This document shows, piece by piece, positions 1 through 63,041 of a stretch of 63,041 bases of DNA. Numbering within the stretch: the stretch's first letter is position 1; each line of letters opens with the position of its first letter. A model generated the notes under the pieces. That model had not been told where the DNA came from, ran no database searches, and saw only the letters and a program-made list of their open reading frames with translations. Origin of the DNA: Patescibacteria group bacterium. GTDB lineage: Bacteria; Patescibacteriota; Minisyncoccia; 2-02-FULL-40-12. A program made the translations under genes and the position numbers. The stretch covers positions 1 to 63,041 of the forward strand of contig JBBTUA010000003.1 in the NCBI GenBank assembly GCA_038063995.1, given 5' to 3'.

Positions 1-1
1 T

Positions 2-83
2 GCCCGGGTGATGAAATTGGAAACCATGATCGACTTAAGATCGATTGCCGCAAGGCTTGTGGGTTCGAGTCCCACCCCGGGCA
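2..83 (+). tRNA. tRNA-Leu (anticodon TAA), long variable arm
   Basis: Acceptor gcccggg/cccgggc; anticodon arm atcga-cttaaga-tcgat; long variable arm; T-arm gtggg-ttcgagt-cccac. Confidence 0.85.
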
Positions 84-186
84 TTGACTTTAATTTCGTT
101 TTGTGCTAATATTAATAAAGCAACCTTAAAACCCTCCTATCTCATCCCCTCCTCGTTTTTCCCTAGATCCCAGCTAGGGAGGTACT

Positions 187-447
187 ATGCCCAAGTTGAG
201 CATCGGGTTTGTTTCTCTCAACTCGGCCGGGCAGGGCCGGGTTGAAATTCTTGCTGACCGCATCACCGTGATTTTCCGCGGCAACGCGGAAAACCTGGTT
301 GAGGTCGCAAGAAAACAACCGGCAAGAGTACTCGATGATTCCCAGAGCCTTTACTTCTCTCACGAAACAGAAGAAAAAGTAAAGGCTCTGGCCAAACGAG
401 CTCTTGCTGAAGCCGAGCAAAAAATTCTCGCAAAAAGGGAGGTATAA
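187..447 (+). CDS. hypothetical protein (86 aa)
   Basis: ORF with SD-like gggagg a few nt upstream of the ATG, followed by a hairpin; no family recognised; visibly more GC-rich than its surroundings. Confidence 0.45.
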   Translation: MPKLSIGFVSLNSAGQGRVEILADRITVIFRGNAENLVEVARKQPARVLDDSQSLYFSHETEEKVKALAKRALAEAEQKILAKREV

Positions 448-459
448 TAAATGAAGCCG

Positions 460-505
460 ACCCGCCGCGTCTTTCCCAAAAAGATCCGGCGGGTTTCGTA
501 TTTTT
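460..505 (+). terminator. possible terminator hairpin
   Basis: acccgccg (460-467) pairs with cggcgggt (487-494), followed by a T-rich run; the loop is large. Confidence 0.3.
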
Positions 506-569
506 AAATAAAATTGATTAAATAAATTTTTTATGATAAGATCTAGCCGGAACGATCAAATCTTTTAAT

Positions 570-839
570 ATGGCTTTAACTCCTAAAGAAAAAACAAAAA
601 TCGTCCAGCAAAGGTCTTTGCACGAAAAAGACACCGGTTCAGCCGATATTCAAATCGGCATTTTTACCGAAGAAATAAAAAGACTGATCAAACATTTAAA
701 GGATCATCCCAAAGACCACTCTTCGAGGCGGGGTCTTTTAAAAATGGTCTCGAAAAGGAAAAGACTGCTCGATTATTTAAAAAAGGATGACCCTAGAAGA
801 TACAGCACGGTAACAAAGGACCTTGGATTGAGGAAATAA
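570..839 (+). CDS. rpsO: 30S ribosomal protein S15
   Basis: 89 aa; typical S15 sequence (GS..IQI..LT..I..L..HL..H.KD..SRRGLL..V.KR..LL.YL). Confidence 0.95.
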   Translation: MALTPKEKTKIVQQRSLHEKDTGSADIQIGIFTEEIKRLIKHLKDHPKDHSSRRGLLKMVSKRKRLLDYLKKDDPRRYSTVTKDLGLRK

Positions 840-846
840 TTTTTTA

Positions 847-1395
847 ATGAACTCCAGAATAGCCTATTTAACTGCATCGCTGCCAAAACTTTTTATGCCT
901 TCAAAAAAAAATCAAACCGTCGCTGTTTTTGTCGATGCCCAAAATATGTATCATTCGGCGAGAAATCTTTACAAAGCCAGGGTAAATTTTAAAGAACTTC
1001 TGAAGACGGCCATAAATGGCCGAAATCTGGTAAAAGCCAATGCCTATGTTGTTAAAAGCGATGTCCCTGAAGAACAGGGGTTTTTTGAGGCCCTTGAGCG
1101 CTCCGGTTATTACCTAAAGATGAAAGACCTTCAGATTTTCCCGGGCGGGATGAAAAAGGGAGACTGGGATGTAGGAATCGCCATTGACGCCATCAGTATG
1201 ATCCAAAAAACAGAAGTGATGGTTTTGGCTACCGGAGACGGTGATTTCGTGCCTCTTTTAGAGTATTTGAAACATCAAGGCGTAACCGTTGAAGTGGTAG
1301 CTTTTCGAAGAAGCACTTCTTCCAAGCTGATTCAGGCGGCTGATAAATTTTTTGATTTGGAAGAGGATGTAGAAAGATTTTTAATGAAAAAGTGA
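847..1395 (+). CDS. NYN/LabA-like (DUF88) domain protein
   Basis: VAVFVDAQN...GDWDVGIAIDA...ATGDGDFVPLLEYLK motifs; the true start may be the internal Met (MPSKKNQ). Confidence 0.7.
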   Translation: MNSRIAYLTASLPKLFMPSKKNQTVAVFVDAQNMYHSARNLYKARVNFKELLKTAINGRNLVKANAYVVKSDVPEEQGFFEALERSGYYLKMKDLQIFPGGMKKGDWDVGIAIDAISMIQKTEVMVLATGDGDFVPLLEYLKHQGVTVEVVAFRRSTSSKLIQAADKFFDLEEDVERFLMKK

Positions 1396-3500
1396 TACCG
1401 ATGGAAATAAAAAATTATTCAATTGATTACGGCGGCAAAAAACTGGAAGTAGAAATCGGAAAATTGGCCGGCCAGGCAGACGGCTCTGTTTTTGTTAAAT
1501 ATGGAGATACTTCGGTTCTGGTGACCGCGGTGATGAGCAAAAAAGAAAAAGAAGTGGATTATATGCCTCTTACCGTGGATTACGAAGAAAGATATTATGC
1601 CGCAGGAAAAATAAAAGGTTCGAGATGGGTGAAAAGAGAAACCCGGCCGGGCGAAGAAGCGATCCTGCATGCCCGGCTGATTGACCGAACCTTAAGACCC
1701 CGCTTTGACCAAAGAATCAGAAATGATATCCAGATAGTAGCGACTGTCCTTTCTTTTGACGCCGAAAACGATCCTGATATTCCTTCTTTGATCGGAGCTT
1801 CACTGGCTCTTATGATCTCTGACATTCCGTTCGACGGGCCGGTGAGTGGGGCCAGAGTTTCGGAAGTAGACGGGAAATTCGTTCTTAATCCGAATTACAT
1901 TGAGCGGAATAAATCTCCTTTTGACTTGGTTGTCGCCGGAATAAAAGAAAAAGTGAATATGCTTGAATTCGAAGGCGGCGAAACGAACGAAAAAAAAGTG
2001 CTTGAAGCAATAATTTTCGGCCATAACGAATACAAAAAAATAATTGAGTTTCAAAATAAAATAGCGGCCGAATTCAATCCAAAAAAGAGGGAAGTTGAAA
2101 TTTTCGAACCGGATCCGGAAATCAAAAAAACAATTAAAGACTTTTTGGCCGGGAAAATAGAAGAGGCCCTTTATCAAAACAAAGAAAAAACAGAAAAAAG
2201 GAAAAGAATCGACGATCTTAAAAAATCCTTATCCGATTTTATCGAGGAAAAATTTCCCGATCACCCGAAAATCGAAACAATTTTAAGAGAACTTGAAAAT
2301 ATTTTCGCGGATGAAATGGATAAAATTGTCAAAGCAAATATCATCGAAAAAGAAAGACGTTCTGACGGAAGAAAAATGGATGAAGTAAGGCCTTTGATAG
2401 TTCAGGTTGGCGTTTTGCCCCGGACGCATGGTTCGGCGATATTTCAAAGAGGAGAAACCCAGATCTTAAGCATCCTGACTTTGGGAAGCCCGGGCAAAGA
2501 GCAATGGATAGAAGAAATGGAAACCGAAAAAAAGAAGTATTTTATGCATCATTACAATTTCCCGCCTTATAGCTCCGGAGAAACCGGCAGAGTCGGATTT
2601 CCGGGACGGCGTGAAATAGGCCACGGGGCATTGGCTGAAAAATCTCTTGAACCGGTAATCCCCTCGAAAGAAGAATTTCCATACACTATCAGACTCGTTT
2701 CCGAAGCCCTCTCTTCAAACGGCTCAACTTCAATGGCTTCAGTCTGCGCTTCATCAATGTCTTTAATGGACGGCGGAGTGCCTGTAAAAGAACCGGTGGC
2801 AGGAATTTCTATGGGATTATTTGCTTCGCCGGACGAAAAAGAATTCAAATTGCTGACCGACATCCAGGGTGAAGAAGATCACCACGGCTATATGGATTTC
2901 AAAATTGCCGGGACTAAAAACGGAATTACCGGCATCCAGCTGGATGTCAAAAACGACGGCCTGACTCATGAAATAATCGAAGCCGCCCTCGAAGGAGGAC
3001 AAAAAACAAGGTTGGAAATTCTGAAAAAGATGAAGGAAGCGATAGAAAAACCGAGAACCGAACTTTCGCCTTTTGCTCCCCGCGTTTATAAAATTCAGAT
3101 CAATCCGGAAAAAATCAGGAATGTCATAGGTCCGGGCGGAAAAATAATTAATGAAATAGTGGCCCAAACCGGCGTTACCATAGACATAGAGGATTCCGGC
3201 CTGGTTTTTGTTACCTCCGAAAAAGAAGAAGGCGCGAAAAAGGCTCTTGAGTGGATCAATAATCTGACCAGAGAAGTAAAAGCCGGCGAAATTTTCGATG
3301 GGATCGTGGTAAAAATAGCCGATTTTGGCGCTTTCGTTGAACTATTTCCAAACCAAGACGGCTTGGTTCATATTTCCGAGATCTCGGACAAACGGATTGA
3401 AAGAGTATCTGATGTGATGAAAGTAGGAGATGTTGTAAAAGTAAAAGTCAAAAAAATAGACGAACAAGGAAGAGTAAGTTTGACGATGAAAGGAATCTAA
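1392..3500 (+). CDS. pnp: polyribonucleotide nucleotidyltransferase (PNPase)
   Basis: 702 aa; two RNase PH-like halves, then KH (GPGGK.I) and S1 C-terminal domains; directly follows rpsO. The start may be the ATG at 1401. Confidence 0.95.
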   Translation: MIPMEIKNYSIDYGGKKLEVEIGKLAGQADGSVFVKYGDTSVLVTAVMSKKEKEVDYMPLTVDYEERYYAAGKIKGSRWVKRETRPGEEAILHARLIDRTLRPRFDQRIRNDIQIVATVLSFDAENDPDIPSLIGASLALMISDIPFDGPVSGARVSEVDGKFVLNPNYIERNKSPFDLVVAGIKEKVNMLEFEGGETNEKKVLEAIIFGHNEYKKIIEFQNKIAAEFNPKKREVEIFEPDPEIKKTIKDFLAGKIEEALYQNKEKTEKRKRIDDLKKSLSDFIEEKFPDHPKIETILRELENIFADEMDKIVKANIIEKERRSDGRKMDEVRPLIVQVGVLPRTHGSAIFQRGETQILSILTLGSPGKEQWIEEMETEKKKYFMHHYNFPPYSSGETGRVGFPGRREIGHGALAEKSLEPVIPSKEEFPYTIRLVSEALSSNGSTSMASVCASSMSLMDGGVPVKEPVAGISMGLFASPDEKEFKLLTDIQGEEDHHGYMDFKIAGTKNGITGIQLDVKNDGLTHEIIEAALEGGQKTRLEILKKMKEAIEKPRTELSPFAPRVYKIQINPEKIRNVIGPGGKIINEIVAQTGVTIDIEDSGLVFVTSEKEEGAKKALEWINNLTREVKAGEIFDGIVVKIADFGAFVELFPNQDGLVHISEISDKRIERVSDVMKVGDVVKVKVKKIDEQGRVSLTMKGI

Positions 3501-3556
3501 ACTTATTCACAGCTAAGCATTTATCACTTCTCTTAAGAAAAGTATAATTACTTCTA

Positions 3557-4852
3557 ATGGATGAAAAAGAATTTCAAAAGCCATTAGAGCCTCCTACAGC
3601 GATTCCGCAACGAGCCGCAAGCGGCTCGGCGGAACCTTCGACGAGCAAAGATATAGAAGAATTATTAAAAGAGCTCCCGCCTGCTCCTAAAATTGCTTCT
3701 CCGCCTCCTTCTTCCAGCCCTTCTAAACCTATTACCTCTTCTCAACCAAACCCAAATCCTGCAGTAAAACAGGCAGAACCTTTGCCTAAACCAACAAAAC
3801 CGGAACCTTTGACGAGCAGCAGCAACTTCAAATCATTTGTCCGAACAATGGGAGAAGATATTGAGGCCGCGAAAAAGGGTTTAAAACCAGAACCAAAGCC
3901 TTTTGAAATTAAACCGCCTCCCGGCGGTCCGAAAATTGCTCCGCCCCCGCCGCCTCTCAAAATGCCTTCGCCCCAACCCGAAGTAAAGCTTGGGCCGTCA
4001 GAAAAAACAAAGCCTCTGGAATTGCCAAAAATTAACCAGCCAGCCAAAGGACCGGTTCCCATAATTTCTCCTCAAATTGGAAAAAAATCATTCCTGAATG
4101 TAAAACTTTTAATTCTCGTTTTGGCTTTGATTGGTGTTGCTGGCTCCGCCTGGTATTTCCTGACCAGAGGGCCTGAAGAAATAGCCGTCTCGCCTACGCC
4201 TACTCCAACTTCCCTTCCAACGCCCAAAAGCCTTCAAGAATTAATCTTTTCTTCCAACCAAATCGCTGTTCCTTCGACTGCAAACTTTGTAAATTATTTT
4301 TCCAGTGAATTAAAAAACAAGGCTGGCGAATTAAACAGCCAGCCGGGAAAATTCACTTATTTGAATCTTGCGGATGAAAACGGAACGCCTTATTCTTTTT
4401 CACAAATTATTTCAAAATTGAATATTGCTTTGCCCGCTGGATTTCTCGAAAGCCTTAGTCCAAATGAATGGATCATTTCCGCTTACACTCAACAGGAAAT
4501 GTTTGATAGCCAAGGAAATCTTGTATTCAACCAAAACCCAGAGACCAAACTTGCTTTCATAATAAAAATAACGGATCCGACAGTTTTAAGAAGCGCTTTA
4601 AACAACTGGGAGATAACTTTATCTAAAGATCTGGAGAAATTTTTTGAACTGGATTCCAAAAAGGCTACCAGCGACACTTTTCTCGACAATTTTTATAAAG
4701 GAGTTAATGCCCGTTATCGGAATTTCCCGTATGCCGATAAAACTATAGACTATGCTATTATCGATCTGCCTCAATTTAACGCAAGCTACCTTATTCTAAC
4801 CAACTCCCGCGAAAGCATTTACTCGGCCATTGATCTTTTGAAAAAGCAATAA
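3557..4852 (+). CDS. proline-rich single-pass membrane protein, unknown function
   Basis: 431 aa ORF; Pro-rich N-terminal half, one hydrophobic helix (LLILVLALIGVAGSAWYF), then a globular C-terminal half. Contains repeat copy 3596-3648 in frame. Confidence 0.6.
   Translation: MDEKEFQKPLEPPTAIPQRAASGSAEPSTSKDIEELLKELPPAPKIASPPPSSSPSKPITSSQPNPNPAVKQAEPLPKPTKPEPLTSSSNFKSFVRTMGEDIEAAKKGLKPEPKPFEIKPPPGGPKIAPPPPPLKMPSPQPEVKLGPSEKTKPLELPKINQPAKGPVPIISPQIGKKSFLNVKLLILVLALIGVAGSAWYFLTRGPEEIAVSPTPTPTSLPTPKSLQELIFSSNQIAVPSTANFVNYFSSELKNKAGELNSQPGKFTYLNLADENGTPYSFSQIISKLNIALPAGFLESLSPNEWIISAYTQQEMFDSQGNLVFNQNPETKLAFIIKITDPTVLRSALNNWEITLSKDLEKFFELDSKKATSDTFLDNFYKGVNARYRNFPYADKTIDYAIIDLPQFNASYLILTNSRESIYSAIDLLKKQ
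3596..3648 (+). repeat. GC-rich palindromic repeat, copy 1 (forward)
   Basis: acagcgattccgcaacgagccgcaagcggctcggcggaaccttcgacgagcaa; nested stems ttccgc/gcggaa and gagccgc/gcggctc. Confidence 0.85.
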
Positions 4853-4854
4853 GA

Positions 4855-4882
4855 TCCAGTCGCTTACCTGTGAGCGACTGGA
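4855..4882 (+). terminator. stem-loop downstream of 3557..4852
   Basis: tccagtcgct / agcgactgga 10 bp stem with an 8 nt loop; no clear T-run. Confidence 0.35.
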
Positions 4883-4937
4883 CATTGACTTAAACATTGA
4901 AAAGAGTAAAATTAAAGCCAAATAAGGCTAGCTTTTT

Positions 4938-5297
4938 ATGGAACAAGAACAACTCGAACAATTAAAAAATGGGCTCCTCAAAGAAAAGGAGAGAATCGAA
5001 AAGGAGTTAAGCGAGATCGGACAAAAAAACCCAAAATCAGAGGGTAATTTTGATATTCGTTTTCCGCAATACGGCCATAGCAAAGACGAAAATGCCCAGG
5101 AGGTAACCGAATTTGAGAAAAACAAAATTCTTGAAGCAAACTTGGAGCAAAGACTTGCAGATATAAATGAAACCCTCAAAAAAATAGAGAAGGGGGAATA
5201 CGGGATCTGTGAAAATTGTTCCGAAGAGATCGAAGAACCAAGACTAAAAGCAATGCCGACAGCGGCTCTGTGTTTAGTCTGCGTGAAGAAAACCTGA
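4938..5297 (+). CDS. DksA/TraR-family C4 zinc-finger protein
   Basis: 119 aa; coiled N-terminus and C-terminal CENC...x17...CLVC zinc finger. Confidence 0.75.
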   Translation: MEQEQLEQLKNGLLKEKERIEKELSEIGQKNPKSEGNFDIRFPQYGHSKDENAQEVTEFEKNKILEANLEQRLADINETLKKIEKGEYGICENCSEEIEEPRLKAMPTAALCLVCVKKT

Positions 5298-5322
5298 AGT
5301 TTAAACATTTAAATATTTCGTA

Positions 5323-6876
5323 ATGACCTCTAAAATATTCTCTGCCGCCATAATCGGCCTTGACGCCATTCCAATAGAGGTCGAAGTTGATGCCTCGCGC
5401 GGCCTGCCCTCTTTCAGCATTGTCGGCCTGCCGGATAAAACCGTCCAGGAGTCAAAAGACCGGATAAATTCAGCAATCAAAAATTCCGGACTGACCAATC
5501 CCAAAAAAGAAAATCTAAAAATTGTGGTCAATCTTGCCCCCGCGGATATTAGAAAGCAGGGGCCGCTTTACGATTTGCCGATCGCCGTTTCCTATCTTTT
5601 GAACACCAAACAAGTTGAATTTGACCATCAGAAAAAAGTTTTTGCCGGAGAGCTGGCCCTCGACGGCTCTTTAAGAAGCATATCAGCCGTTCTTTTGATA
5701 GCCCTGATGGCCCGCAACCTGGGGTTTAAAGAACTGATTCTGCCAAAAGCCAATGCCAAAGAAGCCGCTTTGATAAAAGATCTAAAAATCATCGGCCTTA
5801 ACAATTTAACTGAAGTAGCCGCCTATCTTTCTGGAAAAATTATAATCCAGCCCGAAAAAAACATTGATTTTTCAAAAATCATTTCCAATTCTGAATACGA
5901 TTTTGATATTTCCGAAATAAAAGGCCAGGAAACCGCCAAACGAGCTTTGTCTCTCGCCGCGGCAGGATTTCATAATGTATTGATGACCGGACCGCCGGGA
6001 GCCGGTAAAACAATGCTGGCCAAAGCCCTGCCCTCGATAATGCCCTCGCTTTCTATGGATGAGGCTCTTGAAATAACCAAAATACACAGCGTGGCCAACG
6101 CTTTCAAGTATTCGGATTCAAACGAACCAAAGAATTACATCATTAATCAAAGGCAGTTCCGGAATCCCCATCATACTGCTTCGGCCGTGGCTTTGGTTGG
6201 CGGAGGAAGCAATTTAAAACCGGGTGAAATAAGCCTGGCTCACCGCGGGATCTTATTCCTTGATGAATTTCCGGAATTTTCAAGAGATGTCATCGAAGCC
6301 TTGCGCCAGCCCCTTGAAGAAGGGAAAGTTTCTCTTTCAAGAGCCAATAATTCAGTTGCTTACCCGGCTAAATTTCTATTGGTTGCCTCAATGAATCCCT
6401 GCCCCTGCGGGAACCACCAAAACCCGCACAAAGAATGCCTCTGTACTCCGGGAGTAATAATGCGATACCAGAAAAAAGTATCGGGACCGATCTTGGACAG
6501 ATTTGATATTAAGCTCGATATACCCCAGGAAAATCCGAAAAAACTGAAGGAAGAGCCGGACTATAAAGAATCCGAAGAACTAAGACAAAAGGTTGAATTG
6601 GCCAGGGAAAAACAAAAAAGAAGATTCAAAGAACTTGGAATTTTAACCAACTCGGAAATGAATAACAAACAAGTGAGACGATTCTGTAAAATAGATGAAG
6701 AGAGCGAAAATTTTCTGGATAATTATGTGATGGATAAAAAACTAAGCCACCGGTCTTATTTCAAAATTCTAAAGTTGGCCCGAACCATTGCTGATTTGGA
6801 AGAAAGAGAAGATATAAGCCGGGAAGACCTCCAGGAAGCGGCAATGTACAAAAACGACTCGGTTCTGACGATTTAA
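5323..6876 (+). CDS. YifB/ComM-family Mg-chelatase-like AAA+ ATPase
   Basis: 517 aa; Lon-protease-like N-terminal domain, Walker A GPPGAGKT, LFLDEFPEF, C-terminal ChlI-type domain. Confidence 0.9.
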   Translation: MTSKIFSAAIIGLDAIPIEVEVDASRGLPSFSIVGLPDKTVQESKDRINSAIKNSGLTNPKKENLKIVVNLAPADIRKQGPLYDLPIAVSYLLNTKQVEFDHQKKVFAGELALDGSLRSISAVLLIALMARNLGFKELILPKANAKEAALIKDLKIIGLNNLTEVAAYLSGKIIIQPEKNIDFSKIISNSEYDFDISEIKGQETAKRALSLAAAGFHNVLMTGPPGAGKTMLAKALPSIMPSLSMDEALEITKIHSVANAFKYSDSNEPKNYIINQRQFRNPHHTASAVALVGGGSNLKPGEISLAHRGILFLDEFPEFSRDVIEALRQPLEEGKVSLSRANNSVAYPAKFLLVASMNPCPCGNHQNPHKECLCTPGVIMRYQKKVSGPILDRFDIKLDIPQENPKKLKEEPDYKESEELRQKVELAREKQKRRFKELGILTNSEMNNKQVRRFCKIDEESENFLDNYVMDKKLSHRSYFKILKLARTIADLEEREDISREDLQEAAMYKNDSVLTI

Positions 6877-6897
6877 GAATCGGAACGAAAAGCTTCC

Positions 6898-7406
6898 CTC
6901 GGCATAATCAGAATCAGAGCTCTCGGCCTGCTCTTTAGAAAGCTTGCGCGAGCAATATAAATTTCTTCATAGGGGCGGCCCTTCTTGGAAATGGCACGCC
7001 ACTTTGCTCGAATTGCCGATAAATCAGGGTACCTCCGCCATAGATTTATATATTCGGCAATTCTTCGCAAAGATACCGGCCATTTCTCAATAAACTTCCC
7101 AATTCAGAAATTTATATTTCTCGCCGCTTTCTAATTTTTAAATTTTCCCAATGAAAAGAAAACCATTTCAGAATCAGAGCCGCAGGGTATGAATAATTTC
7201 TGAACTTCAAGAGAATAGAATACAAATAACTGAAAGATATGAAGAATTGACGGATAACATTAGTGTTATTCTGATAAACAATATAATGGGGTAGGGGTTC
7301 CCCATTATATTGTCGGCAATTCAATATATCTGAAGATTATTTGTTCTATGAGCTTGAGAGAAGAAATTATTCATACCCGAGAGGCTCTGATTATGATTAT
7401 GCCGAG
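6898..7406. repeat. 509 bp non-coding element bounded by ~29 bp imperfect terminal inverted repeats (IR block A)
   Basis: ctcggcataatcagaatcagagctctcgg (6898-6926) matches the reverse complement of 7377-7406 with 1 mismatch and 1 indel. The interior is homologous in inverted orientation to 15237-16065. Confidence 0.75.
7172..7392. repeat. ~220 nt nested imperfect palindrome (copy A)
   Basis: Arms 7172-7253 and 7313-7392 pair (for example gggtatgaataatttc 7185-7200 with gaaattattcataccc 7363-7378). The apex holds hairpins ataaca-ttag-tgttat and acaatataatgggg...ccccattatattgt. Confidence 0.8.
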
Positions 7407-7417
7407 ACGATTTCCCA

Positions 7418-8503
7418 TTAATACCTTGCAAACGGGTTTCGGGCGCCGTGGACTTCGAAATGCAAATGGCAGCCGGTTGAGAGACCGGTTGAACCCATTA
7501 ACCCGACAAGCTGTCCTCGTGAAATATTCTGTCCGCCTAAAACCAAGAGACGAGACAAATGGGCATATAAAGTATATATCTCATTGCCGTGATAAATTTT
7601 AATATATTTCCCGGCTCCGCCATTCCAGCCGGAATTTGCCGCTCCAATTATCACTCCTTCAGCGGCCGAATAAATCGGAGTGCCGCAAAGATTTGCCACA
7701 TCAACGCCGTTGCGGCCATGAATACGGCCCCAATTATGACCTTGCGCAGGCAAAAAAAGCAGTCCGCCTAAATCAGGCAAACGGGCAAATCTTACATTGG
7801 AACGATAAGCCACATACTGACTGCCGATCTGGATTTTGCCGTCAGGAACAATCAATTCCTTGCCTGCCTCAAGAGTTCCGTTTTTTGGCAAACTATTGAA
7901 TTCCACGATCTTTTCTTCGTTCGCCGAATATTTCTTGGCTATTGATTGAATAGTATCTCCCTGCTTCACAAAATGGATAACGCCTGAAACCGGAGGAATT
8001 TTCAATTCTTGACCCGAACTTAAATAATCGCTATCTTTTAGGTTGTTGGCCCAAATCAAAGAACTGACGCTGATGCCGAAATCATTTGCCACCTGACCCA
8101 AGGTATCGCCGGGCTGAACAGTATAATTAACAACCTGATTCCTTTCGCCGTTTTCAAAAACAGAAGCCAGCGTCTGATAAGGCAGAAATGAATCCTGGAA
8201 AACATTGCGGCTGGATTCAACACCAGCTTCCAAAGCCTGATAAACCTGGCCTAAAAATAAATCATTATCGCTTGGAATACGGGAATCAATAAAAGCCGAG
8301 GTTTCTTCAATATAATCTTCCACTGCCAAGCTTAAAAGAGTGGCCTGGCCCTGCCCGGAACTGGATTTAAAAGAAAAAAGAATGACCGTAAGAGCCACAA
8401 AAACAAAAATAACCAGCCTTTCATTTTCAGCATATGATTTGTACTTATTGAAGTTCCTTTTGAATAAACCAAAAAAAAGGACTGCTTGGGGGTTTTTAAA
8501 CAT
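7418..8503 (-). CDS. LysM-domain M23-family metallopeptidase (cell-wall hydrolase)
   Basis: N-terminal TM helix, two LysM repeats (YTVQPGDTLGQVA.., HFVKQGDTIQSIA..), C-terminal M23 motifs (HGRNGVD, HLHFEV). Confidence 0.85.
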   Translation of the reverse strand: MFKNPQAVLFFGLFKRNFNKYKSYAENERLVIFVFVALTVILFSFKSSSGQGQATLLSLAVEDYIEETSAFIDSRIPSDNDLFLGQVYQALEAGVESSRNVFQDSFLPYQTLASVFENGERNQVVNYTVQPGDTLGQVANDFGISVSSLIWANNLKDSDYLSSGQELKIPPVSGVIHFVKQGDTIQSIAKKYSANEEKIVEFNSLPKNGTLEAGKELIVPDGKIQIGSQYVAYRSNVRFARLPDLGGLLFLPAQGHNWGRIHGRNGVDVANLCGTPIYSAAEGVIIGAANSGWNGGAGKYIKIYHGNEIYTLYAHLSRLLVLGGQNISRGQLVGLMGSTGLSTGCHLHFEVHGARNPFARY

Positions 8504-8581
8504 TAAAATCCTCTTGCGAGGACTACAACTATTGTAGGAAAAATGAGCTTAAAGTCAAATAATAATATCCACAATTAAAAA

Positions 8582-8734
8582 ATGACGGTTCCAAGAAAAC
8601 ACACAACCAAAAGCAGCCAAGGTCAAAGAAGACAGCACCTGAAACTAAGAAAAATGAGGCTTTTACCCTGCCCAAAATGCGGGAATTTTAGAATGCCTCA
8701 TAAGATGTGTAAAACTTGTGGGTTTTACAAATAA
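8582..8734 (+). CDS. rpmF: 50S ribosomal protein L32
   Basis: Hand-translated 50 aa: MTVPRKHTTKSSQGQRRQHLKLRKMRLLPCPKCGNFRMPHKMCKTCGFYK, with the CxxC...CxxC zinc ribbon. Below the ORF-track length cutoff. Confidence 0.85.
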   Translation: MTVPRKHTTKSSQGQRRQHLKLRKMRLLPCPKCGNFRMPHKMCKTCGFYK

Positions 8735-8747
8735 AAACCACTAATAA

Positions 8748-9212
8748 ATGGCCTCCAGACATTTAGCCAGATCAATCGCAATCCAGTCCCTTTACGAGTG
8801 GGATTTTAAAAATTACCCTACTGAATTTTTACCCGAAATCATTAAAAGAAACATTGAAGAGTTTGGCCCGGGGCTCAAAGACCAGGAATTTGTTGCAAGC
8901 CTGATAAACGGAGTGGTAAGCCATAGAAAAGAGATCGATAATATCATTGAAAAGGCGGCGCCGATGTGGCCGATTGATCAAATCGATATGATTGACCGAA
9001 ATGTTCTGCGCTTGGGCCTTTATGAACTTATATACGAAAACAAAGAAGAGGTTCCGCCAAAAGTAGCCATAAATGAGGCAATTGAACTGGCTAAGAGTTT
9101 TGGCGGTGAAAGTTCGGGAAAATTCATAAATGGAGTTTTAGGAACTGTCTATAGAGAAATAGAGAAAGGCGGCTCCGAAAATAAGAACAGCGATTCCGCA
9201 ACGAATCGCTAA
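8748..9212 (+). CDS. nusB: transcription antitermination factor NusB
   Basis: 154 aa; RHLAR..A.Q.LYE start and NusB fold motifs. The last 8 codons and the stop lie in repeat copy 9186-9240. Confidence 0.9.
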
Positions 9213-9240
9213 AGCGATTCGGCGGAACCTTCGACGAGCA
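9186..9240 (+). repeat. GC-rich palindromic repeat, copy 2 (forward)
   Basis: aacagcgattccgcaacgaatcgctaaagcgattcggcggaaccttcgacgagca. Confidence 0.85.
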
Positions 9241-9938
9241 TGGAGACAAACAAAATATTTGAATTTGAAAAAAAACTCGGCATCAATTTTAAAAACCGCG
9301 ACTTATTGCTTGAAGCCTTAACCCATCGTTCTTATCTTAACGAGCGGCCCGACTGGCACATCGACAACAATGAAAGGCTTGAATTTCTTGGAGATGCCGT
9401 TTTAGAATTGATCGTCACCGAAAATCTTTTTAAAAACCACAAGGAGCCGGAAGGAATCTTAACTTCCTGGCGGGCGGCTTTAGTAAATTCCGACATCCTG
9501 GCCGAGATTTCTAAAAAATTGGATCTAAATGAATATGTCTTGCTTTCTCAAGGCGAAAGAAAAGATAACGGCCGAGCTAGACAATATATTTTGGCCAATG
9601 CCTTGGAAGCTGTCATAGGAGCCGTTTATTTGGATCAAGGCTATGAAGAAACCAGAAAACTTGTTGAAAAAAACATCCTTTCTGAATTTTCCAGAATCCT
9701 GGATCAAAAATTGTATAAAGACTCGAAGTCTCTTTTTCAGGAAAAAGCCCAGGAAATAGAAAACACAACTCCTTCTTATAAGGTCTTGGACGAATGGGGG
9801 CCGGACCATTCCAAAACTTTCAAAGTCGGCGTTTATTTGAACGAGGAATTGACCGGAGTCGGATTAGGGCCTTCGAAACAGGAAGCCCAGCAGAAAGCCG
9901 CCGAAGAAGCTCTTCACAAAAAAGGATGGGAATGGTAA
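9240..9938 (+). CDS. rnc: ribonuclease III
   Basis: RNase III signature ERLEFLGDAVLEL plus a C-terminal dsRBD. Confidence 0.95.
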   Translation: METNKIFEFEKKLGINFKNRDLLLEALTHRSYLNERPDWHIDNNERLEFLGDAVLELIVTENLFKNHKEPEGILTSWRAALVNSDILAEISKKLDLNEYVLLSQGERKDNGRARQYILANALEAVIGAVYLDQGYEETRKLVEKNILSEFSRILDQKLYKDSKSLFQEKAQEIENTTPSYKVLDEWGPDHSKTFKVGVYLNEELTGVGLGPSKQEAQQKAAEEALHKKGWEW

Positions 9939-10012
9939 GGTAAGTAAATAAAGGCTTTTACTTGCCTTAGAATGGTCAAGAAAGAACAAGAAAGACAGAA
10001 TAGATAGAAATT

Positions 10013-10321
10013 ATGGCTGAAAAATACAACGATCAAGAATTCGTAGAATATATTGTCAAATCATTAGTCAATCATCCTGACGATGTTATGGTGGATAGGC
10101 GCGTAGACGAAATGGGTGTTCTTTTAACCTTAAAAGTTAATCAAGCTGATATGGCCTTGATAATCGGCAAAAAAGGTTCTACGGCAAGAGCCATAAGAAC
10201 CTTAGCAAGAATAGTCGGTCTAAGAAACCACGCCAGAGTGAATTTCAAGATTGAAGAGCCCGAAGGCTCAATGAGAATGCAAAAAGGAGAAATGGAATCA
10301 GTCGTTGACGAACTTAAATGA
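10013..10321 (+). CDS. KH-domain RNA-binding protein (UPF0109/YlqC-like)
   Basis: IIGKKGSTARAIRTL KH motif; located upstream of trmD as in rpsP-ylqC-rimM-trmD operons. Confidence 0.75.
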   Translation: MAEKYNDQEFVEYIVKSLVNHPDDVMVDRRVDEMGVLLTLKVNQADMALIIGKKGSTARAIRTLARIVGLRNHARVNFKIEEPEGSMRMQKGEMESVVDELK

Positions 10322-10429
10322 TTTTAGTTAAATAGACCTTTCTACTGCAATCTGTAAATTTACGAAAAGCTATCTAACTAAAATCATAGAAAATTAAGGG
10401 GCTGGGTTAGCCCTTTTAATTTAACGGAA

Positions 10430-11065
10430 ATGAGGTTTGATGTCATCACAATCTTCCCTGAAATTTTTGATTCTTTTCTTAAAGAGTCGCTTTTAGCTAA
10501 GGCCATTGATAAAAAAATAATCAAAATAAATATTCATAATCTAAGGAATTTTGCTTACGGCAAACACCAAATAGTGGATGATAAGCCCTATGGCGGCGGG
10601 CCGGGAATGGTCTTGAAAATTGAACCGATTCACAAAGCAATCAAAAAGATAAAAAAGAAAGACTCAAAAGTAATATTTTTATCTCCCCGGGGCAAAAAAT
10701 TCAACCAAAGCCTTGCGCGAAAATGGGCTAAAAACTTAAAACAGCTGATAATAATTTCAGGCCGCTACGAAGGCCTCGATGAAAGAGTTAAAAAAATGGC
10801 TGACGAGACTATAAGCGTTGGTGATTTCATAACCCTTGGCGGCGAAATTCCGGCAATGGCGATTATCGAAGCCGTGGCGCGGCTTAAACCTCGCGTAGTC
10901 GGTCGCGTAGAATCAATAGAAAAACTGGATTTCCCCCAATACACCCGGCCTGAAATTTTTTCTCCTAAAAAAGATGTCAATTGGACTGTCCCCAAAGTTT
11001 TAGTTTCCGGAAACCACAAAAAAATAGAAGAATGGAGAAAAAAACAGGCTAAAGAAATCAAATGA
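10430..11065 (+). CDS. trmD: tRNA (guanine37-N1)-methyltransferase
   Basis: MRFDVITIFPE..., DDKPYGGGPGMV, GRYEGLDERV motifs. Confidence 0.92.
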   Translation: MRFDVITIFPEIFDSFLKESLLAKAIDKKIIKINIHNLRNFAYGKHQIVDDKPYGGGPGMVLKIEPIHKAIKKIKKKDSKVIFLSPRGKKFNQSLARKWAKNLKQLIIISGRYEGLDERVKKMADETISVGDFITLGGEIPAMAIIEAVARLKPRVVGRVESIEKLDFPQYTRPEIFSPKKDVNWTVPKVLVSGNHKKIEEWRKKQAKEIK

Positions 11066-11472
11066 GCACCAGGGAGTTTGGACTATTTGCCGAAGGTATT
11101 GCCAGGCATTATCTTATTAAAAAAGGCTATAAAATCTTGGCCTCGAACTTTAAACTAAAATTTGGCGAGCTGGATATTGTCGCCCAAAAAGAAGATAAAA
11201 TAATCTTCTTTGAAGTAAAGGCCCTTAAAAACTCCTACGAAGACTATAATCCCGAAATGAGGGTTGATTACAAAAAGAAAAATAAATTAATTAAGCTTGG
11301 TCAAGCTTTTATGCTGTATAAAAAGCTGGATGATGTGCCCTGGCAGATAGATGTTATTTCGGTCACCTTGGATCCAGAAAATAGACCCGAAAAGTCCCGT
11401 GAGGGACCTCGGGTCACCTTTACGGGAAAAGCGAAAATAAAACATTTTAAAAATGCGTTCAGTGATAACTGA
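11062..11472 (+). CDS. YraN-family (UPF0102) endonuclease-like protein
   Basis: GE..A..YL...GY.IL..N.....GELDIVA......FFEVK motif. Confidence 0.75.
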   Translation: MSTREFGLFAEGIARHYLIKKGYKILASNFKLKFGELDIVAQKEDKIIFFEVKALKNSYEDYNPEMRVDYKKKNKLIKLGQAFMLYKKLDDVPWQIDVISVTLDPENRPEKSREGPRVTFTGKAKIKHFKNAFSDN

Positions 11473-11965
11473 AAATCAAAAAGAAACAAAAAAAATTGCC
11501 GGCGAGCTGGCTAAAAAACTGATTAGAAAAAAACCGGAAAAAGCCCTGGTTATAGCTTTATCCGGAGAGTTAGGAAGCGGCAAAACAACTTTTGTGAGCG
11601 GTTTTTCAAAAATACTGGGAGTTAACGAAAAAATCTTAAGTCCTACCTTTATTATAATGCACAAACACGAATTAAACCCTGGCAAAAAACCAAACAGCGA
11701 TTCCGCAACGAGCCGCAAGCGGCTCGGCGGAACCTTCGACGAGCAACATAAAACCTATAAATTTCTCTATCATATTGACGCTTACCGGCTAGAAAACAAA
11801 AATGACTTATTAAAACTCGGAGTTAAAAAACTTTTTTATAATCCTGAAAATATCGTTATGATCGAGTGGGCTGATAAAGTTAAAAAGATAATACCAAAAA
11901 GAACTGTCTGGATATATTTTAAACATTCAGGCAAAAATAAAAGAACAATAAATTATCACCTTTGA
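11453..11965 (+). CDS. tsaE: tRNA t6A37 biosynthesis ATPase TsaE, carrying an in-frame repeat insertion
   Basis: Walker A GELGSGKTTF, SPTF, LYHIDAYRL motifs. The 18-codon segment NSDSATSRKRLGGTFDEQ is encoded by repeat copy 11693-11746. Confidence 0.8.
   Translation: MRSVITENQKETKKIAGELAKKLIRKKPEKALVIALSGELGSGKTTFVSGFSKILGVNEKILSPTFIIMHKHELNPGKKPNSDSATSRKRLGGTFDEQHKTYKFLYHIDAYRLENKNDLLKLGVKKLFYNPENIVMIEWADKVKKIIPKRTVWIYFKHSGKNKRTINYHL
11693..11746 (+). repeat. GC-rich palindromic repeat, copy 3 (forward)
   Basis: aacagcgattccgcaacgagccgcaagcggctcggcggaaccttcgacgagcaa; the core is identical to copy 1. Confidence 0.85.
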
Positions 11966-11966
11966 A

Positions 11967-14336
11967 ATGAAGAAATTGATACTTGTCGATGCAAACGCAG
12001 TGATCCACCGAGCTTTCCATGCCTTGCCGCCTCTTAAAAGCCAAAAAGGCATAGTGACCAACGCGGTTTTCGGATTTTCCTCCATCCTCTTAAAAATGCT
12101 GAAAGATCTGGAGCCAGACTACGTTGTCGCGGCCTATGATCTTCCTGGACCGACTTTCCGCCACGAAGCTTACAAAGAATACAAAATCCACCGGGCAAAG
12201 ACACCGGATGAACTTTCAAACCAAATGCCTTTAACCAAAGATGTGCTTAAATCATTTGGCATTCCGGTTTTGGGAAAAAAGGGGTACGAAGCCGACGACA
12301 TCATTGGCTCCCTCGTGGAAAAATTCAAAAAAGAAAAAGATTTAAAAATAATCGTGGTGACCGGAGATTTGGATACTTTGCAGCTGGTAAAAGACAAAAA
12401 AGTTGTAGTCTATACGATGAAAAGAGGGCTTTCAGACACGGTAATTTACGATGAAGATACGGTAATGGAAAGATTCAACTTAAAACCTGAACAGCTAACC
12501 GATTATAAAGGACTGAAAGGGGATCCTTCAGACAATATTCCGGGAGTTAAAGGCATCGGCGACAAAACCGCTTCTGAACTGATCAAAGAATACGGCTCCA
12601 TTGAAAATCTTTATAAAGAAGCCAAGTCTCCCAAAACTAAAATCAAGGAATCGATAAAAAAGAAGCTTCTTGAGTCAGAAGAAGAGGCAATTTTTTCAAA
12701 ACACCTGGCAATGATGGTCAAAGATCTGGAAGTAGACGTAGATCTAAATCAAGCTGACTGGAAAAGCAATTTTAAACGGGCGGATTTGGAAAATTTGTTC
12801 AAAGAATTCAGCTTTTCGAGTTTAATTGCCAGAATTCCTGATTTAAAAAAACAGACTTTGTTCCCTGCGCCCCAAAAACTGGAACTGCCAAAATCAAGTG
12901 AATTCCCCGCTGATTTAAAAGATGGGGCCAAAAAAATACAAATTGCGGCTTGGCTCCTCAATTCAGAACTAAAGGAACCGATTTTGGATGAGGTTTATTT
13001 CGCCGAATTCGGCCAGTCAGTTCCTGATGGCCAATACAAAGAAAAAGATATTTCCAAACTATATGAAAGCTTGCAAAGAAAACTTAAAGACGCGGGCCTG
13101 AATAAAGTCTTTGAAGAAATTGAGTTGCCTTTAATTCCGGTCCTGGACGAAATGGAAAAAAACGGCATCAAAATTGATGAAAAGGCCATAAAAGAACTTG
13201 ACCGATTCGCCAAAAAAGAAATCGAAAAACTGGAGGATAAGATTTTCAAGCTTGCCGGAATTAAATTTAATATCAACTCAACCCAGCAGTTAAGCGAAGT
13301 CCTCTTTAACCGTTTAAATATCAGCGGCAAAATAAGAAAGACTCCCAAAGGAAAACTTTCAACCAAAGCCGCAGAGCTTGAAAAATTAAGAGAGGCTCAT
13401 CCGATAATTCCCCTGCTCCTTGAATACCGGGAATTGCAAAAACTCAAAACGACCTATATTGATCCGTTCCCCAAACTTACCGGGAAAGACGGCCGAATTC
13501 ATACTACTTTTATCCAAACAGGCACAGTCACCGGCCGTTTGGCTTCCCAAAATCCAAATCTTCAGAACATTCCCATAAAAACCGAGCTCGGCCAGAAGTT
13601 CAGAAAGATCTTTATCGCCGAAAAGGGCTACAAACTAGTTTCGCTCGACTATTCCCAGATTGATTTGAGAATCGCCGCTCATATCGCCGGCGACCAAAAA
13701 ATGACAGCCGCTTTCAAAAAAGGAGAAGACATCCACTTAAGAACCGCGGCCGAAGTATTTGAAATTCCACCGGAAAATATAACTCCGGCAATGAGAAGAA
13801 AAGCCAAAGCCTTGAATTTCGGAATAATCTACGGGATGGGGTCCCAAGGATTCGCCCGCTCCGCCGGAATAAAACAGGCTGAAGCAAAAAAATTCATAGA
13901 GAGATATTTTGAAGAATTCCCGAAAATAGCCGAATATATGGAGGAAATGAAGAATGAAGCCCACGAAAAAGGAATGGTCAAAAATCTTCTGGGAAGAAGA
14001 AGGCAGTTAAACGAGATCTATTCTTCAATTCCGGAAATGGTCAGACAGGCAGAACGGATGGCCATCAATTTCCCGGTTCAAAGCATGACCAGCGATATAA
14101 CAAAAATGGCGATGATAAAAATTTATGATTACATACAAAAAAATTATAAAAAAGAAGATATTAAAATACTGCTTCAGGTGCATGACGAAATTGTTCTGGA
14201 AGCTAAAGAGGACGTCGCCGAAAAGGCGGCCGAAGAATTAAGAAAAATTATGGAGAGTGTGTACGAGTTAGATGCATCGCTAGTCGCCGAAGCAAAGGCC
14301 GGAGACAACTGGCATGATCTAAAACTAATAAATTGA
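11967..14336 (+). CDS. polA: DNA polymerase I
   Basis: 789 aa; 5' nuclease domain (LVDANAV.HRAF, GDPSDNIPGV.GIG.KTA) and family A polymerase motifs (DYSQIDLR, NFGIIYGM, QVHDE). Confidence 0.95.
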   Translation: MKKLILVDANAVIHRAFHALPPLKSQKGIVTNAVFGFSSILLKMLKDLEPDYVVAAYDLPGPTFRHEAYKEYKIHRAKTPDELSNQMPLTKDVLKSFGIPVLGKKGYEADDIIGSLVEKFKKEKDLKIIVVTGDLDTLQLVKDKKVVVYTMKRGLSDTVIYDEDTVMERFNLKPEQLTDYKGLKGDPSDNIPGVKGIGDKTASELIKEYGSIENLYKEAKSPKTKIKESIKKKLLESEEEAIFSKHLAMMVKDLEVDVDLNQADWKSNFKRADLENLFKEFSFSSLIARIPDLKKQTLFPAPQKLELPKSSEFPADLKDGAKKIQIAAWLLNSELKEPILDEVYFAEFGQSVPDGQYKEKDISKLYESLQRKLKDAGLNKVFEEIELPLIPVLDEMEKNGIKIDEKAIKELDRFAKKEIEKLEDKIFKLAGIKFNINSTQQLSEVLFNRLNISGKIRKTPKGKLSTKAAELEKLREAHPIIPLLLEYRELQKLKTTYIDPFPKLTGKDGRIHTTFIQTGTVTGRLASQNPNLQNIPIKTELGQKFRKIFIAEKGYKLVSLDYSQIDLRIAAHIAGDQKMTAAFKKGEDIHLRTAAEVFEIPPENITPAMRRKAKALNFGIIYGMGSQGFARSAGIKQAEAKKFIERYFEEFPKIAEYMEEMKNEAHEKGMVKNLLGRRRQLNEIYSSIPEMVRQAERMAINFPVQSMTSDITKMAMIKIYDYIQKNYKKEDIKILLQVHDEIVLEAKEDVAEKAAEELRKIMESVYELDASLVAEAKAGDNWHDLKLIN

Positions 14337-14337
14337 T

Positions 14338-15237
14338 GTGCCCGAACTTCCAGAAGTAGAAACAATCGCAAAATATTTGAGGCCAAAAATAGTTGGTTTA
14401 AAGATAACCGATGTTTGGGCTGACCGTGAAAAACCGTTAAGACAGGCCGGCGGGCTTAAAAAGTTTTTAAAAGAAGTTAAAAACAAAAAAATCAAAGAGG
14501 TAAGGAGAAGAGCCAAATTCATTATTATTGATCTTGAAGGGCCTAAATCAATTTTTATTCATCAAAAAATATCAGGGCATCTGCTTTACGGAAAATGGAA
14601 GAAAAACAGAAACACTTGGAATTCTTTATCAAAAGGGCCGCTTCGCGATGACCCGCAGAATAAATACTTGCGGATAATTTTTTCATTGAATAACGGGAAT
14701 CAGCTTGCCTTATCGGATTTGAGAAGATTCGGAAAAGTACTACTTGTGGGAAATAAAGAAATAGAAAATTTGAATGAAATCAAAAAACTCGGGCCAGAAC
14801 CATTTGAAATAAATTTTGAAGAATTTAAAAATTTATTCAACCCTTCGATAAAACTCAAGGTAAGGAAAAAGGGACGGCTAAAACCTGTTTTGATGGATCC
14901 TTATTTTATCGCCGGGATCGGCAATATTTATTCAGACGAAATTTTGTGGGACGCCGGCTATCATCCCCTTTCCAGAGTTGAGAAACTAAAAGAAAAAGAT
15001 TTAAAAAAGGTATTTGACTCGACTATTAAGATTCTTAAAAAGGCAATCGAAAGTCAGGGTTCAAGCATAGATGACTACCGACTCCCGTCCGGCGAAAAAG
15101 GACATTATCAGGAAATTCAAAATGCTTACCAGCAGACCGGGAAAAAGTGCAAAAAAAGTGACGGCGGAGTAATCCAGCGTCTTAAAATCACCGGCCGCTC
15201 CGCACATTTCTGCCCGGTGCATCAAAAGAGACTATAG
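14338..15237 (+). CDS. mutM: formamidopyrimidine-DNA glycosylase
   Basis: N-terminal (M)PELPEVE, H2TH region, C-terminal zinc finger C..x..C...C; GTG start. Confidence 0.9.
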   Translation: MPELPEVETIAKYLRPKIVGLKITDVWADREKPLRQAGGLKKFLKEVKNKKIKEVRRRAKFIIIDLEGPKSIFIHQKISGHLLYGKWKKNRNTWNSLSKGPLRDDPQNKYLRIIFSLNNGNQLALSDLRRFGKVLLVGNKEIENLNEIKKLGPEPFEINFEEFKNLFNPSIKLKVRKKGRLKPVLMDPYFIAGIGNIYSDEILWDAGYHPLSRVEKLKEKDLKKVFDSTIKILKKAIESQGSSIDDYRLPSGEKGHYQEIQNAYQQTGKKCKKSDGGVIQRLKITGRSAHFCPVHQKRL

Positions 15238-15444
15238 CAAAAGTATAACCAATTTCTTCTCTCAAGCTCATAGAACAAATAATCTTCAGATATATTGAAT
15301 TGCCGACAATATAATGGGGAACCCCTACCCCATTATATTGTTATTGAAGAAAAAGAAAGTAAGGTAGCAATCCGTCAATTCTTCATATCTTTCAGTTATT
15401 TGTATTCTATTCCCTTGTAGTTCAGAAATTGGTTATACTTTTGC
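15237..15444. repeat. ~208 nt nested imperfect palindrome (copy B)
   Basis: gcaaaagtataaccaatttc (15237-15256) is the perfect reverse complement of 15425-15444. The interior matches copy A except for the outer stem and one apical sub-hairpin. Confidence 0.8.
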
Positions 15445-16065
15445 CAGTCTTTTTTGAGATTCCGTCTCGGCAGACCTCACCGGCGAAGCCCAAAGAAAAA
15501 AGCGGTTTGATGTTATCGTACCGCTTTGGAAGCTACATAAAGACCTCTGGCCTCTTCGGATTTTAGAACTTCTTTTGCATAGAACTGCAAGATATAATCC
15601 TTAGCTCACCTCCATATTAAGAACTCAACAAAACCAATATTTAACTAAGTTTCTAAAAGGCCTGAAAAAATGGCTTGATGCGCCTGTGCCTGAAATATTA
15701 GTTAGAATCTACTAGAGATACAAAATACTGGCTTTATTGAGCCCTAAATGCCTCAAAGAGAGAAATTTAACTATACCTACATTATAGCACTAAGATATAT
15801 AATTTGTCAAATGCAAACTTTTGGTCTCTGTTTTAGTATAGAAAGCAGATTAAAAAAGAAAAATAGAAAGCGGCAAGGCGTATCAATTTCTGAGTCGGGT
15901 AGTCGTCTTAGAAAATGGCCGGTATCTTTGCGAAGAATTGCCGAGCTTTAATAAATCTATAGTGGAGGTATCCTGATTTATCGGCAATTCGAGCAAAGTG
16001 GTGAGCCATTTTCAAGAAGGGCTCCCAAACGAAGAAATTGATATGCCTTGCGCAAGCTTTCTAAA
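15237..16065. repeat. IR block B: inverted-orientation copy of 6934-7378, with a ~400 bp extra insert
   Basis: 15251-15342 is a 92 nt perfect reverse-complement match to 7277-7368. 15855-16065 matches the reverse complement of ~6934-7140 with scattered mismatches. It lacks the terminal inverted repeats of block A. Confidence 0.8.
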
Positions 16066-16071
16066 TTCCTA

Positions 16072-17013
16072 ATGATCATCTTTCTCCACGGCCAAGACTC
16101 ATACAGTTTAATTCAATACGTAAACAATCTTATCGCCAGATACGAAAAAAAATATCCGGGCAGTTTTAATTTCCATCGCTTCGACTTGGAAGAAGACGAT
16201 CCTGCCGAAATCAAAAATGTAATCAAGAGTACATCGTTTTTCAAACAGGTAAAATTCGCAGTCGTCAAAAATCCATTTGCCAAAAGTGAAGTTATGGAAA
16301 AATTGATAAAGGAAAATAGCCTGGAAAAAGACAAAGATTCGGTTTTGCTTCTTTATCAAACAGGCGAAGAAGAAAAGTTTAAAAATTTGAAGTTATTTGA
16401 TTTATTGAATAAAACGGCTCAAATAAAAGAATTCAAACCGCCGGAACGGCCAAAAGCCGCGAAATTCGCCTCTGATTATCTTTCAAAAAACCAGATATCA
16501 ATAGAAAGAACAGCCTTGAATAAGTTAGTCAAAGAAGGCGGCTCTGATTTTTGGAGGCTTAAAAATGAACTTGATAAACTTATTAATTTTTCAAAACAGA
16601 ACAAAGCCATAAATCTAAAAGAAGAAGATCTTTCAAAGTTAGTCAGTTTTAAACTTGACCAGAATATTTTTAACATCCTTGACTCTCTTTTTTCAAACCA
16701 AAGCAAAGCTTTGCTTCTTCTAGAGGATTATTTTTCTTCCGGCGGCGACCCTCTTTACCTTATTTCAATGATTGCTTTCCAGCTAAAAAATATGCTAATA
16801 GTTCGAGAGTTGATAGACAAAAAAATGCAGTACGCCCAAATCCTTAAAAAGACCGGCATGCATCCGTTTTTCTTCAAAAAAATTTACGAGGCATCTAAAA
16901 AATACAGCCTTAGCGACTTAAAAAATATTTTCCGAAAAGCAGTTGATTTTGAAATGGCTTTAAAAACAGGCCAGGCTGAAGCTGAAACCGCTTTTTTCAA
17001 AATTTTTCTTTAA
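16072..17013 (+). CDS. holA: DNA polymerase III delta subunit
   Basis: N-terminal IIFLHGQDSY start and overall delta-subunit layout. The ORF track starts at a TTG (16048) inside the repeat; the ATG at 16072 is more plausible. Confidence 0.7.
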   Translation: MIIFLHGQDSYSLIQYVNNLIARYEKKYPGSFNFHRFDLEEDDPAEIKNVIKSTSFFKQVKFAVVKNPFAKSEVMEKLIKENSLEKDKDSVLLLYQTGEEEKFKNLKLFDLLNKTAQIKEFKPPERPKAAKFASDYLSKNQISIERTALNKLVKEGGSDFWRLKNELDKLINFSKQNKAINLKEEDLSKLVSFKLDQNIFNILDSLFSNQSKALLLLEDYFSSGGDPLYLISMIAFQLKNMLIVRELIDKKMQYAQILKKTGMHPFFFKKIYEASKKYSLSDLKNIFRKAVDFEMALKTGQAEAETAFFKIFL

Positions 17014-17066
17014 CAGCGATTCCGCTACGATTCGCTCCGCGAATCGGCGGAACCTTCGACGAGCAA
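17012..17066 (+). repeat. GC-rich palindromic repeat, copy 4 (forward)
   Basis: aacagcgattccgctacgattcgctccgcgaatcggcggaaccttcgacgagcaa; it begins inside the holA TAA stop. Confidence 0.85.
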
Positions 17067-17076
17067 TGGAAATGGT

Positions 17077-18606
17077 ATGGAAGATTACTTAAAAATAGGA
17101 AAAGCAAACGAGCTAGCAAACAGAAAAGACCGAATAATTTATCGGTCTTTTGAAATTCTGCCAGGATTTCTGGCTTATTTTAGCATCGCGGCTCTTATCC
17201 TTCTTTCTTTTAAAAGGCCATTTTGGGCCGCGGTCTTTATAATCGCCTTTGATATTTATTGGATTATCCGAATTGCTTATTTTTACTCTCACCTTGCCGC
17301 CGCTTTCAAAGTAATGAAAAAAGTGAAAAAAACGGACTGGCAGGAAAAACTTAAATCAGAAAACCTGGATTGGCAAAAAATTTATCATCTGGTCATCCTT
17401 CCATTCTATAAAGAAGGGGAAGAAGTGGTTATTCCTTCTATCGAATCTTTGGCTGAATCCAATTATCTGGTGAAAGAAAAAATGATCGTGGTCTTGGCCA
17501 GCGAAGACAGAGCCGGCGAAGAAGCTGAAATAATTTCAGAAAAAATAAAAGAGAAATACGGCGGTAAATTTTATCAATTTTTAATTACCAAACATCCCAA
17601 AGATTTGTCCGGCGAATTAGCCGGAAAAGGCTCGAATACTGCCTGGGCCGGAAAAAAAGCCAAAGAATTGATAAATCAGCTTGGTATTCCACATCAAAAT
17701 ATAATTGCTTCATCTTTCGACATCGACACCGTTGTCCCTCCTGATTATTTCAGCCGCTTAACTTACGTATATCTAACTACCGAAGACCCGCTTCACGCCT
17801 CCTATCAGCCGGTGCCTCTTTATTTTAATAACATCTGGGAAGCGCCTTTTCTTTCAAGGATTGCCGCATTTTCAACAACCTTCTGGTCTCTTCTCAACCA
17901 GGAGCGATCCAAAAGACTTAAAACTTTTTCGAGCCACTCGATGCCCTTCAAAGCCTTGGTTGATGTTGATTTTTGGATGACGGATATAGTTACGGAAGAC
18001 AATATTATATTTTTTCAATGCTTTCTTAAATATGACGGCAATTACCGCGTAATCCCTTTGTATTACCCGGTTTATATGGATGCGAATATCGGGGAAAACT
18101 TTTTCCAGACAACAGCCAATGTTTATCGTCAGCACCGCCGGTGGGCCTGGGGCGTTGAAACAATCCCTTATATGCTTTTCGGTTTTCTAAAAAACAAAAA
18201 AATACCGCTTAGAAAAAAAATTGCTCAAGGCTTTGATTACATTGAAAGCTTCTGGTCCTGGGCCACCAGTTCTTTCATTATCGCGATATTTGGATGGCTG
18301 CCGGGAGTGGTTGGGGGCATAGAATTTAAAACCAGCATCTTGGCTCTTAATCTGCCGGATATTACAGGAGGAATCGGGAGTATCGCTATTATTGCCTTGA
18401 TCTTTTCAGCTTTTTTCTCAATCAACCTCTTGTTGATAAAATTCGAAGGATATAAGAAAAGCAGATTTGCCTGGCTGGCCCTTCAATGGCTCTTTACTCC
18501 TTTAATTATGCTCACTTTAATCGCAACTCCGGCTATCGACGCTCAAACCAGATTGATTTTTGGAAAATATATGGGATTTTGGAACACTCCCAAACCAAAG
18601 AAATAA
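17077..18606 (+). CDS. polytopic membrane glycosyltransferase, family 2-like
   Basis: 509 aa; N- and C-terminal TM bundles around a cytoplasmic GT-A-like domain, with a QHRRWAWG motif resembling Q(R/Q)xRW of processive GT2 enzymes. Confidence 0.55.
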   Translation: MEDYLKIGKANELANRKDRIIYRSFEILPGFLAYFSIAALILLSFKRPFWAAVFIIAFDIYWIIRIAYFYSHLAAAFKVMKKVKKTDWQEKLKSENLDWQKIYHLVILPFYKEGEEVVIPSIESLAESNYLVKEKMIVVLASEDRAGEEAEIISEKIKEKYGGKFYQFLITKHPKDLSGELAGKGSNTAWAGKKAKELINQLGIPHQNIIASSFDIDTVVPPDYFSRLTYVYLTTEDPLHASYQPVPLYFNNIWEAPFLSRIAAFSTTFWSLLNQERSKRLKTFSSHSMPFKALVDVDFWMTDIVTEDNIIFFQCFLKYDGNYRVIPLYYPVYMDANIGENFFQTTANVYRQHRRWAWGVETIPYMLFGFLKNKKIPLRKKIAQGFDYIESFWSWATSSFIIAIFGWLPGVVGGIEFKTSILALNLPDITGGIGSIAIIALIFSAFFSINLLLIKFEGYKKSRFAWLALQWLFTPLIMLTLIATPAIDAQTRLIFGKYMGFWNTPKPKK

Positions 18607-20691
18607 CTACTCCAGATGTATTTTTTTGTTAAACTCCTCAAGTTTTTTTAGAATTAAAGGGTATCTTGCGATCTCTTTTAAAATAAGCTTTGACTCTGAT
18701 CTCGCCTGTTTTATTAAATTCACATCAGCCAAAGAAGCCATTGCCAGATCTGGGATTCCTGACTGCTTCGTGCCTGTAAATTCACCCGGACCCCTGATTT
18801 TTAAATCCATTTCCGCCAGCTTGAAGCCGTCGTTGGTTTTTAAAAGCGCCCGTAGCCGGCGAGTCTCCCCGACTAAAGGCGACTCCGTAAAAAGCAGGCA
18901 ATAGCTTTTGTGCTCTCCGCGGCCAACTCTCCCTCGAAACTGATGAAGCTGGGCCAAGCCGAATCTTTCCGCTCCCTCGATCATCATAATCGTGGCGTTG
19001 GGAACATCTACCCCGACTTCGATAACAGATGTCGAAACAAGAATATCAAAATCTCTGTTTTTAAATTTAGACATTATTTCTTCTTTCTCCTTAGACTTCA
19101 TTTTCCCATGCAGCATCGCTACTCTTAAATCCTTAAAAACTTCTTTTGAGAGTTTTTCATATTCTGCCTTTACGGCCTTGACTTCGTATTTTAAGTAATC
19201 TTTAAGAGACAGCTGTTTGTTCTTCGGCTGAAGCTTACTAACAGAGTTTTCGGTGATTTCTATCCTCGGACAAATCACAAAAACCTGCCTTCCTTCTTTG
19301 ATCTGTTCCCGGATAAAATCCTGGGCTTTTTTGCGGTCATCAGGCGGGATCAATTTCGTTTCAATTGGGGTCCGGCCTTTAGGCAGTTCATTTAAAATAG
19401 AGATATCCAAATCCCCGTATATAGTTAAAGCCAAGGTCCGGGGAATCGGTGTGGCTGTCATACTCAAAAGATGAGGCAGAAAAGAACTGTTTTGTTTTTT
19501 CAAAAGAGAGGCTCTCTGCTCGACTCCGAAACGGTGCTGTTCATCAACCACAACCAGCGCCAAATTTTTAAAATCAATGTTTTCCTGAATCAAACTGTGA
19601 GTGCCGATAACAATATCGGCTGAAATCCCTTCTCCTTTTTGGCCTGAAGAAGTTAAAAGCCCTATTTTCAAGTCAAAATCTTTTAAGGCCTTGGAAAAAC
19701 TTTGAAAATGCTGGTTAGCCAGCACTTCTGTCGGCGCCATAATGGCTGACTGATAGCCTGCTTTGGCCGTTTCTAAAGCCGCGGCCATGGCCACAGCGGT
19801 TTTGCCGGATCCGACATCTCCATTCAAAAGCCGGTTCATTGGCCAAGGCTTTTCCAAATCTTTCAATATCTCCCACAAAGCGATTTTCTGGGCTCCGGTA
19901 AGCTCAAAAGGCAAAGAAGAAACAAAATTCTTGATTGCCGCCTGGTTAAATTTTATAGACACCGATTTTTGCCTCTGCATTTTTCTTCTTTCGCTCAAAG
20001 CTTTTAACTGAAGCATAAAAAGCTCGTCAAAGGCGAAACGTCTTCTTGCTTCTTCAGCTTTTTCTAAAGACGAGGGGAAGTGTATTTCTTTCAAAGCAGT
20101 TCTGACATCAAGAATCTTCTGTCTTTCAATAATCTCCTTTGGCAGAAATTCAGGAACTTTATCGGAAAATTTTATTAAAAGAGGCTTGATTAAAAAACGG
20201 AGATAACGGGAGGTAAGACCTTCTGTTTCAGGATAGACCGGGATCAAACCAGCAGTATGTTTTAAATTATCATCTCGAATCTCTGATTTTACCATTTCAT
20301 AAGCCGGATTTTGAAGATACATCCCATATTTATCCGATTTTACTTTTCCTGAAAGACTGAATAATTTTCCCGGCTTTATTGTATTAACCAAAAAAGGCTG
20401 GTTATACCAAACAGCTTTAACCCGGCCCGTTTCATCTTCAATAGAAGCAGTGGTCAAAACCATTCTTCTTGGAAAAATCCTCTTGTTTTCTATCTTTGCC
20501 ACTTTTCCGATTATGGAGATTTTTTCGTTCGGTTTAATATCTTCCACTTTTCCGCTTTCAGTCCAATCATCATATCGAGCCGGAAAATGCCACAGCAAGT
20601 CTTTAATTGTCTTGATGCCCAGCTTTTTTAACTTAGGCAAATAATTCTTGCCTGCATACCTTAAATTTTCAATGGGAGTTTCGAGATTCAT
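18607..20691 (-). CDS. recG: ATP-dependent DNA helicase RecG
   Basis: 694 aa; wedge/OB N-terminus, helicase motifs GDVGSGKT, VVDEQHRFGV, MTATPIPRTL, QLHQFRGRVGRG. Confidence 0.95.
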   Translation of the reverse strand: MNLETPIENLRYAGKNYLPKLKKLGIKTIKDLLWHFPARYDDWTESGKVEDIKPNEKISIIGKVAKIENKRIFPRRMVLTTASIEDETGRVKAVWYNQPFLVNTIKPGKLFSLSGKVKSDKYGMYLQNPAYEMVKSEIRDDNLKHTAGLIPVYPETEGLTSRYLRFLIKPLLIKFSDKVPEFLPKEIIERQKILDVRTALKEIHFPSSLEKAEEARRRFAFDELFMLQLKALSERRKMQRQKSVSIKFNQAAIKNFVSSLPFELTGAQKIALWEILKDLEKPWPMNRLLNGDVGSGKTAVAMAAALETAKAGYQSAIMAPTEVLANQHFQSFSKALKDFDLKIGLLTSSGQKGEGISADIVIGTHSLIQENIDFKNLALVVVDEQHRFGVEQRASLLKKQNSSFLPHLLSMTATPIPRTLALTIYGDLDISILNELPKGRTPIETKLIPPDDRKKAQDFIREQIKEGRQVFVICPRIEITENSVSKLQPKNKQLSLKDYLKYEVKAVKAEYEKLSKEVFKDLRVAMLHGKMKSKEKEEIMSKFKNRDFDILVSTSVIEVGVDVPNATIMMIEGAERFGLAQLHQFRGRVGRGEHKSYCLLFTESPLVGETRRLRALLKTNDGFKLAEMDLKIRGPGEFTGTKQSGIPDLAMASLADVNLIKQARSESKLILKEIARYPLILKKLEEFNKKIHLE

Positions 20692-20762
20692 ATTTATCTT
20701 TGATTTAGCATAAATTTCAGAAAATCAAAACGGCTCAATACGTTGAGCCGTTTTGATATTTA

Positions 20763-20834
20763 CGCCCTCGAGAAGAATCGAACTTCTATTTTGGGATCCG
20801 CAATCCCATGTCCTATCCGTTGAACGACGAGGGC
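20763..20834 (-). tRNA. tRNA-Arg (anticodon GCG)
   Basis: Reverse complement folds: acceptor gccctcg/cgagggc, D-stem gttc/ggac, anticodon arm tggga-ttgcgga-tccca, T-arm agaag-ttcgatt-cttct. Confidence 0.8.
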
Positions 20835-21298
20835 TACAATCCTAGTTTTTTCCTCAATATATCTTCTAATCCTTCTTCGTGTCTTTCTTCGGGCAGATAT
20901 TTTGCCAAAATATCCCTAACTTCCAAAGGATCTAATCCTGGAAGAGGAATTTTAATATAGTAATTGACTAAATTGCCGGTGCATAGACTTAACTCGTGAA
21001 AACCTTCCGGATGATGCTCTATCCAAAAAGAACTCAAATCGCGGTAGTGGTAAAAATTATCTCCGGCTAAAATTCCATGCGGATGAATTTCATACTCCTG
21101 ATGAACCGCTTCCCGCCAAAAGTGCATTGATGTTACCACGGCTAAAGCAAAAAAAGTAATGGCCGTAAGAATACTGGCTTGCCAAAAAAGAGCTAAAAAA
21201 GCCATTGCCACCAATAATATTATTATCCCTTTTCTCCAGGAATGGCTGATAAGTTCATGGTGCTTATCAGGGCCAGTCCAGCTTAAAATACTAGACAT
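20834..21298 (-). CDS. hypothetical membrane protein (154 aa)
   Basis: ORF with two adjacent hydrophobic helices followed by a soluble domain; no family recognised. Confidence 0.55.
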   Translation of the reverse strand: MSSILSWTGPDKHHELISHSWRKGIIILLVAMAFLALFWQASILTAITFFALAVVTSMHFWREAVHQEYEIHPHGILAGDNFYHYRDLSSFWIEHHPEGFHELSLCTGNLVNYYIKIPLPGLDPLEVRDILAKYLPEERHEEGLEDILRKKLGL

Positions 21299-21362
21299 TT
21301 TGATTTACTATGGACTATCAGACTATTATACCTTATTTTTATTGAATAAAGAAACAAATTTT

Positions 21363-21433
21363 GGGCTCGTAGTATAGTGGTAATACACCGCATTCGCATT
21401 GCGGAGACGGCAGTCCGATTCTGCCCGAGTCCA
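21363..21433 (+). tRNA. tRNA-Ala (anticodon CGC)
   Basis: Acceptor gggctcg/cgagtcc with the G3:U70 Ala identity pair; anticodon arm ccgca-ttcgcat-tgcgg; T-arm ggcag-tccgatt-ctgcc. Confidence 0.85.
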
Positions 21434-21498
21434 CTGCTTCGCTAAAGCTACGCAGTGCGCAGCATAAATCCAAGGGATTTTTTTAATTCCGAAGTAAC

Positions 21499-23484
21499 GT
21501 GGAGGAGATTTTCAAAGAACTGAATCAAGGCCAGATTGAAGCGGTCCGGACCACAAAAGGGCCGGTTTTAATTATCGCCGGACCGGGCGCGGGAAAAACA
21601 AAAACCCTAACCCATAGAATCGCTTTTATGATTGGCTCGGGAATCAAACCGGAAAATATTCTAGCTGTTACCTTCACTAATAAAGCCAGCCAAGAAATGA
21701 AAGAACGAGTTAAAAAACTGCTGGGGACTCATCCTTCGACAAGCTCAGGCCGACTAACGGCGATGCCGTTAGTCGGCACATTCCATTCAATCTGCGCAAA
21801 GATCTTGCGAAAAGAAGCTAAAGCTTTGGGCTTTACTAAAAATTTCACTATTTACGACGAAGAAGATCAGTTGAATTTGATTAAAAAAGTTATAGAAGAA
21901 TTGGGGTTCGGGCAGAAAAATTTTAATCCCTACTCGATTCTAAACCGGATTTCAAAATTAAAATCTACTCTTATCGGCCCGGAAGAGTACGAAAAAGAGG
22001 CTGGAAATTATTACGAAAAAACAGTAAGCCAAATTTATTCTGCTTACAAAAAAGAACTTAAAAAAACCAATGCAATGGATTTTGACGATCTTATTTTAAT
22101 GACAGCCAATTTATTTCAAAACCATCCCCAAATTCTAGAAAAATACCAAGAACAATTTAAATATATTCTAGTTGATGAATATCAGGATACCAATGTAAGC
22201 CAGTATTTTTTGGTAAAGATGCTGGCTGGAAAATACGGGAATCTCTTTGCCATTGGAGACACTGACCAATCAATTTATACCTGGCGCTACGCCGACTTCC
22301 GCAATATGCTCAATTTTGAAAAAGATTTTCCGGAAGCCAAAATTATTAGGCTTGAGCAGAATTACCGCTCGACCAAAACAATCCTAGCCGCCGCCCAATC
22401 CCTGATTAAAAATAACAACTACCGCCACGAGAAAGAACTTTGGACTGAAAACGCTGATGGAGAAAAAATCCTGATCGCCAATCCTTACGATGAAAGAGAA
22501 GAAGCCAAATTCATCATTGAAGAAATGAAAGAACTGGTGAAAAAGGGCTATAAGCTCAAAGATTTTGTGATTCTTTACAGAACCCATGCCCAGTCGCGGC
22601 CGATCGAAGAAGAATTTTTAACCCAAGGATTTCCTTATAAAATTATCGGCGCCTTAAAATTCTACGAAAGAAAAGAAATAAAAGACATCTTGGCTTATTT
22701 GAGAATTTTGGCTAACCCAAATGACTTTGCCGCGATGCAAAGAATCTATAATGTCCCGGTCCGGGGAATCGGAAAAACGGCTTTTTTGCGGCTGACCGAA
22801 TTCAGCCGAAAAAATAACTTAGATTTTTTTGAATCCTTATTAAAATCAAAGGAAATCGAAAATCTGCCGCCGAAATCAAAATTCGCCTTATACTCTTTAG
22901 GCAAAACATCGGAAAAAATGGGTAAAAAAGCAAAAGAACTCCAGCTAACTAAACTAATAAAATTCATTACTGACGAAATTGGCTACAAAGAATACTTGGA
23001 CACTAAAACCGAAGAAGGGTATATGCGCTGGGAGAACGTAAAAGAGCTTTTAACCGTGGCTAAAAAATACGATTCTATTCCACCGGAAGAAGCGCTGGTT
23101 AAATTTCTTGAGGAAGTGGCTCTGGTCCAGGAAACCGAGAATATCGACGAAGACCAAAATGTGATCCATATGATGACTCTGCATTCAGCCAAAGGTCTGG
23201 AATTTCCGGTGGTTTTCTTGGTAGGGCTGGAAGAAGGCCTCCTGCCTCACTCGAGAAGTCTTGATAATCCGATTGAAATGGAAGAAGAAAGGCGGCTTTG
23301 CTATGTCGGGATAACCAGAGCCAAAAGAAGGTTATTTATCACTTTCGCCCGCTCAAGAAATATTTTCGGGACATCTTCCAAGGGCATCTCCTCAAGATTT
23401 TTAAACGAGATCCCTCACGAAACAATCGAAACCGCATCTAGCCTGGATCTTCCAAATGACGATGAAATCATTAATTACGCTTAA
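21499..23484 (+). CDS. pcrA: UvrD/PcrA-family ATP-dependent DNA helicase
   Basis: LNQGQIEAV, AGPGAGKT, VTFTNKAS.EM, VDEYQDTN, TLHSAKGLEF, YVGITRA motifs; GTG start. Confidence 0.93.
   Translation: MEEIFKELNQGQIEAVRTTKGPVLIIAGPGAGKTKTLTHRIAFMIGSGIKPENILAVTFTNKASQEMKERVKKLLGTHPSTSSGRLTAMPLVGTFHSICAKILRKEAKALGFTKNFTIYDEEDQLNLIKKVIEELGFGQKNFNPYSILNRISKLKSTLIGPEEYEKEAGNYYEKTVSQIYSAYKKELKKTNAMDFDDLILMTANLFQNHPQILEKYQEQFKYILVDEYQDTNVSQYFLVKMLAGKYGNLFAIGDTDQSIYTWRYADFRNMLNFEKDFPEAKIIRLEQNYRSTKTILAAAQSLIKNNNYRHEKELWTENADGEKILIANPYDEREEAKFIIEEMKELVKKGYKLKDFVILYRTHAQSRPIEEEFLTQGFPYKIIGALKFYERKEIKDILAYLRILANPNDFAAMQRIYNVPVRGIGKTAFLRLTEFSRKNNLDFFESLLKSKEIENLPPKSKFALYSLGKTSEKMGKKAKELQLTKLIKFITDEIGYKEYLDTKTEEGYMRWENVKELLTVAKKYDSIPPEEALVKFLEEVALVQETENIDEDQNVIHMMTLHSAKGLEFPVVFLVGLEEGLLPHSRSLDNPIEMEEERRLCYVGITRAKRRLFITFARSRNIFGTSSKGISSRFLNEIPHETIETASSLDLPNDDEIINYA
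21734..21776 (+). repeat. GC-rich hairpin segment in frame inside pcrA
   Basis: ccttcgacaagctcagg followed by a perfect 13 bp stem gccgactaacggc-gat-gccgttagtcggc. It shares a 15 nt string with 52723-52737. Confidence 0.6.
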
Positions 23485-24274
23485 AAAATCTCTTGGCCAG
23501 AATTTTTTAATCAATCCCCGGATTCTTGATAAAATTGTCAAGACGGCCGAGATTTCAAAGGAAGATATTATCCTGGAAGTGGGCCCGGGAACTGGAAACT
23601 TAACCGAGAAATTAGCTGAAACCCTTCGGCAAAGATCAGGACAAGGAGCCGGAAGAATTATCGCCATCGAAAAAGACCGAAGGCTGATTGAACCGCTTAA
23701 AGAAAAGTTTAAAAACACAAATGTAGAAATAGTTGAAGGCGATATACTCAAATTCAAAAATCAAATTTTAAATTTTAAAGATAATAAGTATAAAATAGTG
23801 GGGAATATCCCATATTATATAACGTCACGTTTCCTTAGGACTATATTTGAAAAATGGCCGCGACCTAAATTAGTTGTGTTAACTATTCAAAAAGAAGTCG
23901 CCCAAAGAATAGTCGCTAAACCCCCGCATATGAATCTACTGGCAGTTTCAATCCAATTCTTCGCTGAACCAAAAATAATCTCTTATATTTCGAAGGAAAA
24001 TTTTAGACCGATTCCAAAAGTTGACTCGGCGATAATAAAACTGACGCCAAGATCTAAATTCTATATTCTAAATTCTAAATCCTTCTTCAATGTTGTCCGA
24101 GCCGGATTTTCTCAAAAAAGGAAATTGCTCGTTTCAAACCTCGAAAAATCAGGCTTTAACAAAAACAGCCTCACGGCAAATTTTAAAAAACTAGGAATAA
24201 ATCCTGAATCCAGGGCCGAAAACTTAAGTATAGGCGAGTGGATAGAACTTTCGAAAATTCTTATAATTAAATAG
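23456..24274 (+). CDS. rsmA: 16S rRNA (adenine1518/1519-N6)-dimethyltransferase
   Basis: LGQNFL, EVGPGTGNLT, GNIPYYITS motifs. Confidence 0.92.
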   Translation: MTMKSLITLKKSLGQNFLINPRILDKIVKTAEISKEDIILEVGPGTGNLTEKLAETLRQRSGQGAGRIIAIEKDRRLIEPLKEKFKNTNVEIVEGDILKFKNQILNFKDNKYKIVGNIPYYITSRFLRTIFEKWPRPKLVVLTIQKEVAQRIVAKPPHMNLLAVSIQFFAEPKIISYISKENFRPIPKVDSAIIKLTPRSKFYILNSKSFFNVVRAGFSQKRKLLVSNLEKSGFNKNSLTANFKKLGINPESRAENLSIGEWIELSKILIIK

Positions 24275-24877
24275 ATGACCCGGAAAAGCATCGTTCTTCT
24301 TACAATTCTTTTTGCGGTTTTCCTGGCGCTTTCCATTTCTGGAAATAGCCCCTCGACTCAAAATCAATCTTTCAAACCCAAGACAGCTAACACTCCGAAA
24401 CCGAATCTTCTGCCTTTAGACTTTAAGACAGACATTCAAGCTGTAAAAAATTTCATATCTCCAACTCCTAGACCGGTTTCAACTCATTCTTTAGCTAATA
24501 AATCGGCCAGCAAATCTTTTGAATCATTAAAAGAATTGCAGAATTCACTGAATATTTCTTTGGATTTAACCAGTGGCGGCAGTCCTTTTGGCGGGAAAGT
24601 AACTTATCTAACAGGCTGCGATAACTATTGCGGTCCGCTTTTTTGCGGCCTAGCCTATGAATTAATTTCTGTCGGCCCTCCAGTTGGCGGCTCATTCACA
24701 TTAACCTATGGAACTTCGGTTTACAGAGAATTCGACGAATCAGTGGGGAATTGGGTTTTGGGCTTAACTACCGGAAACTCTGAAACTTGTTGGCAATGTA
24801 TAGTCACTTTTGAAGGACCGATTTGTGTACCCATTGGAGGAGGAGAAGAAATAAATATAATGGGCACAAGCAACTAA
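24275..24877 (+). CDS. secreted Cys-rich protein, unknown function
   Basis: 200 aa; signal-peptide-like N-terminus (LLTILFAVFLALSISG) and a C-terminal domain with 8 Cys; followed by a terminator. Confidence 0.55.
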   Translation: MTRKSIVLLTILFAVFLALSISGNSPSTQNQSFKPKTANTPKPNLLPLDFKTDIQAVKNFISPTPRPVSTHSLANKSASKSFESLKELQNSLNISLDLTSGGSPFGGKVTYLTGCDNYCGPLFCGLAYELISVGPPVGGSFTLTYGTSVYREFDESVGNWVLGLTTGNSETCWQCIVTFEGPICVPIGGGEEINIMGTSN

Positions 24878-24903
24878 ACTAGCCCTGTTTAGATTATGTT
24901 TAT

Positions 24904-24927
24904 AAACAGGTGACAACCTGTTTTTTT
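24904..24927 (+). terminator. rho-independent terminator
   Basis: aaacaggt-gaca-acctgttt followed by a T-run. Confidence 0.7.
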
Positions 24928-24935
24928 GATATAAT
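24927..24935 (+). promoter_or_regulatory. extended -10 promoter element TGATATAAT
   Basis: TGnTATAAT consensus match immediately after the terminator, ~50 nt upstream of the ATG at 24988. Confidence 0.45.
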
Positions 24936-24987
24936 CAAAGATGTAGATAAACTGCGGGAAAGCGGTGGTTTTTGCCATAGACAGCAT

Positions 24988-26721
24988 ATGCCAACCAAAA
25001 TAAAAATTCTTCTTTTTACAATGATTGCCGGAGCGGGAATAATTGTTTTTTCTGCTTTCACCAATATTAAAAATTACGCAAATTTGGGAGCCAGTATAAA
25101 TAAGACAATTGATGGAAAAACCGTAAATTCTGCAAACCAAATAAATGAATTAAACAAACCGCTTAGCCAAAAAAGCGACATAGACAAAGACGGGCTCTTT
25201 GATGAAGAAGAGCCAATCTACCGGTCAGATCCGTTAAACCCGGATACTGACGGTGACGGCTTTCTTGACGGCGAAGAAGTTGCGGCCGGGTGCAGCCCTA
25301 TTTCCGCATCACAGAAAGATTGCCAGCTTAAACCGGGAATCAGCCAGACCAATCTCAACCTAACTGAATATTTTACTTCTCTCATAGTCGGCGGCTTTTT
25401 ATCCAAAGATCTTGATAAATCGGATCCTGGCTACTTGAAACATATTGATTCATTGGTTCAAGAAGCTTCCCAAATTAAAAAAACTCTTCTTTCCGCAGAT
25501 CAGCCTGATTTTGAAAAACAGAATTCAAATAAGCCGGAGTTATCAAATCAGGAATACCTAAATCAGTTTGAAAATATTTTAAGAAACCATTTTTTAAAAA
25601 AGAAGCCCAAAGGAATTCAAGCAAACTCTGACTTTGATTACTCGCCGTATCTGAAAGATGCGGGAACAACTTATGAAAAGCTGGCTAAGCTAAACTCGCC
25701 CAAAGAACTGGCTGAATTTCATAAAGAATCTCTGAATTTCTTTTATCAGCTGAAAAGTTATTTTTCGAATCTTCAAAATAAAGATGGGGACCCGATCAAA
25801 GCGCTTTTAAGTTTAGAGCAAACCGAACAGCTAACGGATAAATATAGAGCTTTCTTGAGTATCCTTCCGTTGCCAGGGATAGTGGTTCCGGTTGATGATG
25901 CCAGAGCAATACAGCTTTTGCATAATTTAAGAGATAAAGAACTAATAGACGATCCTGCTCAAAGAGCATTAGCCTCGGAAAACTTAAATTTAGCTACAAC
26001 TGAAATAATCCGCTTACTTCAGGCAATGGGCAGAAAAGGAGATATAAATGATACCGGCACTTTAAATATTTTCGTAGATAACTGGAGAAATTTTTCTCTT
26101 GAGGGCCAGTACCGGGCCGAAGATTTCTGGAGAGGCCTTCTTGATATAGCAGCAAACGGAACAGACACGGGAGTCCCCCCTCTGCTTTGCGACCATATAA
26201 GGAACAGCGAGGCCTTTAATGCGCTCCGTCCAAGAAAAATTGATAACCTAATCGAGAGCGGAATTCAAAGAAGAGTCGGTTCCTTACAGGAATACCTTGT
26301 CGCAACAAAATGCGATACTTTTGTTGATAAAAACTATGATATTTTTATGCAAGACTTTTCTGCCGGCGGAGGCTGGGATATGTGGTTTAAGTTAATTGAA
26401 CCGCAAAACAATATTTTCGGGGCAATTGATCTTGCTCTAGGTGAATTGAATCGACAAAGACAGGTCGAAGAACAATCTGATCTCCAAGAAGCAAATTCAG
26501 GCAGCGGCTATCTAGGCAGAAGACAATGTCTCTCCACTGGCTCCTCGGGGCAATGTGTCATATGGAGTCCTGTTAATATTCCGGCAAATCTAGCGGTCGA
26601 GGTATTGGGAGCGCTATTAAATCAAAATCTGGGCTGGATAGTTGCCACAGATGAAGCCGGGGAAGGATTTGGAATCGAAATAAACCAGGTAATAGAAGCG
26701 ATTTTCGGACCGCAGGAATAA
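24988..26721 (+). CDS. large membrane-anchored/secreted protein with acidic Ca-binding-type repeats
   Basis: N-terminal TM helix (ILLFTMIAGAGIIVFSAF). DKDGLFDEEE..DPLNPDTDGDGFLDGEE resembles thrombospondin type-3-like repeats; the rest is unassignable. The track start 24910 (GTG) lies in the terminator, so the ATG at 24988 is preferred. Confidence 0.6.
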   Translation: MPTKIKILLFTMIAGAGIIVFSAFTNIKNYANLGASINKTIDGKTVNSANQINELNKPLSQKSDIDKDGLFDEEEPIYRSDPLNPDTDGDGFLDGEEVAAGCSPISASQKDCQLKPGISQTNLNLTEYFTSLIVGGFLSKDLDKSDPGYLKHIDSLVQEASQIKKTLLSADQPDFEKQNSNKPELSNQEYLNQFENILRNHFLKKKPKGIQANSDFDYSPYLKDAGTTYEKLAKLNSPKELAEFHKESLNFFYQLKSYFSNLQNKDGDPIKALLSLEQTEQLTDKYRAFLSILPLPGIVVPVDDARAIQLLHNLRDKELIDDPAQRALASENLNLATTEIIRLLQAMGRKGDINDTGTLNIFVDNWRNFSLEGQYRAEDFWRGLLDIAANGTDTGVPPLLCDHIRNSEAFNALRPRKIDNLIESGIQRRVGSLQEYLVATKCDTFVDKNYDIFMQDFSAGGGWDMWFKLIEPQNNIFGAIDLALGELNRQRQVEEQSDLQEANSGSGYLGRRQCLSTGSSGQCVIWSPVNIPANLAVEVLGALLNQNLGWIVATDEAGEGFGIEINQVIEAIFGPQE

Positions 26722-26725
26722 ATTT

Positions 26726-28852
26726 ATGTGGATTTGGCTTTTAGTTACATTAGGTGTTCCCCTTCTGCTTTTTATGTTTAAAATAGGCATAGTTTTAGCT
26801 TTTGCTGAAATCATTATTGGAATATCAGGAAATCTTATTAATCAAGCAATCTATGCGCAGGACTTTTTCTTAAATCCGGAACTGCTTCAAACTATTTGGG
26901 CTCTTATTCGTGATTTTATAAATATCTTTTTTATTCTTATTCTCTTGGTCATCGCTTTTGCCACGATTTTTAATAAACCGACAGAATATACGGCAAAACA
27001 ATTACTTTCAAAACTTATCATCGCAGCTCTTTTGATAAATTTCAGTTTAGTCATCGGACTTTGGGTTATAGATATTCTTTGGACTCCGGCACAAATTTTC
27101 TATAACCCCTTAAGCAAGATTGAATCTGACGGCCAAAGAACTCCAATAATCACCGAGAAACTGGGTCAAGTACTGAAAATACAAGAATTTTTTGGAATAG
27201 AAAATTTAAACCCGAAAGATTTAATAATAGAGAAAATGACACCCCTAGGCCTTGGGGGAGTTGTTAACTTTGTATCTAGCCCTATAGAAAATAGCCTCAC
27301 CTTAATAATAAAAGGTTTCCTGATTGTTTTAGAAGCATTTATTTATGCCTGGATAGCTTTGATTCTTTGGGTAAGAATCCCGGTGCTTCTGGGGCTCATG
27401 CTAGTTTCTCCAATTGCCTGGCTCGGATACACTGTTCCTAATATTAAAAAACAGACTTGGAGCGCCTGGTGGCAACACTTATTCTGCTGGGCCGCGATTC
27501 CAATGATTATTTTCGGCCTTATTTACTTTACGATTCTTTTAGGCAATCAATTATCGCTGAAAATAGAAAATTTAAAGAGCACGACTCAAGGATCATTTTT
27601 AATAAAAGAGGTTCCCTATTTAGGCCTTGAAACCGGTACATTTATGGTATGGCTGATTACTTTTGGCCTTTTGTGGGGAGGTATGATTTATGTAAGAAGT
27701 TTGTCCTGCGGTTTATATGGTTGGGCGGAAAAAGGACTGAAAAAAACATGGGGATGGGCTGGAAAAACGAGGGATTGGGCTTATACTGCTTCAGGAGCTA
27801 AAGCCCCGATTGAAAAAGTCCAAAAAGAATTCAAAGAAGGAGGAATCCCGATCGCAGGAAGAAGATTCTTAGGAACTGCCCAAAGAGAAGCACGCGAGAC
27901 AAGAATTGAAGATCGGCTTAGAGCCTGGGCCGGTTTGGGCCCGACCTTCGCGGCCCAGAAAAATCTTTTAGATTCCGCGGAAAAGCAAACTAAAGATGTC
28001 GAAAATAGAATTAAACAGGCCCGGAATACTGATGAGTTGAAAAAAATTACTGATGAACTTAAAGAGACGGCTAAAAAAGGAAAAACGGATCCAGAAACTC
28101 TAGCCACGATCAATACTTTGGCTAAAAGAGGTGAATTGGATGTCGATTTGTTCAACCAAGCGGTTAATAATTTCAAAAATATGCCTCTGGCTTTAAGCAA
28201 AGTGATGACCGAATGGAAAGAAGGAAAGTTTGGCGGTATAACTTTGGATCAATTTATAGAAAAAATGAGAGATGAAGAAGGAAAACTATCACTTGATGCA
28301 AGAAGAGTAATGTACAGCTTCGCCGCTTCTGATGATGGTAAAAAAGTAGCAGAAAAAATGGAATATGAAGATTTTGATAAAGGCATACAAATCGTAGGTC
28401 AGCATACGAAAGCCGGCAGAGATTTCACTAAATTCTGGGGCGATTCCAATCCGCTTTATGTAGCAAAATATAGATTTGATAATATAACCGACCCGATAAA
28501 ATCTGGATATAGCCAAGAAGATCTGCAAAAAATTCAATCCCTTCAGGATGCAATCAGGGAACAGATGAAAAAAGCAAGCGTTAAAAATATCGGAGATTAC
28601 TTTCCCAAGACTTGGGACGGCAGCGAAGATATTGATGGTATAAAAATGGGAGAACGATTTGAAGGCGCGCTAGCGGCGATATTAAGAGAAAAACAAAATA
28701 GAGGGACGGCTACACAATTCGTTTCCGAGTTAAGAAGGAAGTTGCGTCGCGAAGGAAAAGACAAACAATTAGAAGTACTGAATGGGGTTATGAGGGATAT
28801 AGGAATGCAAGCCCCTGAAGTTATATACCAAGGGGAACAAACAGAATTATAA
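26726..28852 (+). CDS. polytopic membrane protein, VirB6/TrbL/PrgH-like position
   Basis: 708 aa; N-terminal ~350 aa with many hydrophobic helices, C-terminal ~350 aa charged and coiled. Located just upstream of the PrgI-like and VirB4-like genes. Confidence 0.5.
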   Translation: MWIWLLVTLGVPLLLFMFKIGIVLAFAEIIIGISGNLINQAIYAQDFFLNPELLQTIWALIRDFINIFFILILLVIAFATIFNKPTEYTAKQLLSKLIIAALLINFSLVIGLWVIDILWTPAQIFYNPLSKIESDGQRTPIITEKLGQVLKIQEFFGIENLNPKDLIIEKMTPLGLGGVVNFVSSPIENSLTLIIKGFLIVLEAFIYAWIALILWVRIPVLLGLMLVSPIAWLGYTVPNIKKQTWSAWWQHLFCWAAIPMIIFGLIYFTILLGNQLSLKIENLKSTTQGSFLIKEVPYLGLETGTFMVWLITFGLLWGGMIYVRSLSCGLYGWAEKGLKKTWGWAGKTRDWAYTASGAKAPIEKVQKEFKEGGIPIAGRRFLGTAQREARETRIEDRLRAWAGLGPTFAAQKNLLDSAEKQTKDVENRIKQARNTDELKKITDELKETAKKGKTDPETLATINTLAKRGELDVDLFNQAVNNFKNMPLALSKVMTEWKEGKFGGITLDQFIEKMRDEEGKLSLDARRVMYSFAASDDGKKVAEKMEYEDFDKGIQIVGQHTKAGRDFTKFWGDSNPLYVAKYRFDNITDPIKSGYSQEDLQKIQSLQDAIREQMKKASVKNIGDYFPKTWDGSEDIDGIKMGERFEGALAAILREKQNRGTATQFVSELRRKLRREGKDKQLEVLNGVMRDIGMQAPEVIYQGEQTEL

Positions 28853-28854
28853 AA

Positions 28855-29292
28855 ATGCCGACAACAATATACGAGTATAAAACTTACAATCCATATGATG
28901 TTTATTTAAACAGCAAGGGTCGAGATCCAACAAAAAATCTTCCCGAAAAATTTCAGGATTTTATTTTTGATGCCACACCAGCGGATTTCATTAAAGACCA
29001 AATTTCTGCGCCTTTAATCTTGAATGAAAACCAATCCCAAGAATTGGCAAAAATTGTTTTAGAACTGATTTTGGCCGACATTTATCTAGGAAATATAGTC
29101 CAAGAAATTAAAAATCGGCTGAAAATAACCGACGACCAGAAAGCGAAAACCATCGCCGGTTTGATTGTGAATGGCTTATTCGCTCCGATTCTGGAAGAAT
29201 TAAAGAAGATGCACATAGAGAAGTTTGCAAAGAACCTGCCAAAAACACCGCAGCAGGACGATAGAATAATTGATTTAAAAAATAACGTATGA
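28855..29292 (+). CDS. hypothetical soluble protein (145 aa) in the T4SS-like operon
   Basis: ORF abutting both neighbours (2 nt gap upstream, 4 nt overlap downstream); no family recognised. Confidence 0.55.
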   Translation: MPTTIYEYKTYNPYDVYLNSKGRDPTKNLPEKFQDFIFDATPADFIKDQISAPLILNENQSQELAKIVLELILADIYLGNIVQEIKNRLKITDDQKAKTIAGLIVNGLFAPILEELKKMHIEKFAKNLPKTPQQDDRIIDLKNNV

Positions 29293-29570
29293 GATTCCAA
29301 GTTCCCCAATTCATTGAAACTGAAACAAAAATAGTCGGCCCCCTGACCTGGAAACAATTCATCTGGGTGGCTATCGGAGTTGGCCTTTTGCTTCTTTTGT
29401 TCCGAATTGCTTCGGGCACTGTTTTTGTGTTTCTTTCGATCATAGTCATTGCCGTTTTCGGCGGCTTGGCTTTCCTTAGAATAGAAAACCTGCCTTTGAT
29501 AGAATATCTATCAAGGGCTTTGGGTTTTGCTTTAGGACCCAAAAAATACTTATTTAAAAAAGGAGAGTAA
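29289..29570 (+). CDS. PrgI/VirB3-like small two-TM protein
   Basis: 93 aa; MRFQVPQFIETETKIVGPLTWKQFIW N-terminal motif followed by two TM helices; directly upstream of the VirB4-like genes. Confidence 0.6.
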   Translation: MRFQVPQFIETETKIVGPLTWKQFIWVAIGVGLLLLLFRIASGTVFVFLSIIVIAVFGGLAFLRIENLPLIEYLSRALGFALGPKKYLFKKGE

Positions 29571-29574
29571 TGAA

Positions 29575-30177
29575 ATGGCAAAAGCCGCAACAACCACGCA
29601 ATTTGTAGAAATAAAGGAGATCCGAGACGATGTTTTGATTTTAAAAGACGGCTCTTTGAGACAACTCATCAAAATCGGCTCGACAAACTTTGAATTAAAA
29701 TCCCAGGATGAGCAAGCCGCAATTCTTCAGGGTTTCCGAGATCTGCTCAATGCTTTGGATTTTTCTTTGGAAATTATGGTGATGTCGAGAAAACTGAATA
29801 TTAACAAATATCTCGAATTTCTGGACGAAGTGGCTGAATCACAGCAAAACGAACTAATGAGGATCCAGGCCATTGAATATTCCAGATTCGTAAAAGAATT
29901 GACCCAGCTGGCTAACATTATGTCAAAGGATTTTTTCGTGGTTGTTCCATTTTATTTAGGCCCCCGAACAAAAGGAGGTATCAGGGAAATTTTTAAAAAT
30001 ATTTTTAAGCCGGGCCGAATTATCAGCCAATTGACGCCGGAAGAATTTGAATCGTATAAATCCCAGCTCAATCAAAGAGTTTCTCTGATTTATGAAAATC
30101 TGGCCGGCCTCGGACTTGGGGCAAGAATTTTAAAACAAGACGAGCTATTGAGTCTTTATCAACGGCTCTACGATTAA
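29575..30177 (+). CDS. VirB4-like N-terminal domain protein (separate ORF)
   Basis: 200 aa; pattern V.I..I.D..L..KDGS....I......F.LKS..EQ..I...F...LN.L.F...I resembles the N-terminus of VirB4/PrgJ-type ATPases. TAA stop immediately followed by the ATG of the next ORF. Confidence 0.5.
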   Translation: MAKAATTTQFVEIKEIRDDVLILKDGSLRQLIKIGSTNFELKSQDEQAAILQGFRDLLNALDFSLEIMVMSRKLNINKYLEFLDEVAESQQNELMRIQAIEYSRFVKELTQLANIMSKDFFVVVPFYLGPRTKGGIREIFKNIFKPGRIISQLTPEEFESYKSQLNQRVSLIYENLAGLGLGARILKQDELLSLYQRLYD

Positions 30178-31935
30178 ATGGACGAACAAAAAAACCAAAC
30201 CATAGACGAAATTCTGGCCCCTTCGGCAATAAGCGTTGCTTCAAACTACATTCAAGTGGGCGAGAAGCTTTCGAAAACTCTTTTTATTTCCGGCTATCCA
30301 AGATACCTGAATTCGAATTGGTTTTCGCCGGTGATAAATTTGGATCAGGAGTTAAATATCTCCTTTTACATCCATCCCGAGGATACGGTTAATATTTTAA
30401 GGAAATTAAGAGACAGGTTGGCCAAGCTTCAGGCCCAGGCAATCGAGGAACAGGAAAAAGGCAAAGTCCGCGACCCGGTTCTGGAAACAGCCATAAACGA
30501 TATCGAAATTCTGCGCGACAAGCTCCAGCTTGGAACCGACCGTTTTTTCAGATTCGGCCTTTATGTAACGATCTTGGGGAAAGACCAAAAAGAACTCGAT
30601 GAGACAGAAAAGATAATCAAGAACTCTTTGGAATCACAGCTGATTACGGTTAAACCGGCTACTTTCCAAATGAAAGAAGGATTTACATCTTCCTTGCCTC
30701 TGGGCAAAGATGAACTGGGAATCTCTTCACCCTTGAATACGGAACCGATTTCCTCAAGCTTCCCGTTTGTCTCGTATGATCTAACCCAAGATCAGGGTCT
30801 CCTTTACGGCATTAATATGCACAATAACTCTCTTATTCTGTTTGACCGGTTTAGCCTCGAAAATGCGAATCAGGTAGTTTTTGGAACGAGCGGCGGAGGC
30901 AAATCCTACACCGTTAAGCTGGAAATTCTCCGCTCTATTCTTTTCGGGACGCAGATTTTTGTTATAGACCCGGAGCACGAATACAAGCACGTGGCCGAAA
31001 CCCTCGGGGGCTCTTTTATAAAAATATCTATCGCCTCTGACAGCCATATCAATCCGTTTGACCTACCCAATCCCCGCGAAGACGAAAGTCCGGAAAATGT
31101 TTTTAGAAGCCACACTCTGGACTTGACCGGATTGATGAAAATAATGCTTGGGGAAATGACTCCTGAAGAAGAATCTATTCTTGACGAAGCCTTGATCCAA
31201 ACTTACGCCGCAAAAGATATTTATCCGGATAGGGATTTTTCTCAAAAAGAACCTCCTTTGATGAGCGACTTGCAAAATATCCTTGAGAGCATGACCGGAG
31301 CCCAGTCTTTAGCCACAAGGCTTAGAAAATATACTGAAGGGACTTTTGCCGGATTCCTCAATCAGCCGACTAATGTAATGCTTGATAACCAGCTGGTTGT
31401 ATTCTCAATCAGAGATATGGAAGACGAATTAAAACCCATAGCAATGTATCTGGTTTTGAATTTCGTCTGGACAAAAATCAGAAAAGAATTGAGAAAAAGG
31501 CTTTTAGTCGTAGATGAAGCCTGGTGGCTTTTAAAAAACGAAGCCGGCGCAAATTTCCTTTTGAATACGGCTAAAAGAGCCAGGAAATATTTCTTGGGCC
31601 TCACAACTATTTCCCAAGACGTCCCCGATTTCATAAATTCTCCTTACGGCAAACCCATTGTGACGAACTCGGCTTTGCAGCTTTTAACGAAGCAGAGCCC
31701 TGCCGGGATCGAAACAGTGAAAGAAACATTCAATCTTACCGAAGCCGAAAAAATAACTTTGCTGGCATCCCGAGTGGGGCACGGACTCTTTTTTGCCGGG
31801 CCAAACCACGTCGCCATTAAAGTGGTGGCTTCCTATACCGAAGACCAGATAATCACCTCTGACCCAAGACAGATACTGGAAATTAAGGAAGCGAAAAGAG
31901 CCTGGCTGAAAGATAATAGCGAATCGCATGCCTGA
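30178..31935 (+). CDS. VirB4/TrbE/PrgJ-like type IV secretion ATPase (C-terminal ATPase part)
   Basis: Walker A FGTSGGGKSYTV, Walker B LLVVDEAWWLL, GYPRYL motif near the N-terminus, ISQ sensor-like motif. Confidence 0.8.
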   Translation: MDEQKNQTIDEILAPSAISVASNYIQVGEKLSKTLFISGYPRYLNSNWFSPVINLDQELNISFYIHPEDTVNILRKLRDRLAKLQAQAIEEQEKGKVRDPVLETAINDIEILRDKLQLGTDRFFRFGLYVTILGKDQKELDETEKIIKNSLESQLITVKPATFQMKEGFTSSLPLGKDELGISSPLNTEPISSSFPFVSYDLTQDQGLLYGINMHNNSLILFDRFSLENANQVVFGTSGGGKSYTVKLEILRSILFGTQIFVIDPEHEYKHVAETLGGSFIKISIASDSHINPFDLPNPREDESPENVFRSHTLDLTGLMKIMLGEMTPEEESILDEALIQTYAAKDIYPDRDFSQKEPPLMSDLQNILESMTGAQSLATRLRKYTEGTFAGFLNQPTNVMLDNQLVVFSIRDMEDELKPIAMYLVLNFVWTKIRKELRKRLLVVDEAWWLLKNEAGANFLLNTAKRARKYFLGLTTISQDVPDFINSPYGKPIVTNSALQLLTKQSPAGIETVKETFNLTEAEKITLLASRVGHGLFFAGPNHVAIKVVASYTEDQIITSDPRQILEIKEAKRAWLKDNSESHA

Positions 31936-32380
31936 TATTAGAAAAAATCTCATTATAATTTGTTTTCTTTTAGTCGGGTTAGTCCTGATTCTTGTTTATC
32001 TTAACTTTAATACTCCCAGAAAAACCCAATCAGCCCAAATATTGGATAGCACTCCTGAACTAAAAGCTCTGCCTGAAAAAGAAACGGTAAAAGATGAATT
32101 TCTTAAAAACTTTGAGGAAGCGGTTTTTTCTCCAGACAGAAGAAAAATAGCTTACTTAAATCAAGGAGCTATTTACATATCTAATCCTGACGGCTCTGAA
32201 TCAAAAGAAATTCTAAAAACCAGAATAAAAAACCTGGAACTATTATGGCCGAAGCCAGAATTTCTTGTTTTAAAATCCGGAGAAAACGGCGGCCAAACAA
32301 TATTTTTAATAAATCTTGAAGACGGTAGCCTGAAAAAATTAGACGAACAAACTGGTTTTCCTGTAGAGAACCGAGAATAA
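31928..32380 (+). CDS. single-pass membrane protein, unknown function
   Basis: 150 aa; N-terminal TM helix, and an extracytoplasmic segment with a TolB/beta-propeller-blade-like SPDRRKIAYLNQGAIYISNPDGS. Overlaps the previous ORF by 8 nt. Confidence 0.55.
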   Translation: MPDIRKNLIIICFLLVGLVLILVYLNFNTPRKTQSAQILDSTPELKALPEKETVKDEFLKNFEEAVFSPDRRKIAYLNQGAIYISNPDGSESKEILKTRIKNLELLWPKPEFLVLKSGENGGQTIFLINLEDGSLKKLDEQTGFPVENRE

Positions 32381-33568
32381 GGCAATCGTAACCAAAATTT
32401 CAGTAACTAAAGTGGTGAAAGAAGCGCCGATATAAGAATATCTTGGGATTACCAAGAGATTGGCAAAAATGTTTAAGGCCGCTCCGGAAAGATAGATCCA
32501 CATCCCGAATTTTTGAAGCTCCAAAGCGATTAAAGCTTTCCCTGCCAAGTTATTCAAAAAAACCATACCAACGACAACAGCCAGAATTTTCAAAGGCAAG
32601 GCTGAATCCGCAAAACCCTGCCCTCCAAGAAGCAAAACAATCAGATCGGCAAAAACAATTAACCCGATAACAACCGGAATGGCCATTAAAAAAAGAAGCT
32701 TGAATGTTTTTTTAAATGCCCTATTAAAATCGTCCGCCTTTTTAAAAGCAAATTGAGAAAGCGAAGGCATAGACAATTCAACCAGCAGAGCCGGGAAAAA
32801 AATCAGTGTTTCGATAAGCTTGGCGGCCAGCCTGTATATCCCGACGTCAGAAACCGGCTTCATAAAAGAGAGCATTATGGCGTCGGTCCTAATGTAGATT
32901 GCGGTGAAAAGAATAGACAAGGCGACGGGCAGGGAACTTTTTAAGATTTTCCCGGCATAGGAAAAATCCAAACCGAGCCTGAATCGAATAAAACGGCGCG
33001 AGAAATAAAATACTAAAACGAATTGGACTCCGGCGGTTAAGGCGAGAACCCAAACAAAGGCCAAAAGATCAAAACCTGCTTTGACTCCGTAAAATACAAG
33101 ACCAAGCTGAATAAGTCTGGTCAGAACGTCTGAAAAGGAAACAAGGTAAAAAGTGCTGTATTTTTGGAATATGCCGCCTAGCACTTGGCTCAAAGACGAG
33201 AAAAATACAAACAAGGAAGCGACAATGATTCCGGTTTTTATTTCAGAAGAATACGGCAGGAAAAGAGACAAAGCTATAGCCAGTAAAACTACCAGCCCAA
33301 GCAAGATCAGCCTAAGAGTAAAGATATTCCCTGAAATAAATTCCTCTTTTTCAGGATGACGGGAAATCTCTCTAACATGAATAATATGAAGCCCGAAATC
33401 GGCTAAGATCGTAAAAATAAATAAATACGAGAGTATTGTCTCGTAAGCGCCGAAGCCCTCTTGCCCCAGATGCCTGGTTAAAAAACCTATGACGGCTAGG
33501 CCGATAAAAGCCGTTATTACTCTTGAAACCGAGGCGGCAAAAAAATTTTTGTAGATTGAGGTATTCAA
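32339..33568 (-). CDS. MOP-superfamily polysaccharide/lipid flippase (Wzx/MurJ-like)
   Basis: 409 aa; ~12 hydrophobic helices with typical polysaccharide biosynthesis protein layout. Confidence 0.7.
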   Translation of the reverse strand: MNTSIYKNFFAASVSRVITAFIGLAVIGFLTRHLGQEGFGAYETILSYLFIFTILADFGLHIIHVREISRHPEKEEFISGNIFTLRLILLGLVVLLAIALSLFLPYSSEIKTGIIVASLFVFFSSLSQVLGGIFQKYSTFYLVSFSDVLTRLIQLGLVFYGVKAGFDLLAFVWVLALTAGVQFVLVFYFSRRFIRFRLGLDFSYAGKILKSSLPVALSILFTAIYIRTDAIMLSFMKPVSDVGIYRLAAKLIETLIFFPALLVELSMPSLSQFAFKKADDFNRAFKKTFKLLFLMAIPVVIGLIVFADLIVLLLGGQGFADSALPLKILAVVVGMVFLNNLAGKALIALELQKFGMWIYLSGAALNIFANLLVIPRYSYIGASFTTLVTEILVTIALFSVLYRKTSLFV

Positions 33569-34047
33569 ATAGGCCTTATCATTACCCTTCTCCTCGGCTC
33601 TTCGCCGATGCTTTCAGTTTTGATATCCGGCCAGGAAGAAAGTTCCAGATGCACAAGCCTTCTTTCATAAGCAGACATTGGTCTTAGAGTAAATGACTTT
33701 TGAGTAGTCTGAACTTTTTCAGCCACCAGTCTTGCCAGCTCGGATATACGGCCATTCCTCTTCTCCAGAAAATTATTTAAATCCAAAATTAAACCAACTC
33801 TTTGATCCAAATCTTTTAAAGCGGTGAGCCTTACAAGATGCTCCAAGGCCTTCAGGTTTCTTCCTTTCTCATCTAAAAGCAGGGAGCAATCATCATTTGA
33901 ATTTATTTTCGCTATATAAACGTCTTGACCTTCTAAATTAGAGTTTCTTTGAATACTTATTTCGTCAAAACTAAAACCGGCTTTTTTAAAAAGGTTTTCA
34001 ATCGCGCTTCGAATCAAGTTTTCTATCTGATTCTCCTGATTTTCCAT
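33565..34047 (-). CDS. jag: Jag/SpoIIIJ-associated KH-R3H RNA-binding protein
   Basis: C-terminal R3H motif (ERRLVHLELS) and a position downstream of yidC. Confidence 0.8.
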   Translation of the reverse strand: MENQENQIENLIRSAIENLFKKAGFSFDEISIQRNSNLEGQDVYIAKINSNDDCSLLLDEKGRNLKALEHLVRLTALKDLDQRVGLILDLNNFLEKRNGRISELARLVAEKVQTTQKSFTLRPMSAYERRLVHLELSSWPDIKTESIGEEPRRRVMIRPI

Positions 34048-34705
34048 AAATCTTGTTAATATAGACCTGCTCCAGAATGGAAAAAACCGTTGTGGTTATC
34101 CAGTAAAGCGGCAGGCCGGCAGGAAAACTAATCGAAATTATTATAGTGATTAAAGGGAAAAAGTACAACATCTGCTGATTCATCGCGCTAAAAGGGCTGG
34201 AATTTGGGCTTTTTTTCTCTAGAATTTGGCCTTTTTGCGATGAGATATTTGTCTTGGCCTGGAAAAATTGGGTTATCCCGGCAACCAAAGCTAGCGGGAT
34301 ATTTCTTTTGGTCAAATCTATAAAACCCAATGAAATAGGATCAGCCTGAAATCCGGCAGTAGAAACCTGATATAAGGCTATAAGTATTGGGAGCTGGATC
34401 AAAAGAGGCAAGCAGCCTGAAAACGGATTAACTTTATTCTCGCGGTAAAGTTCCATTGTTTTTTGGGCTTGTTTCTGCGGGTCTGCTTTATATTTTTCCT
34501 GAATTTCTTTTATTTTGGGCTGAAGTTCGGCCAAGGCTTTTTGCGATTTAATCGTCTTTATCGAAAGAGGACTTAGGATAAACCTGATAATCAAGGTCAA
34601 TAAAATTATGGCGATTCCAAAATCGTTAAAAGCGGCAGTACTATATAAAAAAACAAGAAAATTAAATAAGGGAGTGAAAAAAAATGTATTAAACAGCCCG
34701 CTCAT
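33998..34705 (-). CDS. yidC: membrane protein insertase YidC (short form)
   Basis: PL.IK..KSQ.A...LQP...EIQ.KYK.D.Q......M.LY.....NP..GCLP.LIQ.PI..ALY. Confidence 0.92.
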
Positions 34706-34932
34706 AGAAAATCAACGCCCCCGGCTGACCAAGGGCCGCATCTTAAGATTCTGAAAAAAGATTTCCAAAGCCCTTTTGCAAGGCCGTATTTATTTATAGC
34801 CCGGATAGAATATTCAGAACAAGACGGGTAAAAACGGCAGCTATTCAAAAGACTAAAAAAACGACCCGGCTGATGATCGGGTGAGATGGTTTTTTGATAT
34901 AAACTTATGAATTGAATGACAATCTCTTTCAT
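34702..34932 (-). CDS. yidD: membrane protein insertion efficiency factor YidD
   Basis: YQ..ISP.....CRF.PSCS.Y...A....G...G.......RI.RC.P. Confidence 0.9.
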
Positions 34933-35264
34933 TTAAGCTTGCCTAAATCTTTCAAAAGGTTGGTTTTCAAAGAATTTTTATCCAAGATCAGAGCCTTTTC
35001 TTTTGCTATGACCAAAATCACAAAACCTGGCTTTACCCGGGAAATATTAATTCTTATTATTTCCGAAATTCTCCTTTTTATTTTATTGCGTGAAGCCGCA
35101 TTTTTAAAATTCTTTGCTCTGGCTATTACCGCAAACTTGCTTTGATTATTTTCTGAAAAATTGAACTTGATTTGAAAAAATTCAGAATTAATGCTGCGGC
35201 CGTATCGAAAAATCTTCCGAATCTCCCGCTCGTCAGATAATCTAAATTTTCGGCTCAAGGCCAT
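34929..35264 (-). CDS. rnpA: ribonuclease P protein component
   Basis: 111 aa basic protein between rpmH and yidD; A..RN..KR..RE motif. Confidence 0.85.
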
Positions 35265-35407
35265 TAAAGTGCCAGTCTTTTTCTATTTTTCCTCCTCCTT
35301 CTCTTTAAGACGTTTCTTCCAGCCCGGGTTTGTCTTCTTTTTCTAAAACCGTGCTTTCTTTTTCTTTTTTTCTTGGAAGGATGAAAAGTTAAGGCTTTTG
35401 ATTGCAT
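35264..35407 (-). CDS. rpmH: 50S ribosomal protein L34
   Basis: Hand-translated 47 aa MQSKALTFHPSKKKRKRKHGFRKRRQTRAGRNVLKRRRRKNRKRLAL. The TAATG overlap joins its stop to the rnpA start. Confidence 0.85.
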   Translation of the reverse strand: MQSKALTFHPSKKKRKRKHGFRKRRQTRAGRNVLKRRRRKNRKRLAL

Positions 35408-35567
35408 AGTTTTTAGATTAACCTTTTTCTTTTGTCTGGTCAATTGTCTGGTTTGACAAACAAGAATACAATATGTTTGTTAATCAACCTGATATTAACA
35501 AATTTTCAACTTAACTAAATTTGTTATTTAAGCAATCAATAAAATAGAATTATTAAGCAAAGCGAAA
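35408..35567. other. rpmH-dnaA intergenic region, candidate part of oriC / dnaA promoter
   Basis: Canonical rpmH/dnaA divergent arrangement; tandem ttgtctggt repeats and inverted taacaaattt/aaatttgtta. I found no perfect TTATCCACA box. Confidence 0.35.
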
Positions 35568-36938
35568 ATGACTAATTTAACCAACGAGGAAATTTGGAAA
35601 ACCGTCCTTAGTGAAATGGAAATGTCCTTAAGCAAGGCGAGTTTTATCACCTGGTTTAAAGACACCAGGATAGTTTCAAAAGAAAACGGCCAGATCGTAA
35701 TAAGTGTTCCTAATGGTTTTGTGAAGGAGTGGGTTCAAAATAAATTCAACAAAAGGATCTTCCTGTGCCTGAAGCAGATGGATGAGAATATCAGGGAAAT
35801 AAATTATGTTGTTGGCAATCCTTTTATCAAACTCCCTGATTCAAAGATTCTGACAAAGGAAATACAGCTTGAGCAAATTCAAGAAATATCTGTTGACGCT
35901 GATATTGACCCGAAAACAAATCTTAACAGAAAATATACTCTGGATAGTTTCGTGGTCGGAACCAGTAATGAGTTGGCTTACGCAGCCAGTTTTGCCGTAG
36001 CTAAAAATTTAGGCAAAGTCTATAATCCTTTATTTGTTTATGGGGGGGTTGGTTTAGGCAAGACTCATTTGCTCCAAGGTATTGCCAATAAAATACTGAA
36101 AGAAAGCCCCGACAAAAAGATTCTTTATATACCCACGGAAAAAATGGTTAGCGAGCTTATTGAGGGGATTAAAAATAAAACCATTGAGGATATTAAGATG
36201 AAATATGCCCAAAAAGATGTGCTAATAGTAGATGATATTCAATTTCTGGCAGCTAAAGAATCAACCCAGGATATATTTTTCGCCACTTTCAATAATCTTT
36301 ATAACCGCAATAAACAAATTATTTTGTCCTCGGATCGGCCCCCAAAGGCGCTTTCCGCAATGGAAGAAAGATTAAAATCCAGGTTTGAGGGGGGAATGAT
36401 AGCCGATGTTGGAATTCCGGATTATGAAATGAGGCTCGCTATTTTAAAAACCAAAATGAGGGACAAGCCGATTTCCCTGCCCGATGAAATTCTTCAGTAC
36501 ATCGCCACCAATATCCAGAAGAATATAAGAGAACTGGAGGGCGCCCTAAATAGAATAGTCGCCGTTATAGACCTTACCGGAAGAGAACCTAATTTACGCG
36601 ACGTAGAAAAACTTTTAAAAGCCTACATCCAGGCAAGCTATCGAAAAACAAGCGCTCAGACAATAATTAAAACCGTTTGTGATTTTTATGGAATTTCTTT
36701 GAATGAGCTCCTTAAAAAAAGCAGGAAGACTTTTTTGGTTAAACCCCGTCAAATTGCAATGTACTTATTGCGCGAGGATACAAAATCATCTTTCCCTGAT
36801 ATTGGAAGCCGTCTCGGAGGAAAAGACCATTCGACGGTGATTCACGCCTACAGGAAAATAATCGAAGAAGTAGACAGCAATGAAAATTTAAAACAAGAGA
36901 TAAATTTAATAAGAGAAAGGATATATAATAAGGCTTGA
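35568..36938 (+). CDS. dnaA: chromosomal replication initiator protein DnaA
   Basis: Walker A GGVGLGKTHLL, DDIQFL, C-terminal DNA-binding helix (GGKDHSTVIHA). Confidence 0.96.
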   Translation: MTNLTNEEIWKTVLSEMEMSLSKASFITWFKDTRIVSKENGQIVISVPNGFVKEWVQNKFNKRIFLCLKQMDENIREINYVVGNPFIKLPDSKILTKEIQLEQIQEISVDADIDPKTNLNRKYTLDSFVVGTSNELAYAASFAVAKNLGKVYNPLFVYGGVGLGKTHLLQGIANKILKESPDKKILYIPTEKMVSELIEGIKNKTIEDIKMKYAQKDVLIVDDIQFLAAKESTQDIFFATFNNLYNRNKQIILSSDRPPKALSAMEERLKSRFEGGMIADVGIPDYEMRLAILKTKMRDKPISLPDEILQYIATNIQKNIRELEGALNRIVAVIDLTGREPNLRDVEKLLKAYIQASYRKTSAQTIIKTVCDFYGISLNELLKKSRKTFLVKPRQIAMYLLREDTKSSFPDIGSRLGGKDHSTVIHAYRKIIEEVDSNENLKQEINLIRERIYNKA

Positions 36939-37153
36939 TAAGTTGTAAATAAAGTTGTTGGTTTCTACTTGTTAATTCTGGATTGAAAGTTATTAATATT
37001 GAACAGGCTTTTAAAAAATTAAACAAAGTAAGACTTTTATGAATAACTTATTAAGAAGCAATTAGATCGATTTTTCTTCTTGAAATCTGAAAAAAATAAA
37101 AATATGATCACTTATAAACAATCCTTATTATTATAAATCTGAATATAAATTAT
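36939..37153. other. AT-rich dnaA-dnaN intergenic region, candidate DNA-unwinding part of oriC
   Basis: 215 bp of very AT-rich non-coding DNA between dnaA and dnaN. Confidence 0.3.
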
Positions 37154-38254
37154 ATGAAAATAATAATAACAACTAAGAATCTTCAACGGGGGTTAAATGC
37201 GATAAAAAATATTACAGGCAAAAATTTAAATTTGCCTATTTTGAATACAATCCTTCTTTCTTTTAAAAACAGTCAATTAAATCTTTCGGCTACAAATTTG
37301 GAACTCGGAATAAATTATTATTTAAGCGCTTCCACCGAAGGCGAAGGTAAAATTGCTGTCCCGTCAAAAATATTAGCCGATTTTGTTTCAAGCATCAGGG
37401 ATGAAAAAGTCGAAATTACCCAAAAAGAAAACTCTTTGAACATTCAAAGCGCAAATTTTAAGACCAAAATAATAGGCTTTGATCCCAAAGATTTTCCTTT
37501 GATTCCGAAACTAAAAAAAGATTCTTTGGTGGCCTTGCCTGCCAAGATACTAAAAAACTCACTAGCTTCGGTTTTTGATTCAATATCTCTTTCCCAGACA
37601 AGGCCGGAATTGGGCGGAGTTTTTATTAATATAGACAAATCAAAAATATTTTTTGCTTCAACCGACAGTTTCAGGCTTACCGAAAAAATTATTTCTTTGC
37701 CTTCCAGAAAGACAATTTCCGTAATAATTCCAAGAAATACAGTAGCCGAACTCATCAGAATTTTAAGCGATTACGAAAAAGAGGTTTCCGTAAATATAGA
37801 AGAAAATCAAATCCAGTTTTTTTCGGAAGATTTTGATATAGTTTCAAGGCTTATAGACGGCCGCTACCCGGATTATCAGAAAGTGATTCCTTCCAGGTCA
37901 ATTTCGCAGATATTCTTTAAAAAAGAAGATCTTAATAACAACATAAAAATGGCCGGCTTATTTTCCAGCAATATAAACGACGTTGGTTTAAGAGTTGATA
38001 AAAAAGAAGCCGTCGTTTTTTCAAAAAATTCAGACAGAGGCGAGTTTAACTCAAGAGTTAAGAGCACGGCCGCTATCCAAATTGAAGAACCATTCGAAAT
38101 TTTATTGAATTACAATTATCTGGTAGACGGCCTTAAAAACATTCCTTCGGAAGATGTTGTTTTGGAATACACCGGGGAGGGAGCTCCCGTAGTTTTAAAG
38201 CCAAAAGAACAGGATCTTAGTTTCACCTATTTGATTATGCCCCTTAAAACGTAA
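37154..38254 (+). CDS. dnaN: DNA polymerase III beta sliding clamp
   Basis: 366 aa; three-domain clamp pattern, follows dnaA; C-terminal MPL.. Confidence 0.93.
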   Translation: MKIIITTKNLQRGLNAIKNITGKNLNLPILNTILLSFKNSQLNLSATNLELGINYYLSASTEGEGKIAVPSKILADFVSSIRDEKVEITQKENSLNIQSANFKTKIIGFDPKDFPLIPKLKKDSLVALPAKILKNSLASVFDSISLSQTRPELGGVFINIDKSKIFFASTDSFRLTEKIISLPSRKTISVIIPRNTVAELIRILSDYEKEVSVNIEENQIQFFSEDFDIVSRLIDGRYPDYQKVIPSRSISQIFFKKEDLNNNIKMAGLFSSNINDVGLRVDKKEAVVFSKNSDRGEFNSRVKSTAAIQIEEPFEILLNYNYLVDGLKNIPSEDVVLEYTGEGAPVVLKPKEQDLSFTYLIMPLKT

Positions 38255-38285
38255 TAATATTTCGATATATCGATATTTCGAGTAA

Positions 38286-39344
38286 ATGGAAATAAAAAAT
38301 TTAAAAGATGAAGAAAGGGGCCTCTATTCAGATTTTTTATTCAATTCCAAATACAAAGATATTCTCCAATCCTGGGAATGGGGGGATGTTAAATCTAAAT
38401 TTAACTGGAAAGCCGAAAGGCTCGGTTTTTTTAAAGACGGAAAACTGATCGGAGTAGCCCAGATTTTGGAAAGAAGACTGCCTTTAGGTTTTTCGATTTT
38501 TTATATGCCAAGAGGCCCGATTTTCGACTGGGAAGATAAAGAACTGATTAAAAAAGCAATTCCCCTTCTTGCAAAAGAAATAAGAGAAAAAGCTAAAACA
38601 AAAAAAACTCTTTTTCTTCGACTCGAACCGCCGATAAAAAAAGATGAGGATATCGAGCTTCTTTTCAAAGAGCAGGGCTTTAATAAATATTTTAAGACAG
38701 TTCAGCCTCCCTCAACCCTATTGATTGATCTAAGCCCGGCCGAAGAAGAGCTTTTTAAAAATTTAAGAAGAACAGCCAGGAATTTGATAAACCGGTCTGA
38801 AAAAGAAGGTCTTTCTGTGGATGTTTTGACAGGAGATCAGATAACGGAAAATCATTTAAAAAGTTTTTACAATCTTTATCGAATCACAGGGAAAAGATTT
38901 TCTTTTCCCTTAAGACCATACAGGCAGTTTTCAACTATTGCCGGGGAAATGTCAGAAGGCGGCCGGATCAGATTTTATTTAGCAAAAGTAAAAGGCCTGA
39001 CTTTGGCCTATGGGATTGTTCTTTTGTCCAAAGATAAGGCTTTTTACATTTGGGGAGGTACGGTCAGGCACCCAGATTATAGTAAATTTTTAAATTACGG
39101 TTATATTTGGGGGATGCTTAGGGACCTAAAAAAAACAGGCGTTAAGGTTTTTGATTTTTGGGGATTGGGCCCGGAGAATGATAAGAATCATCCCTGGCAA
39201 GGTTTTTCCCTTTTTAAGACGGCTTTTGGCGGAGAGCGATTCGACTATATCGGCGCTTTTGATCTGCCTCTTTCCAGATTTTATAACCTGTTCAGGCTGG
39301 CTGACAGGATTCTCACGCCTAAATACAGGGCTACTAGCAGCTAG
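38286..39344 (+). CDS. FemAB-family peptidoglycan interpeptide-bridge peptidyltransferase
   Basis: 352 aa; FLQSWEWG-like motif (ILQSWEWGDVK) and two GNAT-like halves; adjacent to a class A PBP. Confidence 0.75.
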   Translation: MEIKNLKDEERGLYSDFLFNSKYKDILQSWEWGDVKSKFNWKAERLGFFKDGKLIGVAQILERRLPLGFSIFYMPRGPIFDWEDKELIKKAIPLLAKEIREKAKTKKTLFLRLEPPIKKDEDIELLFKEQGFNKYFKTVQPPSTLLIDLSPAEEELFKNLRRTARNLINRSEKEGLSVDVLTGDQITENHLKSFYNLYRITGKRFSFPLRPYRQFSTIAGEMSEGGRIRFYLAKVKGLTLAYGIVLLSKDKAFYIWGGTVRHPDYSKFLNYGYIWGMLRDLKKTGVKVFDFWGLGPENDKNHPWQGFSLFKTAFGGERFDYIGAFDLPLSRFYNLFRLADRILTPKYRATSS

Positions 39345-39345
39345 T

Positions 39346-41538
39346 TTATTCCGGTTCTTGTTGTTGAAACCCTGTTTTCTGAAATTCTGTTTGGAAATCA
39401 GTATCAATTATTTCGTTTCCACTTGAACCCCCTTGAATATAAGTTCTGGCTGACCATTCCCAGTTTCTGTATTGAGAGTCTTGCCCGGGATTAGATGGAA
39501 ACTGTTCCCTGGGGCCATTTTTATCCAAATAATGGAGGATTGAGTGAGCCTCTCCGTTCCCGTCCAAATATGTTCCGTTGAGCATAATTTTGTCGACAAA
39601 AAGAGGCGAGGGTTTTAAAAATTCTTCTACTGGTTCGTTTTTTAAGGCCTCAATTATAAATTCTCTCCAAATCGGTCCTCCGGCAGAGATTCCCCCTCCT
39701 TCCTGGGTCATTTCGGCATTATCGTTATTTCCCACCCAGACTCCGACAGCCAGGGAAGGTGTATAGCCAATGGTCCAGGCGTCGCGGAACTTTTGAGTTG
39801 TTCCGGTTTTTACGGCGACTTGCCGGTCAGAGATGTAAAGCGGGCTTGATAGACCAAAAAGAAGACCCCTCGCCGAATTATCCGATAATATATCATTAAT
39901 CATTCTGGCTGTTTCCGTCGAAATCCTTCGTTCCGGTTCTGTCCTGTTTTCCTCGATTATGTTTCCTTCCGAATCTTCAATTCTAAGGATCAAAGAAGGC
40001 GGATTATATATCCCGTCATTCGCGAATATTCCGTAGGCTGAAGCCAGATCAATTGGCCGGACGTCAGCTCCCCCCAATACCAAAGAAAGTCCGAAATCTT
40101 TTGTATTGCCTAAAAATTTTATTCCCATTTCTTTGGCTCTTTGGATCGCGTTTTCAATACCGGCGAGATAAAGAATCTTAACCGAAGGTATGTTCAAAGA
40201 ACTTCCAAGGGATTGCCTTAAGGTCACCGGACCCCTGAATTTTTCGTCAGAATTTTGGGGATGATAGCATTCAAGTCCGTACTGGTCTTTAATCTGACTG
40301 CCGTCGGGCGAACAATTCGGATTAAATTCTGTTTTTATGTCAAATAAAATTGTCTTGTCCGTCAGGCCCTTATCTAAAGCAGCTGAATAAACGAGAGGCT
40401 TAAAGGCTGAACCAGGCTGCCTGAAAGAAGTAATTACATTAAAGTTGCCGTCATTCTCTATGTCGAAATAATTTCTAGAACCGACCATCGCCAAAATTCC
40501 CCCGTTTTTAGGATTTAGAGCGACTAAGGCGGCATTGCCGGCTCTAAAAAGTTTTTCATTTCTGTCAGCGTATTTCTCTACTGTTTTTTCGGCTTGCTGC
40601 TGCAATTTCCAGTCCAAAGTCGTATAAACTTTAAGCCCGCCGTTTTGAACCAGATCTTCGCCGTATTTTTCAACCAGATACTCCCTGACCATCATCACAA
40701 AATGAGGAGCGCGAAGGCCGCCGTTTGAAGGAGAGGCAAGTTTTATTTCTTCATTTACGGCCGTATCAAATTCTTCTTTAGTTATTATTTTAGATTTCAG
40801 CATCTTTTCCAAAAGGGCATTTTTTCTGCTTAACAAAGCATCCTTATGGGATCCGTAGGGAGAATAATAGCTGGGAGCTTTAAGCATGCTGGCCAGAATA
40901 ACAGACTCATTCAAAGTAAGATTTTTTGCCGATTTTCCAAAATAACCTTGGCTGGCTTCTTCTATGCCGAAGATATTTGATCCGAACGGGACTTGATTCA
41001 GATACATCCAAAGAATAAGATCTTTCTCGAATTTCTGCTCAATCTGAAGAGAGATAATCAATTCTTTGAATTTTCTTGAAAAAGTTTTTTCATAAGTAAG
41101 CAGGGAGTTTTTAACCAGTTGCTGGGTTATTGTCGAGCCGCCTTGAGAAAAAGCCCTTTCTTTTATATTAATGAACACTGCTCTTAGCACTCCTCTTATA
41201 TCCAGCCCCTGATGATCATAAAAATTTTCATCTTCTGCGGCGACTACGGCATTTTTTGCATAGGAAGAAATTTCTTCAAGCGGGATGATTGTCCTTTTTT
41301 CTTCTCCATGAACGCTGAATAAAACGGTTTCTCCTTCCCGGTCAAAAATCTTCGTAGCCTCGTTGACCCGTCTTGTGATGATGCTTTGGGGATCCGGAAT
41401 CTGGGGCGAGAAGTACGCAAATGCAGCCAAAAATGCGGTTACGCCGATAATAAAAAGCCAAAGCAGGCCGATCAGAAGAAATCTTAATTTCAAACTGGAT
41501 GGATTTATTTTAGACAAAATCATCCTTTTCTTTTGCAT
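39346..41538 (-). CDS. class A penicillin-binding protein (transglycosylase/transpeptidase)
   Basis: GT51 motifs EDENFYDHQGLD and GGSTITQQL; transpeptidase SAFKP (SxxK) and KTGT. The ATG at 41538 is preferred over the upstream track start 41640. Confidence 0.9.
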   Translation of the reverse strand: MQKKRMILSKINPSSLKLRFLLIGLLWLFIIGVTAFLAAFAYFSPQIPDPQSIITRRVNEATKIFDREGETVLFSVHGEEKRTIIPLEEISSYAKNAVVAAEDENFYDHQGLDIRGVLRAVFINIKERAFSQGGSTITQQLVKNSLLTYEKTFSRKFKELIISLQIEQKFEKDLILWMYLNQVPFGSNIFGIEEASQGYFGKSAKNLTLNESVILASMLKAPSYYSPYGSHKDALLSRKNALLEKMLKSKIITKEEFDTAVNEEIKLASPSNGGLRAPHFVMMVREYLVEKYGEDLVQNGGLKVYTTLDWKLQQQAEKTVEKYADRNEKLFRAGNAALVALNPKNGGILAMVGSRNYFDIENDGNFNVITSFRQPGSAFKPLVYSAALDKGLTDKTILFDIKTEFNPNCSPDGSQIKDQYGLECYHPQNSDEKFRGPVTLRQSLGSSLNIPSVKILYLAGIENAIQRAKEMGIKFLGNTKDFGLSLVLGGADVRPIDLASAYGIFANDGIYNPPSLILRIEDSEGNIIEENRTEPERRISTETARMINDILSDNSARGLLFGLSSPLYISDRQVAVKTGTTQKFRDAWTIGYTPSLAVGVWVGNNDNAEMTQEGGGISAGGPIWREFIIEALKNEPVEEFLKPSPLFVDKIMLNGTYLDGNGEAHSILHYLDKNGPREQFPSNPGQDSQYRNWEWSARTYIQGGSSGNEIIDTDFQTEFQKTGFQQQEPE

Positions 41539-41562
41539 ATCGTTTATATTATTATACGGATA

Positions 41563-42741
41563 GTGAAGATTATAACAGATGAGAGCAAAATTCAAGAATT
41601 GCTTACAAGGGGCGTAGAAGAAGTTATCGAATTTGAGCATTTAAAAAAACGCCTCTTGGCCGGAGAACAGCTAAGAGTTAAACTCGGCATTGATCCGACA
41701 AGTCCTAATATTCACATAGGGCGCGCTGTTATTTTGTGGAAGTTGAGAGAATTTCAGGATTTAGGCCATAAAGCCGTTTTTATTGTTGGCGATTTTACGG
41801 GCCAGATCGGGGATACTTCGGATAAAGAGTCCGAGCGGTCAGGACTTTCTGAAGAAGAAGTTAAGCGAAATATGAAAACTTATTTCGATCAGGCATTTAA
41901 AATTCTTGATAAAAATCGAACAGAGGCACATTACAATTCAAAATGGTTATCCGCGATCGGCTACAGAGACATTGACGAAATGCTGGAATTATTTAGTTTG
42001 CACGAGTTTGAAGCTCGGGAAAATATTGCCAAAAGATTAACTGCCGGAAAGCGTGTTTCACTTCGGGAACTGTTATATCCATTAATGCAAGGGTATGATA
42101 GCGCGGCTATAAAAGCTGATGTGGAGTTGGGGGGCACTGATCAGAAATATAATTTGCTTGCCGGGCGCGTTATACAAAAACACTACGGTCAATCGCCGCA
42201 AGATATTATGACAATGAAGTTCCCGCTTTTAGGACCGGATGGCCGCAAAATGAGCTCTTCTTGGGGCAACGTCATAAATATTACCGATGAGCCGAATAAT
42301 ATGTTCGGTAAGGTTATGAGCATAGGCGACGATCTTATCGTTCACTACTTTGAAATGGCGACTCAAGTACCGGCTAATGAAATAAGGGAATTTGAACAGA
42401 GCATTAGAAGAGGAGATAATCCGAGGGATATTAAATTGCGCTTAGCTTGGGAAATTGTAAGGATGTATCACGGTGATAGGGAAGCAACTAAAGCCAGAGA
42501 CGAGTGGGAGAGGGTTTTTTCCAAAGGGGAATTGCCCAGCGAAATGGAAGAAGTTGAAGGCGGCAAGTTGGTTGATGTGGTTGGATTAGGCGCCGGGGTC
42601 AGTTTAACTCAAGCCAAGAGATTGATTGACGAAGGAGCGGTTAAAGTTAATGGAGAAGTTATCAAAGAATGGGAGAAGTTGGTTTCAAAGAGTGATGTGA
42701 TTCAGATCGGTCCTAAAAAGTTTGTTAAAATAAAGAATTAA
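41563..42741 (+). CDS. tyrS: tyrosine--tRNA ligase
   Basis: HIGH-type PNIHIGR, KMSSS (KMSKS) and a C-terminal S4 domain. The start is uncertain: GTG 41563, or ATG 41533 which would overlap the divergent PBP start. Confidence 0.88.
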   Translation: MKIITDESKIQELLTRGVEEVIEFEHLKKRLLAGEQLRVKLGIDPTSPNIHIGRAVILWKLREFQDLGHKAVFIVGDFTGQIGDTSDKESERSGLSEEEVKRNMKTYFDQAFKILDKNRTEAHYNSKWLSAIGYRDIDEMLELFSLHEFEARENIAKRLTAGKRVSLRELLYPLMQGYDSAAIKADVELGGTDQKYNLLAGRVIQKHYGQSPQDIMTMKFPLLGPDGRKMSSSWGNVINITDEPNNMFGKVMSIGDDLIVHYFEMATQVPANEIREFEQSIRRGDNPRDIKLRLAWEIVRMYHGDREATKARDEWERVFSKGELPSEMEEVEGGKLVDVVGLGAGVSLTQAKRLIDEGAVKVNGEVIKEWEKLVSKSDVIQIGPKKFVKIKN

Positions 42742-42744
42742 ACA

Positions 42745-42768
42745 AAATCCCGCGATTCGCGGGATTTT
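42745..42768. terminator. bidirectional rho-independent terminator
   Basis: aaaatcccgcg-attc-gcgggatttt, a perfect stem flanked by A-run and T-run. Confidence 0.8.
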
Positions 42769-42776
42769 GTTTAAAA

Positions 42777-42896
42777 TTACGCCTTCTTCTCCTCTTCTTC
42801 TTCTTCTTCCTCTTCTTCTTCTTCCTCCTTTTTTTTCTTCTCCTCCTCTTCTTCTGTGTCGTCTTGCAATAAATACTTAAGTAAGTCTTTTTCCAT
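42777..42896 (-). CDS. possible 39 aa hyper-acidic micro-protein
   Basis: Hand-translated MEKDLLKYLLQDDTEEEEEKKKKEEEEEEEEEEEEEKKA, encoded by a ~90 nt homopurine tract. The SD is weak and a terminator follows. Confidence 0.3.
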   Translation of the reverse strand: MEKDLLKYLLQDDTEEEEEKKKKEEEEEEEEEEEEEKKA

Positions 42897-42996
42897 AATG
42901 AATAACCTGTAATTTAATCAATCTTTTCGACCTAAAAATTATTGCTATTTTAAATCTTCTTCTACATTTTATTTATTCAAAGAACTCTGTCAAGCC

Positions 42997-43449
42997 TTAA
43001 CCTAAAATAGCTAAGGCCAGAGCATCGGCGGCATCGTCTGGTTTAGGCTCTTTTTCAAGGTTAAGCAGGAGCTTTACCATTTTTTGGACATTCCCTTTTG
43101 AGGCGCGGCCATAGCTGGTTATCGATTTTTTAAGTTCAAGAGGCGCCACTTCAAAATAAGGTATATTTCTTTGGCTTAGAGTAAGAATTATAACTCCCCT
43201 GGTTTCAGAAACCGCTAAGACTGTCTTTCTGTTTTTAAAGAAAAACAATCTTTCTAGAACAACCTGGTCCGGTTTTATTTTTTCAATAAGTTTGACCAGC
43301 GATTCCCGTACTTCCATTAACCTCAAGCCGGTTTCCTTGGCTTTTATTTTTATGGCCCCGTATTCTAAACAGGAAAATTTTCCGCGGTCTTTTCTTACCG
43401 CGCCATAACCGATCAAAGAAGAGCCGGGGTCGATTCCTAAAATAACCAC
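42997..43449 (-). CDS. ruvC: crossover junction endodeoxyribonuclease RuvC
   Basis: ILGIDPGS...GYG N-terminus and C-terminal DAADALA. Confidence 0.92.
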   Translation of the reverse strand: MVILGIDPGSSLIGYGAVRKDRGKFSCLEYGAIKIKAKETGLRLMEVRESLVKLIEKIKPDQVVLERLFFFKNRKTVLAVSETRGVIILTLSQRNIPYFEVAPLELKKSITSYGRASKGNVQKMVKLLLNLEKEPKPDDAADALALAILG

Positions 43450-43450
43450 C

Positions 43451-43966
43451 TTAAGCGATGTCTTCCTTTAGATTAGTGCTTACTTCTTCGACTTCTTCTT
43501 GGTCGTCCAGAGCTTCGATCAGCTTATCCAGTTTTTCTTGATTAGACGCGTCAATCGCGGCTGGCTGGCTGAACATCCATGAGAGGCTGTCGGGCTGGAC
43601 CATTTTAGAGCCGAAGTCATTAAGTATTTTTTTAACTTCGGAAATAGTCCGGTTTCGGCTATCTGTTATCGCTCTTATTCTCAAAGCCGTTCCGCCGGGC
43701 CCCAAGGCTTCAATCGTCAGCTCTTCTAACTGGGCTTGGTCTTTGTCTGAAATTTTTTTGATCGCCCTCTCGATATTTTCTCCCGGCATATTATTGGTTT
43801 TTGCTTGTTCTATTGCCTGGGCCAGCGCTTGATTTGTTTTGGGGTCAGCGCCCTTTTTGGCGGCCAAAGTTATTAATCTGGATAGTTTAGAAAAAATCTG
43901 ACCTTTCTTTTTGTCGGTTAGGGCTTTTTTATGACGAATTTGCTGCCAGCGATTATGTCCGCTCAT
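43451..43966 (-). CDS. YebC/PmpR-family protein (short, 171 aa)
   Basis: MSGHNRWQQIRHKKA..D.KKG..F.KL...I..AAK.G.DP..N..L motif. It is shorter than the usual ~240 aa. Confidence 0.8.
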   Translation of the reverse strand: MSGHNRWQQIRHKKALTDKKKGQIFSKLSRLITLAAKKGADPKTNQALAQAIEQAKTNNMPGENIERAIKKISDKDQAQLEELTIEALGPGGTALRIRAITDSRNRTISEVKKILNDFGSKMVQPDSLSWMFSQPAAIDASNQEKLDKLIEALDDQEEVEEVSTNLKEDIA

Positions 43967-44001
43967 AGAGGAGTATATTTAAATATTTAAATATATAAAT
44001 T

Positions 44002-45027
44002 TCAAACTTTTAAAGTTCTTTCGGCCCCGATTTTTAAATGTTCAAAGGCAAGTCTGGTAGCCATTCTGCCTTTGGGTGTTCTCGTTAAAAAGCCTATTTG
44101 CATAAGGTATGGTTCAAAAACTTCTTCAATTGTTTCTTCATCTTCGGCAATCATAGCGGCTATGGTTTTTATCCCGACGGGCCCGCCGCCGAAATTATTT
44201 ATGATTGCCTCGAGTATTTTTTTATCGGTGGCTTCCAGGCCAAGTTCATCAATTTCAAGCATTTTTAGAGTTTCTTTTACGGTAAGGGCGTCTATTTTTT
44301 TATTTCCTTGGACTTGAGCCAGATCGCGACTCCTTTTTAGAAGTTTATTGGCGATCCTTGGGGTATAGCGGCTTGCTTTGGCTAGCAGTTCTTTACCTTC
44401 TTTTTCTAAATCTATGCCTAATATTTTTGCCGATCTTTGAATTATCTCTTCGATATTTTTGTGGCTGTAAAAGTCGAGTCTGTAGTTAACGCCGAATCTA
44501 GACCTGAACGGGGAAGACAGAAGCGCGATCCTTGTCGTAGCGGCGATCAAGGTAAAGCGGGGGAGTCCTATTTGTATTGTTTTTGCGGAAGCGCCCTTGC
44601 CAATAATGATATCAAGATTAAAATTTTCCATAGCCGGGTATAGGACCTCTTCTATTAGTTTGTTGAGGCGATGAACCTCGTCGATAAATAGAGTGTCTCC
44701 TTCCTGAAGATTAGTGACGATTGCGGCTATGTCGCCGGCTTTTTCAAGCGCTGCTCCGGAGGTAATCTTTATGCCAGAGCCGCGCTCTTTGGCAATTATA
44801 TGAGCAAGAGTTGTTTTACCAAGGCCGCTCGGGCCGTAAATTAATATGTGCTCCAAAGGCTCCCGCCTTTCTTTGGATGCATCGATCATTACTTTTAAAT
44901 TGTTTTTTATTTTTTCCTGACCGACGAATTCTTTAAAATTTCCGGGTCTTAGGGTTTGATCAAACAACTGATCTTCCGGCTGGACCAGGGGAATATTCTT
45001 TTTCTCTATTTTTTGATTCTTATCCAT
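44002..45027 (-). CDS. ruvB: Holliday junction branch migration helicase RuvB
   Basis: LRP..F.EF.GQ, Walker A GPSGLGKTTLA, FIDEVHRL. The ATG at 45027 is preferred over the TTG at 45051. Confidence 0.93.
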   Translation of the reverse strand: MDKNQKIEKKNIPLVQPEDQLFDQTLRPGNFKEFVGQEKIKNNLKVMIDASKERREPLEHILIYGPSGLGKTTLAHIIAKERGSGIKITSGAALEKAGDIAAIVTNLQEGDTLFIDEVHRLNKLIEEVLYPAMENFNLDIIIGKGASAKTIQIGLPRFTLIAATTRIALLSSPFRSRFGVNYRLDFYSHKNIEEIIQRSAKILGIDLEKEGKELLAKASRYTPRIANKLLKRSRDLAQVQGNKKIDALTVKETLKMLEIDELGLEATDKKILEAIINNFGGGPVGIKTIAAMIAEDEETIEEVFEPYLMQIGFLTRTPKGRMATRLAFEHLKIGAERTLKV

Positions 45028-45082
45028 ATATTTTAAACAATTAATCCACAATTTGTGATCATTATATCCTTACTTTCCCTAC

Positions 45083-45111
45083 TTGACAATCTTAGGGGCT
45101 CGATATATAAT
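45083..45111 (+). promoter_or_regulatory. consensus sigma70-type promoter (TTGACA-17 nt-TATAAT)
   Basis: ttgaca 45083-45088, a 17 nt spacer, tataat 45106-45111; it points away from ruvB into non-coding DNA. Confidence 0.6.
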
Positions 45112-45117
45112 GTATCT

Positions 45118-45350
45118 ATACTTAATATATACCCAAATCGGGTTATTTTATTTCGTGTTTATTCGGCAAAACTCCTGACAGGACGCAGTCAATTGGTCTT
45201 TGATTAAACCCTTGGACTGATACCGGAATATTTTTTCTACGGGTAATTTGGAAGAGCTTGTCTCTTTCTAGATTATTCCTGGATAGTATTCTACCCCTCG
45301 CATTTCCCAAGATCGAGGATTTGACTGCGTCCTGTCAGGAGTTTTTTATT
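45118..45350 (+). ncRNA. candidate structured non-coding RNA of unknown class, or a MITE-like element
   Basis: Lies downstream of the consensus promoter. 45168-45192 and 45321-45345 form a perfect 25 bp stem enclosing 128 nt, followed by TTTTTTATT. No ORF is present. Confidence 0.4.
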
Positions 45351-45361
45351 CTCCATCCAGC

Positions 45362-46789
45362 TTAGCTGGATCCAAGAACCCTGTGAATCTCATCAAGATC
45401 GGTTATTCCTTCCAAAACTTTTAAATATCCGTCTTGAAGCATTGTTATCATTCCTTTTTTATCAAGCAGGCCTTTAAATTCAGTAATATTCGGGGTTTGG
45501 AGAATGAATTTCTCTATTTCCGGTTCCATTTCAAAGGCTTCAAAAATTCCTATCCTGCTTTTATAGCCTGTAAAATTGCATTTCTCGCAGCCAGCCGCTT
45601 TAAAAATCATAAATTTGTGTTTTTTAGGCACTGGATTTTTATCCAAATTTTTTAAAACAGAATTTATTTTTTCGATTTCGGCATCTTCGGCCGAAACTTC
45701 TTTTTTACAATCTTCGCATAATTTTCTGACCAGTCTCTGGGCCATGGCGATATTCATCGCTGGAGCAATTATTTGGGGTTTAACGCCCATATCAATCAAT
45801 CTTGGAATGGCTCCGGCCGCATCGTTGGTGTGCAGAGTCGAAAAAACTAAATGTCCGGTAAGGCCTGCGTGCAGCGCTGTTTCGGCGGTTTCAGCATCTC
45901 TTATTTCTCCAACCAGAATAACGTCAGGGTCCTGTCTTACTATGGATCTTAGCCCGTTTGAAAAATCATATCCCTTTTCCGGTTCAACTTGAGTTTGTGA
46001 TACTCCTTGAATTTTATATTCAATGGGGTCTTCGATGGTTATTATCTTCACTCCCGGTTCGTTCGCAAAATTAATAAAAGCATAAAGGGTCGTAGTTTTG
46101 CCTGATCCTGTCGGCCCGGTCGTTAAAATCAAACCAGTAGTTTTTTTCAGTCCTTTCTTAATTTTCTCAAGCAGGCCGCTCCTTATGCCTAATTCTTCCA
46201 AGCTTTTTTTGATAGTCTTGGGATCCAGGAGCCTCATTGCAATGCTTTCGCCGTAAGCTCCCGGAAGTGACGAGACCCTTACTTCAATATCGCCGCCGCT
46301 TCTTTTAACGGTGAATCTTCCGTCTTGGGGCGCCTCTCTTATGTTTATTTTCAGGCCGGCGATGAGTTTGATCCTATTTAAAAGAGCTGGATAGTCGTTT
46401 TTAGGAAAGTCCAGAATATCCTGCAGGACTCCGTCTATCCTGAATCTTAACCTAATACGTTTGTCTTCAGGTTCAAAGTGGATATCCGAAGCTTCAATCG
46501 AAATTGCTCCGCCAAGCAGGAATTCAAGGCTTTCCGTTGTCTGTGTCTGGGCTATTTTAGTCTTGAGATCCTGTATATTTTTTACTTCTTTTTCAAATTG
46601 ATTCAGCTTTTCCTGGCCAAGATTTAACTCACCAAGCCTGGTTTCTTTGAATTGAACTTTGGGAGGACTTGCCTTTTCGGTTAATTGGGTCGTTTCCCCG
46701 CTTTCCCGTCTTCTTATTTCCTGGAGCTTCAATTCTAATTTTCTTTCTTTTTTAGGATCCGGGAATTTCGGAGTTGGAGTGCTAGACAT
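45362..46789 (-). CDS. GspE/PilB-family type II/IV secretion (pilus assembly) ATPase
   Basis: Walker A TGPTGSGKTTTL, Asp box, Walker B ILVGEIRD, His box and a C-terminal tetracysteine C..C...C..C. Confidence 0.9.
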   Translation of the reverse strand: MSSTPTPKFPDPKKERKLELKLQEIRRRESGETTQLTEKASPPKVQFKETRLGELNLGQEKLNQFEKEVKNIQDLKTKIAQTQTTESLEFLLGGAISIEASDIHFEPEDKRIRLRFRIDGVLQDILDFPKNDYPALLNRIKLIAGLKINIREAPQDGRFTVKRSGGDIEVRVSSLPGAYGESIAMRLLDPKTIKKSLEELGIRSGLLEKIKKGLKKTTGLILTTGPTGSGKTTTLYAFINFANEPGVKIITIEDPIEYKIQGVSQTQVEPEKGYDFSNGLRSIVRQDPDVILVGEIRDAETAETALHAGLTGHLVFSTLHTNDAAGAIPRLIDMGVKPQIIAPAMNIAMAQRLVRKLCEDCKKEVSAEDAEIEKINSVLKNLDKNPVPKKHKFMIFKAAGCEKCNFTGYKSRIGIFEAFEMEPEIEKFILQTPNITEFKGLLDKKGMITMLQDGYLKVLEGITDLDEIHRVLGSS

Positions 46790-46844
46790 ACCTATTTAAT
46801 ACAGGAATTATTTTTTTTGGAAAGAGGATAACTAAGTTATCCTC

Positions 46845-46872
46845 TTGACCTCTATCTTTATTCTGATATAAT
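46845..46872 (+). promoter_or_regulatory. candidate nusA promoter (TTGACC-16 nt-TATAAT)
   Basis: ttgacc 46845-46850, tataat 46867-46872. The -35 box overlaps the 11 bp hairpin aagaggataac-taa-gttatcctctt (46822-46846). Confidence 0.5.
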
Positions 46873-46928
46873 TATGTATATATGATGAAAGAGAGTCCGT
46901 TACTAAGCGGGCTTCTATTTTTAAATTT

Positions 46929-48152
46929 ATGCTTTTAGACATCAAGCAGTTTATGTCAGCCATAAAGCAGATTGCCGAAGAAAAAGGGATTAGCGAACAA
47001 AAAATAATCGATACGATAAATGCGGCGCTCGCCTCAGCCTATAAAAAGGATTACGGCAGGAAAAGCCAAATAATCAGGGCAAAATTAGATCCGTCAAGCG
47101 GCCATATTTCTGTGTGGCAGGTTAAATATGTAGTTGAAGGAGTTGATGAAGAAGGCTACATCACCGGTTTTTCTTTGAAAAAAGATTTAGCCCCGGGCTT
47201 TGCTTTTGATGAGGAAAGCGGTTTAAGACTTGAAGGAGAAGAAGGAGAAATAAGAGTTAAGTTTAATCCTGAAAAACATATTCTTGTTGAGGAAGCGAAA
47301 AAGGCAGACGCTTCTTTAAAACCGGGAGACGAATTGGTTCTTCCTTTGGAAGAGAAAAGTGATTTTGGAAGAATTGCTGCCCAGACGGCAAAACAGGTTA
47401 TTGTCCAAAGGCTTCGCGAAGCGGAAAGAGAATCGGTGGCAGAGGAGTATAAAAAGATGATTGGTTTTTTGGTGAGCGGAACGGTTCAAAGGCGCGAAGG
47501 GAGGCATATTTATCTTGATATCGGAAGGGTTTTAGGCGTTCTCCCTCCTGCTGAACAGAATTATTTAGATAATTATTCAGTAGGCCGGCGTTTTAAAGCT
47601 TTGATCTTGGCTATTGAAGAAACTTCAAAAGGCCCGATGATTGTTTTGTCTCGTTCTCATCCCAAGCTTTTAGAGAAGTTGTTCGAACTGGAAGTGCCTG
47701 AGATTTCAAACGGCTCTGTTTTGATTAAAGGAGTAAGCCGCGAATCCGGCTCCCGTTCTAAAATCGCTGTTTGGTCAAAAGATGCTCATGTTGATCCAAT
47801 TGGCTCCTTGGTTGGCCAGAAGGGGATCAGGGTTCAGACTGTTATCAATGAACTTTCGGGCGAGAAGATAGATATTGTTGAGTGGTCGGAAGACCCGGCC
47901 AAGTTTGTTGTTGGCGCGATGTCTCCTGCCAAAATTTCCGATGTCAGAATTTTAGATGATAAGAAAAAGCATATTTTAGTTGAAGTTCCGGATGACCAAT
48001 TTTCGTTAGCTATCGGAAAAAGAGGCCAAAATGTCAGGCTGGCCGCAAAACTTACAGGCTGGAAAATAGATGTTCGTTCTCCGAAGGAGGAAATGAAAGC
48101 CGAAGAAGCAGATCTCGTCGAAGGTTCCGCCGATTCGCGGAGCGAATCGTAG
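46929..48152 (+). CDS. nusA: transcription termination/antitermination factor NusA
   Basis: N-terminal domain, S1, and two KH domains (IGKRGQNVRLA..TGWKIDV). The last ~12 codons and the stop come from repeat copy 48114-48164. Confidence 0.92.
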   Translation: MLLDIKQFMSAIKQIAEEKGISEQKIIDTINAALASAYKKDYGRKSQIIRAKLDPSSGHISVWQVKYVVEGVDEEGYITGFSLKKDLAPGFAFDEESGLRLEGEEGEIRVKFNPEKHILVEEAKKADASLKPGDELVLPLEEKSDFGRIAAQTAKQVIVQRLREAERESVAEEYKKMIGFLVSGTVQRREGRHIYLDIGRVLGVLPPAEQNYLDNYSVGRRFKALILAIEETSKGPMIVLSRSHPKLLEKLFELEVPEISNGSVLIKGVSRESGSRSKIAVWSKDAHVDPIGSLVGQKGIRVQTVINELSGEKIDIVEWSEDPAKFVVGAMSPAKISDVRILDDKKKHILVEVPDDQFSLAIGKRGQNVRLAAKLTGWKIDVRSPKEEMKAEEADLVEGSADSRSES

Positions 48153-48164
48153 CGGAATCGCTGT
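48114..48164 (-). repeat. GC-rich palindromic repeat, copy 5 (reverse)
   Basis: ctcgtcgaaggttccgccgattcgcggagcgaatcgtagcggaatcgctgt is the reverse complement of the family consensus. Confidence 0.85.
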
Positions 48165-48170
48165 CTGTAA

Positions 48171-49178
48171 ATGAAGTACAACCTGAAGAAAAATAAAAGC
48201 TGCGAAATAAGCCTTGTCGTCACTTTTGATAAAGAGGACCTCGATTATTACGTCAATGAAGCCCAAAAGAATTTGGCCAACAATTTAAAGATCGAAGGTT
48301 TTAGAAAGGGCAAAGTTCCTTTAGAGGTGGCCAAAGACAAGCTGGATAAAAACGAAGTTTTAAAAATAGCTTTTGATCTAGCTTTCAGGCAAAGCTTCAG
48401 TGATATACTGTTCAAAGAAAAGCTCGAGCTTATTGATGCGTCTAAATTCGAAGTTAAAGAAAATTCCTCTGACATGATGGTTTATTCAGTCATCCTTATA
48501 ATTTTTCCGGAGTTCAAAGTAGCAGATTATCACGATATGAGAATTAAAAGAAATGCTGTTTCTGTTTCCGAAGAAGAAATAGACAAAACCGCGGAATCCA
48601 TAAGAGATTCCAGGAAAAAAGACGGAGTTATTCCGGAGCTCAATGACGAATTTGCCAGAAATCTTGGCCAATTCAACGATTTAAAAGAGTTTAGAGTCAG
48701 CATTGGCGAGGGTTTGAAGCAAGAGAAAGAAATTAAGGAAAGCCAGAGGATTCAGAGTGCCATACTGGATAAGATTGCAGAAAAAACCAAGGTAGAGTCG
48801 CCTTCTTTGTTGATTGAACGCCAATTGGACCAAATGATGCTTGAACTCGATGCCGATCTTCACCGGCAGGGTCTGGAACTCGGTTTGTTTTTGGCCAAAA
48901 TCAAAAAAACCAAGGATGCTTTAAGAAGCGAGTGGAAGCCTAAAGCAGAATTATTGGTTAAAAAGGCCTTGATTATAAAAGAAATTTCGAAAAAAGAAAA
49001 TATAAAAACCGATGAGCAGGAAGTCAAAGAAAAAATGAATCAGCTTCTTCAGGGTTTCGGCAATCCGGAGCAGGCTGAAAAAAACATAGATCTTCCAAAG
49101 CTTGCCGAGCAAATGAAGCAAATTATCTTAAACCAAAAGGTTTTGGTGTTTTTGGAGAAAAAAGCCACTCAAAATTAA
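48171..49178 (+). CDS. tig: trigger factor, short form apparently lacking the PPIase domain
   Basis: N-terminal ribosome-binding motif GFRKGKVP and C-terminal arm domain. It is 335 aa against the usual ~430. Confidence 0.8.
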   Translation: MKYNLKKNKSCEISLVVTFDKEDLDYYVNEAQKNLANNLKIEGFRKGKVPLEVAKDKLDKNEVLKIAFDLAFRQSFSDILFKEKLELIDASKFEVKENSSDMMVYSVILIIFPEFKVADYHDMRIKRNAVSVSEEEIDKTAESIRDSRKKDGVIPELNDEFARNLGQFNDLKEFRVSIGEGLKQEKEIKESQRIQSAILDKIAEKTKVESPSLLIERQLDQMMLELDADLHRQGLELGLFLAKIKKTKDALRSEWKPKAELLVKKALIIKEISKKENIKTDEQEVKEKMNQLLQGFGNPEQAEKNIDLPKLAEQMKQIILNQKVLVFLEKKATQN

Positions 49179-50710
49179 ATCAGGTCTAAGCCGGTCATCT
49201 CCGGAGGTTTCTCAATTTTCATCAGTTTTAAAATAGTCGGGGCAATGTCTTGAAGCATTCCTGCAATCCGGCTTTCCTCATAAAGTATTTCTTCTTCATT
49301 TTTATCTTTTTTAAATTCCTGGCCGACAATAAAAAGAGGCACGGGATTGGGATTATGTTTCGATTCTTTTTCTCCGGTGCCAAGATAGGTGAGAGTTTCG
49401 GCGTTTCCGTGGTCGCCGGTGATGAGAATGACCGGATTCGATATAAGACTGGCTTGATAAATCTTTCCGACTGCCTGATCCACTGCCTCGACTCCTTTGG
49501 TGGTCGCTTCAAAATTGCCGGTATGGGAAAGCATATCGGCGTTGGCGAAGTTGGCGACTATGAATTCGAAATTTTGATTCCGCATCTCCTCGATTATTTT
49601 TTCGGCTATTTCTTCGGCTCTCATTTTTGGATTTTGCTCAAACTCTTTTAGGGAAGGGATAAGCAAATCCGTCTCGCCTTCAAACTCTTTTTCTCTTAGT
49701 CCGTTAAAGAAATAGGTCAGATGGGCGTATTTGGCGGTTTCGGCTATGCGGGCCTGCTTAAGGCTGCTTTTTTCAAGCACCTCTCCTAAAGTATTTTTTA
49801 TTTCCGGCCTTTTAAAAAGCGGCTCTATTTTTAAACCATTTCCATAATTAGTCATAGTGGCCAAAAATAAATTTCCGAATTTCTTTGTTTCAAAAACATC
49901 AAAGTTTTGATCGCCAAAAGCCATTACAAGCTGTCTCATACTGTCTTCTCTGAAGTTAAAAAAAAGAATGCCGTCCTCGTCTTTGATGAGAGATGACTGA
50001 TTACTGGCCATTGGCGGCATCAGGTCGTCCGGCGTGCCGCTTGAGTGGTGATTTTTCACGGCTTCTTTAAAATCCGAAACCTTTTCTCCTTTTCCGAAAA
50101 CAAGAAGTTCATAGGCCTGCTCGGTCCGGAGCCAGTTTGTGTCTCTGTCCATCGCAAAGTCCCGTCCGATTATTGAACCTATTTTGATTTTGCTGTTTTG
50201 GATGGCTTTTTCAATTTTTTCCAGAAGGAACAAAGATTCTTTTTTGCCCGAGTCCTTGCCGTCGGTGAATAAGTGAAGGAAAACGTTTCCGGACAGTTCT
50301 TTTGTTTTCAAGTATTCAGTAATAGAAAGCAGATGGTCAATGGAAGAATGGACCTTGCCTGAAGTTAAGAGTCCGGCTATGTGCAAATTTGATTTATTTT
50401 TTTCGATATGCCCGCAGAGCTTTTTAAAGTTTTCGTTGCTGAAAAAGGAGCCGTTTTTAAAACTCTCATTTATTAAAGTTAGATATTGGATAATAATTCT
50501 GCCTGACCCTAAAGTCAAATGCCCCACTTCAGAGTTCCCTTCTTCCAAGGGCGGCAGTCCTACCGCTAAACCAGAAGCCTGCAAAAGAAAAAAAGGATAA
50601 CTCTGCCTCAGGTGATTAATATTTGGAGTATCGGCTGCAAGTATCGCGTTGCCGGTCGGATTTTTAGACCAGCCCCACCCGTCAAGAATCAAAAGAATAA
50701 TCTGTCTCAC
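49175..50710 (-). CDS. gpmI: 2,3-bisphosphoglycerate-independent phosphoglycerate mutase
   Basis: LILDGWG, NSEVGHL.LG.GR, ITGDHGNAE motifs. Confidence 0.93.
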   Translation of the reverse strand: MRQIILLILDGWGWSKNPTGNAILAADTPNINHLRQSYPFFLLQASGLAVGLPPLEEGNSEVGHLTLGSGRIIIQYLTLINESFKNGSFFSNENFKKLCGHIEKNKSNLHIAGLLTSGKVHSSIDHLLSITEYLKTKELSGNVFLHLFTDGKDSGKKESLFLLEKIEKAIQNSKIKIGSIIGRDFAMDRDTNWLRTEQAYELLVFGKGEKVSDFKEAVKNHHSSGTPDDLMPPMASNQSSLIKDEDGILFFNFREDSMRQLVMAFGDQNFDVFETKKFGNLFLATMTNYGNGLKIEPLFKRPEIKNTLGEVLEKSSLKQARIAETAKYAHLTYFFNGLREKEFEGETDLLIPSLKEFEQNPKMRAEEIAEKIIEEMRNQNFEFIVANFANADMLSHTGNFEATTKGVEAVDQAVGKIYQASLISNPVILITGDHGNAETLTYLGTGEKESKHNPNPVPLFIVGQEFKKDKNEEEILYEESRIAGMLQDIAPTILKLMKIEKPPEMTGLDLI

Positions 50711-50788
50711 TTTTTGTATTTTGACATATTAGGCCGTCTTTGTTAATCTGAATTAGGTCAGTTAATTTTAATATGAATTTAATCTATT

Positions 50789-52288
50789 ATGATTTTGGGA
50801 TTAAATCCGCTTTTAGCGGCTATTTTAGCTTTAGTTTTCGGAGGAGTTCTCGGGTTTGCTCTAAGATATTTCTTAGCTAAGAAAGAAGCTCAAGATGCAA
50901 AGCTTTCTGCCCAGGAAGTATTATTAAAGGCCAAGGAGCAAGCTCTAAAAATTCTTGATGATGCGAAAAAGGACGAAAAGCTCCGGCAGGAGCAGTTCCT
51001 TAAAATTGAGAACATACTTTCAAACAAGGAGAAGGAATTAGAAGAGCAGAAAAAGAAAATCTCTGTTGATTCAGAGGCCGTAAAAACAAAAGAAAAGGAG
51101 ATCGAGGAATTGAAGGGAATTCTTTTGGCAAAAACCGAATCGAAAGTCAAAGAGCTTGAAAAAATCTCGGGCGTGAAAAAGGAAGACGCCAAACTTATTC
51201 TTTTCAAGCAGGTAGAAGACGAGTATAAGGATGATATTTATCAAAAGATTAAAAAGATCGAAAGCGAGGGCAACGAGTTGATCGAGAGGCGCGCCAGAGA
51301 ACTTTTGATCTCGGTCATTCAAAGATACGCTCAATCGCAGATCGCCGATGCGACAACCTCGACTGTTTCTCTGCCGTCAGACGAAATGAAAGGAAAAATA
51401 ATCGGCAAGGAAGGGAGGAATATAAAAACGATTGAACGGCTTACCGGCGTCGATGTAATAATTGATGAGACTCCAGAAACCCTGGTGATCTCCGGTTTTG
51501 ATCCCATAAGACGCCAGATCGCCAAAATGACCCTTGAAAAATTGATAGCCGACGGCAGAATTCATCCGGCCAGAATTGAAGAAACCGTCGAGCTGGCCCG
51601 GGTTGAATTGGAAAAAAAGATAAAAGAAGCCGGCGAGAATGCCCTTTTTGAAACAGCCGTCGGGCCGCTGGATCCCAAACTGGTTTATCTGCTCGGCCGG
51701 CTTGCCTTCAGGACAAGTTTCAGCCAAAATGTTCTTCAGCATTCAATCGAAATGACTCATATCGCCGGAATGCTTGCCCAGGAGCTTAAGGCTGATGTGG
51801 CAGTTGCCAAAACCGCAGCCTTGCTGCATGATATTGGTAAAGCCGTGGATCATGAGGTTCAAGGAACCCATATCGAGATAGGCCGCCGGATTTTGGAAAA
51901 ATTCGGAGTAGATAGAAAAGTCATTACGGCGATGGAGTCTCACCATGAGGATTATCCTTATGCCTCACTGGAAGCGAGAATCGTCCAGGCCGCTGACGCC
52001 ATTTCGGCAGCGAGACCCGGAGCCAGACGCGAAACAGTCGAGTTCTATCTTAAACGGCTTGAAGACCTTGAACGAATCGCTTCTTCATTTGAAGGAGTTG
52101 AAAAGTCTTACGCGGTTCAGGCAGGAAGAGAATTAAGAGTATTTGTTCTTCCAACCAAGATTGATGATCTTGGGGCTATCAAACTAGCCCGGGACATTGC
52201 CAAGAAAATAGAGGAAGAAATGAATTACCCAGGTGAAATTAAAGTTAATGTTATTAGAGAAACAAGGGCAGTAGAGTATGCCCGGTAG
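50789..52288 (+). CDS. rny: ribonuclease Y
   Basis: N-terminal TM helix, coiled coil, KH (GKIIGKEGRNI) and HD domain (LLHDIGKA). Confidence 0.93.
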   Translation: MILGLNPLLAAILALVFGGVLGFALRYFLAKKEAQDAKLSAQEVLLKAKEQALKILDDAKKDEKLRQEQFLKIENILSNKEKELEEQKKKISVDSEAVKTKEKEIEELKGILLAKTESKVKELEKISGVKKEDAKLILFKQVEDEYKDDIYQKIKKIESEGNELIERRARELLISVIQRYAQSQIADATTSTVSLPSDEMKGKIIGKEGRNIKTIERLTGVDVIIDETPETLVISGFDPIRRQIAKMTLEKLIADGRIHPARIEETVELARVELEKKIKEAGENALFETAVGPLDPKLVYLLGRLAFRTSFSQNVLQHSIEMTHIAGMLAQELKADVAVAKTAALLHDIGKAVDHEVQGTHIEIGRRILEKFGVDRKVITAMESHHEDYPYASLEARIVQAADAISAARPGARRETVEFYLKRLEDLERIASSFEGVEKSYAVQAGRELRVFVLPTKIDDLGAIKLARDIAKKIEEEMNYPGEIKVNVIRETRAVEYAR

Positions 52289-52326
52289 GTCGAAATTTTT
52301 ACGTTGTTTATCAATTAAAGATTCAA

Positions 52327-52605
52327 ATGCCAATAAAAAAGAATCAGTTAACCCAGAGTTTGGCCGATAAGCTTGGTGTAACCAAGAAACAGGGAGCCGA
52401 TTTTTTGGATGCGTTTGTCGAGCAGATCACCGACTATATGAGAAAAGGAGAAAAGGTAAATATCACCGGCTTCGGCATTTTCAAAGTTGCCGATAGAAAA
52501 GCCAGGGAAGGAATAAATCCAAAAACCGGCGAAAGGATTCACATTGCAGCATCTAAGAAACCTAGATTTACTGCCGGCAAAGCTCTCAAAGAAGCCGTCA
52601 AATAA
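52327..52605 (+). CDS. hup: HU-family DNA-binding protein
   Basis: 92 aa; GFG.F.V..R.AR.G.NP.TGE.I.I motif. Confidence 0.92.
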   Translation: MPIKKNQLTQSLADKLGVTKKQGADFLDAFVEQITDYMRKGEKVNITGFGIFKVADRKAREGINPKTGERIHIAASKKPRFTAGKALKEAVK

Positions 52606-52625
52606 TTTTAGAGGGCAGTAGAGAG

Positions 52626-52689
52626 TGTTCGTCGAAGGTTCCGCCCCCGTAGAACCTAAAGGGTTTTTACGGGGTTGCGAAATCGCTGT
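52626..52689 (-). repeat. GC-rich palindromic repeat, copy 6 (reverse, different inner hairpin)
   Basis: tgttcgtcgaaggttccgcc...ccccgta..tacgggg...ttgcgaaatcgctgt; the family termini are retained but the inner stem is replaced. Confidence 0.7.
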
Positions 52690-52707
52690 AGTTTTGAATT
52701 CAAAATT

Positions 52708-52749
52708 AACTAAAACCGCCCGTTCGACAAGCTCAGGGCGGTTTTAGTT
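52708..52749. terminator. 14 bp stem hairpin, terminator-like
   Basis: aactaaaaccgccc (52708-52721) pairs with gggcggttttagtt (52736-52749). The loop contains ttcgacaagctcagg. Confidence 0.55.
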
Positions 52750-52816
52750 TTAATAAGATTAGTTTGAAAAAAAGTGAAAATTTTGATAAATTTAGCCGTG
52801 AGTGTCTAGATAATAA

Positions 52817-52898
52817 CGGGCTGTGGTGTAACGGCTAGTCTCGATATCGCCTTGCGATATCGAGGATCCTCGATTGCGAAGCAATCGGGACACGAGTC
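52817..52898 (+). repeat. diverged duplicate of the tRNA-Pro 5' portion plus two hairpins
   Basis: cgggctgtggtgtaacgg (52817-52834) versus cgggctggcgtatgacgg at the start of the tRNA. Between them are hairpins tcgatatcg-ccttg-cgatatcga and cgattgc-gaa-gcaatcg. Confidence 0.65.
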
Positions 52899-52969
52899 CG
52901 GGCTGGCGTATGACGGTGGTACGACTGCTTTGGGAGCAGTTAGACTGGGTTCGACTCCCAGCAGCCCGA
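52899..52969 (+). tRNA. tRNA-Pro (anticodon TGG)
   Basis: Acceptor cgggctg/cagcccg, D-stem gtat/gtac, anticodon arm actgc-tttggga-gcagt, T-arm ctggg-ttcgact-cccag. Position 8 is G rather than the usual U. Confidence 0.7.
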
Positions 52970-52980
52970 CTGATTAAAAT

Positions 52981-53051
52981 GCGGGTATAGTATAGCAGCA
53001 GTACAACACCCTTCCAAGGTGTGGGCAGGGGTGCAAATCCCCTTACCCGCT
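52981..53051 (+). tRNA. tRNA-Trp (anticodon CCA)
   Basis: Acceptor gcgggta/tacccgc, anticodon arm acacc-cttccaa-ggtgt, T-arm agggg-tgcaaat-cccct. Confidence 0.85.
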
Positions 53052-53057
53052 CTGATT

Positions 53058-53129
53058 GCCCCCGTAGTTCAATGGATAGAATGAGAAACTTCTAATTTCT
53101 AGATGGAGGTTCGATTCCTCCCGGGGGTA
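53058..53129 (+). tRNA. tRNA-Arg (anticodon TCT)
   Basis: Acceptor gcccccg/cgggggt, anticodon arm agaaa-cttctaa-tttct, T-arm ggagg-ttcgatt-cctcc. Confidence 0.85.
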
Positions 53130-53143
53130 TTAGAAAATCCGAC

Positions 53144-53216
53144 CCGCCCATAGCTCAATTGGCAGAGCAAATCCCTCTTAAGGATAAGGTTCCAGGTTCG
53201 ACTCCTGGTGGGCGGA
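53144..53216 (+). tRNA. tRNA-Lys (anticodon CTT)
   Basis: Acceptor ccgccca/tgggcgg, D-arm gctc-aattggca-gagc, anticodon loop ctcttaa, T-arm ccagg-ttcgact-cctgg. Confidence 0.85.
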
Positions 53217-53366
53217 CGAGCGAAGCGAGGACGACCACAGCACGCAAACTGCTTTGCGTGCGTTAGGAGTCGAAGGGCGGAACGATGTATTTGCCAGCAG
53301 GCAAATACCGTGAGCCCAGTCCGAAACTAAAGCGAGCGGCGGCGAGCTTTAAGTTGAGGAAGACAT

Positions 53367-53380
53367 TCCTGGTGGGCGGA
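53367..53380 (+). repeat. 14 nt direct repeat of the tRNA-Lys 3' end (att-like)
   Basis: tcctggtgggcgga at 53367-53380 is identical to 53203-53216. Confidence 0.8.
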
Positions 53381-53451
53381 TTACAAAAAGAAAAGAGCCC
53401 GTATTCATTTGGTAATAAACACGGGCTGGCGTCGGCGAAAGAGCCTGCGGT

Positions 53452-53559
53452 CTAGGAGGAGATTATCCTCCAAAGCCAAAGGGCTGCAGTAATTACCCCT
53501 GTGGCAAAGACAATGCGATAGCCCCATTCCACAGAACGTTCGTATCTTTCTTGTTCCAT
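53452..53559 (-). CDS. possible 35 aa small membrane protein
   Basis: Hand-translated MEQERYERSVEWGYRIVFATGVITAALWLWRIISS; SD aaggagtga 5 nt upstream. It follows 53595..54092 and precedes a minus-strand terminator (agcccgt...acgggct + T-run, ~53390-53425). Confidence 0.45.
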   Translation of the reverse strand: MEQERYERSVEWGYRIVFATGVITAALWLWRIISS

Positions 53560-53594
53560 GATTTCTCACTCCTTTATCACTGGTCATTATACCA

Positions 53595-54092
53595 CTATAT
53601 TGATAACCAGTAAAGGTAGGCCCAGATTAATACCAGAAGTTCGTAAAAGAACGAGATTACTCTGGTGTGTGTTATAAACTTCAGAGGTTGAGGAGTTGTT
53701 CTAAGTCGGGAGATATGGGCGTCATCCAAGCCCAATGCTTTTTCAATGGTTTCTCCCCTCTGCAGACAGCTGTGGAAGTATAGCTTCCTAATTCTCCAAT
53801 CAAGGAGTTGAAGAGCTATCGTGGTGAGAACGCCGATAAGCGGGATAAACTGAAGAGCTAGGGTCCTCAAATCTCTTAACAGTGCTCCTTCTCCAACTTG
53901 AATACCAAGCTGTTCCTCCGGCATCGTCAGCACATACTGATAGACGCCGACAAGGAACGCCAGCAGGGTGATTGAGAATGCGAGGGTCGCAAATCTCACT
54001 ACCATGAACTGCCTGATAAAAGCCGCCACCTCCCTGTATTCAGTCTGGAGTGATTGTTCTATGTTTCGAGCTTCATTTCCGCTAGGCATCAA
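53595..54092 (-). CDS. hypothetical membrane protein (165 aa)
   Basis: ORF with SD (aaggaggg) and 3-4 hydrophobic helices; GC-richer than the flanking genes; no family recognised. Confidence 0.6.
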   Translation of the reverse strand: MMPSGNEARNIEQSLQTEYREVAAFIRQFMVVRFATLAFSITLLAFLVGVYQYVLTMPEEQLGIQVGEGALLRDLRTLALQFIPLIGVLTTIALQLLDWRIRKLYFHSCLQRGETIEKALGLDDAHISRLRTTPQPLKFITHTRVISFFYELLVLIWAYLYWLSI

Positions 54093-54257
54093 GCCCTCCT
54101 TTGTTAAGTATTTCCGCAGGAAGAGTATATCTTTTCAAGATAAAAATCAATTGTTTTAATCTGCTGCCAAACCCTCAATTCTTCTATAATCTGGTTCCAA
54201 GTGGCTCCTACTGTGTCCTTTCGAAGCTTTAGCGGAGGAGGACGAGGCGGACAATAA

Positions 54258-54641
54258 TCAAAGGCAGGGATTAGAAAACAAATTCCGAACTCCTTCTTTC
54301 AAATCTTTTAAATTTTCAAAGGTTTTTTGAATTAAAGCGGCTCCGGAGTTTTTGTTCTCTTTTATCTCTTCTAGTTTATCTTTAGTATTTTCTAACTTTC
54401 CTTTAGTTTTTTCTGCAGTTTCAATACTTTCTTTAAATCTTTCTTCAATTTTTGATTTTTGCTGTTCCAAATCAATGTTTGCAAGTTTTTCTTTGGCTTC
54501 TTTAGCTAAATTCCCGGCTTTATCGAAGCCGTTTTTTAAAGAATCAAAAATTGGGGCTTTAGTGTTCCAAATATCGCCGCCATACAGTGCTGCGCCGCTT
54601 ATTAGAATCAATGTCAGTATAAGTTTAATCAACCCGGCCAT
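54258..54641 (-). CDS. small membrane-anchored coiled-coil protein
   Basis: 127 aa; N-terminal hydrophobic helix, then Lys/Glu-rich coiled coil. Confidence 0.55.
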   Translation of the reverse strand: MAGLIKLILTLILISGAALYGGDIWNTKAPIFDSLKNGFDKAGNLAKEAKEKLANIDLEQQKSKIEERFKESIETAEKTKGKLENTKDKLEEIKENKNSGAALIQKTFENLKDLKEGVRNLFSNPCL

Positions 54642-55836
54642 AATAATGCTTCTTTAATTCTTCCGGATAAAGCTTCTTTATATTTTTTACCACTTTCGGC
54701 AGAATTTTTAAAACATATTTAAGTTCATCAAGGGTTGTTTGCTTGCCTAAAGAAATGCGGATTGTAGAGCGGGCCTCGGAATCTTTAAGGCCTATCGCTT
54801 TTAAAACATGTGAAGGTTCTATCTGCCTTGAGGTGCAGGCCGAACCTGCCGAAGCGTGGATTCCGGCTTTATCAAGCTGGAGAAGCAGCTGTTCATTTTC
54901 TATTCCTTCGAACGCGGCGCTAATAATATGAGGAACTCTGTCGCGAGGGTTTTCCGGCCCGTTTATTTTTAGTGATGGAAAATTTTTTCGGAGCTCGCTT
55001 ATGAAATAGTTTCTTAGACCTTCTTGTTTTTCTAAATTTTTTTTCTTTTCTGCGTCCGCCAGATCAAAGGCTTTGGCAAAACCGGCGATCAAAGGAGTTG
55101 GTTCAGTTGAAGAGCGCAAACCCCATTCTTGATTTCCGCCGTGAATCAGGGGTTCGACTTTTATTCCCTGTCTGATATACAAAGCGGCAATTCCTTTAGG
55201 GCCGTAAATTTTATGACTTGAAATACTCATCAAATCAACCCCGAGATTATTGACCTTCATGTCCAGGTGGGCGCCGGCTTGGGCCGCGTCAATATGAAGA
55301 TAAGGATAAGTCAAGCCGCTATTTCTAATTTCTTTTATTATCTTGGCGATTTTTTTAATCGGCTGAATAGAGCCGATTTCATTATTGGCATAAATAATCG
55401 AAACTAAAATAGTTTCGGGTTTGATGAATTTTTGAAATTCATCAAGATTAATTAGACCTTCTTTATTGACCGGAAGATAAGTAATCTTAACCCCCTCTTT
55501 TTCAAGGGATTTTATTGTGTTTAAAACAGACGGGTGTTCTATTCGAGTAGTGATAATATGAGATTTTTTGGTTTTATTCAGTGCCCGGATTAGCCCAAGT
55601 ATGGCCAAGTTGTTCGATTCGCTTACCGATGAAGTGAAAGTCAACTCCTGTTTTTTTGCCCCGATAATGCCGACGATTTTTTTTCTGGCTTCTTCAATCG
55701 CTTTTCTAGCTTTCCGGCCGGCTTCGTTAAAAGAAGAAGGATTGCCGTAAATCTTTCCACAATAAGGCTCCATTTCTTTTAAAACCTGTTTGTCGCACGG
55801 AGTTGTAGCGGCATTGTCTAAATACGTCTCTTTCAT
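54625..55836 (-). CDS. cysteine desulfurase (NifS/IscS family, PLP-dependent)
   Basis: YLDNAATTP, the SSHKIYGPKG PLP-lysine motif, and active-site GSACTS. Confidence 0.9.
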   Translation of the reverse strand: MKETYLDNAATTPCDKQVLKEMEPYCGKIYGNPSSFNEAGRKARKAIEEARKKIVGIIGAKKQELTFTSSVSESNNLAILGLIRALNKTKKSHIITTRIEHPSVLNTIKSLEKEGVKITYLPVNKEGLINLDEFQKFIKPETILVSIIYANNEIGSIQPIKKIAKIIKEIRNSGLTYPYLHIDAAQAGAHLDMKVNNLGVDLMSISSHKIYGPKGIAALYIRQGIKVEPLIHGGNQEWGLRSSTEPTPLIAGFAKAFDLADAEKKKNLEKQEGLRNYFISELRKNFPSLKINGPENPRDRVPHIISAAFEGIENEQLLLQLDKAGIHASAGSACTSRQIEPSHVLKAIGLKDSEARSTIRISLGKQTTLDELKYVLKILPKVVKNIKKLYPEELKKHYYGRVD

Positions 55837-55907
55837 ATTTACAAGTGAGGCAGAAATTATAACTTAGAGTTATTTATTTCTGCCGAACGCAGTAAATATA
55901 TGAATTC

Positions 55908-56723
55908 TTATTCATATATTCGAAATAATTCTTTGGTATTTTTAGTTGTCTGTTCAGCGACGAGATTATAGCTTACATTTTTTATCTGGGCAATTTTTTC
56001 GGCCACATATTTTACGTAAGAAGGCTTATTTCTTTTGCTACGGAAAGGCAAAGGCGTAAGATAAGGTGCGTCAGTTTCAAGAAGTATTTTTTCAAGAGGA
56101 ATATACTTTACTATTTCCTCGTATTGTTCGGAGAAAGTGATGATTCCATTCAAGCCAAGACAAAAATCAAGCTCTAAATATTTTTCAGCCTCTTTTTGTG
56201 TGCCGGTGAAGGAATGAATTACGCCGGTCAATTGTTTCCCTTTTATCATATCGGTAAGTTCCCGGTGGGCGTTGCCCAAAGAACCTGTTTTGGCATCCCG
56301 GCAATGAAAAACTACTGGCTTGCCGATTTTTACAGCCAGTTCAATCTGCTGTTCCAGCCTTTCTCTTTGGATTTTTTGGTCTTCTGGTTTTTCGGTTCGA
56401 TAATAATCAAGGCCGATTTCGCCAAAGCCCACAACTTTGTCTTGGTTGAGCAGGGCTTCGTACTTTTCAGGGTTGAATTTTTCTTTGAGATTATTGTTCG
56501 GATGAAGGCCGGCTGTCGCCCAAATGCCGCCTGCCCCGTAGTTCGCCGTAAGCGATGGTTCAATGTCGTATCTTTTTGCCAATTCCAGAGCCTGTTTTGA
56601 TGTTTCAAAATCCGTACCTACGCAAATCATAAAAACACCCTGTTTGAGCGCGTTCTCGATGATTTCATCTCGATCTTTGTCAAAATGCGGAAACTGGGGA
56701 TGGCAGTGAGAGTCAATTAGCAT
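55908..56723 (-). CDS. TatD-family metal-dependent hydrolase
   Basis: LIDSHCH, GEIGLDY, VFHCRDA, ETDAPYL motifs. Confidence 0.9.
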   Translation of the reverse strand: MLIDSHCHPQFPHFDKDRDEIIENALKQGVFMICVGTDFETSKQALELAKRYDIEPSLTANYGAGGIWATAGLHPNNNLKEKFNPEKYEALLNQDKVVGFGEIGLDYYRTEKPEDQKIQRERLEQQIELAVKIGKPVVFHCRDAKTGSLGNAHRELTDMIKGKQLTGVIHSFTGTQKEAEKYLELDFCLGLNGIITFSEQYEEIVKYIPLEKILLETDAPYLTPLPFRSKRNKPSYVKYVAEKIAQIKNVSYNLVAEQTTKNTKELFRIYE

Positions 56724-56741
56724 GTTTATCGATTTCCAAGA

Positions 56742-57116
56742 CTAATACTTTTTTCTGCCGTTCCAGAAAAGTAAAGCCAGGGCTGAACCGATAAGACCGA
56801 TATCGCGGACAGTCACTTCATTCAGGCCAAAGGAAACAATCACGGTTAAAAGGAATAAAACTGCAAATAAAGCGAGCAGTTTCACAAAGATATTGAATAC
56901 AAAACCAAGCCCCAAAACTATTTCGAATATCCCGTTGGCATAGATAAAGTTCAGGGCTCCGATATTGAACCGGCTAAGCAGGGATTGAAACCATAAAGGC
57001 GTCCAGGCATTGATCCAGTAGTCGGGATGGATGAATTTATCTATGCCAAGCCAAAAAAAGACAAAGGCGAGGCCAAGGCGCAGGAACAGATTAGAAATTT
57101 TAGTCGAGTTGAACAT
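56742..57116 (-). CDS. DoxX-family membrane protein
   Basis: 124 aa; four hydrophobic helices with an RLGLAFVFFW.G.DKF motif. Confidence 0.65.
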   Translation of the reverse strand: MFNSTKISNLFLRLGLAFVFFWLGIDKFIHPDYWINAWTPLWFQSLLSRFNIGALNFIYANGIFEIVLGLGFVFNIFVKLLALFAVLFLLTVIVSFGLNEVTVRDIGLIGSALALLFWNGRKKY

Positions 57117-57180
57117 TTAAATTATTTCTTGAATTAAGAATACAAAAAATCAGAGATTAAGAGAATGGTTGAAAAGCTTG

Positions 57181-57254
57181 GGTGAGTGATGGGATTTGCA
57201 CCCATGATCTCCTCGGCCACAGCGAGGCGCTTTGGCTGCTAAGCTACACCCACC
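57181..57254 (-). tRNA. tRNA-His (anticodon GTG) with encoded G-1
   Basis: Reverse complement: G-1 + acceptor gtgggtg/cactcac + C73, anticodon arm cctcg-ctgtggc-cgagg, T-arm atggg-tgcaaat-cccat. Confidence 0.85.
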
Positions 57255-57257
57255 ATC

Positions 57258-57329
57258 CGCCCCTGGAGGGATTTGAACCCCCACTAACTGCTCCGAAGGC
57301 AGTCGTGATATCCGTTTCACTACAGGGGC
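57258..57329 (-). tRNA. tRNA-Arg (anticodon TCG)
   Basis: Reverse complement: acceptor gcccctg/caggggc, D-arm gtga-aacggata-tcac, anticodon arm actgc-cttcgga-gcagt. Confidence 0.8.
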
Positions 57330-57349
57330 ATTTACAGATTTTCTATTTT

Positions 57350-57442
57350 AAAACAAAAACTCGGTTTTTTCAATCCCGAACGAAGCCGCGAGGGCTCGCA
57401 GCGTGCCTCTGCTTCGTACGGGATCAACCGAGTTTTTGTTTT
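57350..57442. terminator. 93 nt long hairpin (bidirectional terminator-like)
   Basis: aaaacaaaaactcggtt (57350-57366) is the perfect reverse complement of 57426-57442. An inner stem atcccg.acgaagc/gcttcgt.cgggat surrounds a GC-rich core. Confidence 0.55.
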
Positions 57443-57447
57443 CTGAT

Positions 57448-58029
57448 TTACGAGACGATTTCAATTCTAACCACTTTTATTCCGAATTCCTTGGCTAGTT
57501 CTCTTTCTGGAAACCAGATGTCAATATTCAGCCAATAGCGGCTGTTCATCCGGTCTTCGACAATAAAGGTTTTGTCGCCGAAAAGATCCGGCATTTTGAT
57601 TATCGTACCAAGAGGCAGAAAGTTGGCTGCGATAACTCCTTCCCGGACATGAGTTCCCGCGGCCGTAATAAAGGGTGTATGGTCGGTTTGGTCCGGAGTC
57701 GAAGAATAAGCTGTGGCCGCGACAGTATAGAACCTTTTCGGCATATAGGTTTTAGGCGTTTTAATTGGCAGGCTGGCTAAGACGCTGTCATTCTGGATAA
57801 GCGGCAAACCAAAGTAATTCTGATTTTCCAAAAACAGAATTTCGTTTATTTTCTCTTTAGCCAAAGTCTTAGCCATTCCAAGGGGGTTAAAAATATCCCA
57901 AAACCCAGCTTGGGCGTATAAAGGATTAACCATGGAGCTGGCTATTAAAACCGCCGAAACTATAAGTTTTCTAGTATTCATCCCGTTAGAAGTTTTACAG
58001 ATCGTCCACCGCTTTAAACTGGTGACCAA
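57448..58029 (-). CDS. 3D-domain (MltA/RlpA-like double-psi beta-barrel) cell-wall protein
   Basis: Signal-like N-terminus. C-terminal ATAYS....QTD..P.ITA.GT.V..GVIAAN.LP.GT.I......G...F.VEDRM motif typical of 3D domains. Confidence 0.7.
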   Translation of the reverse strand: MVTSLKRWTICKTSNGMNTRKLIVSAVLIASSMVNPLYAQAGFWDIFNPLGMAKTLAKEKINEILFLENQNYFGLPLIQNDSVLASLPIKTPKTYMPKRFYTVAATAYSSTPDQTDHTPFITAAGTHVREGVIAANFLPLGTIIKMPDLFGDKTFIVEDRMNSRYWLNIDIWFPERELAKEFGIKVVRIEIVS

Positions 58030-58104
58030 AGTTATAAAACTTCATATTACTTAATTCGTGTTTATTCCCGTTAGGGTTAACTTCTAACGGGATTCATTTA
58101 AGTT

Positions 58105-58131
58105 AAAAAGCCTGTTTCTAACAGGCTTTTT
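58105..58131. terminator. bidirectional rho-independent terminator
   Basis: aaaaagcctgt-ttcta-acaggcttttt. A second hairpin aaaagcgc-ctta-gcgctttt lies just downstream (~58137-58157). Confidence 0.7.
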
Positions 58132-58185
58132 CCACTAAAAAAGCGCCTTAGCGCTTTATACCTTCATATTAGCAGAGGGGGTGCC

Positions 58186-58668
58186 TTATGTCAAATTTTG
58201 TTTTCTTCGGAAGGGCCAGAAGATTTTAAGCATTTTTACGCCGGGTTTGGCGGAAATAATCAGAAAAAAGACTCCTAGTATTATTAGAATGCCGTCATAA
58301 CTCCATCGTGCCGGGTCGCTTTCTTCAAGATTAAGCCACATAGCGAATTCGTCAAAAGCAAGGCCCAAACCAAATCCGTGCAGAAGAGATATTAAATATT
58401 TGTTTCGAGGACTGCTGAATACCAGAGCTAAATATCCGGAAATAGCCAAAAAAATAATTCCATATGCATAATGATGGATGCGAAAATTGGCAGTGGGCAA
58501 GAACAGAAATTGCACTTCAGGGGCAAAATAACTCAATAATCTAGCGATACTGAAAGTCAAAATAAATGTTATAGCAATCGGGAATATTAGATATAAGTAA
58601 AGACCGGGTTCATTGTTTTCAACTCGGTGATGGATGGCTGTCCTCATTTTTCGAAAAACAAATAGCAT
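58186..58668 (-). CDS. hypothetical polytopic membrane protein
   Basis: The ORF track start 58737 overlaps tRNA-Gly, so the internal ATG at 58668 (MLFVFRKM..) is preferred; 4-5 hydrophobic helices. Confidence 0.55.
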   Translation of the reverse strand: MLFVFRKMRTAIHHRVENNEPGLYLYLIFPIAITFILTFSIARLLSYFAPEVQFLFLPTANFRIHHYAYGIIFLAISGYLALVFSSPRNKYLISLLHGFGLGLAFDEFAMWLNLEESDPARWSYDGILIILGVFFLIISAKPGVKMLKIFWPFRRKQNLT

Positions 58669-58680
58669 TTTGTTATTTTG

Positions 58681-58751
58681 AGCGGGCGAGGAGGATCGAA
58701 CTCCCGTACCCGGCTTGGCAAGCCGGTTCATTACCACTATGATACGCCCGC
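58681..58751 (-). tRNA. tRNA-Gly (anticodon GCC)
   Basis: Reverse complement: acceptor gcgggcg/cgcccgc, anticodon arm ccggc-ttgccaa-gccgg, T-arm gggag-ttcgatc-ctcct. Confidence 0.85.
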
Positions 58752-58766
58752 AATTTTAAAATCCAG

Positions 58767-58838
58767 TGCCGGGACGGTGAATCGAACACCGGACGCCATC
58801 CTCTTCAGGGATGCGCTCTACCACTGAGCTATCCCGGC
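58767..58838 (-). tRNA. tRNA-Phe (anticodon GAA)
   Basis: Reverse complement: acceptor gccggga/tcccggc, D-arm agctcagtggtagagc, anticodon arm catcc-ctgaaga-ggatg. Confidence 0.88.
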
Positions 58839-58846
58839 TCATGCAT

Positions 58847-59086
58847 TCATATTTTATATGTTTTTTCTGTTCTTCTTTCAATAGCTAATATAAAAATAAT
58901 TTTATTTTTTGTTCTAAAAATTATTCGCAGATTTCCTTTGCGGACTCTGTAAATGTCTTGATGGCCCTTTAGCTTTTTAATATTCAAGCCGCGCCATTTA
59001 AAAGAAATAATCTTTTCAACCAAGAGTTCTAAAAGTTTTCTTTCCTTTTTGTTGAACTTGGAGAGAAGCTTGTTTAAATCAGGCAT
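58847..59086 (-). CDS. RelE/ParE-family type II toxin
   Basis: 79 aa; C-terminal pattern YRVRKGNLRIIF......I.ILAIERR...Y. It overlaps the upstream antitoxin ORF by 8 nt. Confidence 0.7.
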   Translation of the reverse strand: MPDLNKLLSKFNKKERKLLELLVEKIISFKWRGLNIKKLKGHQDIYRVRKGNLRIIFRTKNKIIFILAIERRTEKTYKI

Positions 59087-59321
59087 TCAATTTGCGGAGT
59101 TCTTTCAATATTTTCCGGGCGGATATGCCATTTTTATTTATATTCGTAAAATCAATCACGGTTTCCCATTTTTCTTCTGATTCGGGCGGGATGATTTTAA
59201 AAACCGGTTTCGATTTTTTAACAACAATAAAAGATTCCCCCTTTTTTATGCGGTTAAGATATTTTTCCAGATTTTCACGCAGTTCTTTGACGCCGATCAG
59301 ATGTTCCATAATTTGATTCAA
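59079..59321 (-). CDS. Phd/YefM-type antitoxin
   Basis: 80 aa; N-terminal IGVKELRENLEKYLNRIKKGESFIVVKKSKPVFKIIP, typical of prevent-host-death antitoxins. Confidence 0.7.
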   Translation of the reverse strand: MNQIMEHLIGVKELRENLEKYLNRIKKGESFIVVKKSKPVFKIIPPESEEKWETVIDFTNINKNGISARKILKELRKLNA

Positions 59322-59356
59322 GTTTAACTTAAGTTAAACTTGAAGTCAATAAATTA

Positions 59357-59428
59357 AGCCGGAGGCGAGATTCGAACTCGCGACTTGCTGTTTACGAAAC
59401 AGCTACTCTACCACTGAGTTACTCCGGC
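59357..59428 (-). tRNA. tRNA-Thr (anticodon CGT)
   Basis: Reverse complement: acceptor gccggag/ctccggc, anticodon arm gctgt-ttcgtaa-acagc, T-arm gcgag-ttcgaat-ctcgc. Confidence 0.85.
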
Positions 59429-59499
59429 AGAAAGGAATACAGATATATCAAAATTTAGAGCAAGATAATTCTAGCCGTTTTTTGAGATTTTTTCAACCT

Positions 59500-62400
59500 T
59501 TATTCCGTTGGAGTTGGTTCTGGAATAGGTGTGGCTGTAGGTTCCGGCGTGGGTTCCGGGGTTGGACTCGGGGTGGGTTCTGGAGTAGGAGTTGGTTCCG
59601 GGGTTGCCGAAGGCGAAGCCGTAGATTCTGGGTTTATCGAAGGAGTGATTTCAGACGTTGGTTCTGGAATAGGTTCTGGCGTGGGCGATTCGCTTGGCAC
59701 TGGCGCCGTCAACGGCTCAACGGGTTGAGCCGTTGGACTTGGCGTTGGAACCGGCGTCTGGATTATTTGGCTGCTGTTTTCCAATAATGCTTTCAACTGT
59801 TCCTTACTCACGCAAACTTCTTCAAGGCATAATTCTTTGGCCGTTATTTTATCCGTAAAAATCTCCGCTACTTTCAGCAGCCCATTCTCAAACACTATAT
59901 TCATCGCTTCATAGAATTTCTTGACGATGGATTTGAAAAGGATGTCAAGATCAAAAATTGCTCCTGAATCAAGGCCGAGAGAATCATTTTGGGCCGACAA
60001 CGAAGCTATTTTTAAATCAAGTTCCTGGATTGCTTTGACCGTTAAAGCGGTGAGATGGGCGTAGTCTATACTCTCAACTTGTCCGTTCTGCCAGATGATT
60101 GCTTCGGGAATAATTTCGTTTAATTCTTCGGCGATGAAGCCGATTCTTCTCTTGGTTCGGTCATCGATCAGGGAAAGACTGGAGGAGGCAGTGGAGTCTT
60201 TGATGTAGTTGAAGAAGACCGGATTGAGCTTGGTTATTTCTTCAAGGCCATATCCCAGGCTCTCAATATTCTCTTTATACCGGCGGGAAGAAATCCCACA
60301 GGCGCCGTTCACCAGCTCCAATTCTCCGGTGGAAGCGATGGCGCAGACGGTTCTATCATCAGTTACAGAACTTAACTTGGTTAAGAAAACCCTTCCTGAT
60401 ATTGAGGCTACTCCTGCAAATGAGGCTGAACCGTCGATTTCAAGGTCTCCAGAGATCAACAGATCATTGGAAGAGGAAATATAGTTTGAATGGCCGGTGG
60501 TTGATGAGCCGAAACGAGAATATGAGGCAGTTGCCGTATTTCCTACCTGCAGACCTTCCCTGAAGATGACATCGCTTACTACATCAAGCTTGGCTCCGGG
60601 TGCCGTCGTCCCGATGCCTATATTCCCTGCCTCTGTTATTCTCATTCTTTCTGATGGCGTCGCGGCAACATCAGTAGATGTTGTTCTGAAGATCAGTCTG
60701 CCCGGATTTATATCTGTTGAAATAGTATTCGTGGCCTGGGCTTCGATATCGGCAACTACAAAGTTGGTGGTAGATTGGGTGTCTATCGCATAGAATTGAA
60801 GTTTGCCTACTGAATCGTTAGCAGTCACTGTAATATCTGATCTTTTTGCGGTAATGACACCCCCGGTTCCGGCAGCTACATCCAGCAAAGAAGCCGGTGC
60901 CGTGGTCCCGATGCCGACGTTGCCGGCGGATTCTATTCTTATCCGTTCCGCGAATGTGCCGCTGCCATCCGGTACAGTGGAGAACGTCAAATACCCGGGG
61001 ACATCGCTTGTATCCCCGGCTGTTCCATGTTCAGCCGCAGCGTATCCTATAATGGCGGCAGCAGAGCCGAATCCATCGTCGTATCCCATAAAACCTAACT
61101 GACCGAGTACATCATCAGTCTGTGGAGGAGTTGGGGCGGATAAGGTACCTCTGGCATTGGCCATTTCTACAATAGCCCTTATACTAGTTCCGTAGCTTGT
61201 GGAACGGATTCTTGCTGATGTTCCATTAGGAGCGGTGACTTCAAGGTGAGTCGCCGGTGCTGTCGTCCCAATTCCCACATTCCCGGTTTTCCCTCCTGTT
61301 CCGACAAAAAGCGCATTGGAAATGGATGCCGGTCCGGCGAAAGCAATCGAACCGACCCCGTATAAATCACCGGAAATAAGAAGATCACTGCTTCCGGTTA
61401 TCCAATTACCGGCTGGGTTGGTAGTAAGAGTTGATGTCCCAAACCTTGAATATGCCACCGAAGCAAAACCTCCGACTTGCAAAGTATTCCCAGTGAGAAG
61501 GTAAGAGGAAGAGGCTGTTCCTTGGACTTCGAATTTGGTTTGAGGGGTGGTGGTGTTAACACCGACATTGCCACCTGACAAAACATTAAACTTAGTATTT
61601 ATATCAAGTAAGCCGACTGGGCTTGTCGTCCCTATCCCAACATTCCCATCACTCAATATCGTCAATCTCTCACTGCCCAAGGTAGAGAACCCCAGAGCAT
61701 TAACTGCACGTCTGAACATCCCCGTGTCTTGGTCAATGGCAAAAGCAAAGGAAGGAGAAGCGGCGGTGCCGGGTTGAGCGTAGAAAAGAGAAGCAGAAGC
61801 AGTTCCTCCAAAGTTGGCTGTGCCGTCAAAGTAACTATTGCCGTCAACTTCAAGATCTCCAGAGATTAAGAGATCATTTGTGGTGGTGATGTTTCCTGAA
61901 TGAGTAGTCGTATTTGTCCCAAACCTTGAATACGCCACCGAAGCAAATCCTCCGACTTGCAAAGTATTCCCAGTGAGAAGGTATGATGCAGAAGCCGTAC
62001 CTTGGACTTCAGCTCTGCCAGCAGAGACTAAGAGAGCCAGACCAGTAGAAGAAAAGGTGGTTGAACCAGAAAAGGTATTAGCCCCGGTCCCGGTTTGAGT
62101 GTAGGCTCCGTCAGCAGCAATGGTTCCGATACCAGAAAGATTACCGGTATTGGTAATATCCCAATCCGAGGTATTAATCTCTCCAGTATCACCACTATCC
62201 CCAAAGATGAATCTGCCTGCTGTTTGGAAGTTGCCAGAGACAGAAGCCTTGCCGTCAAAGAAAGTGTTGCCGTCTACTTCAAGATCTCCAGAGATTAAAA
62301 GATCATTAGTAGTGGTTAGGTCATTTGAGTAAGATGTTGTCCCCGTCCCAAACCTTGAATATGCCGCCGAAGCAAAACTCCCCACTTGCAGAGTATTTCC

Positions 62401-63041
62401 TGTGAGAAGGTAAGAGGCCGAGGCAGTGCCTTGGACTTCGAAGACTGTTGATGGAGCAGTGGTGTTGATGCCAATCCTGTTATTGGTTGCGTCAACAGAG
62501 AAAGTTGATGTATCAAAAGAAAGACCATTGACTCCGCCGGATAGAGTAAGGTTGGTATCATTGGCCAAAGTCCAGGCATCGGCATTAAAGGTAACCGTAT
62601 CTCCAGAAGCATCACCAATGGTAGAGTTTCCGTTGACCGAGAAGGTACCAGTGGTTGACTGGTTGCCGTTGACAGTTAATCCGGTTCCAACAATGGCTTG
62701 AGCATTGAGTCCCTTGGAAACAAGGAGAGACCCGGCAAAGGAAGATGAACCAGTTCCAGAGAAAGTGTTGGTCCCATAGGTGAAGAAGTTGCCCGAGACC
62801 GAAGCAACACTGGCAAATGAAGCAGTGGCGTCTACTTCCAGATCGCCGCTTATCAAGACGTCATTAGTCGTTGAGATGTAGTTTGAATGTCCTGTAGTGC
62901 CAGTCCCAAACCTTGAATACGCCACCGAAGCAAATCCTCCGACTTGCAAAGTATTCCCAGTGAGAAGGTATGATGCAGAAGCCGTACCTTGGACTTCAGC
63001 TCTGCCTTGGACAGTAAGAAGAGATGATGGTGTTGTTGTCC
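59500..63041 (-). CDS. giant repetitive tail-fibre-like surface protein with an S74-type intramolecular chaperone domain and a Pro/Thr/Glu-rich C-terminal tail (5' end outside the window)
   Basis: The frame stays open to the window edge. Five or more repeats of (V)[29 protein letters not shown]...[12 protein letters not shown] and six repeats of GN(V/I)GIGTTAP. Near the C-terminus: SSRRYKENI...[11 protein letters not shown]......[17 protein letters not shown]. Confidence 0.85.

Follow-up and report, generated by a model that had tools for sequence, protein, structure and literature searches.

Inverted repeats flanking a housekeeping gene block of a Patescibacteria group bacterium as doublets of a probable new family of long-hairpin elements

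The ERIC/YPAL repeats of Enterobacteria are imperfect palindromes of more than 100 nt found in intergenic DNA that is transcribed, often immediately behind a stop codon. They are thought to act as RNA stem-loops that affect the fate of mRNA, and their presence and copy number vary among close relatives. BIMEs are mosaics of REP subtypes with conserved linker motifs. The attC sites of integrons (57–141 nt) have conserved R and L boxes at their base and stand in same-orientation arrays beside the integrase, flanking promoterless cassettes. The CREE of Neisseria are 100–155 bp long, with conserved 26-bp terminal inverted repeats and a TA target duplication. CREE/NEMIS are described as able to create promoters at their ends and, as RNA, to bind or be cut by RNase III (PMC2649163). 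REP sequences and REPINs are extragenic and dispersed, occur mostly as inverted doublets with a short spacer, are predicted to form hairpins with compensatory changes as single-stranded DNA or mRNA, and build clusters via insertion into or beside existing copies (PMC3116915).

The window, the whole 63,041-nt stretch of DNA that was analysed, contains two inverted arms bracketing a block of housekeeping genes (Table 1). As the preliminary description had claimed, these are long inverted repeats, recovered as two modules by both repeat search and self-BLAST: 6934–7140 and 7183–7380 are reverse complements of 15857–16065 and 15237–15444, with identities of 83% and 89%, respectively. Module A aligns 6934–7138 with 15859–16065 (83% over 208 nt, E = 5e-56; longest perfect run 32 nt) and module B aligns 7187–7376 with 15243–15438 (89% over 196 nt, E = 2e-67). 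Within module B, the stretch 7277–7376 reaches 97% identity over 100 nt, with the longest exact run at the 92 nt given previously. The surplus of the downstream arm, put earlier at ~400 bp, is 414 bases between the modules (15445–15858). Both inner junctions are indeed gene 3′ ends, with the M23 stop at 7418–7420 and the mutM stop at 15235–15237. The non-coding gaps are 541 nt (6877–7417) and 810–834 nt (15238 to 16047 or 16071, depending on the start of holA, which is called as 313 aa), and are as unusual as had been suspected, the same gene pairs overlapping or abutting in relatives. No further copies of the modules were found within the 63 kb by self-BLAST or profile search. An independent GenBank MAG contig shows the same sequence and arrangement, as do ENA assemblies, and the arms are therefore not an artefact of one contig.

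Table 1. Features of the two arms and of the block between them.
Feature	Position	Strand	Remarks
8-nt direct repeat GACGATTT, copy 1	6867–6874	.	Last bases of comM, overlapping the M23 stop in relatives
23-nt inverted copy (96%) of 7384–7406	6898–6920	.	Copies the 3′ flank on the outer side of B_left; the pair encloses the entire left arm
A_left, A-type long hairpin	6934–7140	−	~205 nt; better-folding (fwd) strand is −
Short spacer of left arm	7141–7171	.	A/T-rich; between the head-to-head elements
B_left, B-type long hairpin	7172–7392	+	Subtype B1; fwd strand is +
8-nt direct repeat GACGATTT, copy 2	7406–7413	.	
Bracketed 7.8-kb block	7418–15237	M23 −, others +	M23/LysM peptidase, then rpmF, nusB, rnc, khpA, trmD, yraN, tsaE, polA, mutM; ancestral orientation by synteny
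B_right, B-type long hairpin	15230–15449	−	Subtype B1; fwd strand is −; basal stem overlaps the mutM stop
Conserved pre-element motif GGGCTTCGCCGGTGAGGTCTGCCGAGACGGAATCTCAAAAAAG	15450–15491	−	
Terminator-like hairpin	15492–15527	−	AAAGCGGT-(13 nt)-ACCGCTTT, then T-rich run
Unique ~250-nt stretch	15528–15774	−	Downstream of the promoter
Predicted sigma-70-type promoter	15781–15810	−	TTGACA-18-TATAAT, perfect (12/12), TG upstream; consensus scan
Conserved region	15800–15846	.	Spans and extends upstream of the −35 box
A_right, A-type long hairpin	15857–16065	+	Fwd strand is +; ends 6 nt before the holA ATG (16072)

Each arm is a head-to-head pair of related long-hairpin elements of ~200–230 nt, A and B, which point outward with their 5′ ends facing each other. 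From its base, A_left (MFE −77 kcal/mol, z = −10.7; nhmmer E = 1.9e-67) has a basal stem TAGAAAGC/GCTTTCTA, a variable covarying stem and a conserved AATTTCT/AGAAATT pair. B_left (z = −14.9; E = 2.8e-35) has a basal stem P0, AATCAGAGCC/GGCTCTGATT, a GCA/GAGA internal loop, a stem P1, GGGTATGAATAA/TTATTCATACCC, and a conserved core with the apical hairpin ACAATATAATGGGG-TAGGGGTT-CCCCATTATATTGT. Their counterparts also fold strongly (B_right, z = −8.6, E = 1.1e-35; A_right, z = −12.5, E = 2.7e-60). With nhmmer, the B profile matches A elements only on the strand opposite A_left(+).

Copies of these elements are numerous. One metagenome scan with a B-core pattern gave 25 B loci beyond those of the window, from several aquifer samples. 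With nhmmer, we found at least 30 B copies, as well as A-type copies in 10 of the fetched loci beyond the two in the window. These loci (given L numbers here) match the window at the elements only, and their neighbours are unrelated housekeeping genes (rplO, rplU, rpsP, frr, greA, dnaB, dnaE, nrdJ, lepA, fmt and others). The MAG to which the window belongs has a third A|B doublet, on contig CAYHYT010000005.1 between nrdJ and lepA. Judging from these matches, members of the family are scattered across this Patescibacteria (Paceibacteria-like) genome and the genomes of its groundwater relatives. A|B head-to-head doublets recur in the left arm, L044, L048, L046/L054, L059 and L042, while L052 has a B|B doublet with a 48-nt spacer. 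By sequence comparison, the two arms are not each other's closest relatives: A_left shares an exact run of 196 nt with another locus but only 32 nt with A_right, and B_left is 90.6% identical to the third copy in the same MAG but 82.0% identical to B_right. The fwd 3′ end lies 0–38 nt from the stop codon of a convergent gene in 14 of 29 copies, and some fwd copies occupy 5′ leaders: in the window, L037 and L039 they immediately precede holA. Decayed or truncated copies exist as well (the 5′ half in L063, a fragment in L054, a partial A in L029 and the 6898–6920 relic in the window, probably of an older B-type end), a turnover that is typical of selfish repeats and speaks against a function in every copy.

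In all 34 copies, the fwd strand folds more stably than its complement (B, 25/25, mean −11.0 kcal/mol; A, 9/9, mean −10.2 kcal/mol). The 31 pairs of the B-type fold are 94.8% paired, and B helices have 28 G·U against 5 A·C. Cells with double changes number 82, compared with 20.9 ± 5.2 in shuffles (0/500) and 9–19 in slid controls, although the aligned copies are related by descent and the shuffle statistics thus overstate their independence. All 12 pairs of the outer stem covary, and the basal stem P0 covaries across a conserved purine loop. In the A-type consensus fold, 23 of 55 pairs show at least two Watson-Crick pair types. Internal loops and core helices are invariant, while the outer stems change sequence freely with pairing kept. 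In its evolution the family thus behaves as a single-stranded nucleic acid that folds and has one defined polarity; the strand asymmetry and the covariation are as compatible with recognition of single-stranded DNA as with RNA. A consistent U-tract follows the hairpin on neither strand, so the elements are not canonical intrinsic terminators.

Searches of Rfam returned no match to the elements at the gathering threshold or at E ≤ 10, and the searchable literature holds no description of the family. REP/REPIN sequences with their RAYT are among the known systems closest to the elements: dispersed extragenic inverted doublets, hairpin folds, compensatory changes and clustering occur in both, and the A|B and B|B doublets, together with the pre-element motif, recall BIME mosaics. 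However, the unit here is a multi-loop hairpin of 200–230 nt rather than a 20–40-nt palindrome, the doublet measures ~450 nt rather than ~100 nt, and the interior is conserved while the base varies. RAYT (a Y1 transposase) was not found in the window or its neighbours, window ORFs of at least 120 aa contain no transposase, recombinase or HUH domain, and we found no report of REPINs in streamlined CPR genomes, the host type here. Compared by description, ERIC/YPAL repeats are similar long imperfect intergenic palindromes near stops with variable presence, but ERIC is ~127 nt with a conserved central inverted repeat and has no sequence similarity to the family, which is organized in head-to-head doublets, strictly prefers one strand and conserves several asymmetric internal loops. 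CREE/NEMIS are likewise multi-copy intergenic hairpins beside genes, and A_right contains a weak promoter-like site (16038–16067) in its 3′ part before holA; in contrast, the family has variable termini, no regular duplication that we could see, and the greater length of ~200–230 nt. The repeats are best read as a new REPIN/ERIC/Correia-like family in Patescibacteria, made up of structured intergenic elements. We think it probable that the arms are independent head-to-head A+B doublets of this previously undescribed family, with a putative role at RNA ends and a REPIN-like mode of spread.

The arms sit at two junctions of a conserved gene order. Pfam domains bear out the gene content between them, including every gene listed in the preliminary description, which had omitted khpA and yraN (UPF0102). 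The order and orientation dksA-comM-(M23)-nusB...polA-mutM-holA-GT2-(recG) is identical in every relative examined, armed or armless, including relatives with 77–84% MutM identity; from comM to mutM it is kept in L026, L028, L029–34 and L036, and the mutM|holA side is also confirmed by L035 and L039. Wherever a contig covers their junction, comM and M23 overlap or abut (by ~5 nt as called in L028, L029 and L036; the convergent stops overlap by ~2 nt in the L028 sequence read directly), and mutM and holA overlap by 4 nt in the closest relatives, L028 and L035. Because orientation is identical in all relatives, the 7.8-kb block is, on gene order, in its ancestral orientation; because their junctions overlap or abut, the doublets are insertions at two places where the genes of sister lineages stand tightly together. 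The inverted arrangement of the arms is therefore incidental. At the left arm, the GACGATTT repeat may be an 8-bp target-site duplication, a single case whose left copy is 23 nt beyond the terminal inverted copy at 6898–6920; L028, L029 and L026 offer empty comM/M23 sites for comparison.

It had been proposed that the arms are substrates for homologous recombination that flips the housekeeping block, with the population polymorphic or the pair recording a past inversion. We consider this very improbable. An identical inverted stretch of 92–100 nt is long enough, in principle, for RecA-type recombination, and the arms offer 100 nt at 97% identity, including the 92-nt perfect run. The window also encodes ruvB, ruvC and recG, and short-read assemblies break exactly within the B core, so alternative joins are conceivable from contigs alone. 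The claim of a usable substrate stands to that extent, but no inverted arrangement appears in assemblies or relatives. A past inversion finds no support in the orientation, which is identical in every relative examined, armless ones included, and polymorphism finds none in the contigs: every assembly spanning a junction is parental, the remainder break inside the repeat, and neither the assemblies of the locus, at contig level, nor exact-protein look-ups gave a recombinant junction or neighbourhood. A polymorphism of low frequency may still exist. Nor are the arms a special pair, being ordinary members of a multi-copy dispersed family and not mutual closest relatives. Invertible DNA segments (invertons, shufflons, recombinase-driven switches) are likewise bracketed by inverted repeats, but these are short, adjoin a site-specific recombinase and flip promoters or gene ends; here a 7.8-kb operon lies intact, no invertase or other site-specific recombinase is nearby, a second orientation was not found, and a flip would break none of the genes or promoters that the block contains, so that it has no obvious function as a switch. 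That the repeats arose in assembly, or are a recent local duplication of no meaning, has next to no probability. Contigs of other assemblies do end within the repeats, yet an independent MAG contig has the two arms in identical form and a separate ENA assembly has the left one, and the arms differ by 11–17% plus the 414-nt insert, each having closer matches at other loci than in its partner; these independent assemblies and closer matches refute it.

Three other explanations take the elements as a family. We regard it as unlikely that each is a gene in its own right, encoding a new class of rod-shaped structured non-coding RNA (protein-binding, for example), and not a mobile or UTR element, with the arms as paralogous RNA genes. 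Invariant purine-rich internal loops with covarying helices are a pattern of functional RNA, the strand bias is strict, intact copies stand at orthologous sites across species (before holA as above; after rplO in L051), and a perfect promoter lies upstream of B_right. Against this, most copies lack a promoter or terminator of their own, doublet spacers are only 30–50 nt, elements abut the stop codons of unrelated genes, decayed copies exist, and copy number and position differ among close relatives (the L028 and L035 sites are empty). Lineage-specific insertion into otherwise tight junctions would suit ordinary MITEs, or elements forming the ends of a composite transposon that a DDE transposase mobilizes, as would the possible GACGATTT duplication, the 23-nt inverted repeat at the outer edges of the left arm and the resemblance of that arm to the right arm minus its 414-nt middle, by internal deletion. 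We find this rather improbable: the termini are the most variable part and the interior the most conserved, the opposite of MITEs, A and B share no terminal inverted repeat at their outer ends, the supposed duplication has its left copy 23 nt beyond the inverted repeat and no visible equivalent at the right arm, and the window is without a transposase. It is also quite improbable that the hairpins are attC-like, structure-specific recombination sites capturing gene cassettes into the doublet spacer. Like attC, they are imperfect, strand-specific palindromes at the ends of variable genes, conserved in structure rather than sequence, and the promoter-bearing cargo at the mutM|holA site differs across species (a 78-aa gene in L037, a 73–96-aa gene in L039, a DGR target gene in L026, an orphan transcript in the window), with the conserved promoter-upstream region and post-terminator motif travelling with it; L026 has paralogous cargo at two sites, each adjoining a hairpin element. 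However, most doublets and single elements have no cargo, we saw no integrase, R/L boxes, same-orientation arrays or promoterless cassettes, element size and motifs are unlike attC, and the tsaE|polA cargo insertion common to L026 and L068/69 looks inherited, not shuffled.

On the reading as structured intergenic repeats, the elements would probably function chiefly as RNA hairpins where transcription units end. They could serve as U-tract-independent 3′-end, insulator or stability elements, possibly as RNase III substrates, and might stop transcripts running antisense into the adjoining essential gene, a head-to-head doublet providing one optimal hairpin per direction of transcription. Upstream of holA, a strong terminator would do harm if the element did not provide a promoter as well. 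Spread might proceed, at a guess, by REPIN-like copying in which the same hairpin is recognized as single-stranded DNA by an enzyme whose gene lies elsewhere in the genome.

The doublet spacer may be a tolerated landing site that accumulates promoter-bearing accessory genes. The left-arm spacer has no promoter-like site. The promoter in the right arm points toward B_right and the 3′ end of mutM. The terminator-like hairpin of the right arm was missed by the consensus scan as the loop exceeds 8 nt. The stretch between the two has no ORF longer than 25 aa on the − strand, no homolog elsewhere and no Rfam hit, and may represent an orphan transcript or else what is left of a decayed cargo gene, relatives having such genes at this position; the right-arm spacer would then hold a perfect promoter with a decayed or orphan transcript. 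The region around the −35 box is 83–88% identical in L029–34, L037 and L039 at the same mutM|holA site, and its −35 motif TTTGTCAAATGC recurs at both L026 cargo insertion sites. The pre-element motif also precedes the 5′ ends of fwd elements in L037, L042, L045, L049, L050, L051 and L064, and the full layout of promoter, cargo, terminator, conserved motif and fwd element recurs in L037, L042 and L045. In relatives, the same spacer site is occupied by small ORFan genes or a DGR target gene.

The long inverted repeats described as flanking a 7.8-kb block of housekeeping genes were borne out by a repeat search of positions 6000-17000 and by self-BLAST of the window. Each arm combines two modules, A and B, with 414 additional bases separating the modules in the right arm and no third copy of either elsewhere in the 63-kb window. 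All four modules (A_left, B_left, B_right and A_right) form a ~200-nt imperfect hairpin (MFE -77 to -82 kcal/mol; z -8.6 to -14.9). Between the copies of one module, blocks of bases in the outer stem are changed on both sides with complementarity retained, as in B_left (GGGTATGAATAA...TTATTCATACCC) and B_right (GTATAACCAA...TTGGTTATAC), and the sequence AATTTCT...AGAAATT adjoins this stem in all four. In the left arm A lies on the minus strand and B on the plus strand; in the right arm B is on the minus strand and A on the plus strand. ENA assemblies from the Hainich aquifer contain an identical locus, as does contig CAYHYT010000001.1 of the GenBank MAG GCA_964361065.1, and the contigs of other assemblies end within the repeats.

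Coordinates of the inverted-repeat arms and of other features in the window
Feature	Position	Strand	Remarks
Module A, left versus right	6934-7138 / 16065-15859		83% over 208 nt, E 5e-56 (self-BLAST)
Module B, left versus right	7187-7376 / 15438-15243		89% over 196 nt, E 2e-67 (self-BLAST)
Inverted arms	7277-7376 / 15243-15342		100 nt, 97% identical (repeat search)
Inverted arms	7054-7085 / 15913-15944		32 nt, 100% identical (repeat search)
Inverted arms, among others	7187-7255 / 15370-15438		repeat search
Inverted arms, among others	6978-7049 / 15951-16022		repeat search
Promoter TTGACA-18-TATAAT with TG, 12/12	15810-15781	-	right-arm extra segment
~250-nt stretch without ORF >25 aa		-	right-arm extra segment
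Terminator-like hairpin	15527-15492	-	right-arm extra segment
GC-rich motif just before B_right		-	right-arm extra segment
jag (R3H), yidC, dnaA (35568-36938), dnaN (37154-38254)	33565-38254

The hairpin family is clearly under selection for its fold. The B consensus has 31 pairs and is 94.8% paired (RNAalifold and a pair counter), and changes on both sides of a pair were counted in 82 cells versus 20.9 ± 5.2 in shuffles (0 of 500) and 9-19 with slid partners. Covariation is seen at all outer-stem pairs, and the inner helices do not vary; outside that stem are a conserved purine loop and another covarying basal stem. For the A-type consensus, 23 of 55 pairs show at least two Watson-Crick types. 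The better-folding strand of an element, which we call forward, contains 28 G.U versus 5 A.C combinations in B and is more stable than its complement in 25 of 25 B copies. For A, the strand opposite A_left(+) is the more stable one in nine of nine copies, and it is only on this strand that A elements are matched by the B profile. A-type helices alone are uninformative (G.U/A.C, 10 versus 9), and polarity was settled by the energy comparison. Together, the G.U excess, the stability bias and the strand matched by the B profile indicate that A and B are homologous elements of one polarity, and that each arm is therefore a head-to-head pair. Rfam searches at gathering and permissive thresholds, covering the window, both arms, the spacers of relatives and ten loci with the B subtypes B2 and B3, returned only tRNAs, one 16S end and chance hairpin matches. 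Only tRNAs reached the gathering score; the best models on the arms were plant miRNA precursors (E 0.08-5), matched because the arms are generic long hairpins. A scan of the arms for tRNA and tmRNA found none.

When metagenome contigs were scanned with a B-core pattern, CTGARGATTATTTGTN{5,35}GAGAGAAGAAA, 25 loci matched, while viral contigs gave zero matches to two family patterns, and so there is no phage link. Using nhmmer profiles, we detected more than 30 B copies, and A-type copies in ten fetched loci (L048, L046/L054, L060, L044, L059, L045, L042, L049 and L043), one of which, L048, matches A_left exactly over 196 nt. All copies are intergenic, similarity of the new loci to the window is confined to the elements, and their neighbours are unrelated housekeeping genes. 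The small ORFs beside elements do not form one family, such as a partner protein, since no similarity was found among them or among other neighbours. The 25 distinct full B copies fall into three subtypes and have in common the motifs TTTCTGAACT, ACAAATAACYGAAAG, AATTTGCCG...TCGGCAAATT, CTGARGATTATTTGT and CTTGAGAGAAGAAA; the 12-bp outer stem is different in nearly every copy. Each B1 copy has its own, wholly different ~20-30-nt segment immediately 5' of the apical hairpin, between nearly identical flanks (7256-7276 versus 15343-15369; L044 1850-1875); this segment forms a small hairpin in B_left and is unstructured and T-rich in B_right.

Doublets, that is, two head-to-head elements (A-B or B-B) with a spacer, occur twice in the window and in at least seven loci beyond it (L044, L048, L046/L054, L059, L042 and L052), with spacers between ~30 nt and >600 nt. 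One of these doublets, L044, sits between nrdJ and lepA on contig CAYHYT010000005.1, which belongs to the MAG of the window; this genome therefore holds at least three A-B doublets, and L046, L048 and L052 match it in coverage, GC content and tetranucleotide profile. B_left and B_right are 82.0% identical to each other, versus 90.6% and 85.8%, respectively, to the B element of L044, and A_left is 96% identical to L048 versus 83% to A_right. By these identities, each arm has closer relatives at other loci than in the opposite arm.

A B3-type element in L047 (1-472) is located ~150 nt past the 3' end of a 16S rRNA gene, but on the other strand, and the family is therefore also present in the spacer of an rRNA operon. 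In several assemblies, short-read contigs stop inside or at the edge of hairpins (the ends of L001, L002, L006, L036/L038 and L066/L067, and the start of L004), making the family a systematic cause of MAG fragmentation. By rough extrapolation from copy density on the contigs examined, the family may account for something in the region of 1-2% of a genome of this kind.

The preliminary description had proposed that the arms may mediate inversion of the block or may record a past one. By Pfam, the block consists of an M23/LysM peptidase gene (-) followed by rpmF, nusB, rnc, khpA, trmD, yraN, tsaE, polA and mutM (+), with comM (+) on its left and holA on its right. Groundwater Patescibacteria have many MutM homologs at 76-84% identity, and gene order and orientation are constant in relatives' contigs, dksA-comM-(M23)-nusB-rnc-khpA-trmD-yraN-tsaE-polA-mutM-holA-GT2-(recG), a synteny that refutes a past inversion. 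(A PolA-based scan of genome contigs for synteny was uninformative, yielding only relatives at most 46% identical and without elements.) Inversion at present is likewise without support and at best a generic possibility, as the assemblies examined contain the parental orientation alone, with left-specific 7256-7276 joined to ...AGAAATTATTCATACCC and right-specific 15343-15369 joined to ...AGAAATTGGTTATACTTTTGC. Programmed invertible segments have an adjacent site-specific recombinase and both orientations, whereas no recombinase was found in the window among ORFs of at least 120 aa and the assemblies show only one orientation. In all relatives examined comM and the M23 gene overlap or abut (L028, L029, L036 and L026; ~5-nt overlap as called, with the convergent stops overlapping by ~2 nt in the L028 sequence). 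The block is thus ancestral and the arms were inserted, the left one at a junction that is tight in each of these relatives. The mutM-holA junction is also tight in the closest relatives, with an ATGA overlap in L028 and in L035, the closest of all, and its spacer is a variable hot spot of 0, ~290, ~840, ~1090 or ~1850 nt in different species. The interest of the finding is the repeat family, rather than the bracketing of a housekeeping block.

The extra segment of the right arm occupies this hot spot, and Rfam gave no explanation for its features. Readings of it as a small-protein gene or as a relic of the accessory genes ("cargo") that relatives carry here found no support, there being no ORF >25 aa and no tblastn similarity. 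In L037, from another Hainich species, mutM is followed by a hairpin element of reverse polarity, a 78-aa gene that reads from a perfect promoter on the holA side toward a terminator on the mutM side, a B-type element and holA. In L039, a small gene has the homologous promoter region, and a B-type element immediately precedes holA. The order promoter, gene, terminator, conserved GGGCTTCGCCGG...GGAATCTGAAAAAG motif, forward element and host gene 3' end describes such spacer genes and is found in the right arm of the window, L037, L042 and L045. Cargo proteins are mutually unrelated and matched no known domain. In L026, the spacer contains a 336-aa gene with a 70%-identical paralog between tsaE and polA, each adjoining a GC-rich hairpin element with a basal frame (AGCC-GCA-GGGTAT...ATACCC-GAGA-GGCT) common to B_left. 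This 336/353-aa cargo, a member of a Patescibacteria-wide family (157 clusters), was considered as the transposase of the hairpins and rejected, with no Pfam, NCBIfam, PHROG or PDB match. Homologs in L070-72 lie beside bAvd and a reverse transcriptase, and the non-coding template repeat in L026 (10942-11055) differs from the gene 3' end by adenine-specific mismatches (17 template adenines against 6 other bases); the L026 cargo is therefore a DGR target gene, not a hairpin-mobilising enzyme. Target gene and cognate template repeat together span L026 10942-12419, with no reverse transcriptase within 20 kb, and the VR of the tsaE-polA paralog is undiversified. In one relative, L069, polA and mutM are separated by a small GIY-YIG ORF (892-1128), and a UPF0150 (HicB-like) gene adjoins DGR-target cargo. 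The operon junctions of the block repeatedly gather selfish or accessory genes.

What the hairpins do is suggested by gene context. The stop codon of a convergent gene lies at most 38 nt from the forward 3' end in 14 of 29 copies, and some other copies sit in 5' leaders. Canonical intrinsic terminators are ruled out by the lack of T-tracts: with both strands considered, a single copy of 27 is followed by one, namely B_right in the reading direction of mutM. From the stop-codon positions and the order of promoter, gene, terminator and forward element, we infer that the forward hairpin would mark or block the ends of transcripts otherwise running antisense into the neighbouring gene, a doublet supplying one such hairpin per transcription direction. 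As has been proposed for REPINs (PMC3116915), a copying enzyme could also use the same strand-specific fold as its ssDNA substrate; the window does not encode an enzyme of this kind.

REP/REPIN/BIME, ERIC and Correia elements come closest among known systems: they too are hairpins dispersed between genes, frequently arranged as doublets or mosaics, that show compensatory changes and affect RNA. The present family differs from them in its 200-230-nt units with several conserved asymmetric loops and variable termini, in its CPR host, and in that no RAYT or transposase was seen. REPIN/RAYT systems, also made of dispersed, extragenic, multi-copy palindromic repeats (here at least three doublets in one MAG), share the inverted doublets with a short spacer and the compensatory changes preserving the hairpin. 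However, a REP unit is a ~20-40-nt palindrome with a highly conserved 16-mer, whereas our elements are multi-loop hairpins whose variable portion is the stem base. Those systems also include a single-copy RAYT (Y1/HUH transposase) flanked by repeats; in the part of the genome covered here, neither Y1_Tnp nor any other transposase was found among window ORFs of at least 120 aa or in the Pfam lists of neighbouring contigs. MITEs, which depend on DDE transposases, have conserved inverted repeats as termini, whereas here the outer stems vary in almost every copy around a conserved core and A and B have nothing in common at their outer ends. Integron attC sites (57-141 nt, with R/L boxes, same-orientation arrays and an integrase) differ in size and motifs from our divergently oriented elements, for which no integrase was seen.

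Turnover typical of repeats is evident from decayed copies, namely L063, the L054 fragment, an incomplete A in L029 and the relic at 6898-6920. The left arm is flanked by a candidate 8-bp duplication of GACGATTT (6867-6874 and 7406-7413), which does not coincide with the arm's terminus and is a possible target-site duplication; none was found at the right arm. No relevant publication on repeats of this sort in Patescibacteria, Parcubacteria or CPR came up in a literature search, and neither Rfam nor the searchable literature describes the family. It strikes us as rather unlikely that these elements form a class of their own in ultra-small (CPR) bacteria, new, strand-specific and conserved in structure, be it as a self-propagating doublet or as a structured RNA. 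As a self-propagating element, the hairpin doublet may be several times larger than REPINs and moved by an enzyme of unspecified kind, and its spacer may offer promoter-bearing accessory genes, DGR target genes among them, a safe landing pad within essential operons. As a multi-copy structured RNA with conserved protein-binding loops, it may insulate convergent genes where intergenic space is almost absent.

Few known genomes are as compact as those of CPR/Patescibacteria, in which repeated DNA is generally considered rare. A fold-selected family of ~200-nt hairpins would give a tractable handle on transcript ending and insulation in these organisms, and would bear on how repeats spread without visible transposases and on where accessory genes may land within essential operons. 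In practice, the repeats break short-read assemblies at predictable places and make inverted-repeat pairs mistakable for inversion switches.

Elsewhere in the window, the ruvB-pilB gap (45082-45350, +) likely holds an unannotated small RNA gene, with a perfect TTGACA-17-TATAAT promoter and a structured region of ~230 nt that a perfect 25-bp stem (45168-45192/45321-45345) closes, followed by TTTTTTATT. This candidate has no Rfam match at E<=1 and no homolog in the fetched loci, and its long hairpin (45.1-45.4 kb) was checked as an A/B family member and is unrelated. The chromosomal origin region lies ~20 kb right of the block, most genes left of dnaA point toward dnaA, and the cumulative GC-skew minimum is near 25-26 kb, not at dnaA. 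A series of genes lacking Pfam domains (24275-32380) surrounds those for a TraG/VirB4-like ATPase (30178-31935) and a protein with TSP3 repeats (24910-26721), and is possibly a CPR-type secretion or pilus cluster. A 1149-aa protein (59500-62949, -) adjoining a tRNA cluster has Peptidase_S74, an intramolecular chaperone of endosialidase/tail-spike type, as its only domain match. In the same MAG, a B12-dependent ribonucleotide reductase gene (L065, 6001-9831) contains an intein with a LAGLIDADG endonuclease, and its Logan contigs stop 54 nt past the stop codon, at the third A-B doublet; the UvrD homolog of L039 has an intein too.

Follow-up and report, generated by a model that had tools for sequence, protein, structure and literature searches.

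Among described repeats, the ERIC elements (IRUs) of enterobacteria, on which the sources are reportedly Hulton in 1991, De Gregorio in 2005 and Wilson and Sharp in 2006, come close in outline to the elements reported here. ERICs are imperfect palindromes of more than 100 nt (about 127 nt) that lie in transcribed intergenic regions. They are present or absent at orthologous sites, are unusually well conserved between species, have larger forms that arose through insertions at fixed internal positions and affect mRNA in an orientation-dependent manner. To our knowledge, ERICs have not been reported as inverted pairs bounding inserted DNA. They belong to a different phylum from the modules described below and are unrelated to them in sequence, and the likeness is one of general description, the modules being without a match in Rfam. 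REPINs resemble the modules in being interspersed, intergenic repeats with long hairpins and no coding capacity, and in having conserved boxes parted by a less conserved, paired spacer. Compensatory changes on both sides of REPIN hairpins are common, excised REPIN examples span about 80 bp, and SBW25 has over 1,000 occurrences of REP 16-mers (PMC3116915). However, REPINs are much shorter than the modules, consist of two short REP palindromes, reach hundreds of copies and are tied to a RAYT gene, whereas the modules are about 170-320 nt long with a branched apex, can be nested, were seen in few copies, have no RAYT in the window and are unrelated to REPINs in sequence.

MITEs, including the Correia/NEMIS elements, are likewise non-coding, palindromic and repeated and form stable stem-loops. 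Two inverted MITE copies can bracket cargo, and MITEs are found within DGR loci: MITE-like hairpin arrays at Thiohalocapsa DGR loci replace or degrade parts of the DGR (bioRxiv 10.1101/2023.09.22.558884). For the modules, no target-site duplication could be defined and no matching IS was found in the window, and their extreme termini, unlike those of MITEs, were less conserved than their internal boxes. Their stems also covaried between copies, which is needless for terminal repeats bound by a transposase. The attC sites of integrons share with the modules an imperfect palindrome in which structure is conserved over sequence, certain unpaired bases that are kept, a centre that varies in length and a single functional strand. 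The modules are longer than attC sites, neighbour housekeeping genes (ComM, M23 peptidase, Fpg, HolA) and lack an integrase and a tandem cassette array; no R''/R' core sites (RYYYAAC / GTTRRRY) were seen at the ends GGGTAT...ATACCC when these were read by eye.

The window, by which we mean the whole stretch of 63,041 nt that was analysed, is housekeeping DNA, including rnpA, dnaA and dnaN, from a Patescibacteria genome that was assembled out of Hainich aquifer metagenomes. A sequence-only reading had placed two long palindromes in it, and direct reading of the sequence located both as claimed, copy A with its core at 7185-7378 (P_A) and copy B at 15237-15444 (P_B; Table 1). The outer stem of copy A, GGGTATGAATAATTTCT (7185-7201) / AGAAATTATTCATACCC (7362-7378), has 17 bp and that of copy B, GCAAAAGTATAACCAATTTCT (15237-15257) / AGAAATTGGTTATACTTTTGC (15424-15444), has 21 bp; both are 100% complementary. 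The folding of each copy into a long hairpin, also part of that reading, was borne out. The hairpins measured about 200 nt and had minimum free energies of -99.6 kcal/mol for copy A (z -12.45; dinucleotide shuffles gave -44.7 +/- 4.4) and -84.6 kcal/mol for copy B (z -10.27; shuffles gave -43.2 +/- 4.0). None of the 200 shuffles of either copy matched the native energy. The two copies have opposite orientations, B aligning as the reverse complement of A with 88.8% identity over 196 positions, and the apical hairpin ACAATATAATGGGG...CCCCATTATATTGT of copy A recurs at 15306-15341 in copy B.

Table 1. Positions of the hairpin modules, their parts and the locus B interior in the window.
Feature	Position	Strand	Remarks
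P_A core	7185..7378	+	plus strand is the better-folding "sense" strand
P_A terminal helix	within 7185..7378	+	GGGTAT-GAATA-ATTTCT / AGAAAT-TATTC-ATACCC
P_A closing helix, left arm CAGAATCAGAGCC, and GCA side of the conserved asymmetric loop	7166..7184	+	
P_A closing helix, right arm: GAGA loop side and GGCTCTGATTATGATTATGCCGAG	7379..7406	+	pairs with 7170-7182 and also with 6898-6926
P_A hypervariable bulge	7256..7276	+	
P_A conserved apical hairpin ACAATATAATGGGG-TAGGGGTT-CCCCATTATATTGT	7278..7313	+	
P_B	15237..15444	-	sense strand is minus
P_B hypervariable bulge	15343..15369	-	
X_A	6934..7141	-	second palindromic module, folds better on the minus strand; opposite-strand homologue of P
X_B	15859..16066	+	sense strand is plus; ends 6 nt ahead of the holA ATG at 16072
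Outer inverted repeat partner of 7377-7406	6898..6926	+	encloses X_A and P_A
P_B/X_B interior	15445..15858	-	414 nt
Sigma-70-type promoter (predicted)	15810-15781	-	perfect match (12/12), TTGACA-18-TATAAT
Terminator-like hairpin in the locus B interior	15527-15495	-	
Segment conserved upstream of holA in relatives	15802-15845		about 45 nt

The sequence-only reading had further stated that the outer stems differ only by five fully compensated pairs. All five outer-stem differences were indeed compensated (in helix 2, both sides differed in 5 of 17 pairs and no pair was broken), but compensation was not complete throughout the element, as TTCAAG in the second helix of A reads TACAAG in B and C, a change on one arm only. 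Of these five, the two that read GG/CC versus AA/TT lie at the boundary of the A/B homology, which stops at GTAT...ATAC. The flanks beyond the core are self-complementary within each copy, yet those of A and B are unrelated. The replaced segment inside the hairpin and the identical run of 92 nt beside it were found as described, at 7256-7276 in A versus 15343-15369 in B. This hypervariable bulge measured 21-27 nt in P. The P_A bulge was unrelated to that of P_B and only about half identical to that of the third copy, P_C, despite bulge flanks identical over 43 and 92 nt, and X varied in length and sequence at the equivalent position.

Copy C came from a search of metagenome contigs with a 23-mer from P (ATTATATTGTCGGCAATTCAATA), which gave one new locus on a contig (L024) of a replicate assembly from the same well, with similar coverage. 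There LepA and an intein-containing NrdJ flank X and P, which have the order seen at locus A, the ComM/M23 gap of the window (locus B being the fpg/holA gap). The outer stem of copy C is of the B type (GTATAACCAATTTC) and its flanks are of the A type (CAGATCAGAGCC-GCA-GG / CC-GAGA-GCTCTG), so the GG/CC pairs and the closing helix belong to the element. The sequence at 7166..7184 of P_A was also found in copy C, and GCC-GCA-GGGTAT was found again in relatives. Within the core, three pairs of copy A were changed on both arms. In the source organism three P and three X copies were seen, at three loci, with both types in the same gap every time and, at every locus, mutually inverted. Its P copies were 90-94% identical to one another and 67-79% identical to P-type copies of other species.

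X is about 205 nt long; X_A and X_B were 83% identical, and each is self-complementary. At locus A, bases 6909-6920 are repeated directly at 7170-7181 (12 nt), flanking X_A together with extra sequence, and the entire 509-nt intergenic region folds into nested hairpins (z -13.1). The reverse strand of X aligns to the forward strand of P over its full length. Four boxes are common to both (AATTTCTGA, GAAGAATTGNCG, TCGGCAATTC and GAAGAAATT), and the helices between the boxes covary, with 18 of 46 consensus pairs compensated. Judged from this alignment, X and P are homologous. Further homologues were the third copy, on another contig of the same sample, and related modules in at least six related Patescibacteria. 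The two palindromes are not a structured RNA gene in two copies; they turned out to be one subfamily of a modular repeat family that is missing at orthologous sites in some relatives.

The modules share a common plan. A closing helix is followed, in P- and Q-type modules, by the asymmetric loop GCA/GAGA, in place of which X has GGC/GCGCAA. Next come a GGGTAT-N5-ATTTCT helix, with N5 covarying with the partner arm, a tandem G.A internal loop and a long imperfect helix, and the plan ends in a variable bulge and an apical hairpin. A GAATTGNCG/CGNCAATTC helix is present in both P and X. The centre of the terminal helix took seven forms, six of 5 bases (GAATA, AACCA, GTTTG, AGCCA, AGCTA, AATCA) and one of 4 (ACCG), all matched by the partner arm except for a single mismatch in two copies. 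Evolution keeps the base pairing of the modules. In X (6 copies, 3 species), 20 of 76 pairs were changed on both sides, compared with 8.4 +/- 2.1 in shuffled data and 1-4 in slid controls; for the P type (5 copies, 3 species) the count was 23 of 73, compared with 10.0 +/- 2.3 and 2-7, respectively. Neither count was reached in 500 shuffles. That base pairing is maintained, as had been concluded from the two copies, is supported; once the copies of relatives are included, compensatory changes are seen in many helices. Even the most conserved box, GAATTG/CAATTC, was compensated, being AATTTG/CAAATT in L034, ATCTG/CAGAT in L026 and GAATGG/CCATTC in L033.

Other features never change. The 3x3 loop with GAA opposite AGA, a tandem G.A/A.G beside the ATTTCT/AGAAAT helix, was invariant together with that helix in all of five P-type sequences, drawn from three species, whose surrounding helices covaried. 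Several G.U pairs were invariant across copies. Simple arm-to-arm copying is argued against by these features, since it would erase invariant non-Watson-Crick positions. Neutral palindromes, with arms kept complementary by intramolecular template switching or by mismatch correction in the hairpin, are therefore the least likely explanation and one that we consider very improbable. They would account for the perfect outer stems of 17-21 bp in all three P copies, and for the difference between A and B/C, a clustered 4-nt block per arm such as one template-switch event gives. They do not account for one set of mismatches, bulges, G.U pairs and G.A loops recurring in every copy and from species to species, nor for module sequence that is better conserved than the neighbouring genes. 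This is the explanation that the sequence-only reading had offered as its alternative, under the name of intra-hairpin gene conversion; it is disfavoured by the mismatches, G.U pairs and tandem G.A loop that are invariant across species and by the consistent inequality of the two strands.

This inequality was assessed on both strands of 19 modules from 7 species, which share ancestry and hence are not 19 independent events. The outward strand, read from the gap interior, folded better in 18 of the 19, by 4-24 kcal/mol. On this strand, 308 of the non-complementary opposed positions were purine-purine and 95 pyrimidine-pyrimidine, and the purine-purine excess was present in every one of the 19 modules; arm-to-arm copying would remove it. 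G.T oppositions outnumbered A.C (100 versus 67). The rule was true of different subfamilies and of all gaps examined, and it implies that one strand, in single-stranded form, is under constraint. For four X copies and a P-like copy upstream of holA, the outward strand is the sense strand of holA. On the inward strand, a T-run follows X at three of three loci and P at two of three; the last base of the fpg stop codon is the first of P_B, and P_B is followed on the plus strand by TTTTTT. A terminator role of the inward strand, for transcripts entering from flanking genes, is plausible because T-runs follow the modules on that strand and P_B stands directly after the fpg stop. A consensus terminator scanner called none, because its model does not provide for stems of anything like this length. 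With spacers of no more than 40-46 nt, loci A and C yielded no convincing outward promoter.

Relatives were sought through two marker proteins. Among 185,579 species genomes, the closest full-length PolA was only about 46% identical, and none of the relatives found there by PolA (41-57% identity) carries the element. A HolA search gave closer relatives, with 56-74% identity, many of them from the same aquifer and on contigs syntenic with the window. In two of these (L028 and L040) fpg overlaps holA without a gap, and in L028 ComM overlaps M23 too; the fpg/holA and ComM/M23 gaps of the window are therefore inserted DNA. Related modules (P-like, X, or a third type, Q) were found in L026, L029, L032, L033, L034 and L036. 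L026 has a P-like and a Q module in its ComM/M23 gap and an inverted Q in its fpg/holA gap. Just upstream of holA, L032, L033 and L036 carry X and L034 a P-like module. Q also occurs in the fpg/holA gap of L036, and in L029 both in that gap and beside PolA. In L033 and L036 the modules are nested, a Q-type scaffold enclosing an X interior. Both layers have a separate GCA/GAGA loop and a separate helix starting GGGTAT or GGGGT(G)TAT, the inner X helix being GGGGTATAATCAATTTCT in L036 and GGGGTGTATCGTTTTCT in L033.

The P, X and Q modules were confined to few gaps: ComM/M23, fpg/holA, LepA/NrdJ and the surroundings of an inserted variable-protein gene adjacent to PolA (L029, L036). Transposition is one explanation of such a distribution; conserved functional elements, or gene conversion between two inverted loci, would explain it equally well. 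X_B was 90.7% identical to its counterpart ahead of holA in L032, a relative from another aquifer, compared with 70.9-78.5% for seven window genes between the same two genomes (71-79% over all relatives). Between aquifers on two continents, one copy has thus diverged less than its neighbouring genes.

These observations bear on the possibility that the modules are a resident, non-mobile family of structured RNAs, in which X is the 5' leader of holA, P and X function as UTR structures in cis or as small RNAs, and multiplicity came from segmental duplication and from gene conversion between inverted loci 8 kb apart. The position of X directly upstream of holA in sense orientation in four species is as expected of a leader, as is its identity of 90.7% between the window and L032 at 71-78% for coding genes. 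The covariation, G.U pairs, purine-rich loops and invariant tandem G.A loop are typical of functional RNA, and the same subfamily occupies both gaps of a genome (X and P in the window, Q in L026, X in L033). However, two relatives lack the fpg/holA gap and have holA coupled directly to fpg, and elsewhere the interior upstream of holA varies by species among X, a P-like module, Q, another hairpin type and a minimal hairpin of 7 bp. Copy C stands at an unrelated locus (LepA/NrdJ), modules are nested in one another, and no Rfam family matched. On balance we consider a purely resident family unlikely.

The modules could alternatively act at the DNA level only, with a single-stranded hairpin or cruciform serving as the substrate of a strand-specific transposase or recombinase, in the manner of REPIN/RAYT, IS200/IS605 ends or integron attC, and with no RNA role. 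Strand asymmetry and conserved extrahelical and loop features are also hallmarks of single-stranded DNA substrates, compensatory changes are documented in REPINs (PMC3116915), and inverted module pairs at the edges of an insert look like transposon ends. P_B moreover sits inside a short palindrome; with the insert taken out, this would be GCAAAAG-TA-CTTTTGC with TTTTTT next to it, as expected if the insertion had struck a hairpin loop. Against this, no candidate enzyme was found in the window or beside any copy: no transposase, RAYT (Y1_Tnp), integrase or reverse transcriptase was detected among the scanned ORFs of the window. The scan covered ComM, M23, PolA, Fpg, HolA, a glycosyltransferase and all large ORFs outside the NusB-to-TsaE and RecG-to-RsmA blocks, and the other ORFs belong to housekeeping Pfam families according to a precomputed gene table. 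A 336/353-aa ORF beside the Q modules of L029 was considered as a transposase and rejected, since its homologue in L037 adjoins bAvd and RT with an 89% TR/VR pair.

The composite at 6898-7406 has no flanking direct repeat. TA at both ends of P (G-TA-T...A-TA-C) would agree with a TA duplication, although these bases are part of the conserved GGGTAT motif, and no target-site duplication could be defined for P, the relatives with empty sites being too diverged (72-75% identity) for their junctions to be aligned. Terminal inverted repeats, perfect over 17-21 bp in every P copy, do not discriminate, the whole element being palindromic. The termini are not the most conserved part, no GTTRRRY-type boxes were seen by eye at the ends, there is no tandem cassette array, and the conservation of the holA-proximal copy between aquifers (90.7%) is hard to explain by a selfish DNA substrate alone. 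A role confined to DNA is accordingly doubtful in our view. We give a similarly low rating to a bolder proposal, in which P and X would be the inverted, branched-hairpin ends (about 200 nt each) of an undescribed CPR cassette-type mobile element that moves by fold-back of its ends and not by a classical interaction of terminal repeats with a transposase. Outward polarity would then be fixed, referring to the strand with its 3' end at the terminus, and the interior would be empty or hold a promoter and a DGR target gene.

The interpretation that we favour, with about even confidence, is that the modules are lineage-specific, interspersed, modular palindromic repeats of the REPIN/ERIC/MITE kind, present in a clade of ultra-small groundwater Patescibacteria (CPR), whose hairpin is selected in single-stranded form, probably as RNA. 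The modules do not belong to the core genome; mutually inverted, they occupy both edges of inserts that separate housekeeping genes. The interior of the insert is either almost empty (loci A and C) or contains a promoter and remnants of a DGR target cassette (locus B and relatives). Points against this interpretation are the uncompensated stem change in P, the small number of gaps and of loci in which modules were seen, the failure to define a target-site duplication or to find a mobilising enzyme in the window, and the lack of a convincing outward promoter at loci A and C. The family may spread as DNA, as REPINs, ERICs and MITEs do, by means of an enzyme encoded outside the window, while the hairpin would be kept by selection on the single-stranded form of the outward strand. 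The selected form is most likely RNA transcribed from promoters inside the insertion, for example as a holA leader. On the opposite strand, the hairpin and the adjacent T-run probably terminate transcripts that enter from flanking genes.

The interior between the modules measured 40-46 nt at loci A and C and 414 nt at locus B. In L029 and L036, a segment similar to part of the locus B interior, sharing TTTGTCAAATG, holds a promoter-like site upstream of a multi-copy gene of 336-353 aa. The 336/353-aa ORF had no match in Pfam, NCBIfam, PHROGs or PDB. In L037, a homologue of it is followed by the 89% TR/VR repeat, bAvd and reverse transcriptase, and the gene family is a DGR variable protein family. 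A TR-like fragment is retained by L029, and an RT remnant by L031 in the same gap. The fpg/holA gap is thus a site of past accumulation and decay of a DGR cassette and of hairpin modules. No homologue of RT, Avd or the variable protein was detected in the window by tblastn, and the variable segments of P differ in length and are not adenine-specific variants. The modules do not themselves form a TR/VR pair with adenine-specific differences beside an RT and Avd, and so are not DGR components. Their link to DGRs is only positional, in that relatives carry a DGR target gene, TR or RT remnant in the same gap.

An Rfam 15 scan of the whole window at gathering thresholds detected 12 tRNAs only, and E-value scans of both loci returned only plant miRNA-precursor hairpins far below threshold (e.g. 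22.7 bits, compared with a gathering threshold of 211). The exact 23-mer ATTATATTGTCGGCAATTCAATA had no matches in the 185,579 species genomes. To pick up spurious ORF calls over further copies, 5.8 billion proteins were searched with a six-frame pseudo-protein of 6895-7410, and no hit was obtained. In viral contigs, one scan was empty and another gave a single 22-nt chance match without extended homology. In another proposal, as novel as that of a cassette-type mobile element, the modules would be structured RNAs of a new class whose hypervariable bulge is programmable. A guide role of the bulge found no support in the 76 kb of sequence available, a minor part of the genome, where the only complementary stretches were low-complexity 11-13-mers. 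TIGR-Tas arrays, which are found in CPR, consist of tandem, alternating repeats of 8-12 nt with 9-nt spacers beside a Tas gene with a Nop domain (PMC12045711). A TIGR-Tas guide array was rejected on architecture, as there was neither a tandem array nor a Nop-domain protein among the ORFs.

CPR/Patescibacteria have small, tightly packed genomes. A full-text literature search for interspersed repeats in them found nothing relevant, and no such repeat family was found described for them in the literature searched. The modules are a clean natural case of hairpin structure preserved by compensatory evolution with fixed polarity and an invariant tandem G.A, and they mark insertion hot spots at which DGR cassettes are gained and lost. 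If they are transcribed, they would be a new class of structured RNA; if they are mobilised as DNA, an unfamiliar mobilisation mechanism would operate in an uncultured phylum. As a minor observation, three contigs stop inside or just ahead of P_B, and the P/X modules thus break short-read assemblies.

The hypothetical-protein family of about 310 aa, found CPR-wide in at least 157 clusters, is a variable protein of diversity-generating retroelements (DGRs). It has no match in Pfam, NCBIfam, PHROGs or PDB. In one relative (contig L037) the family member is followed by a template/variable repeat (TR/VR) pair of 89% identity and by the DGR components bAvd and RT. A second relative (L029) carries two paralogues that are 70% identical, together with a TR-like fragment, and RT was absent from the 21 kb seen of this contig. 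In a further relative, the fpg/holA gap contains what is left of the C-terminal part of a DGR reverse transcriptase (L031 8891-9073, minus strand; 49% identity over 65 aa).

DGR variable-protein genes and promoter-headed units
Feature	Location	Strand
DGR variable-protein genes	L029 3309-4370 + 8686-9696 (-); L036 6001-7014; L037 3001-5791		
Promoter + structured unit	window 45080-45350	+
Promoter + ORF-less unit + terminator-like hairpin	window 15480-15810	-

Within the window, a promoter that matches the sigma-70 type at 12/12 positions and has an extended -10 drives a unit of about 280 nt that lacks an ORF and ends in a terminator-like hairpin. Judged by its position, this unit looks like a decayed remnant of the relatives' DGR variable-protein gene. 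The hairpin-forming repeat copy that follows fpg (P_B) breaks short-read assembly: this organism was assembled independently three times (L002, L003, L004), and each contig ends 35-60 nt past the fpg stop codon, within P_B or just before it.

Between the genes for RuvB and the T2SSE ATPase, a consensus promoter (TTGACA-17-TATAAT) precedes a structured element roughly 180 nt long (z -8.35), whose closing stem (45168-45192 / 45321-45345) is perfect over 25 bp and is followed by a T-run. Rfam returned no match for this element, a candidate for a small RNA that has escaped annotation. Where TyrS and RuvC converge, a palindrome lies between them (42738-42774) whose 18-bp arms pair perfectly around a single central nucleotide; it resembles a usual terminator acting in both directions. 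The majority of the window's other convergent gene pairs abut or overlap, with no intervening element.

The replication origin probably lies inside the window, since rnpA, dnaA and dnaN are present there (34929-38254). The hairpin loci are about 20-28 kb from this region, to one side.

Two housekeeping genes are intein hosts, namely the class II ribonucleotide reductase gene NrdJ on the contig with the third hairpin locus (L024 2011-5841, minus strand), interrupted by a LAGLIDADG intein, and UvrD of a relative (L031 15600-18746). Insertion-prone gaps of the same kind in relatives hold small toxin-antitoxin genes, with a ParE toxin at L033 9147-9596 and a HicA toxin at L037 718-1297.

Follow-up and report, generated by a model that had tools for sequence, protein, structure and literature searches.

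Palindromic repeats that lie in frame in many unrelated genes have been described as Rickettsia palindromic elements (RPE; Ogata et al. 2000 Science 290:347, as cited in PMC10969869). Furthermore, some MITEs are described as carrying open reading frames, forming in-frame fusions and affecting the expression of neighbouring genes (PMC10969869). In the present work a GC-rich palindromic repeat from a Patescibacteria group bacterium was analyzed, one copy of which interrupts the reading frame of tsaE without breaking it. The whole stretch of DNA that was analyzed comprises 63,041 nucleotides and is called the window in the following.

In its behaviour the element is nearest to the RPE. It is found in frame in unrelated housekeeping genes as well as in intergenic positions, it occupies fold-compatible positions, and it occurs in several related reduced genomes. 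An earlier reading of the window, made from the sequence only, had pointed to this resemblance, and in-frame insertion into unrelated housekeeping genes is now supported by nine further validated cases and by two variants in the related contig L158. However, the RPE unit has a length of ~100-150 bp and each RPE family encodes one conserved peptide, whereas the element described here is 48-63 nt long and is read in three sense frames as well as antisense. It also differs from the RPE in being GC-rich in a genome with 41% GC, in its conserved arms and hypervariable inner stem and in its groundwater Patescibacteria hosts. The element is not a member of an RPE family though alike in behaviour, and is set apart by its unit size and by the peptide rule. 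Homology to the RPE-1 to RPE-10 sequences is not expected, since by its S15 relatives the host belongs to the Patescibacteria and not to the Rickettsiales.

In architecture the element is nearer to REP elements or attC sites. With REP elements and REPINs it shares the short GC-rich imperfect hairpins present in many copies, the preservation of structure over sequence, and the lack of target duplications and of any terminal inverted repeats other than the hairpin itself; in both cases a mechanism that is strand-specific and uses single strands is plausible. However, the foot of a REP is a 5' GTAG-type tetranucleotide, whereas an invariant ACAG(CG) is found here (43/43). REPs are extragenic and often arranged as inverted doublets, whereas the copies described here are singletons throughout and about a quarter of them are intragenic. 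REPs moreover flank a RAYT (HUH Y1) gene, whereas none was detected here by Pfam in the window or by a weak tblastn search of 312 kb. attC sites resemble the element in their conserved outer boxes, which are inverted and contain extrahelical or bulged bases, in the variable inner stem and in the strand-specific use, but the R''/R' core sites (RYYYAAC/GTTRRRY) are absent by consensus inspection, and neither cassettes nor an IntI or other integrase were found in the window. Like the MITEs (Correia, ERIC, BOX, Nezha, QMITE), the element is a non-autonomous repeat. MITEs, however, make target-site duplications, of which none longer than 1 nt is seen here in three clean pairs of filled and empty sites; their terminal inverted repeats match those of a parent IS, whereas the element has a bulged outer stem alone and no IS was detected in the sequence examined; and they usually measure 100-400 bp instead of 48-63 nt. 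Finally, the GC clusters of yeast mitochondria are mobile GC-rich palindromes in an AT-rich compact genome, with in-frame copies in var1. These are organellar, however, and their sequence and likely also their mechanism are unrelated to those of the element described here.

Copies of the element in the window and their hairpin

The window has a GC content of 40.7% and contains six full copies of the arrangement ACAGCGATTCCGC, variable hairpin, GGCGGAACCTTCGACGAGC, which does not occur in shuffled sequence. The 19-nt right arm GCGGAACCTTCGACGAGCA gave 7 matches in the window with up to 3 mismatches, as compared to none in 100 dinucleotide-preserving shuffles, and the left arm AACAGCGATTCCGC matched the same six places with 0-2 mismatches. 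A covariance model (R1) was built from a seed of nine copies and used to search the window with filters switched off. It returned six strong matches (56-84 bits) and nothing else above noise in 63 kb. All six copies of the sequence-only reading are thus present, with their bounds reset to ACAGCG at the 5' end and GACGAGN at the 3' end. The copies, the host gene tsaE and one weak match are located as follows:

3596..3646, + strand: element copy of 51 nt, in frame in the gene of a 431-aa Pro-rich protein (3557-4852), 13 codons in; encodes TAIPQRAASGSAEPSTS
3785..3824, + strand: weak match to the right arm only (arm at 3800-3818), 8.6 bits with R1, inside the gene of the 431-aa protein; encodes CCGGAACCTTTGACGAGCA
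9187..9239, + strand: element copy of 53 nt at the nusB/rnc junction; the rnc ATG (9240) abuts its 3' end
11453..11965, + strand: tsaE host gene, 170 aa (PF02367, 3.8e-30)
11694..11744, + strand: element copy of 51 nt, in frame in tsaE; encodes (N)SDSATSRKRLGGTFDE in the loop between SPTF..HKH and LYHIDAYRL
17013..17064, + strand: element copy of 52 nt, flanked by holA (last base of its TAA stop at 17013) and by a glycosyltransferase gene that starts at 17077
48113..48164, - strand: element copy of 52 nt at the 3' end of nusA, before tig, antisense; NusA tail LVEGSADSRSES
52627..52689, - strand: element copy of 63 nt from the long-inner-hairpin subfamily, intergenic, 21 nt downstream of the HU gene and upstream of a tRNA cluster

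The weak match at 3785-3824 may be a degraded copy, although this assignment is uncertain. The copies at 3596 and 11694 are 100% identical over 53 nt. Five of the six copies touch a coding region, as had been counted before, but only the two in tsaE and in the gene of the 431-aa protein are internal and in frame. In nusB and nusA the C-terminal tail is replaced and the stop codon is supplied by the element: the loop of the hairpin contributes the TAA that follows the NusB tail ...NSDSATNR, and the copy at 48113-48164 codes for the last 12 residues of NusA together with the stop. The copy at 17013 shares a single base with the stop codon of holA. The window also contains a separate repeat, a long hairpin of ~200 nt which resembles a classical MITE.

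The nested hairpin that had been drawn for each copy is borne out by folding. Between its bounds ACAGCG...GACGAGC the element measures 48-63 nt, and each copy forms one long nested hairpin with a folding energy of -21 to -23 kcal/mol (z = -2.6 to -4.1). The outer part is composed of a 3-bp and a 6-bp helix (CGA, TTCCGC / GCGGAA, TCG), which are split by a 3-nt CCT bulge on the 3' side, and the inner stem-loop comes after a 2-nt bulge on the 5' side. The arms are invariant, which in the metagenome copies is partly imposed by the search pattern, and the sequence of the inner stem is freely variable yet paired. Outside the pattern, conservation is nevertheless found for the A before CAGCG (43/43) and for GCA(A) after CGACGA (29-35/43). 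In the nine seed copies 96% of the cells pair, as compared to 16-52% when the partner is slid as a control, and three inner pairs are changed on both sides. The 49 matches that were aligned comprise at least 12 different inner stems of 6 to 16 bp, all of them paired. Template switching from one arm of a palindrome to the other is another possible source of paired changes; this covariation therefore shows that the hairpin is maintained, but not why, and does not prove selection for structure. Folding energy was also considered as a means of choosing the strand and was discarded as uninformative, because the complementary strand is always ~2.3 kcal/mol more stable owing to a single G·U pair which is constant within the conserved arms. 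The commonest subfamily is free of stop codons in all six frames.

The insert in tsaE and orthologous sites in related genomes

The tsaE gene of the window retains all invariant TsaE motifs, i.e. Walker A GxxGxGKTT, SPTF, HxDxYR and EW. Read in frame, its element copy yields NSDSATSRKRLGGTFDE(Q), and the 17 residues NSDSATSRKRLGGTFDE have no counterpart in an alignment with the 27 nearest homologues. In a set of 122 retrieved TsaE sequences, NSDSA or GGTFD is found in the TsaE of the window alone (0/121 others). L158, a Hainich groundwater contig, is collinear with the window over 0.9-22 kb at 70-75% nucleotide identity, and its tsaE site is empty: AAACCAATC is directly followed by CAACATAAA, as opposed to AAACCAAAC-AGCG...GACGAG-CAACATAAA in the window, which corresponds to a net gain of 48 nt. 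Thus, the in-frame insert of the sequence-only reading stands, but its size of 18 extra codons has to be corrected to a net 16 codons (48 nt) relative to the nearest orthologue, with 17 residues encoded by the element. By comparison with the 27 aligned and all 121 other homologues and with the empty site in L158, the insertion in TsaE is lineage-specific, as had been anticipated. An origin as an ancestral loop of the protein is excluded, since none of the 121 other retrieved TsaE homologues has the segment.

The loop holding the insert has 39 aa here, as compared to a median of 16 aa in 119 homologues. Alignment to the solved TsaE structures 5NP9, 5MVR, 1HTW and 6N9A gives two blocks (query residues 6-72 and 105-168), which are split at the insert. 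An AlphaFold2 model of the TsaE of the window, computed from the alignment, has a mean pLDDT of 85.6; residues 81-85 and 88-94 are below 50 and the rest is mostly above 90. The stretch of low pLDDT is a predicted coil between the strands 69-73 and 104-109. The suggestion that the insert falls in a surface loop agrees with this mapping, as the model places it in a predicted disordered coil between two beta-strands and the PDB alignments split exactly there. The insert is expected from the model to lie in a disordered, length-variable loop and thus in a tolerated position.

Orthologous sites which are filled in one genome and empty in another were found for tsaE, nusB/rnc, holA and its next gene, polA, the M23 peptidase gene, yidC, tatD and the gene of the 431-aa protein. 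The window itself is devoid of the element at the orthologous sites of yidC and tatD and of the junctions in L154, L136 and L134. Insertion after divergence would account most simply for these differences between sites, and we infer the mobility of the element from such presence and absence alone. The site in the gene of the 431-aa protein is cleanly empty in L164 and L165 (LEPP/KDIEE), and L158 has a decayed 36-nt relic there, KAIPAPREPSPS, which has lost 15 nt and kept the frame. In L158 and L165, nusB and rnc overlap and the element is missing; likewise, holA and the next gene overlap (ATGA) in L158, without the element. At nusB/rnc, three genomes have palindromic inserts that are unrelated to each other, whereas two further genomes have no insert; the junction can thus be regarded as a permissive spot. 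The nusA/tig copy, on the other hand, is common to the window and L132/L068, with the same right junction and an identity of 52/52, as compared to ~69% identity in the flanks. What looked like a relic of the element in tatD of the window is ordinary coding sequence, namely that of the conserved ATAGLHPNN.

Three clean pairs of filled and empty sites define the unit: L154 against the window at 54641 (53 nt), L143 against tatD of the window (63 nt), and the window against L164 and L165 in the gene of the 431-aa protein (51 nt). In these pairs the unit is ACAGCG...GACGAGC, placed just before an A, and no target duplication longer than 1 nt is present. More generally, the flanks show a moderately conserved C at position -3 and an A after the element, and no consistent duplication. 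One copy in fmt is flanked by a 15-nt direct repeat, which is itself a tandem heptamer and whose duplication would break the frame. In L140, L149 and L153 a 50-nt unit lies inside a common composite repeat of ~190 nt and has a different inner stem in each case, which indicates that the elements are modular.

Distribution of the family and regularities of its copies

The search of metagenomes was performed with the pattern CAGCGATTYCGC-N12-42-GGCGGAACCTTCGA, in which the two arms are fixed and by which divergent relatives are missed. It yielded 39 loci, all from groundwater-type samples, namely the Hainich wells H51, H41 and H14 (0.1 µm fraction) and three JGI samples. Three further loci were found in the GTDB genome CAYIZI01. 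The full two-arm pattern was found in Patescibacteria-like groundwater contigs only, and these come from independent assemblies. The 17-nt right arm alone was rejected as a probe for genome contigs: 115 of its 118 loci represent chance matches in GC-rich genomes or a GGTFDE-type coding motif of Bathyarchaeia, and only three, all in the MAG CAYIZI01, are real. Covariance model and pattern scan together thus bear out the expectation of further copies, with the 39 metagenome loci and the three of one GTDB genome. After removal of five duplicates, 44 non-redundant copies were retained, among which orthologous and subfamily-related copies are still counted. They are known from 63 kb of the source genome and from fragments of its relatives.

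The relatives of S15 are labelled Patescibacteria group, Parcubacteria group, Ca. Paceibacteria and Ca. Yanofskybacteria, and the host is, as judged from these relatives, a CPR bacterium of the Parcubacteria type. With R1 no copy was found in 11-14 kb of collinear sequence from L164 and L165, whose S15 is 81-82% identical, nor any copy of the family in the 20-kb locus L162 from a more distant Parcubacteria genome. The lack of copies in L164 and L165 and the differing sites between genomes argue for a family confined to a sub-clade. Two scans of viral contigs and a plasmid collection gave no copies of the element. In Rfam 15 only the tRNAs passed the gathering threshold, and the element itself gave a chance-level miRNA match (E = 3.4). 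When the six reading-frame peptides were concatenated and used as a query, 50 word-sharing candidates were obtained, none of them with E <= 10. A full-text literature search of incomplete coverage, which leaves absence unproven, found no description of such elements in CPR/Patescibacteria, and we regard the element as a new family among the small mobile palindromes which coding sequences tolerate. Other small palindromes act alike: in L161, TCCCGCTAAGCGGGA is present in frame in tsaE and at the nusB/rnc junction. The insertion of small palindromes in genes looks general in this part of the CPR, as far as the compared contigs indicate.

About three quarters of the copies are located at gene junctions and about a quarter are intragenic. 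In-frame intragenic copies were validated by a reading frame open across the element together with Pfam domains on both sides, or by an orthologue; other gene calls in the loci follow a crude ORF rule, the Pfam check having been applied to the intragenic cases alone. Ten copies were validated in this way, in tsaE, the gene of the 431-aa protein, fmt (two), and the genes of an NDH-2-like flavoprotein, CysRS, YidC, TatD, a GT4 glycosyltransferase and a 2-hydroxyacid dehydrogenase. The two fmt copies occupy the same insertion site in two genomes, and the copy in the 2-hydroxyacid dehydrogenase gene (2-Hacid_dh) is antisense. In addition, L158 has two variants, recognised through synteny alone, at sites where the window is without them: one of +69 nt (23 aa) in polA, and one of +48 nt (16 aa) in reverse orientation in the M23 peptidase gene.

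The unit length is a multiple of three in 32 of the 44 copies, many intergenic ones included. All ten validated intragenic copies have such a length and are free of stop codons in the frame of the host, and the 12 copies of other lengths are all at gene junctions (12/12). This association of length with location has a Fisher p of 0.026, which is indicative only, as the copies are phylogenetically non-independent. Among the intragenic copies, each of the three sense frames is used (NSDSAT.., TAIPQ..AEPSTS, QQRF..), and so is the antisense strand (LLVEGSADS..), which argues against selection for a particular peptide. Furthermore, of the 39 copies that could be assigned, ~34 have the strand drawn here in the sense orientation relative to the host or adjacent genes (~34:5). 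At least seven copies end 0-1 nt ahead of a start codon, and several upstream ORFs stop 25 or 40 nt inside the element. The window also contains dnaA and dnaN, with four copies to the left on the + strand and two to the right on the - strand. A replichore rule for the orientation was considered and not retained, as the yidC copy in L129 breaks it, the GC skew is noisy and no cluster of DnaA boxes was found; it is a lead only.

Origin and maintenance of the repeat

The tsaE segment is most likely a copy of a mobile, non-autonomous REP/RPE-like hairpin repeat, which is translated where it is tolerated. The repeat would have multiplied in one clade of Patescibacteria (Paceibacteria/Parcubacteria-like), with new copies inserted more or less blindly and without target-site duplication. 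Purifying selection would then remove nearly all copies, and two harmless kinds would remain. Copies of the first kind would lie at the junctions of tightly packed genes, often giving a stop to the upstream gene and abutting the ATG of the downstream one. As neighbouring genes overlap, the exact stop/start junction is the only harmless non-coding site, and adjacency to an ATG would thus result without targeting. Those of the second kind would be intragenic, a multiple of three in length, stop-free and placed in a loop, a linker or a terminal tail. The rule for length and frame, the use of several frames, the positions in loops and linkers and the relic that has kept its frame all agree with this view. 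We infer that such inserts are translated, presumably into a short hydrophilic disordered peptide; in TsaE the outcome would be ~17 extra residues on a surface hairpin loop, with the ATPase motifs untouched.

Among the alternatives, a chance or low-complexity match, an assembly artefact or an ancestral TsaE loop can practically be dismissed. The right arm of 17 nt is indeed frequent by chance when taken alone, as in GC-rich genomes and in the GGTFDE-type motif of Bathyarchaeia; the shuffles, however, contain no copies, the two-arm pattern is limited to Patescibacteria-like groundwater contigs and recurs in independent assemblies, and the segment is missing from the other TsaE homologues retrieved. 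It is also very unlikely that the insert is removed or skipped at the level of RNA or translation, by an intron-like excision or by bypassing as in the mitochondrial byp elements, leaving the protein unchanged. Such a process might be suspected from the hairpin with its two bulges on opposite strands and from the RtcB and archease encoded in L162, but L162 is a Parcubacteria locus without a copy of the element, and by our own reading the geometry of the hairpin, with its 2-nt and 3-nt bulges around a 6-bp helix, departs from the canonical bulge-helix-bulge. Moreover, with removal or skipping the intragenic copies would have no need to be stop-free multiples of three, nor would the relic in L158 need to retain the frame.

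A more serious alternative, to which we nevertheless assign a low probability, is that the hairpin is mainly a functional cis-acting module kept by selection, e.g. an operon-punctuating RNA (a hairpin for processing or stabilization, or a site for protein binding) or a strand-specific DNA site, and that the intragenic copies are by-products. This would fit the prevalence of the mRNA-sense strand (~34/39), the copies which end at a start codon or provide an upstream stop, the multiple-of-three lengths (32/44) that extend to many intergenic copies, and the nusA/tig copy. ATG adjacency is, however, expected where intergenic space is close to zero. At the same junctions, close relatives lack the element and the genes simply overlap, and the three unrelated palindromes at nusB/rnc speak for a permissive site instead of a required signal. 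The copies in unrelated coding sequences in any frame, the relic decaying in L158 and the lack of an Rfam match likewise argue against a primary function of this kind. Some copies may have been exapted as functional signals.

Two observations are not covered by the mobile repeat as outlined above. At the ~69% identity of the flanks, an identity of 52/52 in the nusA/tig copy has a neutral expectation of 0.69^52, i.e. ~4e-9. As neutral selfish DNA should have decayed, the preservation of this copy calls for gene conversion between copies or else for selection at the level of the nucleic acid. The bias of ~34:5 towards the sense strand is not predicted by random DNA insertion. With regard to the mode of transposition, the lack of target duplications and of inverted repeats beyond the hairpin, the bulged stem with its free inner stem and the strand bias fit enzymes acting on single strands better than a DDE cut-and-paste mechanism. 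Tentatively, the repeat might have spread as a folded single strand, with which the pairing in all inner stems would also agree, through an enzyme provided in trans, either of the HUH/Y1 kind (RAYT or IS200/IS605-like) or resembling the integrases that act on attC. By Pfam, neither a transposase nor a RAYT or an integrase was detected in the window, and a search for HUH enzymes in 312 kb of related loci gave noise only; with IS608 TnpA and E. coli YafM sequences as queries and motif regexes, the latter is a weak test. A further and rather improbable extension would be a strand-specific hairpin system in which the bulged stem is fixed and serves for recognition, whereas the inner stem can be exchanged; a putative Patescibacteria enzyme would propagate and homogenise the copies, and some of these would be domesticated as operon punctuation. 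Such a system would explain the sense-strand bias, the perfectly conserved ancient copy and the three inner stems at a common composite site.

Overall, Patescibacteria are regarded as extremely streamlined, yet a proliferating repeat is tolerated here inside the essential tsaE, polA, cysS, fmt and yidC. 'Selfish DNA in proteins' of the RPE kind is thus not peculiar to Rickettsia, and the element is a source of lineage-specific loops and altered termini in CPR proteins. For annotation and structure prediction, this means that odd GC-rich inserts in CPR proteins may be derived from repeats. As a natural marker, the element could also serve to follow the dynamics of strains in groundwater communities. 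Should the strand bias and the concerted conservation be due to a dedicated enzyme, this would point to a new single-strand hairpin recombination system.

Composite repeat and arm look-alikes

In three of the loci retrieved for comparison, the 50-nt element was found to be one module of a larger, composite repeat (about 190 nt), inside which it is flanked by further conserved hairpins (GGCCGTTTTG...CAAAACGGCC). The composite copies are located as follows:

L140:5700-5960, composite repeat
L149:1480-1720, composite repeat
L153:200-440, composite repeat

The inner stems differ among all three copies. At L140 the entire composite repeat, corresponding to about 64 amino acids, lies in frame within a GT4 glycosyltransferase.

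The 17-nt right arm of the element (GGCGGAACCTTCGACGA) also occurs in Bathyarchaeia genomes (L031, L036, L049, L059, L062, L072, L075, L080 and L100). In those genomes the arm codes for a conserved motif of the AVGGTFDELH type near the N-terminus of a single gene's product, a motif typical of nucleotidyltransferases. These matches are unrelated to the element.

Other repeats and the putative origin region of the window

A second repeat family in the window, unrelated to the element, consists of an intergenic, near-perfect hairpin of about 200 nt, and a 36-nt palindrome (ACAATATAATGGGG..CCCCATTATATTGT) is present in two copies of opposite orientation:

window 15853-16063 (+), ~200-nt hairpin repeat
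window 6936-7146 (-), ~200-nt hairpin repeat
L122:2998-3209, ~200-nt hairpin repeat
L140:~4572-4778, ~200-nt hairpin repeat
window 7278-7313, 36-nt palindrome
window 15306-15341, 36-nt palindrome

The long hairpin is conserved to about 80% between genomes and its DNA fold has an energy of -55.8 kcal/mol (z = -8.7). Its appearance is that of a classical MITE or of a structured RNA; comparison with Rfam gave only sub-threshold matches to the plant miRNA precursor families MIR821 and MIR8562. The distance from the 36-nt palindrome to a copy of this hairpin is about 130 nt in one case and about 500 nt in the other.

The region at 33565-38254 looks like the chromosomal origin region and contains:

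(-) strand, jag/R3H, yidC, a 76-aa ORF (34702-34932) and rnpA, facing dnaA and dnaN
35568-36938 (+), dnaA
37154-38254 (+), dnaN

The spacer between dnaA and dnaN has a GC content of 22%, and the search revealed no clustering of canonical DnaA boxes. The four copies of the element to the left of the putative origin region are all on the + strand, and the two copies to its right are both on the - strand.

Several further features of the window were recorded:

28855-32380, type IV secretion-like gene cluster amid ORFs without family match
29289-29570, PrgI, within this cluster
30178-31935, VirB4/TraG-like ATPase, within this cluster
59500-63039 (-), very large ORF (>1149 aa) extending past the window end
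57370-57425 and 27908-27963, two strong hairpins, GC-rich and not members of the element family (-30 and -28 kcal/mol)

GC skew is positive across the secretion-like cluster and differs in the surrounding sequence. Within the very large ORF there are repeats 429-558 nt long, together with a domain of the Peptidase_S74 (endosialidase chaperone) family and GC-rich hairpins at 59526-59756. Of the two strong hairpins, the first adjoins a tRNA pair and the second is situated within a 708-aa ORF (26726-28852).

Palindromes in tsaE and at the nusB-rnc junction of relatives

A close relative (L163:5093-5704) carries a LAGLIDADG-like ORF, with a faint Pfam match, between infB and rpsO; this ORF is missing from the window. 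In a more distant Parcubacteria genome (L162:10001-10531), the TsaE loop that carries the element in the window is occupied by a GC-rich palindrome (AKASAGRQ), with tandem CACCYAA repeats after it (HLTPNTQHPTPNT). Genes for RtcB and archease are present at this locus as well.

A small palindrome of a different kind, TCCCGCT(T/A)AGCGGGA, is found in another Parcubacteria genome (L161:6001-6487 and L161:3857-3936), once within the N-terminal portion of TsaE, where it keeps the frame (SRLAGLKPHLARQ), and a second time at the nusB-rnc junction. The TsaE of this genome has an additional insert at the C-terminus, DPEAEPSARYGAG; the DNA encoding it (GCAGAACCTTCGGCTCGC) is similar to the element's 3' arm. 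In a third relative (L164:12064-12163), an insert of about 100 nt at the nusB-rnc junction is AT-rich and palindromic and is built from CGAAT/ATTCG motifs. Unrelated palindromes have thus landed repeatedly at the nusB-rnc junction.
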